From Ruditapes philippinarum (lineage: Eukaryota): a DNA stretch of 64,000 bases. Positions 1-64,000 of this stretch are shown one piece after another. The stretch lies in contig NW_026859652.1 of assembly GCF_026571515.1 (NCBI RefSeq), positions 1-64,000 of the forward strand, read 5' to 3'. Below the pieces are notes generated by a model. It worked only from the letters and a program-made list of their open reading frames with translations, made no database searches and was not told where the DNA came from. Within the stretch, counting starts at the first letter, position 1, and every line of letters begins with the position of its first letter. The position numbers were made by a program, and so were the translations under genes.

Positions 1-94
1 GCCACTGTCACTCTGAGTACTTAATTCTCTTTTGTAAATGACAACAATAATTTTAGCTACAATGCCAGTAACTTCTGAAAGCATGTTGATAACG

Positions 95-1088
95 GTACAA
101 GTCAACCCGGCCCCAGGTCAACCCGGCCCCAAGTCAGCCCGCCCCCAAATTGGTCAACCCGGCCCCAAACTGGTCAACCCGGCCCCAAACTAATGTTATT
201 TCTGGTCAACCCGGCCCCATTTTATTTTATTTATTTTCCTTTAAAATGTAAACACTTATCAAGAAATAAAATAAAAATTAACAACAAAAACAAAAGTTCA
301 ACGATGATATCTTTTATTTTTTATTTTATATAAAAACTATCAATATAAACAAACAATTTCTTTCACCAGCTGACTATCTTGAAGACCACGTCCAATGACC
401 TGAAATGAAAGTAGCATTTGCGCAACAAAGTATAATATTTTATTATCATCTTGGTGATAACATAAATAACTATAAAATCGGCGATGGTTTGTTCCTTCTT
501 AAACAATAAATAAGATTTTTTAAACATTAATCGAAATTCTATGCATTTCTTCCTAATTATCGCATTAACACTCAAGAAACCATCTTTAATCGAATAAAGA
601 CATGTAAGATACTACCAACTTACATTTGTATTTAAAGGATTTGTTTTCACAGTTGTTATACTATTTTTGTTAATTGATTGCTTTAAACTGTTTGATTATC
701 ACATCTGAATTAATGTTGATGTACATATAATTGTTGATGTTATATAATAATTCATTATCACTAGTGCGTATTAAAGACTTAATCGGCGCAATTAAATTTA
801 CCGACACTTTTATGCAAGTTCATGTTTTTTTTACTATTGTTATATACATGTAGTTAATAATCTTCAATTAATAATAAATCAATATTATTCCATCATACAA
901 CAAAATGACTTTTTTCTTTGAAAAATATATATTTTGGGGCCGGAATGACCAATTTTGGGGCCGCACTGACCAATTTTGGGGCCACATTGACCAAATAAAA
1001 ATACTGTGGGGCGGGAATGACCAATTTTGGGGCCGGGTTGACCAATTTTGAGGCCGGGTTGACTTGGGGCCGGGTTGACTGTAATTCG
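95..1088. mobile_element. Non-autonomous TIR element (foldback/MITE-like) with arrays of subterminal ~20-bp repeats
   Basis: The left end has tandem 'ggtcaacccggcccc(aaa)' units (~95-220); the right end has their reverse complement 'ggggccgggttgac' (~935-1085); the middle is AT-rich. No clear TSD. The ORFs at 885-1117 are translations of the repeat. Confidence 0.8.
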
Positions 1089-1254
1089 TCGATAATGCAT
1101 TGGCATATGCTACACAATGACTTCTAATTAACTACAACTTGTAGTTGTACTGTATTTAATATTTAAAAAGGTAATTAAATTATCTTTGATTCCATCTTTC
1201 TATCTATCTATCTTCCATTAATGTCAAACACCTTGCGTGCACATTGACCTTTTG

Positions 1255-1699
1255 GAAAACCTAGCTAAACAACGTTTTCCGGTATGTTACGGATACATAA
1301 CACTAGTATGTGATATTTCCATTTTTCTATCATTATTAAATTAATTTTCATTGTTTATGGTGAAAAAACTTGATGTGTTTGAATATTATTAATGTTCCTG
1401 TAATATCTATCGCAAATTTTCCCAAAAAAAGTTATGGATAATTAAAATCTGTAAAATTAAAACAGTCGTAGCATCTGCCATAATAGATCAAGATATTTTC
1501 TGCAGAAACTTATGTACTATTTACTTTATTTTTTGTATTGAATTATTCATACAGTGATATTTAATTACTTTCTTACAAAGTAATAATTGTTTTATTACAC
1601 GTTAATCCAAAAAAATGACAAAAACATACAGATTGTTACTACACACCCTTTTGGTGAATTCCCCAGAGCTCTGGAAAAACGACGTTTAGCTAGGTTTTC
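1255..1699. mobile_element. MITE with ~25-bp terminal inverted repeats
   Basis: 'gaaaacctagctaaacaacgttttcc' at 1255 and 'ggaaaaacgacgtttagctaggttttc' ending at 1699 are near-perfect inverted repeats. Confidence 0.7.
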
Positions 1700-2294
1700 G
1701 ATTTTGTGAATAGACATGACTCCTGACTTCAGAGACAGCTATGAGATACAAGGGAATCTTGAAACCAGTCCCTAGCTCTTATTGAATACCCCTAGGTTCT
1801 TTTACATGCCTAATGTATAGCACTGATACATGCAAGGATTATCTTGTTTTTTTACTAGTACACATCTATGTAGGTGGGAACTGGTTGAAACACTGAAAGT
1901 GTCTCTAATAAATTGCAAGGGTGTTACCCAGTTAGAAATGTATTTGTGCTTTTTCTGTCATTCTTTGGAAATAAACCTTATATGAATCAGAAATTCTTGA
2001 CATCTTATTGATACTCAAGGAATTTGAAAGAAATTAAGTTAGTAAGTTTAATTGTACACCTTACATATAGAATCTCTAGTCTGAAATTCTTGACATCTAA
2101 TTGATTCAAAGGAATTTGGATAAAATGCAGATCAAAATTTGTAAATGTGTCTGACTCTCAGAATCTTATCATAAAATCAAATTATTCTAAATGCTCCAAA
2201 GTTTCTGACTTGTTATATTTTCTATTCATTATTTATTAGATTAACATGCATTTTGTATTGATATAAATTTGTGAACTTATAAATTGTATTTCAG

Positions 2295-5200
2295 GTACTT
2301 TCAATATTCAAGCAACTACACAAAACAAGAAAATCAGTGTTCAAAGGAGACACTTACGCTCTTGGAGGTACATTTAAACATTTCAATAGCTTTGATATAA
2401 TTTTATCATTCATATAGTTTTATTGCTTATTATATGTAATTACTACATAACCAACCATTGTAACTACATGTAGTATTGGATTTTCTGCTCGGAATTAATA
2501 TAACAGGACATTTTTAGCAACTACAGACCAAATATAAAGCAGTCTCATGATGGTATCCAATTTACAGCTGACAGACCAATAAGTTAAGTGTTTATCATCT
2601 ATTTATGAAGTAACTAGTATGGTATACGGCTTGACAGCCTGCCCAGGAGTGGGGTGGTGGCTGAACTGTGCTCTGATGAATACATAATTGCTCACTGCTG
2701 CGATTCTGAGGATAAACTATCACCACTACACCAATGATTATTTATTGATTAAATATGCAATTAATGAAATTATAAAATTATCATTATATATAATTTCTTC
2801 AAAATATCTTTCTTGGTAGGATATGAGGGTATTGTCTACTTAAATTTTTGATGTATTTTTATTTAAGTTACACCTTGATTACTTTTCACTTTCTTGGAAA
2901 AAAGGTTACGGCCATGGCCTACACAGACTATAGGAAGCTGAGACACTTTCTTTTTGAATATATAGGTGATAGTACATATTCAAATTGTATTTCATTCTTC
3001 TTCTTTTTTTCACCACGTTTTGAAATCCATCAGCACTACCATTATAAAAGACTTGCATGTGGAATATTTAGAACTATCCCTGATGAATTTTAAGGATTAT
3101 TAGTTATGACATTTTGACACTTAAAGGAATAACCTCAGTATAGTTCTCTGGACATCTACTACTGTTGTGGCTTAGTTTGTAGAAATATAAGATAACACAT
3201 GTTTGAAGTTGAAAATTGGGCATTTATTACCAAAAATGCCAGAAAATATGTTTTATATCAGTTGCAAATCTATTTTAAATCGCAGTTGTGAGGGAGAAAA
3301 TCAATGAAGAATTCAGAAACAATAAAGATGTTAATGACTCTCAGAAAATTGAAGAGGTAAGTTCTAACCCTTAAATTAAGCTAAATTTGTGTAATGACTT
3401 TATCCTGCTTTTGATTTGGAACAGTCCATTCATAATTTAAGGGGTTTCATTTTTCAAATTTTAAAAATTGAGCTACCAACAGTACAGGGCCTTTAAAGAC
3501 TGCACATGTGTTCAGGCTGGCCCTGGCACTCTAATAAAAAGTTGGTGGCAGGGGTTCATCAGTAGGCTTATATATCTTAAAGTTCACTTACACTCAAATC
3601 TTTATCACTGTGAAGCTGGTGCTAGGGGGTGTGGACAGTAGTTTGCACTTGACAGTAACGTCCATGAACAGGCTCAATCAAACCGAGCCTGCAACATTTT
3701 CAATTTTGCCGTGTTGGGCTTTCTTTAGGGGTTCTTATTTTCTCTTTTTCATTCTGCAGCTCTACTAACTTTGTTACAAGTTGCTTTTGCATTTCACTCC
3801 TGGCATTGATCTGCAAAATTACATCTGACTTTTTTACTTCCTGCAGGATTTATTGCTCCTTTTTACCACTGATAACACTCATTGGTAATTTGTACTGCAT
3901 TCTATTAGAACTGGGTCTTAATTAATACAAATTTATTTTAGTTTGATTGTGCTTGAAGCTATATTAGTTTATTAAAACATTCTCAAATTGTTCCTGGAAA
4001 CAACCAGTTCTAATTAAGCAATGAATGTAAAGTTTCTTGCTCAAGGAAACAACGGCTTGCCCCTGACAGGGTTTGAACTCACTGGGACTTACGAACCCAG
4101 GTTAGAACAATAGAAAGAAAAATAGCTTTTAACAGTTTATTCATATATGTATTAGGCCTTTTTGTTTAACATTTTGGGAATGCCACACCAACATGATTGG
4201 AATTGAGAGTATAGCATATAAATAAAAATCAAATGCAATGAATAGCTTATTTATAGTCTTAACATTTAATATTTTCTTGTATAAGTTTTTACAAGGGATT
4301 TTCCTTTTGAACAATATATTTTTTAAAGGAATGTCAACAACCAGATTTAATGCAGACTGTTGAATATCAATTTTTTTTACTTATCATGTTTTTGGCTTAG
4401 GGAATGTCCCAGTTCGCCGGTAGTAACTACACAAGAAAAAAATTACCAGTTTTTAAAATACAATATTATATACATGCATATACCATTTCCATGTATTGTT
4501 TGCAATCTCTGTTATATTAAAAAAAAATTATATCTCTTTTCAACAGTTACTGACTGTAGCAAAGGATGCTGAAATAGCAGTTAGAACTAACATAGTTCAA
4601 ATGGAGTATAACAATGATACTGGAAATTACAGTAAGTCTTACTCTTTTTCTTTTGATCATCTTAACATGTGTATTTTTAGTTATATTTCAAGACTATTAT
4701 TATAAGTAAAGTTTTCTAATAGATTGCTTTTGCACTTGTACATTTATACATTAATTAAAGGGACTCCACTGAGGTTTTTTGACATGATGGCACTGAAAAT
4801 ATTTTTTCCAGATAAATGTACCATTTGATGTAGGTTTAGACCACTAATTTTTGTGCAAAATTTCAGATCATTTGCACACTTTGTTTTTCCAGAATAACTA
4901 TTCAACTTGTAAAAAATGACCCAAAATAAAAAGCATTTAAACACTTTTTACTCAAATCGGGCTAAGAGAAGCATAAAAATATGATTTTCAATTTATTTCA
5001 AAGTATATTTCTTAACTATCTTTGCATATATTTCTGTTTAAAGTGCCCCAGCTCATTTCAGTACGAAATTCAAATGTTATGTTTTTAGGCTTTTAAACTT
5101 TAGTGGAGTCCCTTTAATATATAAAAGAAGAGCTATTCTACACACTAGGTCATGGTCATTGTTCTATAATTATATACAAATGCACATTTGAGTTTTATTG

Positions 5201-6848
5201 CCAACTGTGAGAAGTATAAGCTTATTGCTATATTAGGATTTAAATTGCTGTCACAAACTTCACAGGAATGTCAATGATTGTAAAGTGAAATTCAACAAGC
5301 TATTTTGAATGGTTCCAGTCCGATGCCCAAAGGACCTTGAAAAAAAAATTAAAGATAAAATTTTGAAATTCTTTACCATACCTACATTGCCAAGAGCTGA
5401 GATATTTGGTATGTGGCATGATGTTGCAGTTCTACAAAATATAAACTTAATGCGGATTGCCCTTGGCATCATAAGTAGCCCTTTGCTATCAATACCATCA
5501 ATACCCAGACTACATTTGTACATTATCATCATGTTATAGAATAATGAATAATATAAGAAAACATTTAAATATTTTTACCTGAATCTGTGTGGACTATAAG
5601 TTTCCGGGCATGTTACAATGCCCAGAAGACAAAGTTGTCAACAAAGATTATCTTATACTTTCCCCTTTGGTCAAATTTTGCCAAGCAGTTTTAATTATTC
5701 TTATATTAATTTGAACAGAACTCTTTAATACTTTAAAAAAAATTTCATACTCAAAAACTAAATTGCCCAGAGCTGAGATGATTGGTGTGTATCAATATTT
5801 TGTGGTTCTTTACCAAATTTATTTCAATTATGCCCTGGGATGTCTTTTGTTTTATATGGACTCCGTAAGGAAAAACGTTTTAATTATTAGCTTGTCTGTG
5901 TTTCGAAGAAAATGTCGAGCTATTATGATTGCTGTGATCATCATTGTGGTCTTCATTGTCATCATGCAAAAACTTTAGTGTAGTTCATAACTCAAACAAT
6001 TTTTAAGGTATTAATATAAAACTTGGAATTCTTGTTTACATGACTTGGCACGGTAATTTGAAAAGGGGCGTCATTCTGAAAGTTATATTTTTGGAGTAAT
6101 GCCCCTTTTTAACATAGAATTTTTGAACAGATGAGTGTTAACACTCATGCCGTGTTCTTGTTTTGTTCTTATTCTTGGCATACATGGCATATTAGAGCCT
6201 AGATAATTTATCTGTAGTATTTCCTTAAGGGCCACCACACAAACTTAACCTTTATACACTTATAAATACACTTTTACAAAATAATGACCAAAAAAATAGA
6301 ATTCATGTGAACGATCATGGAAGCTCTTGTAAGTTAAAGCTGCATGCCTCCAGATGAGCTAAAATATTTCAAGAAAATAAAACTTGAGTAAAAAGTACTG
6401 AGATTTTGAGAAAAGTAAAAAAATTCAAGATATATGTAATGATTTCTATGTTATGAGCGATTTATGACCGATTTTGCATTATTTTCCCCCATATTTCTAC
6501 TGCGTTACTAAAGCAGTAAGGGCTACTATTTGCATATTTTGACCTCTTTTTTGGTCATTTACATGGGTTGTTTATGCTGATTGCAATGTTAAAATATTTT
6601 CTTTGTTGACTTCACAATATTTTACTTTTTTAATACATTTTCAAAATTTTCATGAAAATAAACATGAAACTCGAGCCGTGCTGCTTTAAACTTTAAAGGC
6701 TTAGTTTTTTATAATTTGGATATTGTATATATTTTCAGAGGCACACATCACTAAAGATACTGAAATGTTTGACAATAAAGAATTTGATCCTAATGCCCAG
6801 ATTCCAAGGAGACCTGGTAGACCAAAATGTGATGACAAAGTGTCATGA
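2295..6848 (+). CDS. LYRM7: LYR motif-containing protein 7 (mitochondrial complex III assembly factor, MZM1-like); exons 2295-2367, 3286-3356, 4547-4631, 6739-6848; first exon not identified (probably upstream of the window)
   Basis: AG/GT-bounded, phase-compatible exons splice to VLSIFKQLHKTRKSVFKGDTYALGVVREKINEEFRNNKDVNDSQKIEELLTVAKDAEIAVRTNIVQMEYNNDTGNYKAHITKDTEMFDNKEFDPNAQIPRRPGRPKCDDKVS*. This is recognisably LYRM7 (VLxxFKxLHxTR..VFK.D...KINEEF..NK...KIEEL). AATAAA at 6869. Confidence 0.93.
3965..4105 (-). mobile_element. Degraded tRNA-derived CORE-type SINE fragment
   Basis: 'gtaaagtttcttgctcaaggaaacaac...gggtttgaactc' resembles the reverse complement of a CORE-like domain followed by a Pol III B box. 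Confidence 0.45.
4759..5113. mobile_element. TTAA-target MITE (Kolobok-like termini)
   Basis: TTAA|agggactccact ... agtggagtccct|TTAA: perfect 12-bp TIRs with a TTAA TSD. A related left-end fragment lies at ~30900-31000. Confidence 0.8.
6338..6685. mobile_element. TTAA-target MITE (Kolobok-like termini)
   Basis: TTAA|agctgcatgcctc ... gagccgtgctgct|TTAA: imperfect TIRs with a TTAA TSD. Confidence 0.65.
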
Positions 6849-7204
6849 TTTTAATGAAATTTCTTGTAAATAAATTCTTTAATATTAAATGTTAGTTGCC
6901 TAAATTTTTACTTATCCTTCCTTTACACAATATTCTGATGTTTACTGAAGTAACACTGATATAGTTAAGATAATTTTTGAAGACTTTCAAGCACTTATAT
7001 TTAATCAAATCCCATGGGTGAGCATATAAGATGATAGAACTTATAGAGCTTTTGTACATGAATGAAAAAAATAAAAAATTCTACAAAACGACAATATTTC
7101 TTCAAATTTATATGTTAGGCCATGTTTTAACATGAAAAAAACGCGATTTTGGGTAATTTCAGGTATTTTTATCATTTTTTGTTAAGCATTCAGATTTCAG
7201 AATA

Positions 7205-7465
7205 GGCACATCCGTGGCCGAGTGGTCTCAAACCCTTTGCCTTTCACCACTGTAGGTTTGAGCTGCGCAAGTGTCTTTAAATTCTTTCATGTTAGAGATT
7301 GAGCTATTCATTGAGCTTACACCCAACGTCAGTGGTTCTACTCAGTTGCTCATTTGTGTTTGAAAGTATGCACAGAGGAGCCCCTGAAGTCTTCCTGCAC
7401 AAGTAAAGCTAGAAACCAAGTTTAATACTGTGTTGGTGAGACATTAAACCAAACAAACAAAAAAA
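7205..7465 (+). mobile_element. tRNA-derived SINE (Meta-domain-like), diverged near full-length copy
   Basis: A-box-like 'gtggccgagtgg', central 'gtggttctactc...gcacagaggagcccctgaagtcttcct', and an (aaac)n tail; homologous to the copies at 15554 and ~49390. Confidence 0.7.
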
Positions 7466-7739
7466 GATTTCAGGATGATGATGAATTTTTTTCGATCAAC
7501 ATATTCATAGGATGTTTGTAGTTATGATGTTGGTACGAGATTCAAAAGGGATCAGCTAAAATTTATTTTAAGTTATATAAACCACAATAAAAACGCAATT
7601 AAGTTTCTATATCTTTGTCCATATTATGTTATCAAAATGTGTAACTTGAAAAAATTCAGAATTGATTTAATAATTCCCTACTTTATTACACAAATCTAAC
7701 TATTCATATTGGACGAACTGTCTTTATATAAACTAAAAC

Positions 7740-8370
7740 TGTGTCCAAAGGAAAAGGATCCCCCCAACTGAAACTAAATTATGGAAATATAGTGAAAAAA
7801 AAAAACAAAGGCCAAAATTTTCGGTTAAATTTTGGAAAAACCTTCCTTTTTTCATCACACTTTAAATTTGTTCATCCCGGGAAAGTTTAAAAAAATCCCC
7901 CTTTCCGGGTTTTAAAGAGGAATTGCTTTCAAAAAATTTCTATTTTTGGATATAGTGAAAAACTAAAAAAAAGGGCCCCATGATTCTTTTTAAATTTTGG
8001 GTCCCCAGAAAAAATTTCCCTTTTCCTTAACTACCATCTACCCCCATTAAGGTTTTTACCCTGGGGGTTTAAAGAAAAATCTGCCACCCGGTTTTAAGGG
8101 GATTTTCCCTTTCAAAAAATTTTTCTTATAGCAAAAGGGGGAAAAAACCCAAAAAAGGGCCATATTTTTTTAAAATTTGGGTTTCCCCCACAAAAAATTT
8201 TTAACTACCATTAAAAGGTTGTTATCCCTGGAATTTTAAAAGAAAAAATTTTGTACCCGGGTTTTTAAGGGGAGTTCCCCGTTCACAAGTTTTTTGGACT
8301 TTCGGACAAAAAGTAGGGACGAAAAAAGTGAAAACGCTTTTTATCCCCCCACTTTTGGGGGCAAAAAAAA
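7740..8370. repeat. Degraded ~160-180-bp tandem units (bivalve satellite/Helentron-associated type) in low-quality sequence
   Basis: 'gaaaaaa..aaaagggcc..a..tt..taaaatttgg' recurs near 7795, 7957 and 8140; homopolymers are inflated. Confidence 0.5.
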
Positions 8371-8519
8371 AAGTGTTTATCTATTAAAGAATACTAAACA
8401 TTAAAAATAATTTCTTCATATGAATTTTCCCCCTTTATTTGAAAAACTTTTATACATTAAAAATATTTTAAACATTTAACTAAAATTTAATGAATTTTAA
8501 AATAAAAAAAAATTTTTTG

Positions 8520-8870
8520 GGCATCATCTTTGCCACTGAAAGTACAGCTTCCTTGTTTCACCACATCGTAAGTCAGCATAGAGACCCTTCAGATCCTTCA
8601 ACACTGCCTTTCCTCAAATATCTCATCTCTTTTAAAGTATACTATTTCTTAATTGTTACCATACACAAACACTGTACGTTCATTCCACATTATATTCCAT
8701 TAGGATCACTTATATCAGTCTTATCTTGTAATTTTTCATCGTCAGATACATTGATAAACCGTCAGATAAATTACATTGATAAACCGTCAGATACATTACA
8801 TTGATAAACCGTCAGATACATTGATAAACCGACTATTTGTAGATGTTGTGGTATATTGTAATTGTGACAT
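8520..8870 (-). pseudogene. Relic of the 3' (beta-propeller) end of a B-box/propeller paralogue
   Basis: Minus-strand fragments TNSRFINVSD, DISDPNGI, RTVFVYG and GKAVLKDLKGLYADLRCGETRKLYF match the intact paralogue motifs ANSRFIYVSD, DMEAPKGI, GTVFVCD and GRIVLKD..PYAV..CGKTR.LY; stops and frameshifts are present. Confidence 0.75.
8741..8830. repeat. Short tandem repeat, four units of 20/25/25/20 bp
   Basis: 'gtcagata(cat/aat)..ttgataaacc' x4; the unit is the RFIxVSD-coding segment of the pseudogene. Confidence 0.85.
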
Positions 8871-9647
8871 GTATGTAATGTTCATTTTACAATTTAATCC
8901 CTTTAGTATCAAGTATATGGAGCTTGAGAAACAATTTTTTTATATTGATAGCAACTTATAAGCAACTTTTAACATTGTATTTTATCAGGCGTTCAACACA
9001 GTAAAATAAATTTAAAAATTGTATTTTATCAGGCGTTCAACACAGTAAAATAAACTTATTACATCAAGTCTATAATAATAATATTATATACGAATAAAGA
9101 ATATTGTTGAGAATCATAAGAAACATCAACTTTAATGATAAGTATTCATTTACTTTGAACATCCTCTATTATAAAAAACTATAGTCGAATTGTGTGTACG
9201 ATCTGTCCGTCATCTTGACCTGAATCAATAATAAAATGTCTCTTGAAAGCTGAATCTTCCTTTTCTGTGACGTTTGGTCAATTCTAATCAAGATTTAATG
9301 TAAATAGAGGATATTGAATGAGGGTTAGTTCAATATTGAATCAGTTGAATATATTGCGAGCTTCTGGCGAGCATTATTCAACACTTTCAATAAATTCATT
9401 AATGAACCTCCACGAATATAATATTGTTTTTATCACATACCAAAAAATAAAGTTTGTTTAATGTGAAAAAAGTAACATTTTTTCATTGACGCCCCTATAG
9501 TGTAACGAGATGTTTGTATAACGCAAGTAACGTCCCATCAAAATATATGCACGGAGTCGCAAAAGCGGCTCGGGTATGTGATAAAAGTACCTAATGCAAT
9601 TAACATACGTTTTTAAATCCTCAATTTTAATAAGCAGCTTGAACTTT

Positions 9648-12600
9648 TAGTCCAAGAAATTTGTGAAAAAATTGTGCACCTTCTGTGAAAAGCATGAAAC
9701 TTGGCATGGTGTCAAGGAATGGTATTTCAAGTTATTTCAGCCTGGGATCCACTTTTAAAAAATCCAAGATGGCCGCCAAAATCCAAGATGGCCGCCAAAA
9801 GGTAAAATCTGCAAAGGGCATGCCAAAATGAAGTTATTTATGATTAGAAAATGATATAAATTGACATTATAGGTCAAAAATAGTAATTTCTTGGAAAATG
9901 CTTAAGTAGCATTGGTAGAAAATTCAATATGGCTTCAAAATCCAATATGGCTGCCATTAAATGATGTTATTTTGACAAATTTCTATAATAAAGGTAATTT
10001 GTATCTTCAACACTTTTCATACATGTAACAAACTAAAAAAGTGGCATTCCTGCATAAAAACTGCATACACAGATGTACATTTACAGACAAAAAAACTTGC
10101 ATTTATGGATAAAACCATGCGAGCACATTATTTAGCTTGATATTTCAAAGAATAGGGAGCAAGTGATAGTGTGCACCAAAGGCGTCAGCTTTACAAGTTT
10201 TTCATGCAAGTTGTTTTTGTATTAAAATACATGATGGATACGTTAAACGCTAATACACTTATTTTTTAGCATAATAGAAGGTAACCGTTAAATGTCAATA
10301 ACTCTTTCATGGATTTTGACAGAATTATGTCCCTTTTAAATATAGAGAATTCTTCATAATCTAGGTTCTTGTTTAGCTATAAAGCACCAAGAACAGTCTA
10401 ACACTTTATGATATCCTACCAATAGCTCTTGTCAATGTGCATGATTCTGATACCATGCAAAACCGCTGATTTTTATAATGATCCCCAGTAACCTTATTAC
10501 CAAAAAATAATACACAAAAATTAAAGTTAAAATCAATACAAAACTAGTTCCTTTATGCGAAAATAACATATCGTAGAATCACCAAAACAAAATGACTAAT
10601 ACATTTTTTTGCGCATCAACATCTACAGCCAATAGAATGAGGGCTCAGAATGCGTCCACGCGCTTCTGTAGATGTTAATGCATGAAAAGTGTGAATTAAT
10701 CCTCTGTTGTATTGTATATTTTAGTGCACACAATTCCTTTGCTTATTTGAACCAAATGTTCAGTATGATTTATACTAGTAAGTGTCGGAGACAGAAGGGT
10801 TTCTTCTGTCAATTATTTTTAATAAATTTAGTTTGCATCATCCTTGTGATCGTCTTACTGCAGCTGTGAGTTCTTTTTCATTAGTAAATTCAGCAGCATA
10901 TTTTGTGTCATAGATAACAGAATCAGACTCTTTTTATGTCATTATTTTGGCAAGGTCTTGTGAATAAACAAGAAAACAGAATGATATTGAACGCAAATAT
11001 CTTTGGTTTTTCTGTAATCAAACTTAAGTGTTTGGCATTATTAAGATTAGTAATTCGTGACTTTATATGAGATCAAGTTTAGACTTTTGCAGCTCTTTCT
11101 GTTTGATAATTTTGATACGAGATTCCAATTGTAAGATTGAGATACTAACTTACTGCGAATTTCGGGGGTGCATTCCAGGGGCAACGCTCTTAAATTTCTT
11201 GTTAAGTTCTCCCTTTTATATTTTAAAGCAGTTGAAATGTACATAATAATATGTATTTTCCACAACTGTCATAAAAGGACTGTACACAAGAACTAGTGAA
11301 ATCATGACTCACTTAGCTTAATTCATGAGGTTGTCATTTCTTCAGTTTTTGTTTTTGTTTTTTTATTTACTCTTACAAGAATCACAATAACAATGAACAA
11401 TTGACCTTAACTTGACAGACATTCAGTACTAAATAAATAGGTGTTAATTATAAGTAATTGACTAAAGTTTTCTTGTTTATACTGATTAGTATTAGTTGAT
11501 AACACTTTAAACATTACCTTGCTTAAGTTAGTATAAAGTACGCTGATGTACAACTGTTGAAATATCATTATTTCTAACATCTTCAGCAATTTACTAGCCT
11601 TATTCTCATAATTTCATTATCTGCCCGTGAATAAAAATTTCTTTGCTAATTTTGGGTAATTTCAAGTTCAAGCAACTTGCAATCAAACTAAACTGAGCCT
11701 TATTCCAATGATATGATATGTAGCTGACCTCCTATTGGGTCATTGTGCAAGACTGGTTTAACTTCCATTTTTTGTTTTAAATATTCTTTTGTTTCTTTTG
11801 AATTTTCGTAAATCAAGTAAAAATGCTTCTAAAAACATAAATCTGAGCAATTCAATTATGAGCATGTTTCAATATGAATCGGATTCTTTAAAACAGTTTC
11901 ATAACTAAATGGGTTTTAGTCACAAAAACATATTTCTTCCAAAACTATGCATGGTCACCCATGTGAAGTTTCATTGAAATCCCACCAGTAACTTGACCTA
12001 TGGAAGCCGGACAATATTTTTTCATTTATAGCTCTGGTGACCATTATTTGCAGCAAAGAAACGAATGTGCTGGTGATGTGTGGTGCACAACTAGGGATAG
12101 TTCTGCCTCTCTCCTGTAAAGTTTGGTTGATATTCAACCAGTAGTTTGACCAGTGAAGGCCGGGTCAGAGATATTTTCTGCTTTTTAGCTCTGGCGGCCA
12201 TTTTGTGCATCGAAGCGGAATGTGACGGTGATGTCCACAACTTGGGGATAAGTACTGATAACTCCTGTAACTCCCACATGCAGTTTGACCTGTGAAGGAT
12301 GGACAAGCTAAATCCGGACGAACAGAACAGACAGACGGCAAAGGCAAATACAATACGTCTCCAAAATTTTCTTCAAATTGTTTGGTTAAAAAACCTGTAA
12401 TATAATGTATTTGTGCTATTTTTATACTAATTTGAAAATGATTACAGCCGGTAAGCTAACATATTCTGAAAAAATTCACATATGGTGGCCATCTTGGATT
12501 TCGGCAAGCATGTTGGATATGCAAAACCCAGATCCAAGACTTGGTTATAAATAAATATGCAATACCATAATTTTTTAAAATTGGTCTTATTTTATACTGT

Positions 12601-13139
12601 TTCTGTAATGACGACAACAGCTTGAAAACTATTAAATTCTGAAATTTTAATATGGCGGCCATTATGGATTTTGGCAGCCATCTTGGATCTGCACAACCTG
12701 GATCCGAGGCTTTAAATATATATAAATGTGTAATATAATAAAGTGGTGATATTTCATACTGACATGTAAAGAATACAAGTAAAAACTTTAATAATTTTTG
12801 AAAAAAAAATAAATAAATGGCGGCCATCTTGGATTTTGGCGGCCATTTTTGAATTTGCACAACCTGGATCAAAGGCTCTGAATATAAATTAATCTGTAAT
12901 ATAATGAACTGATGCTTTTTTATATTAATCTAGGCATGCCTACAGCTGAAATACCCAAATATTCTGAAAATTTTAATATATGGCGGCCATCTTGGATTTT
13001 GGCGGCCATATTGGATTTTAAAAAAGTGGATCCCAGGCTAAAATGAATTGAAATACTATTTCCTGCCACCATGCCAAGTTTCATGCTTTTCACAAAAGGT
13101 GCACAATTCACCCTTTTTATGCACGGATTTCTTGGACTA
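9648..13139. mobile_element. Non-autonomous Academ-like DNA transposon with long TIRs
   Basis: Termini 'tagtccaagaaat' and 'atttcttggacta' (TAG...CTA); ~150-bp TIRs sharing 'tgtgcacctt..gtgaaaagcatgaaacttggcatggtg...gcctgggatccactttt'; 3-bp TTT on both flanks; many 'tccaagatggccgcc' subterminal motifs; no transposase ORF. Confidence 0.8.
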
Positions 13140-14400
13140 TTTGGAGTTAACCCATGAAGATTATGTTACAGTAAATTCTTTGTCCGCCGAGTCATGTAAC
13201 ATAATAAACTATTCCTAATGACGTCAATTAGACAAGTAAAGTGCTGACAAAGTTGACAAACTAGATACAATGTACATAGAATAGCAATGCCAGTGTAATC
13301 AGAGAGTTTCTTTTTATAATATACACAAAGGAGACAGAAATATATACCTCTATCAGAGCAGTTAATAAAAGAGCTATGTTATAATTCAATGGACTAGACA
13401 CAACAGTCTGTCAAAAGGAAAATGTCATAAGATCAATTTTCAGCTTAACTGAGGGCGGGAGATCAAATATTCTTTATATACATTTATTATTCCATATAAA
13501 TTTAACACGTTTTTGAGTTTGAACGAAGTCAATGAACTTTTACTTCCTGTTTTCGCAAGACTGGTTTTAGTTTAGATAAAAAAGTTTTCAAAAATGGTTT
13601 AAGTTTAGATAAATAAGCTCCCGGTCGAAATAATTTTAATCGCAATCCAATTGCACACCAAATCTTCACATTTCTACTAATAAAACAGTTTTTTGTTGCT
13701 GATGTGCCTTGTAATATTTGGTATCCTACTGGGCTCCTTGTCGGTGGTCCTGTGTTGGGGGATGCGTTCGTTGACTGCCGCCCTTCCTAGTTTGGCATAT
13801 CTTATTATTCATATTTAATACACTGAATTAGTTGGCTTTAATGGCAATTAATGGTGACGTTCTTAATTTTATAAAGGTAGACCTTGCTTTCTTTACCGGT
13901 AATTCTTCTTGTTTCGCAATTAACATGTCATTTTTTTATCTGTGATTTTACAAAAGTTTATAATATATGTCTAAACATCACATACTGATCTTTATATCAA
14001 TCTATGGAATGTATGTTTCTTTATTTGTTTATTTGCAACCCGTTTTATGCACAACATTGTTTACTTTAGTGATCATTGATGTTACAAAATAAGCAAACTG
14101 GAATTTATTTTGAATAAGCTTGTATCTTTTGCCATATGCATGCCATAAGTAAAATATGCCAAATTTGATCCAATAATAATCTAGTTTTTAATATCATCAT
14201 CATGCACATTTACGTACTTTTCTCATAGTCTATTTATTGATCCGCCGGTCACGACAATGAATATTGTAGACTATTTTAGTCAATAAAATGTGAATCTATT
14301 TTATCTCAGCAAACAAAATTGTAGTTATTGCAAAAGTGACACAACAAAAACAAACGAAATGTTTGTAGGCTTTGATAATATTATTATTTATGCTACTTTG

Positions 14401-17400
14401 TACGGAATTCCATAAACGACAGCCTACTGTTTACTGTCAACTGCCTACTGCCAACTGCTTACTGTCAACTGCCTACTGTCAACTGCTTACTTTCAACTGC
14501 TTAATGCTTACAGCGACTGTTTAATGCTTTCTGTTCATTGATGAATGCCAACTGTTACACCTGTCAAATATCCGATTATCTGCCTGAAAGTAAATGTTGG
14601 CTTTTACGTACTTCTTCCAATGTGTTTATATGTTACAATGAGGCCGTTTGAAACAGTATTGGTCAAGGAATTACAGTACACTGTATCATTTATGAAGACT
14701 TTGACTGAAACCTTGGAACTCGTTACATTTATACATGTACATGTATAATTCTCGTTATACTAAGCAGAAATATAAGTATATATCTTTTGCAGGCATCTGG
14801 AACTTTTTCCAAATCATAGACCTGTAAACTTTATAAAAATGTTATCAAACCAAATATTACAAGTTTTTTCTGTCATTAAATCTTGTTCGGTAATTTTGAG
14901 CTACCAAATATAACTGCTTGCTTAATTATTTATACATGTATATCCCTGTTCAAGCTTGTAAAAGACAGTCATTTAGATACATCTACCATATAACATGTAT
15001 TTGTTCATTAAATGATATTGACCCTACTCTATAACTATAGTGCTTAATGATATTTTTAAACGGAGGCCTTGTAATTTCAAGAACGTCGTTGTTTTTACAT
15101 TTAAATTACAACGGTCAGTTTTATGTTCGCATTTTTAAAATAATGCTATCATGTTTTGTTAAAAAATTATCTAGATAATGGTGCTCAAAACATAGATATA
15201 TAGATTTTCTGACAAAATTATTTTATATACCAGTCACATCTCGGATTACCAGTAGTTTATTCTGATAATCGTTAAACGTACTGGGAGAGTAATCACACTT
15301 CATGATTCAAATCATACATGGAACCGTTTAGTTCTATCTAAAAAAGTTAATACTTGTTCTGGTGATTGTAGACCGTACATTTAAACCTTAATTCTACAAA
15401 GCCTTAGATTTGACTCAAGAAAATGTTTCTTTAGTAGATGTTAAAAAAATATTCGACAGAAGCATGCTGACTAACATGTAAATTATTGTGTTATAATTGG
15501 AAAGTCGATGCATAATAAAATCATTGAAAGATCTTTGAGTTACGTGGGCATTACTATCCAGCTAGCTTACGGAACGTCGGTGGTTCTACTCGGGTGCCCG
15601 CTCGTGCCTGAAATAATGCACGGAAGGGCACCTGAGGTCTTCCTCCACCAGTAAAGCTGGAAAGTCGCGATATGACCTATACTGTGTCGATGTGACGTAA
15701 AACCCAAAACAAACAAACAACAACGTGGGCATTATTATTTAATACAAAGGAATGTTAGTATTTGTTTAACGATATGATGAACTGCGGTATCCTAAATTTG
15801 AGGCATGTAATGCCTTCCGCATGAAATTCTTAAGTTTTTGCAGCATTGCCTGTGTTACATTCTGATTTTTATAACTTGTGATAAAGGCATTAAAACCACA
15901 GAAAAGAAAACAGACTAATCAATATAATATTATTGCTGGACGGCCGTCATTTTATTTCATTGTCTTAAGAAAAGAGAGTTTAGGTTAACTTGTAAAGTTG
16001 TTTTGAAGAAAAATATTCAGTTAACTTTCCAGATGTTGGAGCTTCAGATGTATTTCTTATGGAACTAATAATAAAACGTAATCTTCATCTTCCTAATACA
16101 TACTTTTCGCGATCCTGATGGACTAAGACACTATTTAAATGTGGACAATGTTGAATATTGTTTTTTCCAACTTGGTCATATTACAACATTCAACAAACAA
16201 ACTTTGCTTTATGGTTAACGCATGTCATAATTTTGTTTTCCGGGGAGCTAAACATAAACAAAATTACAAGAAAATTATGATATTTTATTTTTAAAGAACT
16301 TTTTTTATTTACAATTAAAATGAAAAACAAAATACACTTAAACACCACAAAAAAGTATGTTTAGTTCCAATAATGATCCTAGTAAGCTAATATTTTCTTG
16401 TATACATCGTTAAAAATAAAAATTATGACACGCTTGTAAAAAATCAAAATCTATATTAAATATTTGTAAAGTTTCGGGGAAAGTAATTAATATAAAAGCA
16501 GAATTATAATTAAAAGTTCTGTTATGAATTATATAATTGTTATGAGATTAATCATATTAATGTAAATATACTCTGCAATATAAATTGATATACACATTGT
16601 AATAAAGGTAACTTAAAAATGCTTCATATTATACAATAAAAGCTCCACACTATCACGATGTCTTAGAACTGTTTACCTAAGTTGTCAAACTTCTAGAACC
16701 CTGATAGAAATAGTAATGAATTTCATTAGATGATTCTGGCAAATACGAAGGCAGATTTGCTCATTGGTTTTACTTGCGGTAATTGCAAAAAGAAATAGAA
16801 AATATAACCAACCTTAAAGTTCACTTTTAAGTGTGTTTGTTAACAAGATAATTATAAAAATTATATAAAAGATGGATTTTAAACAAACACGTCAAAAAAT
16901 ATATTGTAACATTAACATGATCATTTTGTCTATCAGAAATTTTTTAAGTAAATTTAAATAGTTAAGAATCTATTATTTTTCAGAATTTTTCAATAGCACA
17001 ATGGCTTTTCATAACAGTAAAATAAGCTGATAAACTGTAATTTATCACGTTATGTTTGCACTCTTTATGTCATCGAAATATTGAACGTTTTTGAAACAAT
17101 TTGAATACAGTCAAGTTTGTCTTTGTTTATGCTTTCAGAAGGAAGCCGAGTTAAACTGGTCTATAAGAACCAATATATTTATGTAGTCCTTTTCCTCTTC
17201 CATTGTAATTTCAATATTTTCATACAGGTGTATTGGTTCTGTTGCTTGTCTGTGAAATCAATGAAAGTATAGGCTGTTCCTCCATTGAAATATTTGTCAG
17301 ATTTATCATCCTCTGTACTGGAATAAAATTGATTCTATAATTAACGTTCAAAGCACATATCTTTGCAACATAAACTATCAAGAGAGCAATCAACTTAACA

Positions 17401-18113
17401 AAAATGCATAACATAACATCTAATACGGAATTACACATTTATAAGCTATAACTAACAGCCAATGAAAACTGAACCAAAATGATCTCGTAAATGAACTCAC
17501 ACATGTTTGATTATGAGAGAATGTTGAGCCTAAATTTCGCCAGTGATTTCACCAGAATATTTCAGATATTCTTCTAGAAATGTTGTCAAATGAAAGTTTA
17601 ATAAACTATGAAATTCTAAATAAAATAAGGGAGTGTTGACATAATGGTCCAGATCTCCGCCTCTCAACCGAGGAATAGTGGGCTCAGGCCCGTCCATGTT
17701 GATTGTTGAACACAGATTCTTTGTGAATAATTTATTATTAAGTTGATTTACCCTAAAATGAATCCTATATTTGACAATTTATGAATCACCTGTGCAAGAG
17801 GCACGTGGAACCATTTCATAACATAATCAAAGCAGTGTGCAATGGTGGGACGTACACAAGTCATTGCAATGAATTCGAAATTACAAATTATTAGGCTATA
17901 AAATAATCCTTTTTAATTTACTTACCATTGTTTTCCGCAAAGTTTTCCTTCAACAAAATGGCGGGCGCACATGTGTGTACATTCGGAATCCTTCTATTTG
18001 ATCCATACATAGACTTAGACTGTCAATAAGCAGTAAGCAGTCGGCAGTGAGCAGCAGGCTGTCCAGTTAGCAGTAGGCAGTGAGCAGTAGGCTGTCGTTT
18101 ATGGAATTCCGTA
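14401..18113. mobile_element. Non-autonomous TIR DNA transposon, IS3EU-like (TAY...RTA termini, 6-bp TSD)
   Basis: 'tacggaattccataaacgacagcctactg' at 14401 and its exact reverse complement ending at 18113; TSD 'actttg' at 14395-14400 and 18114-18119; 7-bp subterminal repeats (actgcct/actgtca). Confidence 0.8.
15554..15722 (+). mobile_element. 5'-truncated SINE (Meta-domain-like) with a 12-bp TSD, nested in the IS3EU-like element
   Basis: 'ctatccagctagcttacggaacgtcggtggttctactcgggtgcccgctcgtg...gggcacctgaggtcttcctccacca' plus an (aaac)n tail; TSD 'acgtgggcatta' at 15542-15553 and 15723-15734. Confidence 0.85.
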
Positions 18114-18983
18114 ACTTTGAGACCTTAAATACAGTTTATGCAGGCGTCAATCAAGATACAAAAGAATTGGCTAAAACTTATTTCATGTTTATTGTTGACA
18201 TTTGTAGAAAAAAAGAAGAAAAATATAAACATAATTATAGAAAAATACATTAAATGTTATTTTCATGTAACAAAACATAAGACAATGACTGTTACCAAAA
18301 AGACATCATCCTGCTACTCGAAGAAAACATGTTATTAAAACTGCAATGTAGACAGTAAGACAGTCATACGGAAAACACACGTATGGATTATCTACAGCTT
18401 GTTCGTGTATTTTTACCTATTACATGTGTTAAAAGTCAGTAAAGTTTGTTTATTTTTTGACATTTTAAAATGTGAACTTGAAATATTTCCGGAGTGAAAT
18501 AATGTTCTGATTAAATAAGAAAACCCAATCACTAGTTTTATGGATGAAGATGAAACATCAAAGATTTGATACAAGTAAGACTAAAACAATTATATTTCTT
18601 CTGGTGTAGATACATACATAATTATGTGTTCAAATTCGCACACAATAGTTAAAATATGAATAATGAAAGTCAAACATGCATTATGCCACACATAATAACA
18701 CATATTAACATTATAATATAGCACTAATGATACCGATGATACATTTTTTTAAATGTTGGATATTTTGGTGAATAGTTATACAAATTATAATGTACATTTC
18801 TTTGTGTTTCTTGCAGGTTATACATGCTTGGCAACGTTTATTGTTAATATTCTTTGAATATTAATATTAAATATTTAAACAAGTATATAGTTTGGCATTT
18901 ATATATTCAAAGGCTGCGTTGACAGTGTTCCACCAATATAACGGTTTCAACAGAATTGTTTTTGCTTTTTACCTTGCAAAGAT

Positions 18984-20747
18984 TCATATTTTCCCTGGCA
19001 CTTTGAATATTTTAAGGACATTGTCAACTTTGAAATCCCCACTATGACAGCTATAGTATAGCTTCCTTGTTTTACTACAAAAACATACAGCAAATGGATA
19101 TTTCAGATCCTTCCGCACAACTTCTCCTGCTGAACAATCTCCTGACATCTCTTCTATAACATTTCTCACTCCATCACTCACAAAGACCGTACCATCATCC
19201 GACAGTGAAATTCCTTTAGGGTCATCCATACTAGTATTGTTTGCAATCTCTTCATACTGCCAATTTAATATTGTTACTGTTTTCATTTTCCAGTCAGATA
19301 CATATATAAACTGATTGTTTGTTGTGATATATAAGGGGGACCTGAATAGTTCGTTTTCAATGGTGTTCAGTACAGTCCCATTTCTCTGAAAGATTTGGAC
19401 TTTCACGGGATTATTGAATGAAACAACAAGTTTACGTTGATAACAACTGATTCCACGACAATCTCCATCAACCTTCAACTGCCGCTTCTTTAATAGTGTG
19501 TTTGTTGAGATTGATAGAAACTGTATCACTTGTTTATGAGGAAGGGTAACAGCAAGTTCTATATTGGTAACTGCGGTGATATCCCATGGTTCAACATCTA
19601 GTTGTAGTTGAACAGACACAGATTGGCTGCTAGTATCTACCACCTTTACAGCACTGTTTAAGAAGTCAGTGATGATAAGAAGTTCGGGAGTCAGCAGAGT
19701 CATCCCGGTAATCCAGCAGCTAAATTTGTCTTGTGAAGTTTTCACACATATATCTCCATTTTCTTTGCCAGGAAATTGATTTGACTCTATTTGTGATGCT
19801 GGTGCTGTACATTCTGTGTTTAGAGCTGTCAGTGCTAATCTTCCAAGGAAAGTTTCTTGTTTGAGCAATGTGAATATCGTTTCATTGGGTTTAAAGTTAT
19901 ACTCCTTGATATCAAAGTTCGATAAATCTGCAAAAGTTTTATCATACTCTTTTAGCATTTGCTCTGCACACTTTAGTTCAATGAAAAGTTCGTCTGCTTG
20001 TTTTGATATGTTATATTGTTTGATTTTGTCAGCTGATTTCTGAATACTGCTGGTGGTTTCATTACAAGCTGTTTCTATTTTGTTAAGATTTTTGAAATTT
20101 TCACGCAGTGTTTCATGTGCTCTTCTTTCTGCTTGCACCTCAAGCTCATCTAGCCTTTGATTGATTTCTTTACGGAATTCTTTTATGTCTAATAAAACAT
20201 GATTCAAAGAACTGTTTGATTTCATAAATGCTTTATCCGCATGATCTTTAAGTTCGCGATATTGAATTGAAATAGCAGTCATGGTTTTCAATATTTCTCG
20301 ATATTCTATGCCGTCGATGGTATTCTTAGAAATGCTGGGTATGTAATTGACTCTGCAATAAGTAGGTTGATGTTCAAGAGTAACACAAACACTGCATAAA
20401 AGTGTTTTATGGTCTTCACAAAAATATTTGATAGTTTCCTTTTTGTGCTGAGGACAAGATTTAGTATAATAATCATGTTGCCGAAAACGAACAGTTGAAG
20501 GACGTGGCATTGTATGTGGCATGTTGGTTTTGTTCAGTAGTTTGTGATCTCTAGAAAGAGTATGTTTCTTATGGAATTTGTAACACGACTTACATAAGTG
20601 CTCATGACAATTCTTGCAGAAGCCATGAGCGGCCAATCTCTCGCCATCTCTGTCACAGGGCAGGCAAAATACTTTAAGACCGTCACCAGAACTCTTTAAT
20701 GTTGGTGATTTGAAATGCATACCAGCCTTCCTCCCGGAAACAGCCAT
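18984..20747 (-). CDS. RING-less TRIM-like protein 1: B-box1, B-box2, coiled coil, C-terminal NHL-like beta-propeller (587 aa, single coding exon)
   Basis: B-box1 CLPC..FCKNCHEHLCKSC..H..H; B-box2 CPQH..YFCEDH..LCSVC..H; helical central region; propeller repeats (ITD..VKVVD, PWDIT, CRGIS, PLYIT, PKGIS, PFAVC). Acceptor 'ttctag' lies 7 nt before the ATG. Confidence 0.92.
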   Translation of the reverse strand: MAVSGRKAGMHFKSPTLKSSGDGLKVFCLPCDRDGERLAAHGFCKNCHEHLCKSCYKFHKKHTLSRDHKLLNKTNMPHTMPRPSTVRFRQHDYYTKSCPQHKKETIKYFCEDHKTLLCSVCVTLEHQPTYCRVNYIPSISKNTIDGIEYREILKTMTAISIQYRELKDHADKAFMKSNSSLNHVLLDIKEFRKEINQRLDELEVQAERRAHETLRENFKNLNKIETACNETTSSIQKSADKIKQYNISKQADELFIELKCAEQMLKEYDKTFADLSNFDIKEYNFKPNETIFTLLKQETFLGRLALTALNTECTAPASQIESNQFPGKENGDICVKTSQDKFSCWITGMTLLTPELLIITDFLNSAVKVVDTSSQSVSVQLQLDVEPWDITAVTNIELAVTLPHKQVIQFLSISTNTLLKKRQLKVDGDCRGISCYQRKLVVSFNNPVKVQIFQRNGTVLNTIENELFRSPLYITTNNQFIYVSDWKMKTVTILNWQYEEIANNTSMDDPKGISLSDDGTVFVSDGVRNVIEEMSGDCSAGEVVRKDLKYPFAVCFCSKTRKLYYSCHSGDFKVDNVLKIFKVPGKI

Positions 20748-21224
20748 TACAGCACTAGAATTAAAACAATTACTGAATTCAATGTTTTAATATGTAATAA
20801 GATTGCTTTGTATAATTTTTGATATTCTCAGCTTAGCTTTAATGCTTCACAAGTTTATATACATCAAAACAAATGATCTAAAATACATTGTGATTTTTCC
20901 TTTTAACTGAGTTACTTACCAGAGTCTTTTAATGGTTTATAGTATCTTTAATAAATAAGATGTAAAGTTCCATTCACGTACACAAATGTTTATACTCAAC
21001 TACACACTACTATTATTTATTGTTTTGAAATATAATAAGATGTCTTTGTATTCTTTGAGTGATACTTGTTTTACAAACTATAACTCAATAAAGTTGCATT
21101 TATAAAAGGAATATGTCATTATATTGTATATGATGATGCATTACACATCACTTGAAAGTTTTTTCTGTTATGTTCTTTGTTCATAATTTCATTCCTAGAT
21201 AAAACTTATCTAATAAAGAGAAGT

Positions 21225-21595
21225 AAAGAATCCCTAAAGCATGCACGAAACGACAAAATTGACAATTTGCAGGCTTGGCTTGAGTGAGCCTAATCATGGA
21301 CGGTACTGGAAAGTGCAACAAACCGTCCACGCCCTCTGGTATCGGCTTAAGCAGTATTCAACATTTAACATGATATGGTAAAATTAAGAATTTTCAAACA
21401 TTCGCAGATGTGTTCATACGGTGGTTATTATGGAACCTTCAATGCGACAATGTGTGTCATTCAATGAAAAGCGGCGTATGGTCCCCAAGTAAACGAATGC
21501 GTGAGCCCTAAACGAGAAAACAATTGGCGGGACTAAATAAAATGGAATTTTGAAAGGGGATCGGTGGTTATGAAGCCTGCATATCACGGATATAA
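21225..21595. repeat. Locally repeated ~370-bp block, copy A
   Basis: Shares 'gacggtactggaaagtgcaa', 'ggaaccttcaa' and 'gaaaagcggcgtatggtccccaagtaaa.gaatgcgtg' with ~32390-32760 and, more diverged, ~47730-48120. Confidence 0.8.
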
Positions 21596-21919
21596 CAAAC
21601 CGTGGAGTAAGTATATATTGATGTTGTTGGTAACTGAAATACATGGTCCGAATCGACATATATTTTAATAAAATGTGCTATAACAAAATATTATTCTCTA
21701 TCATATAAATGTCCATACTAAACCATTTAATACTTGATCAACATTATTCAAAAAAAATATTTTATAAGAACACCCAAACTGTACATTTCTTTTGTTTTGG
21801 TCAAAATTTAAAACACTTAAGGAAAATATGCCCATTGCAGACCAATTCACTTCATCACTAAGTTTAGATATTACAAATTTAAGCAATTTTATTATTTTTC
21901 TGTATAGAAGTACTTTAAC

Positions 21920-22110
21920 ATTTACCTTATGCTATTTAATCCTTAACTTTGATGTTCGAACTTTTACTTGTCCGCCGAGTCAATCGACACAATCAGAAAA
22001 TTAATATGTAACGCTTTGACAAAGTATAATTAATATATGGACAAAGGTATAGAATATCAGCGATAGCGTAATCAGAGATTCCCTTTTATTTATCTACAAA
22101 AGAAACAAAA
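21920..22110 (-). promoter_or_regulatory. Repeated leader-exon/promoter module upstream of TRIM-like gene 1
   Basis: Minus-strand donor 'cataag|gtaaa' (+ 'tttaccttatg') followed by 'aatcctt...ttacttgtccgccgagtca'; homologous to 32141-32260, 44882-44985 and 9588-9647/13140-13340. Confidence 0.55.
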
Positions 22111-22410
22111 CACAAAAATCTCAACTGGGTCTTCCTGTTTGAAAGGCATTGCTTTTAGGTGAAAAAATCACTGAAACGATTAGAATAATTGACTAGATTA
22201 GATAAAAGTTAGAGAAAAGAAAAATACCCGATATACGTAATCATATAGAAGTATGATAAAAAGGTTACTCTAAGCAGGCCATATAAAGGAAAATTTTCTG
22301 TTATGAGACTTAGCTATTCTTTGAATATATCGTTTTATTATAATATTACTATATTTTCCCCTAAAATAAACAGATGAGCCACACAAACACGAACATTTAG
22401 TAATTATTTA

Positions 22411-22447
22411 TTGCATACGTTTCGGCTATATGCCTTCATCAGTGCAA
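22411..22447 (-). ncRNA. Minimal type I hammerhead ribozyme motif (Penelope pseudo-LTR type)
   Basis: The minus strand reads ttgca-CUGAUGA-a-ggc-auaua-gcc-GAAA-cg-UA-ugcaa: intact core, 5-bp stem I, 3-bp stem II and a tiny palindromic helix III. It lies 3' of a GIY-YIG fragment on the same strand. Confidence 0.75.
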
Positions 22448-22813
22448 AACGTAATAAACTTACCGGAAGCGACGTCATAACGGAACACGCGTAAAACGCG
22501 CGAAAAACGTTATGGCGTTTAGCGGCAAAAATATGGTAACATGTAAAAACAAATATTTATGTTATAAATAAAGCTGGTACATGAATTAAAATGGATCAAT
22601 AGTGATACAGATGTCTAGCTATTAGACAGTGTTTTAAAAAAGTAAGATAATAGACAAACATAGTAATATTCATGTAACACATAATAAATCAAACAATACT
22701 TTATTATTTGGTCCATTTGAAATCATAGTATTTAATTTATGAATCCAAAAGGATTCTTTACATAAACGGTCCATGTTGTTATCTATAATTTCTATCTGCA
22801 AAAATGAAAAATC

Positions 22814-23060
22814 CTACAATGAACACTTATTTGCGGGTGATCCGAAATGGATCGCAACATGTGAAACTGGTTTTACGTCACAATTTCTTATATCAAATCT
22901 ATGTTTATTCACTCTGTATGATACATTTTGATTATTTTGACCTACGTATTGCTTATTACAGCCTTTACATGTAATGAGGTGAATTACATTACGTGTAGTA
23001 CAGGTAACATCATTGTGTAAATAAAAAAAAAAACGACCTGTAATGCTGCTTTTTTTTATA
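22814..23060 (-). mobile_element. Penelope-like retroelement fragment (GIY-YIG endonuclease), degraded
   Basis: TCTTRNVIHLITCKGCNKQYVGQ...RVNKHRFDIR...VAIHF fits the Penelope GIY-YIG signature (NVIY.I.C..C...YVGQT...R..H...VA.HF). Confidence 0.85.
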
Positions 23061-23728
23061 TATTTTCCCCCTAAGATACACGCAGCTCTTGAAGTGTTCA
23101 TACGATTTAACGGAAAGAAAAATAATGTATAATGCTCGTGACAAATACGGTGCCAAAATGCGTCTTTTGCAAACTTCACGTTTCCATCCGTTATTCATGA
23201 CCTTATTTTTTTACAGCTATATTTAAAACTTAAGTATATTAAAACTTTTTTGTTAAAATGTATTAGTATATAATAAAAGGAAAATTATACTGTAGCAGGT
23301 TTCTGGGGCCATGTACTAGTATTGTGCTTTTCTCAAAGCGTTGGGAAAATTTTCCATCATTGCTCGTAACGACATATAAAGTCTTATAATATTCCGTATT
23401 AAACAGTCTCAATGTTCATTTCATGTATGTTATAATATTGAAACAGATCTTATCTTGAGCTAAGTATTTTTTTATACGTGTATACGAGGATATGCATATT
23501 TATTAATATGTAAAAAATATTCCTCATAATGGTACATTTTTAAATTCAGATTTTTTTTAAATCAGACAGCATCAACCATACTACAGATGTTGATTTAACG
23601 GTCTTATATCTTATTATTTACAATATTATTATAATATCAAGTTAAATAACACAACGCGTGTAAGTTATCACTATATTCATGATTAAAACGTAAGTCACAA
23701 ATAATGTCTTTTTCTTCACTTTCAAATA

Positions 23729-24502
23729 CAGTCCGACCCCGGTTATTCGACAACCCTTTATTCGAATACCCGGCATTATCCGAAGTAGATCGGCGGTCCC
23801 GTTTTTATCTCTATATAAATCAATATAAATACGAGCGTATTATTCGAAATGCATTATCCGAATACCTCCTATTTTTCGAAGTAAAATTTCGGTCCCGACT
23901 ATACAATTATGAAAGAATTTCACACCTATTATTCGAAGCCAGCCTAATTATTATTCGAAGTCAGACTAATTGGCGCAGATCCACTCGCTGACTGGTCGAC
24001 TTGTGAAAAACATCAATAGTCATGCATGTATTTAGACAATCGTGATAATAGCACTTTTTGTGTTCTTTAATCAACTTTAATTAACGAAAAAGAAAAGCAA
24101 TGCACCGTGTCCGATTTTGTAACTTTTATTGCTTGAAGATGACGCTACATAAGAGCCTTTTTCCTAATCGAAAATACCAGAGTTTAGCTGTAAATACCGT
24201 AGTGACAACACGGCCATTATCAAGGTTTTGCGCGAAACGAAGCGATACATAATGTAGAATAAAATGCAAGTATTTATGTCTTCAATGTCAATACAATAAT
24301 TTTTACGCATCTTTTCTTTAATATTTATTTTTCTCAATTGATTACAGGAAGTAAATGTGTTTTAAACGGTAGTTTTACTACAATTCGTCAAAGTGGAGTA
24401 GTTTTCGTCTATCACAATATTCGGATTTCGATTATTCGAACCCATCGATTATTCGAAGTAAATATTCAGTCCCAGGCACTTCGAATAAACGGGGTTGGAC
24501 TG
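23729..24502. mobile_element. Tc1/mariner (pogo/Tigger-type) MITE
   Basis: TA|cagtccgaccccggttattcga ... tcgaataaacggggttggactg|TA; internal 'ttattcgaa' repeats. Confidence 0.85.
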
Positions 24503-24799
24503 TAATTCGAAAATTGCTTTCATTTACAATTTTTGTTTTTAAAGTTTTTGATTTTGTTAAAAGTATGTATCGCATCTTGGCTTAATGTCTTTATTTTCAT
24601 TGTTTTACAAACGCGCATATGAGTTTAATTGCATCAATGAATTTGCTTTTTTATTATAATTTTGACCAATAAATTATGAACAGCACGAGCTCTGTGGGGA
24701 CGCGCATTATCGTCTATTCAAATGAACCGATCGCCCACTTACGCGACATACAGCCTAACCTTGGTGTTTAACATCTCAATGATTTACCGCTGGCCAGTC

Positions 24800-25400
24800 T
24801 TTGTTCTCCTATTTAGCACAACGAAGTCAGTCCATCCTATCTGATGCCTTTCCTCATCATAACTGACCTTACCCCGTACCGGTCGTTCTTAGCATTATAT
24901 CAGGCTTGAACTTTTCTCAAGGTCCTCTCTCGCAAGTCTGTCACAGTAAAGTCAAGAAAAAATCTAGACTCGTCAATGGAGAGAACATGTCTCCAATTTT
25001 GTCTCCAAACTGGCCTGGGATTGACGAAGAATTCTTATACAGGGTATTCTAGATCACAAATTATCATCGTTCAATCTTTTACGTGACGTCTTTGTACTGA
25101 CATTGATTCCATAAACATTAAGATGGTTTTTACGAAGATCTATTGCTGTTGTAAGCAGTCCTGGACGTACCTGGATAATCAATAATCGGTCTTCGCTACT
25201 GTCGCCACCATTTGTGTGTCTCCGCCATTCCTCCTGACGGTTGTACCATATTGCTGGTACCTAACCCATGTTCTGCTGACAATGGCGTGATGTACAGCAA
25301 GCGCCACATCAACCTCACGGTGTGTGCCCTCCCCCAACGCTCTACCTCCCCTAAGGCCTGTAACCGTCTTATAGCGTTTGCCATGTCAAAGTGACCAATG
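24800..25400 (-). pseudogene. Degenerate Tc1 transposase fragment
   Basis: Minus-strand peptides VSRTWVRYQQYGT, RKRLND, NWRHVLSIDESRF (first catalytic D; canonical WxxVLFSDESRF) and DRYGVRSVMMRKGI (canonical GGGSVMVWG); multiple frameshifts. Confidence 0.8.
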
Positions 25401-25937
25401 AATGTGTAATATCGGTGTTTAAGGACGTTTGCTTTGCAACTTCTTATGATTCAGACGAATCAGCCATTGATATTCTTATTATAATTTTGCTTATTTTAAC
25501 AAAAATATCGTTGTTGTATTGACAGCCTGTTATTATATCTTTTAATTGTCAATGTAAGGTGGACTTGATTTTGAAACTTACCAAATGATAAATGGGGAAC
25601 GGCTTATGAAAAGGAAATACTATTACTAGGATAAATAGGGTAAAATAAATCCACCTTAGATATAAACCGATTGCGAAAATGAACAGTGTATCTTATTTTT
25701 CATTTGCGTTTAAGTGTCAAAGAATGCAAGAGACAAAATAAATGCAAAATATCCTTTGATGACTTGAAAAAAAGAGAAAATTTGAATTGCTGCAAGGTAG
25801 GTTTCTGAGAAATTTTTAAAACAAGAATTTCATTTGCAATACCTCACAACAACGGAATTTTACATTACATGTACTTATTTTTTGTTTACTAAGTACTTAA
25901 GTTTTAGATTATGTGTCGTCAATTTATAAAATTGTCA

Positions 25938-26070
25938 ATAAATAATTGTTTTCATAATGACCTTATTATTATGGCTTTAGACTGTCATATTAGCCTTTGG
26001 CCTTGACCTCAGGCTAATATGACAGTCTTCAGCCCAATTACAAGGCCATTATGAAAACACTTAATTATTA
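25938..26070. repeat. Long imperfect palindrome (hairpin MITE)
   Basis: Arms 'gttttcataatg...agactgtcatattagcct' and 'aggctaatatgacagtct...cattatgaaaac' are inverted repeats. Confidence 0.75.
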
Positions 26071-26596
26071 ACATTATAATATTATTCATGGCACTGGAAA
26101 TATATATCATATTTGATATATTGTTTATATTTCAGAAATGTCTCAGTATACAAAATACAAAAAAGTAAGCACATTTTCATAAACAATACACAGTATTTGT
26201 TCTTCTCCTGTTGAAACGAATACGACTAATAACCAAAAACTAATGCCAATGTATGCATTCTTGTTTCACTACAAAGCCGCAAATTACAAAATTCATAACT
26301 GAAAATAATATTTTTGCAGAAGGTAACACACGCATGCATCTTGAACTGATTATCCATCTGTCTATCTATTGAACATTTTGAAAGTTCTGAAAGTCCAAAT
26401 AAGGTTTTAAAAATCCAGTACAGTTTCTTTATATATAACTCTTGTACATTATCTAAACTATGTTCACATACATGACATATTTCAGGAGTATATCTAATTA
26501 GAGTTCTCATCTAATAAAGTCAATTTAGTCATCAGTTATAGATAAAATGTGATGAAACAATAAAGATATGAGTCAACTAAAACATTTTTACATTTG

Positions 26597-26997
26597 TTAT
26601 GGAATTCAATGCGCTATAATGTCGAAGACAGGATCAAGTTTTTAAAACTATTCACACAACGCTTTAATGTTGAAGACAGGATCACATTTCGGAAGCTATT
26701 CACATTGCGCTATTATGTCAAAGATATGATAAAGTTTTGGAAGCTATTCACATTGCGCTATTATGTCAAAGATATGATAAAGTTTTCAAAACTATTCACA
26801 TTACGCTATAATGACGAAGACATGATAACGTTTTGGAAGCTATTCACAATGGGCTATCATGTCAAAGATATGATAAAGTTTTTAAAACTATTCACATTGC
26901 GCTATAATGTCGTAGACAAGATAAAGTTTTCAAATCTATTCATATCGCGCGATGATGTGAAAGATATGATAAAGTTTTCAAGACTTTTCACATTGAA
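26597..26997. repeat. Minisatellite, 48-bp unit, about 8 copies, just downstream of TRIM-like gene 2
   Basis: The unit 'gaagctattcacattgcgctattatgtcaaagatatgataaagttttg' recurs every 48 bp (e.g. 26691 and 26739). Confidence 0.9.
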
Positions 26998-27212
26998 ATA
27001 TTTTCTGACTATACGTTTTGTGAAACCTAATGTATATTGTAACGCCACGTTAAACAGCGTTTGGCTTTGTTTGCTACTGCAGTTCACAAATTTATGGAAA
27101 AAGCGGATTGTTTATATTCCAAAAAAAAATATTTCTATTTTCATCTTGCGAACGTTTTTACGTCTTTATGGCTGTATTGGTTGATAGCAGTTTCCGCACT
27201 AATGTAACAGTT

Positions 27213-29003
27213 TCAACAGAGTTGTTTTTGTTTTATACTCTCTGTCACCTTAGTCATTTTAACGACATTGTCATCTTTGTCATATCCAGTAAAGGAACTG
27301 TTGTACAACGTCCTTGTTTTTCCACACCAAGACACAGCATATGGTTCCTGCCGATCCTTCAATACAATTCTTCCCGTGGAGCAATCTCCTGATATCTCTT
27401 CTATAACGTTTCTCTTCTCATCACACACAAATACTGTGCCATCATCCGTCAGTGATATTCCCTTAGGCGCTTCCATATCACTGTTATTTCCATAGCTACC
27501 AATCGAACAACCCTGCCAATTAAATATTGTTACTGTTTTCATTTCCCAGTCAGATACATAGATAAACCGACTATTTGCTGTGATGTATAATGGAGACCTG
27601 ACTTGTTCATCTTCAAAGATTTTCAATACAGTCCCGTTTATATCAAGAATCTGTAATTTCGCAGGATTGGTGAACGAAACAATAAGTTTATCTTGAAAAC
27701 AACTTATACCACGACATTCTCCATCAACCTTCATCTTTTGCTTCCTATTTAGTTTGTTTGATAAAATTGATACAAACTGAATTGATTGTTCGTACGGAAG
27801 GGTGACAGTAAGTTCCAAACTGTTGACTGTGGTAATATCACGTGGTGAAGTTTCTAGTTGTAGTTGATTTGTCACAGATTGACTTACAATATCCAACATT
27901 TTTACAGACTTGTTGTTGTAGTCAGTGATGATAAGAAGATCTGGAGTAAGGAGAGCCATTCCTGTTATCCAGCATCTTTTTCTATCTTGTGTTGTTATCA
28001 CACTGAAGTCGCCCTTGCAAACAAACTGCCTAGACGATTTGAGCTGCGAGGCTGCTGATGTGCATTTTGTTTTGGTTGTTGGTTTCTCTAATAATGTACC
28101 TAATGATGTTTGTCTTGTGAGAAAAGTTGATATTGTTTCATCCGGTGTGAAGTTGTACTGCTTGATGTCAAAGTTGACTAAATCTGCAAGCGTTTTCTTA
28201 TAATCTTTAAGCATCTGTTCTGCGTTTTTTATTTCAAAGAAAAGTACATCTGCTGTCTGTGATGCGTTTAGTTGTTTGAATGTATCGGTTGTTGTCTGAA
28301 AAACGTTGATGGCATCATCACAAGCTGTTTCTACTTTGTTTAGATTTTCAGTATTTTCATGGAGCATGTCGTTGGCTGTACTCTCTGCTTGTATTTCCAG
28401 TTCATCTAGCCTTTGATTGATTTCTTTTCGAAAGTCTTTTATGTCTTTTAACACAATACTTAAAGAATTGTTGGATTTTGAAATTGCTTTTTTCACATGA
28501 TTTTTAATTTTATGAAATTGATTTGAAATTGTATCCATGGTTTTCAAGATTTCTGAATACTCCTTTCCGTTAATGACATTTGTAGAAATGTCTGGTATAT
28601 AGCTGACTTCGCAAGAAGTAGGTTGATGTCCAAGAGTAACACAAACACTGCAAAGTAGTGCATTATGGTCTTGGCAGAAGAATTTAACGACTTCCCTCTT
28701 ATGTTCAGAGCAAGGTTTCGTAAGGTTATCAGGCTTTTTAGCATCAATTGAAGAATGCTGTAAGATCTTTGGCATGTTGGTTTTGTTTTGAAGTATGTGA
28801 TCTCGGGAAAGAGTGTGCTTTTTGTGAAAGTTGAAACAGGGCTCACATAAGTGTTCACAGCAATTCTTGCAAAAACCATGAGCAGGCAATCTTGGTCCAT
28901 CTCTGTCACATGGCTGGCAGTAAACCTTAAGTTCTTCATCAGAATCCTTAATTTGTTGTGATGCTGTAAGTTTCTGACCAGCCTTTTTTCCTGGAACAGC
29001 CAT
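27213..29003 (-). CDS. RING-less TRIM-like protein 2: B-box1, B-box2, coiled coil, beta-propeller (~596 aa from MAVPG)
   Basis: Colinear paralogue of gene 1. The true start is probably the ATG at 29003, because acceptor 'ttttag' lies 7 nt upstream as in genes 1 and 3. Confidence 0.92.
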   Translation of the reverse strand: MAVPGKKAGQKLTASQQIKDSDEELKVYCQPCDRDGPRLPAHGFCKNCCEHLCEPCFNFHKKHTLSRDHILQNKTNMPKILQHSSIDAKKPDNLTKPCSEHKREVVKFFCQDHNALLCSVCVTLGHQPTSCEVSYIPDISTNVINGKEYSEILKTMDTISNQFHKIKNHVKKAISKSNNSLSIVLKDIKDFRKEINQRLDELEIQAESTANDMLHENTENLNKVETACDDAINVFQTTTDTFKQLNASQTADVLFFEIKNAEQMLKDYKKTLADLVNFDIKQYNFTPDETISTFLTRQTSLGTLLEKPTTKTKCTSAASQLKSSRQFVCKGDFSVITTQDRKRCWITGMALLTPDLLIITDYNNKSVKMLDIVSQSVTNQLQLETSPRDITTVNSLELTVTLPYEQSIQFVSILSNKLNRKQKMKVDGECRGISCFQDKLIVSFTNPAKLQILDINGTVLKIFEDEQVRSPLYITANSRFIYVSDWEMKTVTIFNWQGCSIGSYGNNSDMEAPKGISLTDDGTVFVCDEKRNVIEEISGDCSTGRIVLKDRQEPYAVSWCGKTRTLYNSSFTGYDKDDNVVKMTKVTESIKQKQLC

Positions 29004-32000
29004 CTCAATACTAAAATAGAGGAACAAGAGTGATCAATCAGTAAATTACGGTAAGAATTATTTCACAAGTGCTTAAGTCGATTTTGTATTAATTATTATT
29101 AGTTAACTTTTACACTTCTGATTTATATAAAGCAAATGCAAATGTTACTCTGTATACTTTTTATAGAACAAATTTACAATTTTGATAACTGATTGATTCT
29201 TTACAGTATCAACTTTAAGACAAATCTTTCAGAAAATACCGGTATTCAAATTTTACCTAATATTATAATATAGCAAAATATAAATATATTAAGCATCGCA
29301 GGCTTTTAGATCTAAACATTGCTAGACATGGGTAATATTGTATCAACGAGAAAGTCTCGCATTAATGGACTTTATTCAACTTAATTCTCAGCCCGGTGAT
29401 GTTAAGGTGAAACTATTCTTCCAAAGTCATTAAAAGTACAATAAATGTGTAAAGAAATCTAATCTATTTAAACTCTAATCTATCGTTTTTATATTACTCA
29501 GTAACCTTACATTTTGTGTGGATTTCTTTTGTTACATGTGTAATTTTATTTTTACAAAAGTATAAAACGTTCACGTTCATGCTTATCATGGCTTATATGC
29601 TCTACAGCTTCTAAAAATTATCTGTGAAGGTCAAACATTTATTGGAAATATGATTTTTTTTGCATGTAATCGAAATATATTGAACACAGTTAACACTAGT
29701 GCAATATATTAATGTGTGGCGCTGTGACGCAGCTGGAAAAAGGAAGAAAGCTAAATTTATCATTACCATTACACTGTAAGATTAATCAAAAATCAATTAC
29801 TTCAAAGCATGTAATAGATTTGAAATAAACGACCGGAATTTTTATCAGTAAATTGAAAAAAGATTTGAATACATGTAATCAATGTAAGTCGTAAACAGCT
29901 GCAAAACCTATATCAGACGTCGCTAGCGCCTCGTCCAGTACAGATTTTACAGCTATTTTCTCGTCCAATAGAATTCAGTATTGTACTAAACAATTTATAA
30001 TAACCTCATTATATTAAAGTTATATGATGTGAATAAAAAAAGTACCTGGTGTAATTTTATCCTACCTTGTGATTAGCAGATGAATACTTACGTGCAGTGA
30101 TTAAGATGCTTGAGTTTTTGTTAGTGTAACATGTTACGTGACATACATGATCAATCTAGATGATAATATATCTGATAACTGTTGGCAATGTTGACCTAAG
30201 AGTGAATAAATTGGGGGGGGGGGGGGAGTTAACGTTCCGTGTACATTTAACATATACCATGCCCATCGTTTGATAAAGTACTTTTATGACGGGGCGGAAA
30301 TTTATTGAAAACTAAGTAATTAATATTGAATTTGTAACAGAATGTTCACATTATGCATAGGAAGCTGCATTCCAAATAACTGTTGAAGTAGTCGATTCTT
30401 AAAATAAAACGACCATTATTTTTAATCACACTGTATTCATACTGTTCTTACTTATAGTGTGTAGAGTTTTAAACAAGACATTTCTAGTCTGTATGTAATT
30501 TATCATGTTATTTTACAATAACATAGAGACGATGTAGCAATTATCAATATATTTAAGAATCAAAAGAGCATAATATATCTTAAACTGCATTGTAATATTG
30601 TTATACAGAACAAGACAATATAGAGATCTTAGGCATATGATATAAACAAATTTCTTAACAACTTCAACATTTATTTTGCAAAGTTTTCAAAACATGTTCG
30701 TGAAGTTCGCCAGACAGCCGGAGCAACCATAACATTTATTATAAAAAAAATAGCATTCATAGAGAAGCTACAACAGAAATCGACTGTCATAAAAGGTTGT
30801 TTTTTGTCATGTTTTTAACGTTATCGAGAGATTTTATAGGATTTGAAATAAGGTCTTTTAACACCATCTTTAGAAAAAAGCTTCCACACTTTGGATAATA
30901 GGGACTCATACTGAGGTTCTGTGACATGATGGGAATGGAAATTTTTCTCCGAGCTATCTAAACCAATTGATGTAGGACTTGATCAATAAATTATGCACAA
31001 AGTCTCATCCCGACTGACTAATGAAGCTACAACTTAAAGGAATGAATAGACAAATGTTTAAATATCTAACACTAGTTAGATTTCATGTTTTATAACAGGA
31101 TAGCGTCTTATTGTTAAGGGCAAACAAAATAAAGAAGAAATACCGACAATTGTTAAAAATGTTAGAGAAAAGACATCATGAGGCACTGTGCTGTGCTGTA
31201 ACATGCACTCATAGTTATACACACTTCTTCGTGATCTGTTAAAGTTGACATCCCTCAGGAGCAAAATAAACAAACTTAAAAGAATAAAACATCTCACACG
31301 TACCCTACCACCGACTTAAGCTGTGTTATTTTTTATACATAGTAGAGTATTGCAATAAATTGTCCCGACGGACCAAAACACTTCTTTGGATTATTCTCGG
31401 ACATGTTTTGTAAATGTAATGCCTTTAAGTGAATTGGTCTATTATGTATGGTGTGTAGTACAATAAATAATTATGCTGATATTGTTTTGTATTAGACATA
31501 ATAACAAACCATGAAAGAATTTTGTTGGATGCTGTTGCAAGTGAGAATCTAATATTATGTTTATTTATATAGTAAATAAAATTGTTCAAGAACAATGTAT
31601 TATTATTTATCATGTAAATGTTCATACTATATAACTTAGAACTTTATAGACAAGCAGTAGTTTTTAAAAATGTTCAAATTTTACAATTTCTATTGATTCT
31701 ATCAATTTATAAAATACTAACGGAAATGTGCCTATTTTAGTTTAATATAAATGTGCCTACTTTACTTTAAATTTGAGATCGACTTCGCCACTAATAACGT
31801 AAATGTCACCATTGCAGCAATATTTCATCACTAGCGCCGGTAATACGGTGAGTTAAACACTATGCCGAAAAGAGACATGCCTTTATGTATAGATTGACAT
31901 CTCTAAAACCCTAAACTAATTTACGTTTTAGATTTCGAAACAAAATAATGCAGACGAATTATTCTTTTGATCAAATAAAATCATGATTACTAGTATTCAA

Positions 32001-32140
32001 TCGGGTATAATACAATCGATAGCAAAATGGCGTAGTGTAGCATATTTCTATCGTCTGAATGTTAAACTTCATGTAAGATATCAATGATACGTGCTACTTC
32101 TTCAGTTGCTATAATTTATTTCATATAAATATACATACAA

Positions 32141-32390
32141 TATTTACCTTATGTTATGTTATTAAATCCTCAATTTCCATATGCAGTTTTAACTTGAGAG
32201 TTTACTTGTGAAGGTTACGCGTATTTGGTTACTTCCTTGTTTTACGAGTCATGTGACATACACATTTGTTCCTATTGGTGTTGCTATAATACACTTCTGT
32301 TAAACAAGATAAACGATCTATGAAATCGTTAACACACAGTTTAAATGAAGGGCCCGCGTATTTTAAAGAGTGAATAAAAAACAAAATAGA
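32141..32390 (-). promoter_or_regulatory. Leader exon and promoter module upstream of TRIM-like gene 2
   Basis: Minus-strand donor (+ 'atttaccttatg'), ETS-like 'acttcct', M-box/E-box-like 'agtcatgtgac' and 'attgg'; flanks are homologous to ~36760-37000 upstream of gene 3. Confidence 0.55.
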
Positions 32391-32760
32391 GAAAAACAGA
32401 ATCCTAAAGAAAGCACAAAACGGCAAAATTGAAAATGATGCAGCTCGGTTTGATTGCGCCTGTTCATTGACGGTACTGGAAAGTGCAAGTTACAGCTATG
32501 CCTCCTAGCACCGGCTTAAGTAGAATTCAACATTTAAACACGAAAAAGGTCAAATTTTGAATTTCGAAACATCCGCAGAAGTGTTCATTTGGCGGTTTTC
32601 ACGGAACCTTCAATTTGACACAGTAGTGCCATTCCACGAAAAGCGGCGTATGGTCCCCAAGTAAAAGAATGCGTGTACCCTAAATGAAAAAACAATGGAC
32701 GGTGGACAATGGAATTTTGAAAGGGGATCTGAGGTTATAAGCATGTGTATCACAGACAAG
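32390..32760. repeat. Locally repeated ~370-bp block, copy B
   Basis: Homologous to 21225-21595. Confidence 0.8.
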
Positions 32761-34820
32761 ACGTCAAGAAAACCGTGCAACTGACAAAACAATCGACGGA
32801 AGAAAACACTCAGAACTACAGTACAACAACAAACAACTCATTTTAAAATAAATAAAGTTTGGCATATAAAATACCTTACTCCTATGATGATCCTAAATTT
32901 CACTTTCAAATGACAGGGCGCTAGCACGGGATGGTTCTTTATACGAAAACGAATAACGAAACGCGGAATTAACTTTTTTATGCTAGAATAGCGCTAATGC
33001 AGAAGCCCTCAGACTCGAGCTTTAAATAGTCCAAGTGGTTCTGCAGATATTAAAAATAGGCATTAATCATTCAATGTGTAAACAAAATTCCAATTAACAT
33101 GAATTGTACATTGAAAATTAATTAGTTCAAATGAGTAACGATGAGTTTGATAAATAAATTGTGGATTTTGCTCTTAGATTTACTAGTGTGTGTAATTTCA
33201 GAACCTAAGTGATGATAACTTTCAATTTTTAGCTACATACAGGCTTTTTCTTTTCAGGTAGTTGAATATATGAAAGGACTCGGTAGTTAAATAAAAGCTT
33301 TATATCATAAGGTTTTTTTATTTTGCATTTGTAAATTCAGACTGCCCGACCGTGTATGTGTGTTGGTTTGTTTTTGTTGAATAATTCGGAATTATTATAT
33401 ACTTTGAACGCATCAATCTTACACAATTTATTACAAGTCAAAGAAATTGTATAAATAATACTAATTCAAAATGCACGACAAAATGATACAATATTATATA
33501 GTATAAGCATTTACTTTTGAACTGAAAATCATAAGAAAATCATATCGATCATTATCAACTTCTCAATTGATATCAGTATTTTCATCACTCACTCATTCAC
33601 TCGCTCACTAACGTTTAGTACAATAACATTCTGTACAGAGTTAATTTCTTCACTGCAGCTGCAGAAAGCACATACACTGATAGAATTTACGTAGTTTTAT
33701 ATCAAAGTACATTTTTAATGAAATAAAACAGACTGTTTTGGTCGATATTATTGTTTATAGCGCTGTAACAACATTTACAGGCGACCAATTATTTTTGTTA
33801 GTGCATATTATTAAACATTAACCTATTTAATGATCAACATTATTTTTTTCAACTAACAACAAGGCATTTCTCTAAATCACCTATAGCTCCGCCCTTTCGC
33901 TCTACAACATGTCTACACCTTGTCAAGTTGCTAACATGGCACATTTAGATAAGCTAATTAAATGGCCCAGGCACACTTTTTTACTGAAATGTCACAGAAT
34001 TTATACCTTTATCTACAGTAAGACTATCATGTTTATAATATGTCTGGAAAAAACAGCGAGGAAAACGATGCAATTAGGTAAAAACAATGGAGTTAATGAA
34101 ATGTGTACATCCTTTTAAAATAAATGGAAAATGTGAGAAAAAAATACATTAGAGATTATTCATTGATACAAATTCGTTATTAGCTTCAAGTTATTCACTA
34201 ACATTTAAAATCCCTTTTGATTTGCTCATTTGAAAAACACTTCATTTTTTCTGTGTGAAGGGGGTCCAATTTCAATGATTTTTCCAGCCAAAAAATGTAA
34301 TCATTGTATTCTTGATATCAATGATTGTTAATGCAGTTTATTCCTATCAAGTGAAAGAAAATAATGTTTTGGTTACTTTTTCTATAAAATATAAAGTTTA
34401 AAACAGTCAGCAATTTATAACAGTCATTTTTCAAAGGATGTAAAAAAGTTAATATGCAATCATTTGTCTCTGCGTACCCAACATGTATTGTCTATGTAAT
34501 AAATCAGTTGATTGTATCCTCACATTTAGAAACACCTGACCTCGACTAATTTTTATTTATGTTGGCATTGTTTTGCTTACCTTGACATTTTACAAATCAG
34601 AGTGTAAACCATACCTCTAACTCCTCCCTAATATAATGCATTATTGAAATTTGTTAGACTGCGGTTAGACAACAGATTAAGTGAATTTTATTTAGTTAGT
34701 ACACATTAACCAAAGTTAGACAAAGCAGAAATTTGAAAAATACTACAATGTGATTGGACAAAAAATAATGTTGATCATTAAGTCAATTTGTAGATTTGGA
34801 TGACATTGTCAACATTTGGA

Positions 34821-36227
34821 TCAATCAAAAATGAAATGTCCATCTTCAAATGATTGCAATATTGTGCCATTTATATCAAGAATCTGCAGTTTTGCTGGAC
34901 TACAAAATGACACAACCAATTTATTTTGATAACAACTAATGCCAAGACAGTCTCCATTTACCTTTATAATAGATTTTTGTGTGAGTTTTTTTTTAAGGAT
35001 TGATACAATCTGTATTGTTTGTTTGAATGGAAGTGTGACAGCAAGTTTCGTGTTGCTCACTCTGGTAACATCATGTGGTATAGTATCTAGTTGTAATTGA
35101 TCAGTAACCATTTGGCTGTTAATATCAACCATCTTTACAGCTTTATTTTCACAGTCAGTTATGATAAGAAGATCGGGATTAGTAAGAGTTATTCCGCTTA
35201 TCCAACATTCATATTTATCTTCTGATGTCTTTACACGGATTTCTCCTTGGCAAGAAAATTGTCCAGACTTTATAGGTAAAGGTTCTGTAGATTCTGTTTT
35301 GAGTGGTGCCTTTACTAATGTACCAAGTGACTTTTCTTTTGTGAGCAACGTTGAAACTGCTTCATTAGGTGTAAAGTAATACTCCTTAAAACAAATGTTG
35401 GCTAAATCTGAAAGTTCTTCCCCATACTTCCTTATCGTTTGATTTGCGTACTTAAGTTCCATGAAAAGTTCATCTGCTTGCTTTGATGTGTTAAATTGTT
35501 TAATATTATCAGATGATGTCTGAAGAATGTTAGTAGCACCATTGCAAGCTGTTTCTACTGTGCTGAAGTTTTCGGAACTTTCTTGTTGAATGTTATTTGC
35601 TGCAAGTTCTGTTTGCATCTCAAGCTCATCTAATCGTTTGTTTATTTCTTTACGGAATTTCTTGATGCCCACTAATACATTCTCCAAAGAACTCTTCGAT
35701 CTTGAAAATGCGTTATCCGCACGATGTTTTATTTCATGATATTGAAGTGAAATAGCGTCCATGGTTTTCAAGATTTCTTGGTACTCTTTGCTATCAATGA
35801 CATTTTCAGAAATATCAGGTATGTAGCTAATTTTGCAGGTTGTAGGTTGATGTTCAAGAGTAACACAAACACTGCATAAAAACGCGTTATGAATATCACA
35901 GAAGTACTTGATTGATTCTTTTTTGTGCTTCGGACAGGGTTTCATAAGATTATCATGCCCACTATAATGAGCAGTTGAAGAAGGTTGTATGGTTTGTGGC
36001 ATGATTGTTTTGTCTAGCAGAAAGTGATCTCGAGAAAGTGTATGTTTTCTATGGAAGTTGAAACATGACTCACATAAGTGTTCACAACAATTCTTACAGT
36101 AGCCATGGGCAGATAATGTAATTCCATCTTTGTCACAAGGCTGGCAATAAACTTTAAGAGTGTCATCAGAATATTTTGATGTTAATGTTGTAAACTGCTG
36201 ACCGACCTTCTTTCCTGGAACAGCCAT
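34821..36227 (-). CDS. RING-less TRIM-like protein 3, C-terminally truncated by an internal deletion plus frameshift (468 aa from MAVPG); possibly a young pseudogene
   Basis: Colinear with genes 1 and 2 up to ILQSFED, then GHFIFD*. In another frame, 34822-34778 encodes DPNVDNVIQIYKLT*, the paralogous C-terminus, so about 100 codons are missing. Confidence 0.8.
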   Translation of the reverse strand: MAVPGKKVGQQFTTLTSKYSDDTLKVYCQPCDKDGITLSAHGYCKNCCEHLCESCFNFHRKHTLSRDHFLLDKTIMPQTIQPSSTAHYSGHDNLMKPCPKHKKESIKYFCDIHNAFLCSVCVTLEHQPTTCKISYIPDISENVIDSKEYQEILKTMDAISLQYHEIKHRADNAFSRSKSSLENVLVGIKKFRKEINKRLDELEMQTELAANNIQQESSENFSTVETACNGATNILQTSSDNIKQFNTSKQADELFMELKYANQTIRKYGEELSDLANICFKEYYFTPNEAVSTLLTKEKSLGTLVKAPLKTESTEPLPIKSGQFSCQGEIRVKTSEDKYECWISGITLTNPDLLIITDCENKAVKMVDINSQMVTDQLQLDTIPHDVTRVSNTKLAVTLPFKQTIQIVSILKKKLTQKSIIKVNGDCLGISCYQNKLVVSFCSPAKLQILDINGTILQSFEDGHFIFD

Positions 36228-38614
36228 TGCAATACTAGAATGATTGCTTCTAATTGTTTCAATTACATTGTATTTGTCAGCAATAACTACAGTGAATGCA
36301 TTTAACATTGAAATGAAAATATACTGCAAAATAAAAAATTGTGTGATGATGTGTTACAATCAATTTTAATACAATAACTTTCGTTGTGATCATTTTTGCA
36401 TTCTTTTCCTTACATACAATCAAATTAGCTTATATTTAAAATAAACTCATAAAAATCAAGATTTAAATAACCACATACAGCTCCTATTTCTTTAAACACA
36501 AATTAACACTTAACGTTCCTGTGTAAAATTTTAAGCAATAATTTAAACATATCCTTTGTCGATGACAAACGGGCGTTTTGATTACATCTAAACAAAACCA
36601 ACAATTTAGTAAATATCACGAGAAGTTAGGTCACTGAGATACAATAAATGTTACTATAGTACGATATAGACGATATAATCATCTCAGTCAATTCGATATT
36701 TGTAAAAACAGTACAGAGCTACATTACGTTCCAAAATGCACCCGGATATGAAAACGCTAACAAAATGGCGATGAGCACCTTTTTTATCATAAGAATATTT
36801 AACTTTATGTATGATCTCAACAATACGCGCTACTTATAATTGCACAATACTTCAGAGATTGTACGTATTTTTACACGAGTCCTGTGACCTACACGTCTAA
36901 TCATATTGGTGTAGCATTAATCAACTTCAGTTTAACACAATAAACGATATGTTAAACTTTTAAGCGACAGTAAAAGTGTCGAGTGAATAAAATGACAAAA
37001 CAGTCGTCAGAAAACTACTCTCTGAACTGTAGTCTAAAAACTGGCTATATTAACTGATTTTATCAGAAACTGCAGTTTCAATAGGAAATTCAGTGTTTAT
37101 TAAAAGCAAAGAATGTAATGTTTACAAGAATACAAAAGCGAAGGGAAAATTCTAACAAATCTTTCATGTATTGAAATGCCAAAGAGAGTCACATTTAACG
37201 CTTTGAAACATTTCAGCGATTATATTTGCTATATGCAATTAGCAATTATTTCACCATGCAGTTCTATCGGATTTGTTGAATGGTGAATAAATTTACGATC
37301 GCAATTCAAAGATGTTCGTATGTCTGTTGTAAGATTGTTGTCTGTCTAAATTTGCACTTTCATCATGCAGAGTCATGAACGAGTGACGTTGAGAGAATTT
37401 GACATGTGCATGGTAACATCGTTGCCGTCGTTTGTGTGTATTAACCTATTGGGTTATGTACACAAGACTTTGCATGACATTTTGTAATAAATTTGTCCAT
37501 ACATATACCGCTTTTCGTTGTTGGGTTATTCCTTCAAATCAATAACAAAACCTTTGAATCACCTCTAGTAAATTTTACTGATGGTTCTTTAAATGAACAG
37601 TCCAGTATGAAGATAAAGATTGAAAACAAAATGTCGAAAATAAAAAATAACGTTATTTAATGTCGTTTTTTAATAATACGTGACTAACATTGAATAAGAT
37701 TTAGGGCTCTAATGTTAAAACATTCCAAATAGCAAAATATGTTTAAAAACATTTAATAATTGTACATTAGGCTTCGAACATTAAGAGTACTTCACTTCGT
37801 AGTAAAACTACCTTTTATAAAACAGATCCTTTTTTTACGGAAATCGGTTCAGAGATGCAAAATTCTGGAAGTAACTAAAAACTCATAAATATTTCTTAAA
37901 TACGAATTAAATTAGTTCAGAATGATTTATATATCTCTGCTACAAACAGATCGTAGTTTTTGCTGTTGGTTTAACGTTAATATTTTCTCAAATTAAGCTA
38001 CTGCCTGCTAACACAGTCTAATTATCTTGACCACTTTGATATGGGAAAAATCCTGTCTGTCTGAAGTGAACAGCCATGCAGATTTGGAACATATCATTGA
38101 ACATCACAAGGAAAACCAAAAGATTTGTAAGTATGTCGATAAATATGCAAAATGGACTTGCCAGTCTTTGTCAGTTATTAATTTATAACAAGTGATAGAT
38201 GAAGTCAAATGAACAAAATCTGTATCGTTTCTATTTGGATTAGATCTTTATCGTTGTTGTTTTTTTAACTTAAGTTTTTACATTTTTGCCCCAGAGTGAG
38301 ATATGTAGCTGGATTATGTCACGTTATATAAATTTTGATGTTGAAATAATGAGATAAGTTATAAAAAGTTAAATCTATTTTGGTTGATATCAAATGTTTT
38401 GGTCTTCAAGTTTCAAACTGAACATGTAACCCAACACAGTCAGTTTTCCCCTATTTTTGTTGATTAAATATGAATTTAATGCCATTGAATAATAAATTAA
38501 AATTTAAGTTTCTATTCTTAGTAATGACTAAATGAAAAGGTATGTACTTTGTAAACAAAATTGTTTAGGCTTCTATTTATTTTTATCGGAAAATATTTGG
38601 AATTTACACGAAGT

Positions 38615-39090
38615 GCGGTATGGGCTTGCATTTCAAGGTTTTGATCGAATTTTTCCTGCATTTCTTGATGCCGTAAAGAACTGTTGGATTTTGGAAATGC
38701 TTCATTCACTTTTAATTTATCTCCTATTTCATAAAATTAATTTGAAATAGTATTCGTGATCTTTAAGATAAGGTGTATGTATAGCTGACATTGCAAATTA
38801 AAGTATGTTTTCAAATAGTTACGCGAACACTATGCGCATAGAAGTGCTTTCTCACAGAAAATCTTAATCGCATCTTTATCTCCTTAGGACAAGGTTTAAT
38901 GAGACTAGCTTGGGTTTGGTTGAAGACGTTTGTATCATATGGTTATGGTCTTAGTAAAGGTTATTTTTTTAGAAAGTTTAAACAGGCCTGCAAACACTAA
39001 GCAGAGCTGACAGTACACCCTCCTATGAACTCATTTTTGATTATGATCTTTATAACAGCTTATAAGCATTGTTTCCTTGATCAGCCAATC
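38615..39090 (-). pseudogene. Decayed 5' half of a further B-box/coiled-coil paralogue
   Basis: Fragments VYCQ, LIKPCPK, KIFCE, CNVSY and EAFPKSNSSL...LEMQA match the intact copies (VYCQPC, LMKPCPKH, KYFCE, CEVSYIP, KAF.KSNSSL...LE.QA); heavily frameshifted. Confidence 0.7.
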
Positions 39091-51410: not shown

Positions 51411-54400
51411 TTAAGAGCTTTGGCTCTTTTTTCTTTTACACTCGCCCCATTTTAATTTTTGTCTGTTTTGTTTCAGCACTTCATTGACATCTCCCTGTAA
51501 CTGTAGCGTCTTCTTCAAAACTTTCCCATTATGAATTTCATGATTAAGTTTTGATTCTAAGTCTCTCACTTTCTCCAGAGATTTTCTTAGCTCCGGATTT
51601 AAATTGTCTTTTGTAATATCTTTTATCTCTGTATTGCTTTTAAGAATGACCTGATTATCATCGTATGTGCTGTTGCAAGACTCCAGGTTTTTGTCTAACA
51701 GTTTCTTCAGTTTCCCCCTGCTCTCTTTTTCGCAATGCATTTTTATTTGTAAAAAATAGAATTTGTTTTTGGGCTAAAATTTTTTACTTTGGGGTTTTTC
51801 AACTGCTACAGCTTGGGGGGAAAACCCGACCAACCCGTTGCAAAAATTTTTCATCGTCTTTCCCTTTTTCCCCTAAAACATTTTAAAAAGGGGTTTTGAG
51901 TAATAAACGCAGCTTTTGCTTTTTTTCTTTCCCCCTTTTTAAATGTCCTGCAATCAGTCAAAAAGGTTTTTTAAGCGTTTTTAAAAATTTTCAAACCCAA
52001 AAACTACAAAAAAAAAGTAAAAATTTATAAAAAGCCAAAAAAGTTTGGGCATTTAAAGGTTTTGGGGCTATTTTTAACTTTTACTAAAAAAAAACAGTTT
52101 AATCCTGTAGCTTCTGTCAGTCTATTTTGTTCATCACGCGATCCTAAGACTTTTTCAATGTTTGTTGGAAGACTTTTACTTCTATTTACATCGCCATCAG
52201 CTTTTGTTGTTTGACTCATGTTCATTGTTGGAAGTGGCAATTTCTCTCGATTTGCCAGAGCAAGTTCTAAAATGATTAAACTTTTCATTAAATTAAATAC
52301 ATATGACCTACATTTAACTTTAAAATTTCGACAGTTATTTGATAAAAGATATGAAAATATGTTTGCGGAACCTTTAACTAAACATTGTCCTAAAACAAAC
52401 AAAATATGGTCAAACACATATATCGGTAGCATAAATGTACTCTAATAATACTCTAAATACTCTAGATAATTCATTAGAACATTAGAAGATTTATCCACTT
52501 AAAATGCCTCTCAAAGCAAATATCAAACTGGTTACTCTGAACCTTCTTGAAAAAAAAATTGATTTCCCTCGTGTAAAAATATTTTTAAGCGTATTAAAAA
52601 AACCATTTAACATCCCACAGTTTAATATCTCCCCCAAAAAATCTATTCTTATGAACTTTAAGAAAATTCTTTGATAATAAAAAGTGTTTACTTTTCCTTT
52701 GATTCTTGCATATGACACCGATATGGGTTTGAAGAACAGGGGCTGAAGAAATTTTCAGAGGTTTTCGTCGGCTATTTAATTTGGGTCTCCTGAAAAATTT
52801 GAATCTGTTCTTTCTTTTTCTAATTGTTGGCTTTGTCTTTGACCTCATGCATCTCTTCTGATCTATAAAAACAAAATCGTTAAACAATCACATATGAAAA
52901 GTATCATCGCCTTAGCACAATGGTTCACTACTTGGATCTACCTCTTCAACGAAAATTATTTACAATGTACAATTAAAACTTGCGTGCAAAAGAAACAGTT
53001 AGTTCTCCCATAGAGTAATTTCTACTTGTGTTGCAAAATTCTCTAAAACATTAAAAACACTTGCTCTGTTCTTCAGTTCATCTCTCATATAAGCCATGTA
53101 TGCTACTTACAATTGAATAATGAAATGTGAAAAGGTAACTCTATCAAGGGGAAACAACGTTCATTGTCGTAGCCCCGCTTTCTACAAAAAATATAACCAT
53201 TAGTCAGTATAAATATACATGTTATTCTTGAAATACTTATTAATTGCCCACCCCGAAATTTATTTGAATTTTGTTTCTTCAAAAGGGCTTTTTTATGTGA
53301 CTTATATTTTGGTGTTTTGGAATTTTCAAAATACTACAGTACTTTGTTAACATTTTTTATGATTAAAATAATTTTGCATTCAGTGCTATTTTCTTTAGAT
53401 AATCAGCAGGTAACATGCTATGAAAGCAGTATTAAACATTATAACATTCACATTTTAAGACTCAATTAAACCTAGTCAACAATTGTCATGTTATCTTGTT
53501 ATTGTTATTGTTTCCGAGGGATCACTTTTCCTCCAGATTTTTTTATGCTTTCCTTTTCTAAAGAAGAAAAAAATGTATCCGTTTATGAGGCATAATGTTC
53601 CTTTAACTAGAACAAATCAGATCGGATTTCATTTTAACCTTTATCCAATTTAGATTCTTCCTCAAAAATATTCTCCTCTCCCCCTACACATTCCCCTTCT
53701 TCGTTCTCCTTTTTCTTCTTCTGTTAAGAGTCATCCTAAACTAAATTTTAAGGTAGAAAATATCTTTTTGGCTTCATTCTGGTTCTAAAAAATTATTTAA
53801 TGTGGCTTTTAACATTTAACTTTCCAGTTACAAAAGATTAACTGATAATTCGAAATTCAAAAAATAATTTTCACATAACAATTAATAACATATTTTATCT
53901 ATCTATCAAATATGATATTTAAATATAAATTTAACCGTTCTTCGCGGGTTTAGATATTGCCGGTATGATACGGACATTTTGGACTCTGGAAATGAAAACA
54001 AGGCTATGTTGGCTTTGATATGGATTGTATATGAATAATTTGCTCTCGGGAAATGAAAACGACGTCACTGGGGGTTCGATGTGAGCCTTTTGTGCTGAAA
54101 ATAATAAATAGGCTAAAATGATAAGATTTGATCCAACAATTATATATTGAAACAACGCGTGGTACAAATGCTGAAAGTAAATTTTATTTCATTTCATAAG
54201 ATGTGAAAATTATAATTTTATACTCTTTATGTGTGCATATTACAATTAACCTGGATGAAATATTTTTACATGACAAAGACACCTTTACCCGAATAATCTG
54301 CCGATGTTTCAGAAGGTTTTGAAGGTATTGATTTAGGAGTGCCAGACTTGTCCGTTCCAGATTGCTGAACTTTACTGCAGGTTTGTAGCGACTTTGTCGT

Positions 54401-57400
54401 GCCTTCGCTGTAACTGATTCGTTTTCTGGGAGAGGGAACTGGTGGTTTATTCAGTATTTTAACTGAAAGAAATATGTTTTCATACAAGATTAAGTGCCTT
54501 CATTATAACGTTTTGAAATACACTGACTTTATAGAATTGATACAATAAAAATAATAAATTCATTTCAAAATGCACAAGGAAAATGAAAATTTGTAAAATT
54601 AAGGCAGAATATGGTTATAAGATAATATGAAAAGAATTACACAAACATGGTTATAAGAGAATATGAAAAGAAGTACACAGTCAGCTATATAAAAAGAATT
54701 ACACAATGAACATCTGTGACACCGAAATCACTCGACAATAATAGTCAGATAAAAGCTAGAAGCCGATTTAATTATCAGTTTTAGGACAGTTTATTTAAAC
54801 AAGAATATTCGTGGAATTATATCTCACCTTTGTTTGAATGCAAAGGTGTATGGTCGGGAAAATAACACCTTGTTGGTTCTGGGGTGGTCAATTTTATTAC
54901 TTCGACGCTGTTTGTATCGCTTGAATTGTCTTTGATATCTTTGATATCTATTTCAAGCGAATTTCCTACTTTCAAGCTATTTATATCTGCATAATACAAG
55001 ATTAAGCAATTATATCAGGTATTAATAACTAGAAGCTTAGAGAGGCAATAAGTTACAATAGTAAACAAAACAGACAGCACACTATTATGTTATTGAATGA
55101 ACAGTTTTAGCTGGAAAATATTAAGTGCTCAAATTATTTTAAAATTGTTTCCATTTTGGGTTTAATGTGTACAGAAATATTATGCAGAATATAATGACAA
55201 TGTACTGCTCTAATGTTTGAATTACATGTTCATCACATACATGTAATTCTAACATGCGTAGTATTAATAATTTTAACATAAGCAACATAAAAATATCACA
55301 TCCAACTGAGGGTGATGATATAGAAAGTTAACCTAGGCGTCGAAGAATCTCGTTCTTCGATTCACCCTCAGTGAAATGTGATATTTATTTTTATATCGAA
55401 AAAGTGCCTCTAGCGTCTAAGCGAGGGAGCTTACTAATACGAAACAAAATACCGAAAACATGTCATACGATATGCCCGTGAAGGCAGTTTGGTAATGATA
55501 GCAGGCCATAAGATGAAATTTACAACTAGTACCTTTTGTTAACTAAACGAATTAATAAATGTCAGAATGACAAAATTCCCTGTCTTTTGGAGAGAAATAC
55601 AGAGTTATTACCTGTTTTAGAATACTGCTTATTCCACCTCCTTTGTGGAATTTGTGGTGGTTCACTGATAGACATACTATCTTCTGATGTCATGTCAGTC
55701 AGTGACCTGTATTCTCCGCTCAAATCTCTAGGCTGATATTCCTCATACCGTTCTGTTTCTTCAATCTCAAATGAATGTTTAGAAAAGTTGTCAAAATTTA
55801 CTATTTCCGGTTTGTTTTCAGGTTTGCGCATTTTCATATACAATTCGTCTATTTCGTCCCTTCCATTGTCGCTATACTCTTTGGAGCAATCGAAATTCTT
55901 ATAGCGTTCAGTAAAATGTAGCTTATTACTTTGGTGATCTTCCATCATTTCTAAGTAGTCATTTGTTCTCAAAGTTGTTGAAATTTCCTTTCTGCAAATA
56001 TACTCATTGTCGTCGATATTGTCGTCAGTGTCTGAACATTTCTGTACTTTTTCACCTGTAGTAAAATATGTTGACAATGAAAGATGAGACATTTTTACTT
56101 TTAACCATTTCTTGAACACAATAATTATGAAATTAAGAATGTAAAATTCAACAAAGAAAGAAAATGCAATTCCAGCAGCTGGCTCCCTCAACCAGATTAA
56201 TAAAACAAGCAAATTGGATGTTAAAATAGCCAATCGTAATTGTTAACTTTGATAACGGAATGTGTTCTGCTGACCTTCAGAATCAAGTATCTCTGGTATT
56301 GCCAGCAAATCTGCAGCTTCGTACCGTCCAGCGTTTGTAAGTGCATCAACGAAATGAGAGTACCAAAATTCGTGTCGCCTTGGGACCATATCAAGTAATT
56401 TATCTGTCGCGGCTAGAGAACCAAACATCCGTTCTGTTTGTATAATTTCTTCTTTATCTTCTGAGGAAATGACGTTATAAGCCCAGAGTATTTGCACCAC
56501 CTCTTGTGGTACAATTAACTCACGAAGAACAGGTGTTATTATTTTCAAATATTGTCTTTGGTATGTATGGTCAACAGGCTCTTCTCCTCTTAAAGTGTCG
56601 ACAATGCATTTATATCCTGCAAACACATATAGATGTAAATGTATACAATTATACATTTACACACAGACAATCTAGAAAAATTAAATCGTTCGAGATCTAT
56701 GAATATGGAAATTACAGACTGTTCATGGGCAATTGTAAAAGTTGGAATCACCGGTGCCTCTAGCATAGACTTAACTAGCATTCATTCTTCAATCCTATCA
56801 ATTTTTGAATAAATGACCAGAAGAAAACAAGATTATTTATACAGTTCACATCGATAAAAAACAAGTATCGTGTAAATGATAAACATATATCTGTTTGTGG
56901 TAATGATATGATGGCAGACTCAATCATTCGAGTGTTTTAATTATTATATTATGTTGGTTTTAATATGTTTTATTCAGAAATTTAAAAATGAATAAATTAG
57001 CAACATTAAGGAAACTGAAAAGAAAGCCTTATAAAAAAGCACCATCTACATTTATTCATATCAGTTCTTATTGTCAGTGGTGGTTCAATTAAGTAAATTA
57101 CAGTAGTTTAGAATATTAAATTAAAAAATATATATTCGTAATTATTAGAAAATTATTTTTAAAACACTTAGAACTAGATCAAAAAGAAAATTTAGAAAGA
57201 TGAAATGGATTGAAGAACTTCATATGTGATTGTCAGACATACAACTAACATTTTTATCATTTTATATTATGTTGAGTTGCAGGTGAGTTACAGTAACATT
57301 TTTTCTTCATCTAAGCGTACATTTTCTATAGAAAGCTAAACGACACCAACATTTGCTGTTAGTAATCAGGCAATATGAAAAATACCTGATCATCAGTTTT

Positions 57401-59149
57401 AATAATAAACTTGACATTATACTATATCATGGCATTGTTATAAGGCATAGTGATTTAGTCTCAAGATCATTGGGCATAATATGAATTAAGTCTGAAATTG
57501 GAATTACCACATGCTTCCAATGCTTGCATGAATTGTCTCCAGCGTCCAGGCTCTGTGTTGCTTCCTGAACATAACTCATCAATGAGGTATATTATAGCAG
57601 CATGTGGATCTCTTTCTTCAATGGCACGGATTTTACATTCAACATTGTCTGAAAATAGAGACAGTTATTATTGATCTATTGACAAATATAAAAATGCCAT
57701 GAGTTTTAGTGTTAAAAATAAATAAACAACAAAGAGCAAAAATGAATATTAATTCTTGAACATGTCATTGTTTTATAAGCATTCAAACATATGAAATACT
57801 TGAAAATTCTGCGATATTGAATTTGGCTGCAAAGCACTTTGAGCGAGTACGAGATATTATTGATATATGTATATTCCATTAAATTGCACCAAAAACTCGA
57901 ATTATGACCTCAGGAATTTCAAACAAATAACATAACTTAGTTCTATTGTTTTTTTGTTTTTTTCAATATGAAATGGTTTCCACAATGAAAACATACTGTC
58001 TTACAGATCTCTTTCTTCTATCAGATTACAGCATTATAGTGATAAACTGTAAATGATTTTTTTTTTCAATTTTTACTTTAAGTAAAAGAAGAATTTGTAC
58101 TATGTGCTTACACAAAAATGGTAAATGAGGTAGCAGTCTCTTCACGTTGACGTTTTTAACAATGAGTGGCTTGAATATCTTGACCATCTGTTCATAATTA
58201 GCTCGGCGTTTAGGAAACCCATGATAAACATTAGCATGATCATTCTGAAATTAATAATAAACTAAGAATAGTAATTATAAGACATATACACAAGAATAAC
58301 ATAGGTTTAAAATATCAAATCACAAGAATCTGGACGTAAAATCATCATGTTATCTTGAAATTCAAATAAAGCCTGACTCTCTCAGTTAAAATAAACTTTT
58401 TTCAACATACATTTTTATGAACTGACATTGGTTGTTTCTGTTCCGTGTCTGACAGGTCCATCTCGAGATCTAAAAAGGAAATAACGTCATGAATATCCTG
58501 TGTGCAATAGGCTTTGAATTAAAGTTTACACAAACACATCGATTGCCCATTTAGTTAAATGTATGTGCACTGTGCAAGCTTAACATTTGTCAATAAAAAA
58601 AATGCTGTTATATAATATACATGTATTTGTTGTGTATTTTAAACGTTCCAGGAAGTTTTGTGGTTTAACTCAGTCGCTATTTGAAATTCTGCTACAGGTA
58701 ATATAATACAGGTGGTTTACAGAGGTTAGTTGTTGCACCCGCGACTTGATATAATGCTCATGCTAGGAAAGCCACATTCGACAAAACAATTGAGTCATTT
58801 AAAACTTAATTAAAAGACTATAACATAATGCAAAATAAAACTAACCATTAATCACGTCATAATGATCTGGTTGCTCGGGAGTCTTTGGTTTTGTTTCATC
58901 TTGAATATTTTCGGGGTTAACGGGCAATTTTGGTAATGTCTCTTGTAAAACAGTTTCATGATAGAAAAATTGACCGGAATCATATCCACATGCATCATCA
59001 TCCACACCATATGTTGTTCCCGTACTCTCATTGACTCTTGGAAGCCACACGTCAAGATCGGGATTACGTATTTCCCCGTTGTTTTCATCCGGTTCACCTT
59101 GCAAATGGTATGTAGGATCATGCATCGGATCATCTTGATTTATGGGTAA
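51411..59149 (-). CDS. Multi-exon gene: acidic N-terminus, RIG-I/MDA5-type tandem CARDs, disordered Tyr/Pro-motif region, coiled coil. Confident exons: 59149-58846, 58469-58411, 58244-58112, 57648-57508, 56616-56275, 56055-55612, 54986-54828, 54462-54283, 54094-53936. Further exons at ~53735-51411 lie in error-rich sequence and the 3' end is uncertain
   Basis: All nine exons have AG/GT ends and compatible phases. CARD1: YEQMVKIFKPLIVKNVNVKRLLPHLPFL...AAIIYLIDEL...EPGRWRQFMQALEACGY. CARD2: YQRQYLKIITPVLRELIVPQEVVQIL...DKEEIIQTERMFGSLAATDKLLDMV...WYSHFVDALTNAGRYEAADLL. A coiled-coil-like ORF lies at 51411-51740. Confidence 0.85.
55291..55386. repeat. Intronic hairpin element
   Basis: 'aaatatcacat..actgagggtga' and 'tcaccctcagt..atgtgatattt' are inverted arms. 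Confidence 0.6.
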
Positions 59150-62100
59150 CTGAGGATGTTATTAAGCACATGTTAAATGTTATGATAATGAGTGAGTCAA
59201 GATAAATCGATAAGTCTAAACCAGTATTTAATTATAATCGGCAAAATTAAAGCTTCTGGCAAACAAACGGTTATTGATGTTTTTAGAAAAAAATACATTC
59301 TAAATGATAAACTTTATTTCACAAATGAATACTGTGGAATTATACATATTCCATTACATTTGTTTGTAAAACGATGTTGATTTTTTTTCTCTCATTTTTT
59401 TCTTTTGTTTTTGTTTCTTATGTTTTTTATGTTTTGTGTTCTACTGAAATAAACACGCAAAACTGTTGTTAAAAAGGGATTTTCCCGTTTTCAAAATCCA
59501 TTTAGGGCAACATAGAAAATCACATGATCCGAATAAGATAATAAATTTTCTCTTCAGCAGAAAAGGAAGAAATGAATGATAACAAGCATTAATACGGTAA
59601 AAGATAAATACGTTTAGAAAACAAAATATGCTTAGTAATGTCAAAAACAAATTACTCATTAACAATGATGACAAAGCTGTGTTATCAAATTATAAATTGA
59701 CAAATAACGCAAATTCAAATATTAAGCTAGTTCATACAAAAAGTACTAATGTAAAAAAAGAAAGTAATTAACTAACCAAATAAAACAATGAAAAGACAAA
59801 AAATAACGACAAAATATATATAAAGACAACAAAAATGAGAGTTGCGGAAATTTCAAAACGAAGTGACTTCAAGCGAAAAGCTCGAGAAAGCGTCACATAA
59901 CAATAAAAAAGAAAAATAACTGTTGAAAACCATAATACTGTCCTACTAAAAATATTAAATGAACCAACATGAATTCAAAAACATATACATACAGGTCCAA
60001 AGCTTCCTAAAATATAATTCAATCAACAAAAATGTATCTGCCTTAATAATCGACAAGTAAACATTTTAGTAACATACTTCTTTATTGTGTTGTATCGGAT
60101 AATGGTCTCTAACCATAAGTTATTATATCATTGCTTACGGATCAAATTTTATAAGATCGATGTTTACAAATATGGTTTAAAATCATTGCTGGTAAAAGTG
60201 TCAAAACATTTTTATGCTGGTATTTCTGGCAGAAACATATGTATTATTCTCTAGTTTTATGTAGATAGTATTAACCCGTGCTGTTTTCAACTTTTGATGA
60301 CAGATGCTTTTAGAAACCTCCAGTCACTGTTTGCGGAGAGTACCTTCAAGTCACTTTTGATTACATAATATCAACGTCTGTTTTAAAAATGAATGGAATG
60401 ACAACACAGACAGACTCGGTGCGTAATTTTGATTTTCGAAATATAAGATCAAATATGAGATAAGGGAGCTATCCAGCTAGCTAACGGAGATCTTATTTAT
60501 TCAGATCCATTCTGCACCTGATAAATAAACCTGTTTTGAACAACGTGTTCTTATCTGTTACGCACGTTAAATATTTTTCGCATGACGGATTAAGAGTCAT
60601 ATCTCAAATGATACAAATTCTTTCTTTATATCGTTTATGTCAACAAGAGGTAGTAATTCAGCTAAAATTGATGAATTTCACGCTTTTCAGATTTTATGAT
60701 ATCTTTAAGTAAACACTATCGTTTTTTAAAAAAAATCGTCGTGGTCGTGAATAAACTAAACTGCATTATTTCTGCTTGTACTTCCTGTTAAACAATAAGA
60801 GTTCAATAAATGACTCATTCAAGTACAGACTCTAGTACTTTGATAGGCAAGTATACCGACATCTAGCAACTTAAAAAATCATTTAAATCAAACGGTGAAG
60901 TTAAAAAATCAGACAGTTCATATTTTGAGCAAAATTACAAACACTTTTCAGGGCATGTTCAGCATTAATGTAGAGAAGGCACCAAAGGTTAGGAGCTTCC
61001 CTGCCAGACTGAGCACATAGGAAACGGCTGCTAGATATTTACTTTATCATCAGCGATTTTAGGGGACTCGAAAAACCAAGTAACGATCACTGGACCAATC
61101 AAGATGACGAACAACTTCATCTAGGGATTAGACAATGCTTAAAATGTCTCCAATGTATCATTGAACATTCATTACCCGAAGTATCATTATGAGCACTAGA
61201 TGTCATGTAAGTAACCCTAAAGCTCAAAGATGTCTAAGTAAAATTGCTCTCTTGTGTGATCAACCTTGCAAGAAATTTTTCAATATTAGCAATAGATTGA
61301 TGTATATTCTGGGAACTTATTGAATATATCATATTTTATATGACTAATACTTCTTTGGAGAAAATATCGGTTACTATTGATAAAAGTGATATGGTAGTAA
61401 TTGTTACTTACGTCATCAAAATAATTCCACCTGACAGGCTTAAAGTTATCCCTGACCCGGTATCTCTGGAAAAAAGAAATTGGTCATTAAATGTTGATGG
61501 GGTATACATAGTGTCGAACTCGACATAGAAACTTACTCCTACAAAAAAAAACAACCGAGGCAGCCTATTCGTACAGACATAATCCTTCACCATTATTGTA
61601 CATAATTCAATAAAAATATGAAGTTCTGCAACTAACTAAAAAGTCGTCCTCTAAAATACTTCTTTTTTTATACATTTAGAATGTTACACGACAGGGTATC
61701 TCTGCTTATCTCTTACAGTTATATTTCAATTATCGCCTTTCTTGCATAAACGTTTAAAAGAATATTTTTAAAGTCTTCAACTCGTCAACAATTTGCCCGG
61801 GAGTTTTATGTGAAACATAAAAAATAATCAGCCAGATATTTGAGATTTACGATCTTTACAAGCCATATTTACTTTTTAAAACTGTTTCTGCCCAAAGGTT
61901 TTACAAGACTTATAAGATGTTCCAAATATTTGAGATGTCTGTGTATTATTATGCATTTTAAACGTCTATCTTCGTCTTACATGGACAGGACCAGTCAAAC
62001 TTGAAATAACTATTTCTCAAAAAATCTTTCTATTAGGCGTTATCCAAGAGATTTAATAGAAACAGCAAATATTTTTAGTACCAGATATATGAATTTCAAT

Positions 62101-63396
62101 ATGCCGGTAAATATAATACTGCTCTGATCTTCAGACTTCAAAATGTAAGTTACTAAATTTAGAACGTCTTCGTCACACGAATTTTGGTAGTCCATATTTT
62201 TAATGGCGATATCATGTACCATTTCAGCATTGATAATAAACCCTTTGCATAATTCTCTGTCTGCTTAACTTGCCTTGTTTGAAGAATTAATGGCTCAACC
62301 GATTTATAAGATGTCTTGTTCCAGACAACAAAAACGGTTCCTCCTAAGGGTCAAAGATGAATATAAAAATCAATATGATAACCAATATGAAGTAACAAAA
62401 AATTAGGTCAAATCTAAAATTTATATGATTGATTGGAAGTGATATTCAAACAAAACAAATCTTTGGCAAAAAGCAAAGCATTATAATTAACATTAACCTT
62501 TCTCATGTGGAAAATGGTTTTTGAAAACACAGTGATGAATATGGTACTTATTTATGACAAAAAACTATATCGTTTTAGAATTACAGTACCCGTAGTCGGA
62601 AAGTACGTTGATTTAAACATAATTCGTTTTAAACATTACCTTATTATCATGCTTCGATATTTTACCACCCATGATAAAAAAAACTTTAAAACAATCCAAA
62701 ATGTGTGTTATGTCACAATGTCTAATTCATCCATTTAACTGATTGAAATAGGAAGTTATAAAAAATATTATATAGGGTGTATTTTGGTTAAAAAAGGGTT
62801 TTTCCAATGAGTTCATACACTCACGGGTAGAATGTTTACATATGATAATGATAGTCTATTTCACAATAACTTTTTCGGTAAGGGTCACGTCCTTAATGAT
62901 ATGACATCTCAGCTATATGGAACGTTACAATCATATAGTTTGTAAGAAAAGCTGTTAATACCTGTAATACCTTTTTAAAAGTCACTCCATTTCAATGTGA
63001 AAAATAAACAATGAAAAAGACTATAAACTCAAATATCATATTTCAAAATGTTTAAGTCGCTTTGTTATATTTAGCCTACTATATGCTACGTCATGTATTC
63101 TATAAATGCTACGTTCATAGATGTCGTTATAGTTACGTCAACTAAATTGTACAGTATTTCTTAATATATTTTATCAACTTGCTTGGGTTTTTTTTACATT
63201 TTTTTAATTTATATTTTTTCGTGAGAAGTATTTAAATGGTAATAGATGTTTTATTTTTAGAAACATCGACCAATAAATATTGTTTTGTTTTATTAGGACA
63301 AAGACAAAGATTATCGAGCATTAGGGTACATTTTTATACTAGAACTCACGCCACTTGAGCAACTTAATTCTCAAAAAGTTTAATTACACTTATTAA

Positions 63397-63750
63397 CCAT
63401 TTCCCTCATGAGCATATTGTGAAAAAATGGACGTTTTCATTGAAAGGCCTCCTGTTACAAGTTCAAACTGCTATGAAACTATGAAAAATGCTTCAATACT
63501 AATCAAAGTTGGCACAAATATTGGCCATTGCCTTTGTAACGACATGCTCAGTCTTAAATTCCCTGTTACCATGGCAACGAGGGGACATCTGAAAATTGCC
63601 AAAAATCGCTATTTTGCGTTGATTTTTTCCAACAAGTTTGATTTCAAAGTACTGCAACTTCTCAATGGATTGAGATAGAGTCAACGTCTGTTCAGCGTTG
63701 GTTACACATAACCCTATGACCGTCAAAACACGTGTATATGAAGTAAAGGG
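63397..63750. mobile_element. piggyBac-like MITE (TTAA TSD)
   Basis: TTAA|ccatttccctcat ... atgaagtaaaggg|TTAA; carries 'gttaccatggcaac' at 63565-63578. Confidence 0.65.
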
Positions 63751-64000
63751 TTAAGTAGAGAAATTTTAAATAATGTTTTCATATTGCGTAAACATGATCA
63801 TACAATTAAAACAGCAAAAGCCATACTTTACATCAACATATTTTTTTCCTTTTCTATTCTGGTTCCAAATAGTTTTTACATTTTTCCTTCATGGGAATAT
63901 GTATTTTGTTTGTGAATGTATCTAGTGACAAAAATAATGCTCTGTGTGTTCATGTCAACGATGGGAGAGAACCTATGAAGAAAGTTTTGCCATGGAAAAC

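What the first reader, a model, noticed from the sequence alone, without database searches (positions are those of the whole stretch)
55612..58244. RIG-I-like tandem CARDs fused to a phosphotyrosine/SH3-motif adaptor tail instead of a helicase
Seen: three exons encode two adjacent CARDs whose junction (EPGRWRQFMQALEACGYKCIVDTL...YQRQYLKII.P.L...I.P.EV) parallels the RIG-I 2CARD (EEGWFRGFLDALDHAGY...EYRLLLKRLQP...I.P.DI). The downstream exons show no Walker A or DExH motif. They are low-complexity and carry NDYLEM and ELYMKM (YxxM), DNEYI, EYRSL, PPQIPQR and KPPVPSPR, followed by a coiled coil. Known: isolated RLR 2CARDs signal to MAVS without RNA; YxxM binds PI3K p85 SH2 domains; PxxPxR binds SH3 domains. 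Inference: a helicase-less RLR-type adaptor or decoy linking tyrosine-kinase signalling to the MAVS pathway.
Basis: partly seen in the sequence, partly recalled or inferred. Interest (0 to 1): 0.8.

Follow-up and report, generated by a model that had tools for sequence, protein, structure and literature searches.

The report
Helicase-less tandem-CARD adaptor gene in clam
A real, expressed Manila-clam gene encodes the twin signalling domains of the virus sensors RIG-I/MDA5 without any RNA-sensing helicase, on a probably lipid-anchored, mostly disordered scaffold; it belongs to an uncharacterised bivalve gene family whose function is untested.

Summary
On the minus strand, three exons (58112-58244, 57507-57648, 56273-56615) encode two adjacent RLR-type CARDs. 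Support: Pfam CARD_2; a family profile that matches RIG-I/MDA5 2CARD at E~2e-16 but MAVS CARD at only 0.011; and an AlphaFold model that superposes on RIG-I 2CARD at TM 0.83. Spliced RNA contigs confirm every junction. No helicase or RIG-I C-terminal domain lies anywhere in the window.

The gene is Ruditapes philippinarum LOC132757392, annotated "uncharacterized protein". It is much larger than reported, about 50.9-62.7 kb. It starts with MGGKISK, an N-myristoylation consensus followed by basic residues. It continues through an acidic disordered region, the 2CARD, a long motif-bearing tail, a polybasic patch and a helical segment. It probably ends in a KDS-type C-terminal motif. The 3' half is frameshifted or noisy in the reference, so the RefSeq models are truncated.

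Relatives in Mercenaria, Mactra, Mya and Potamilus share the MGxxxS start, the 2CARD and a C-terminal DS[AG]-hydrophobic-[YG] motif. None has a helicase.

The phosphotyrosine/SH3 reading is only weakly supported. Both YxxM sites are conserved in Mercenaria. PPQIPQR is not, and tyrosines as a class are not specially conserved.

The scan found a paralogue of this family earlier on other DNA of this genome (s1-806776). Function is untested.

The parts
62640..62672 (-). First coding exon of RefSeq isoform X2: MGGKISKHDNK, followed by a gtaatg donor. It fits the N-myristoylation consensus (Gly2, Ser6) and leads into a basic stretch.
   Evidence: Sequence read. Residues 1-11 of P0001. The pattern is shared by relatives. 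No RNA contig shown here reaches this exon.
62070..62222 (-). Alternative first coding exon used by RefSeq isoforms X1 and X3 (MVHDIAIKNMDYQ...). It has no myristoylation signal.
   Evidence: tblastn of P0153 and P0152 against the window.
61412..61465 (-). Exon 2 (RYRVRDNFKPVRWNYFDD), the basic continuation of the N-terminus.
   Evidence: The loose end of RNA contigs beyond 59149 matches 61412-61441. AG acceptor and GT donor read.
58846..59149 (-). Exon 3: acidic disordered N-region with conserved islands PTYxLQGEPD, VWLPR, ETVL and DHYD(V/L)IN.
   Evidence: RNA joints 58469/58846 and loose end at 59149. 100% identical to P0001 residues 30-130. Conservation shown.
58411..58469 (-). Exon 4 (59 nt, DLEMDLSDTEQKQPMSVHKN).
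   Evidence: RNA joints 58244/58411 and 58469/58846 in runs X1 and X2.
58112..58244 (-). Exon 5: linker and first helices of CARD1.
   Evidence: RNA joints. Translation. Weak CARD_2 match. AlphaFold helices begin at residue 167.
57507..57648 (-). Exon 6: the remainder of CARD1 (…EPGRWRQFMQALEACG).
   Evidence: RNA joints 57648/58112 and 56615/57507. Translation.
56273..56615 (-). Exon 7: last helix of CARD1 plus the whole of CARD2.
   Evidence: Pfam CARD_2 51.8 bits, E 8e-14. RNA joints. Query of the representative-protein search.
55612..56053 (-). Exon 8: disordered tail carrying YLEM and LYMKM (YxxM), DNEYI, EYRSL and PPQIPQR. This exon is unique in the genome.
   Evidence: RNA joints 56053/56273 and 54986/55612. 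Single genomic match. pLDDT below 50.
54828..54986 (-). Exon 9, a cassette exon skipped in isoform X3 and in one RNA contig. It holds the conserved VEV(I/V)KL..PE...C.FP(D/E)HT island.
   Evidence: Joints 54462/54828 and 54462/55612. P0152 mapping. Alignment.
54289..54462 (-). Exon 10, holding the conserved KILNKPPVPSPRKR. RefSeq models read through its donor to a stop at 54266. RNA contigs splice onward from 54289.
53639..53783 (-). Probable exon 11, homologous to Mercenaria residues ~565-620. In the reference it is interrupted by a stop and a frameshift. An RNA contig carries an open variant of its first 18 letters.
   Evidence: Loose ends at 54289 and 53639 and the joint at 53702. Sequence. 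Reading-frame comparison by eye with P0151.
52692..52862 (-). Exon 12: polybasic/aromatic patch (…IRKRKNRFKFFRRPKLNSRRKPLK…).
   Evidence: The RNA loose end before 53639 equals the sequence from 52862 onward. tblastn to P0151 residues 622-680.
52103..52261 (-). Exon homologous to Mercenaria residues 685-736 (…KSLPTN.EKVL…). Sequence from here downstream is homopolymer-noisy.
   Evidence: tblastn. Sequence.
51459..51683 (-). Helical ('coiled-coil') segment, 64% identical to the Mercenaria orthologue.
   Evidence: tblastn E 5e-22. AlphaFold predicts three long helices, mean pLDDT 82.5. Family alignment.
50860..50950 (-). Candidate last coding stretch (…FSVYGKDQKLKLRKDSVLFQN*), corresponding to the orthologue's …AVYIARKELQLENIDKDSAFYSKFTTKL*. 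Coordinates are approximate and the sequence is noisy.
   Evidence: Motif scan of minus-strand frames. P0151 C-terminus.

Best explanation
This is Ruditapes philippinarum LOC132757392, an intact-looking, spliced and expressed member of an uncharacterised bivalve family of helicase-less proteins with RLR-type tandem CARDs.

Shown here:
- The only folded part is a RIG-I/MDA5-like 2CARD unit (residues ~165-352).
- Everything else is predicted disordered, apart from a helical segment near the C-terminus.
- There is no helicase, no RIG-I C-terminal domain and no transmembrane segment.

Inferred mechanism:
- The MGGKISK start is N-myristoylated. Together with the neighbouring basic residues it tethers the protein to a membrane.
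- The 2CARD joins CARD_2 assemblies, meaning activated RLR 2CARD tetramers and/or MAVS-type CARD filaments, by homotypic interaction.
- The helical segment helps the protein oligomerise.
- The conserved short motifs of the tails recruit downstream effectors. These motifs are PTYxLQGEPD, ETVL, DHYDLIN, YLEM, LYxxMRxPxN, KPPVPxPRK and the polybasic patch.
- The family-wide C-terminal DS[AG]-hydrophobic-x-[ST/E] motif acts as a phospho-regulated site of the beta-TrCP-degron/IKK type, controlling turnover or docking.

In short, it is a lipid-anchored signalling scaffold of the RLR pathway. It is analogous to MAVS in logic (CARD plus membrane anchor plus motif-rich linker) but is not a MAVS homologue.
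For: Gene structure and expression. Canonical splice joints for ten exons appear in contigs of three runs from three studies. Fourteen small runs hold about 0.25-0.36 of the words, which is roughly the exonic share.

Identity. The exons are 100% identical to RefSeq XP_060604647.1.

2CARD type.
- Pfam finds two CARD_2 stretches, 78 bits.
- PDB hits of the single sequence are only MDA5 and RIG-I 2CARD, each spanning both CARDs.
- The family profile matches RIG-I/MDA5 2CARD at E 2e-16 to 6e-15, against CARD11 at 1e-3, MAVS at 0.011 and Apaf-1 at 0.02 or weaker.
- The AlphaFold model has pLDDT above 90 over residues 165-352. Its best Foldseek matches are 4P4H_A (TM 0.83, rmsd 2.4 A over 189 columns) and 7DNI_A (TM 0.81).

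No helicase. No transmembrane segment: the highest 19-residue hydropathy is 1.25-1.27 and lies inside CARD helices.

Family traits.
- 15 of 31 relatives fit the N-terminal myristoylation pattern, against 1 of 120 other hits.
- 17 of 31 carry the DS[AG]-type motif within the last 45 residues.
- A helical segment is conserved.

Within the clam genome this CARD exon groups (support 93/91) with ten other exons not linked to an RLR C-terminal domain, apart from the RLR-linked clades.
Against: No functional data exist for any family member.

Myristoylation is a consensus match only. RefSeq isoforms X1 and X3 use another first exon without the signal, and no RNA contig shown here reaches exon 1.

The 3' half of the gene is frameshifted or noisy in the reference. 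The long form is therefore inferred from the Mercenaria orthologue and a few RNA contig ends. RNA depth downstream of 54289 is lower, so a short isoform that ends by read-through may predominate.

The candidate C-terminal motif in this copy reads KDSVLF, not the family consensus.

The degron and IKK-site reading rests on remembered consensus motifs and was not tested.

AlphaFold may reproduce the RLR 2CARD arrangement from its training set.

The tree node joining this gene to the helicase-less clade is not fully supported, and its own branch is long.
Confidence: 0.6

Rival explanations
1. Decoy or negative regulator. The 2CARD caps or sequesters RLR or MAVS CARD assemblies at a membrane away from the signalling site and so dampens signalling. 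This would resemble CARD-only proteins or dominant-negative RLR splice forms.
For: There is no sensor domain and no known effector domain. The expanded, fast-diverging family would suit regulators caught in an arms race. A degron-like C-terminus would suit a removable brake.
Against: More than 600 residues of tail carry motif islands conserved between genera, which a simple cap would not need. From established knowledge of RIG-I and MDA5, isolated vertebrate RLR 2CARDs activate rather than inhibit.
Confidence: 0.2
2. One reading: a phosphotyrosine/SH3 docking adaptor. Phosphorylated YxxM recruits PI3K p85 and PxxPxR binds SH3 domains, coupling tyrosine-kinase signalling to MAVS.
For: Two YxxM sites against 0.30 expected (P = 0.03). 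Both are conserved in Mercenaria. Further conserved Tyr islands exist (PTYxLQGEPD, DHYDLIN). A Src-like myristoyl-plus-basic N-terminus would place the protein near membrane kinases.
Against: Tyrosines overall are no better conserved than the average disordered residue (41% against 36%). PPQIPQR is not conserved, and KPPVPSPR is not a strict PxxPxR. YxxM is absent from the tails of more distant relatives such as P0005. No tyrosine phosphorylation data exist.
Confidence: 0.12
3. A decaying copy. The reference allele is a pseudogene in its 3' half and only a truncated 2CARD-plus-short-tail product (the 604-657 aa RefSeq isoforms) is made, possibly without function.
For: There is a stop and a frameshift in probable exon 11. 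Reading frames are broken from 52100 to 50860. RNA depth is lower downstream of 54289. An earlier scan note (s1-806776) reports a paralogue whose reference copy is interrupted by a mobile element.
Against: The breaks are mostly changes in homopolymer length within a visibly noisy stretch, which is typical of unpolished long reads. RNA contigs splice from 54289 onward, and one carries an open variant of exon 11's first letters. The downstream exons remain 43-64% identical to the Mercenaria orthologue.
Confidence: 0.12
4. A truncated or mis-modelled RIG-I-like receptor whose helicase exons lie elsewhere.
For: RLR-type 2CARD. A Mactra relative is labelled MDA5 in GenBank.
Against: The window reaches the contig start downstream of the gene and holds no helicase or C-terminal-domain exon. 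The transcript splices into non-helicase exons. Orthologues of 979 and 1047 aa have only CARD_2.
Confidence: 0.02

Closest known systems
RIG-I (DDX58) and MDA5 (IFIH1) N-terminal 2CARD
   Same: The tandem CARD unit is homologous over both domains (profile E~2e-16). The predicted rigid two-CARD arrangement is the same (TM 0.81-0.83). The Pfam family is the same, CARD_2.
   Different: No DExD/H helicase, Hel2i insertion or C-terminal RNA-binding domain. The 2CARD is internal, preceded by about 165 residues that include a lipidation-type start, and is followed by a long disordered tail.
MAVS (vertebrate MAVS; oyster CgMAVS, which is CARD + Death + TM, PMC5557890)
   Same: The same logic: a CARD_2-type domain, a membrane anchor, and a long linker with short motifs acting as an adaptor.
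   Different: Two CARDs of RLR type rather than one of MAVS type (MAVS E 0.011 against RLR 2e-16). No C-terminal transmembrane anchor. The anchor would be N-terminal myristate. No Death domain.
Helicase-less RIG-I/MAVS-type CARD genes noted in Aplysia (LOC101858480, LOC101846979; PMC9334734)
   Same: Mollusc genes with one or two RIG-I/MAVS-type CARDs and no helicase or C-terminal domain. One is mislabelled as MDA5, like the Mactra relative found here.
   Different: They are mentioned only in passing, with no architecture, motifs or function described. Orthology to the bivalve family was not tested here.
Lipid-anchored adaptors and docking proteins such as TRAM/TICAM2 (myristoylated TIR adaptor), FRS2 (myristoylated PTB docking protein) and MARCKS (myristate plus polybasic effector domain)
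   Same: An N-terminal MGxxxS start with nearby basic residues, one small interaction module, and long disordered regions with docking motifs. There is also an internal polybasic/aromatic patch like the MARCKS effector domain. This comparison comes from general knowledge and is not a tested homology.
   Different: No sequence homology. The interaction module here is an RLR-type 2CARD.
CARD-only proteins (ICEBERG/CARD18, CARD16, CARD17)
   Same: CARD proteins lacking an effector or sensor domain.
   Different: Those are proteins of about 90-200 aa with a single caspase-1-type CARD. This one is at least 621 aa (about 980 in the orthologue), has RLR-type tandem CARDs and has conserved tails. ICEBERG matches the family profile only at E 0.87.

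Membership tests
RIG-I-like receptors (RLR) | N-terminal tandem CARDs of the CARD_2 type (RIG-I and MDA5; absent in LGP2) | tested here: met
RIG-I-like receptors (RLR) | DExD/H-box helicase core (DEAD/ResIII, Hel2i insertion, Helicase_C) | tested here: not met
   Pfam finds none in P0001, P0153 or the orthologue P0151. Seven RLRs hit the window only at the CARD exon.
RIG-I-like receptors (RLR) | RIG-I C-terminal regulatory domain (PF11648) | tested here: not met
   18 genomic hits, none on contig C8139. None in the proteins.
MAVS | A single N-terminal CARD of MAVS type | tested here: not met
   Two CARDs. The family profile matches RLR 2CARD at 2e-16 and MAVS CARD at 0.011. The structural match to MAVS CARD has E 0.39 or weaker.
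MAVS | C-terminal transmembrane tail anchor | tested here: not met
   The highest 19-residue Kyte-Doolittle mean is 1.25-1.27 and lies within the CARDs, in P0001, P0153, P0151 and P0004. The hydrophobic ORF at 53931-54167 is intronic and not spliced in.
MAVS | Recruits TRAFs and activates IRF/NF-kB downstream of RLRs | not testable with these tools
   No TRAF-binding consensus was convincingly conserved on inspection. This needs experiments.
Uncharacterised bivalve 2CARD scaffold family (as delimited here) | N-terminal MGxxx[ST] myristoylation-type start | tested here: met
   MGGKISK at 62640-62672. 15 of 31 relatives fit, against 1 of 120 other hits. Actual lipidation was not tested.
Uncharacterised bivalve 2CARD scaffold family (as delimited here) | Internal RLR-type tandem CARD as the only folded module; no helicase | tested here: met
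Uncharacterised bivalve 2CARD scaffold family (as delimited here) | Conserved helical segment in the C-terminal half | tested here: met
   Window 51459-51683 is 64% identical to P0151. Helices at pLDDT 82.5. Alignment.
Uncharacterised bivalve 2CARD scaffold family (as delimited here) | C-terminal DS[AG]-hydrophobic-[YG] motif | tested here: inconclusive
   Present in 17 of 31 relatives, including the orthologue (KDSAFYS). In this window only a noisy candidate, RKDSVLFQN*, near 50878.
CARD-only proteins (decoys) | A short protein consisting essentially of one CARD | tested here: not met
   At least 621 aa with about 430 non-CARD residues carrying conserved islands.

The most novel reading that the evidence does not exclude
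Bivalves possess a second, lipid-anchored signalling hub for RLR-type CARD signalling. It would consist of a family of myristoylated, helicase-free 2CARD scaffolds that receive or nucleate CARD_2 assemblies at the plasma or endomembrane independently of mitochondrial MAVS. Their output would be set by tail motifs (Tyr-based sites, polybasic patch) and their lifetime by a C-terminal beta-TrCP-type phosphodegron.
Probability: 0.2. Interest if true: 0.75.

Novelty: new variant of a known kind. Interest (0 to 1): 0.55.

Why it matters
RLR-to-MAVS signalling in molluscs is known from one oyster study, and MAVS is reported missing in some gastropods. This family of membrane-tethered proteins carries the RLR signalling head without the sensor. 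Its members could be missing adaptors, amplifiers or brakes of invertebrate antiviral signalling. They would also show how the 2CARD module has been reused as a portable signalling unit.

There is a practical point too. Such genes are mislabelled as MDA5 (Mactra) or left as 'uncharacterized'. The RefSeq models of this one are probably truncated by assembly errors, so counts of RLRs based on CARD hits are inflated.

Tried and rejected
1. Truncated RLR. Rejected: no helicase or C-terminal-domain exon in the window or contig, and the transcript splices into other exons.

2. MAVS orthologue with a C-terminal transmembrane anchor. I noticed a hydrophobic ORF (53931-54167, FQYIIVGSNLIILAYLLF) just downstream of exon 10. 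It lies in the intron, no contig splices into it, and the orthologues have no transmembrane segment.

3. Any Pfam domain in the tails or in the downstream exons: none found. The ESM Atlas search of the orthologue's C-terminal half gave only a 0.75-score lead, which is not meaningful.

4. Paralogues of the tail exon in the genome: none, it is unique.

5. Word-based homologue search with the protein and with the family alignment: only four hits each time, so it added little.

6. Tyrosines as a specially conserved class: not so.

7. Enrichment of PxxPx[RK] and [ST]P motifs in the tail: not significant.

8. TRAF-binding, LIR and pLxIS motif readings of the conserved islands: considered by eye, no convincing fit, dropped.

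9. Raw RNA reads. The one raw run laid, sampled at 12%, gave only 2 reads. Transcript ends, strand and expression level could not be measured.

10. Exon joining. Family scans were run exon by exon. Whole-protein analyses used the database protein P0001 and its relatives as returned by the searches.

Full report
**What is there**

The feature lies on the minus strand. Reading the sequence and laying the contigs of three public runs and one raw RNA run on 53400-59300 gives a multi-exon gene. All introns are canonical GT..AG.

Joints seen in the RNA contigs:
- 58846|58469
- 58411|58244
- 58112|57648
- 57507|56615
- 56273|56053
- 55612|54986
- 54828|54462
- 55612|54462, an exon-9-skipping variant

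The contigs also run on beyond 59149 into an exon at 61412-61465. They run on beyond 54289 into downstream exons. Loose ends match about 53783 and 52862.

Fourteen small runs from about ten studies hold 0.24-0.36 of the sampled words, which is about the exonic share. Because their contigs lack the introns, the gene is transcribed and spliced.

Family scans were run exon by exon. For whole-protein work I used database proteins returned by the searches.

**Identity**

A phmmer search of 1.84 billion representative proteins with exon 56273-56615 returned a 621-aa protein that is 100% identical (P0001). It maps exon for exon onto the window.

It is XP_060604647.1, "uncharacterized protein LOC132757392 isoform X2" of the Manila clam Ruditapes philippinarum. 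Isoforms X1 and X3 use another first exon (62070-62222), and X3 skips exon 9. The genome (1.4 Gb) and the contig length (87,420 bases) agree with this.

**The CARDs are of RLR type**

- Exon 7 alone scores 51.8 bits on Pfam CARD_2 (the RIG-I/MDA5/MAVS CARD family) against 27.7 bits on generic CARD. The whole protein shows two CARD_2 stretches at 78 bits.
- Against all PDB sequences, the single protein matches only MDA5 2CARD (7DNI) and RIG-I 2CARD (4P4H, 4NQK), across both domains.
- A profile of 31 family members matches RIG-I/MDA5 2CARD at E 2e-16 to 6e-15. CARD11 scores 1e-3, MAVS CARD 0.011 and Apaf-1 0.02 or weaker.
- AlphaFold2 with that alignment folds only residues about 165-352 (pLDDT above 90). 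All other residues fall below 50-60.
- Foldseek places the model on RIG-I 2CARD 4P4H_A (TM 0.83, rmsd 2.4 A over 189 columns) and MDA5 2CARD 7DNI_A (TM 0.81). Single CARDs, including MAVS, score E above 0.03.
- Caveat: AlphaFold has seen these structures in training.

**No helicase**

- PF11648 (RIG-I C-terminal domain) has 18 hits in the genome, none on this contig.
- Seven full-length RLRs hit the 64-kb window only at the CARD exon, at E up to 0.1.
- The window reaches the start of the contig downstream of the gene.
- The 979-aa Mercenaria orthologue and the 1047-aa Mactra relative carry only CARD_2.

**The gene is larger than reported**

Isoform X2 begins at 62672 with MGGKISKHDNK, followed by RYRVRDNFKPVRW. 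Gly2 and Ser6 fit the N-myristoylation consensus (PROSITE PS00008, cited from memory). Eight Lys/Arg occur within the first 24 residues.

About 130 acidic, disordered residues follow (28 Asp/Glu against 7 Lys/Arg). Islands conserved in Mercenaria, Mactra and others are PTYxLQGEPD, VW.PR, ETVL and DHYD(V/L)IN.

Then come exons that RefSeq missed.

RefSeq reads through the donor at 54289 to a stop at 54266. RNA contigs splice onward instead. The Mercenaria orthologue (P0151, 45% identical over 89% of P0001) continues for about 400 more residues.

Homologues of that part are in the window:
- a polybasic/aromatic patch at 52692-52862;
- 52103-52261;
- a helical segment at 51459-51683 (64% identity, E 5e-22);
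- a probable end near 50878, …RKDSVLFQN*, against the orthologue's …NIDKDSAFYSKFTTKL*.

AlphaFold predicts the 51414-51740 ORF as three long helices at mean pLDDT 82.5.

From about 52100 to 50500 the reference is full of inflated homopolymers and broken frames. Probable exon 11 (53639-53783) holds a stop and a frameshift, while an RNA contig shows an open variant of its first letters.

I take this mainly for assembly noise. A damaged allele is not excluded, and RNA depth is lower downstream of 54289.

**The family**

The nearest relatives (E 1e-68 to about 1e-5) are 340-1050 aa proteins. They come from Ruditapes, Mercenaria, Mactra, Mya and the freshwater mussel Potamilus. All are named "uncharacterized" or "CARD domain-containing", and one is mislabelled MDA5.

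Twenty of the longer ones that I scanned have two to four CARD_2 stretches. Among them:
- one adds a HEPN_DZIP3 domain (P0012);
- two (P0055, P0036) are true RLRs with the full helicase and C-terminal domain;
- none of the remaining eighteen has a helicase.

Family traits:
- 15 of 31 relatives fit the N-terminal myristoylation pattern, against 1 of 120 other hits.
- 17 of 31 carry a DS[AG]-hydrophobic-[YG] motif in the last 45 residues, such as KDSAFYS or DSGVGT.
- A helical segment followed by KEKExxAL is conserved.

In the clam genome there are at least 38 CARD_2 exon hits. Only about 9-11 of them are linked to an RLR C-terminal domain.

In a maximum-likelihood tree of 37 such exons, this gene is sister (93/91 support, long branch) to ten exons not linked to an RLR. 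Those belong to the four-CARD P0009 type. It sits apart from the RLR-linked clades.

Some exons I labelled "non-RLR" are near-identical to RLR exons and may be RLR haplotigs, so the count of helicase-less loci is approximate. The tail exon 8 has no paralogue.

**The tail motifs**

- YxxM occurs twice in the 270-residue tail against 0.30 expected (P = 0.03 by shuffling). Both sites are conserved in Mercenaria: DYLEM/EYLEM and ELYMKMRKPEN/ALYLHMRLPNN.
- DNEYI falls in a gap.
- PPQIPQR, the only strict PxxPxR, is not conserved.
- KPPVPSPRK is conserved in the four closest relatives (PPIPTPR, PPVPTPR, RPVPLPR). It is not a canonical class II SH3 ligand and equally resembles a proline-directed Ser/Thr site.
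- Tyrosines as a class are conserved at 41%, against 36% for all disordered residues.
- The phosphotyrosine-adaptor idea therefore remains possible but thinly supported. Nothing connects it to PI3K or to MAVS.

**How it most likely works (inference)**

The architecture is a lipid anchor, one homotypic interaction module, long motif-bearing disordered regions, an oligomerising helix and a regulated C-terminus. That is the architecture of a membrane-tethered signalling scaffold.

The 2CARD would join RLR and/or MAVS-type CARD_2 assemblies, and the tails would recruit effectors.

The C-terminal D-S-[AG]-hydrophobic-x-[S/T/E] motif resembles the beta-TrCP phosphodegron and IKK target DSG-hydrophobic-x-S, and its DSAFQE variant in Wee1. 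I recall this from the literature and did not test it. It suggests signal-dependent turnover or docking.

The polybasic/aromatic patch recalls the MARCKS effector domain. This too is a recalled resemblance only.

A decoy role is the main rival.

**Comparison with what is known**

- It is not an RLR: helicase and C-terminal domain were tested and are absent.
- It is not MAVS: it has tandem RLR-type CARDs, no transmembrane anchor and no Death domain. Oyster CgMAVS is CARD + Death + TM (PMC5557890).
- RLR surveys of lophotrochozoans and aquatic animals (PMC8998645, PMC9680064) do not describe such proteins.
- The Aplysia immunome paper mentions in passing two genes with RIG-I/MAVS-type CARDs and no helicase or C-terminal domain. 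One has two CARDs and is labelled MDA5 (PMC9334734).
- Full-text searches found no functional study.

**Earlier scan notes**

After I had reached this reading, the scan's own notes showed a follow-up on another piece of this genome that describes a paralogue the same way (s1-806776). They also showed a 2CARD-KH-macrodomain fusion (s1-814569). These agree with my reading but are not independent evidence.

**Verdict**

This is a new architectural variant built on a known module, and one member of an uncharacterised bivalve family. Interest is moderate to good. Function is untested.

Noticed in passing
window 18984-20747, 27213-29027, 34821-36329 (all minus strand): Three paralogous long single-exon ORFs (587, 604 and 502 aa). 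Each has a Cys/His-rich N-terminus that looks like B-box/TRIM-type zinc fingers, then a helical middle and a repeat-like C-terminal half. This is a tandem cluster next to the CARD gene.
   Followed up: no
window 41575-42042 (minus strand): A 155-aa ORF that another first-stage note (s1-805750) flags as a stand-alone ADP-ribosyltransferase-like gene. It lies between the TRIM-like cluster and the CARD gene.
   Followed up: no
window ~50500-52100: This stretch has conspicuously inflated homopolymer runs and broken reading frames across exons that are otherwise 43-64% identical to the Mercenaria orthologue. It looks like unpolished long-read sequence and probably explains the truncated RefSeq models.
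   Followed up: partly
window 53931-54167 (minus strand): An intronic ORF with a transmembrane-like stretch (FQYIIVGSNLIILAYLLF). Only unspliced, low-depth contigs cover it, and no splice joins it to the gene.
   Followed up: partly
window 52692-52862 (minus strand): A polybasic patch with interspersed Phe (IRKRKNRFKFFRRPKLNSRRK), conserved in Mercenaria (IFKRRKKWRKFQRSKLTSRRK). It resembles a MARCKS-type effector, lipid-binding or NLS segment.
   Followed up: no
P0055 (representative protein, a full RLR with helicase and C-terminal domain): This true RLR ends in …DREFYSQ, which resembles the KDSAFYS-type C-terminal motif of the helicase-less family. The motif may be shared among bivalve RLR-pathway proteins.
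   Followed up: no
P0012 (representative protein, 890 aa): An unusual architecture: an N-terminal HEPN_DZIP3 domain followed by four CARD_2 domains and no helicase.
   Followed up: no
P0004 (Mactra antiquata, 1047 aa): GenBank names it 'Interferon-induced helicase C domain-containing protein 1' (MDA5), although Pfam finds only two CARD_2 domains and no helicase. This is a mis-annotation by CARD similarity.
   Followed up: partly
G000 contigs C5928, C7562, C14298, C943: Clusters of near-identical CARD_2 exons of the four-CARD P0009 type (LOC132749761). These are probably tandem duplicates and/or haplotigs.
   Followed up: partly
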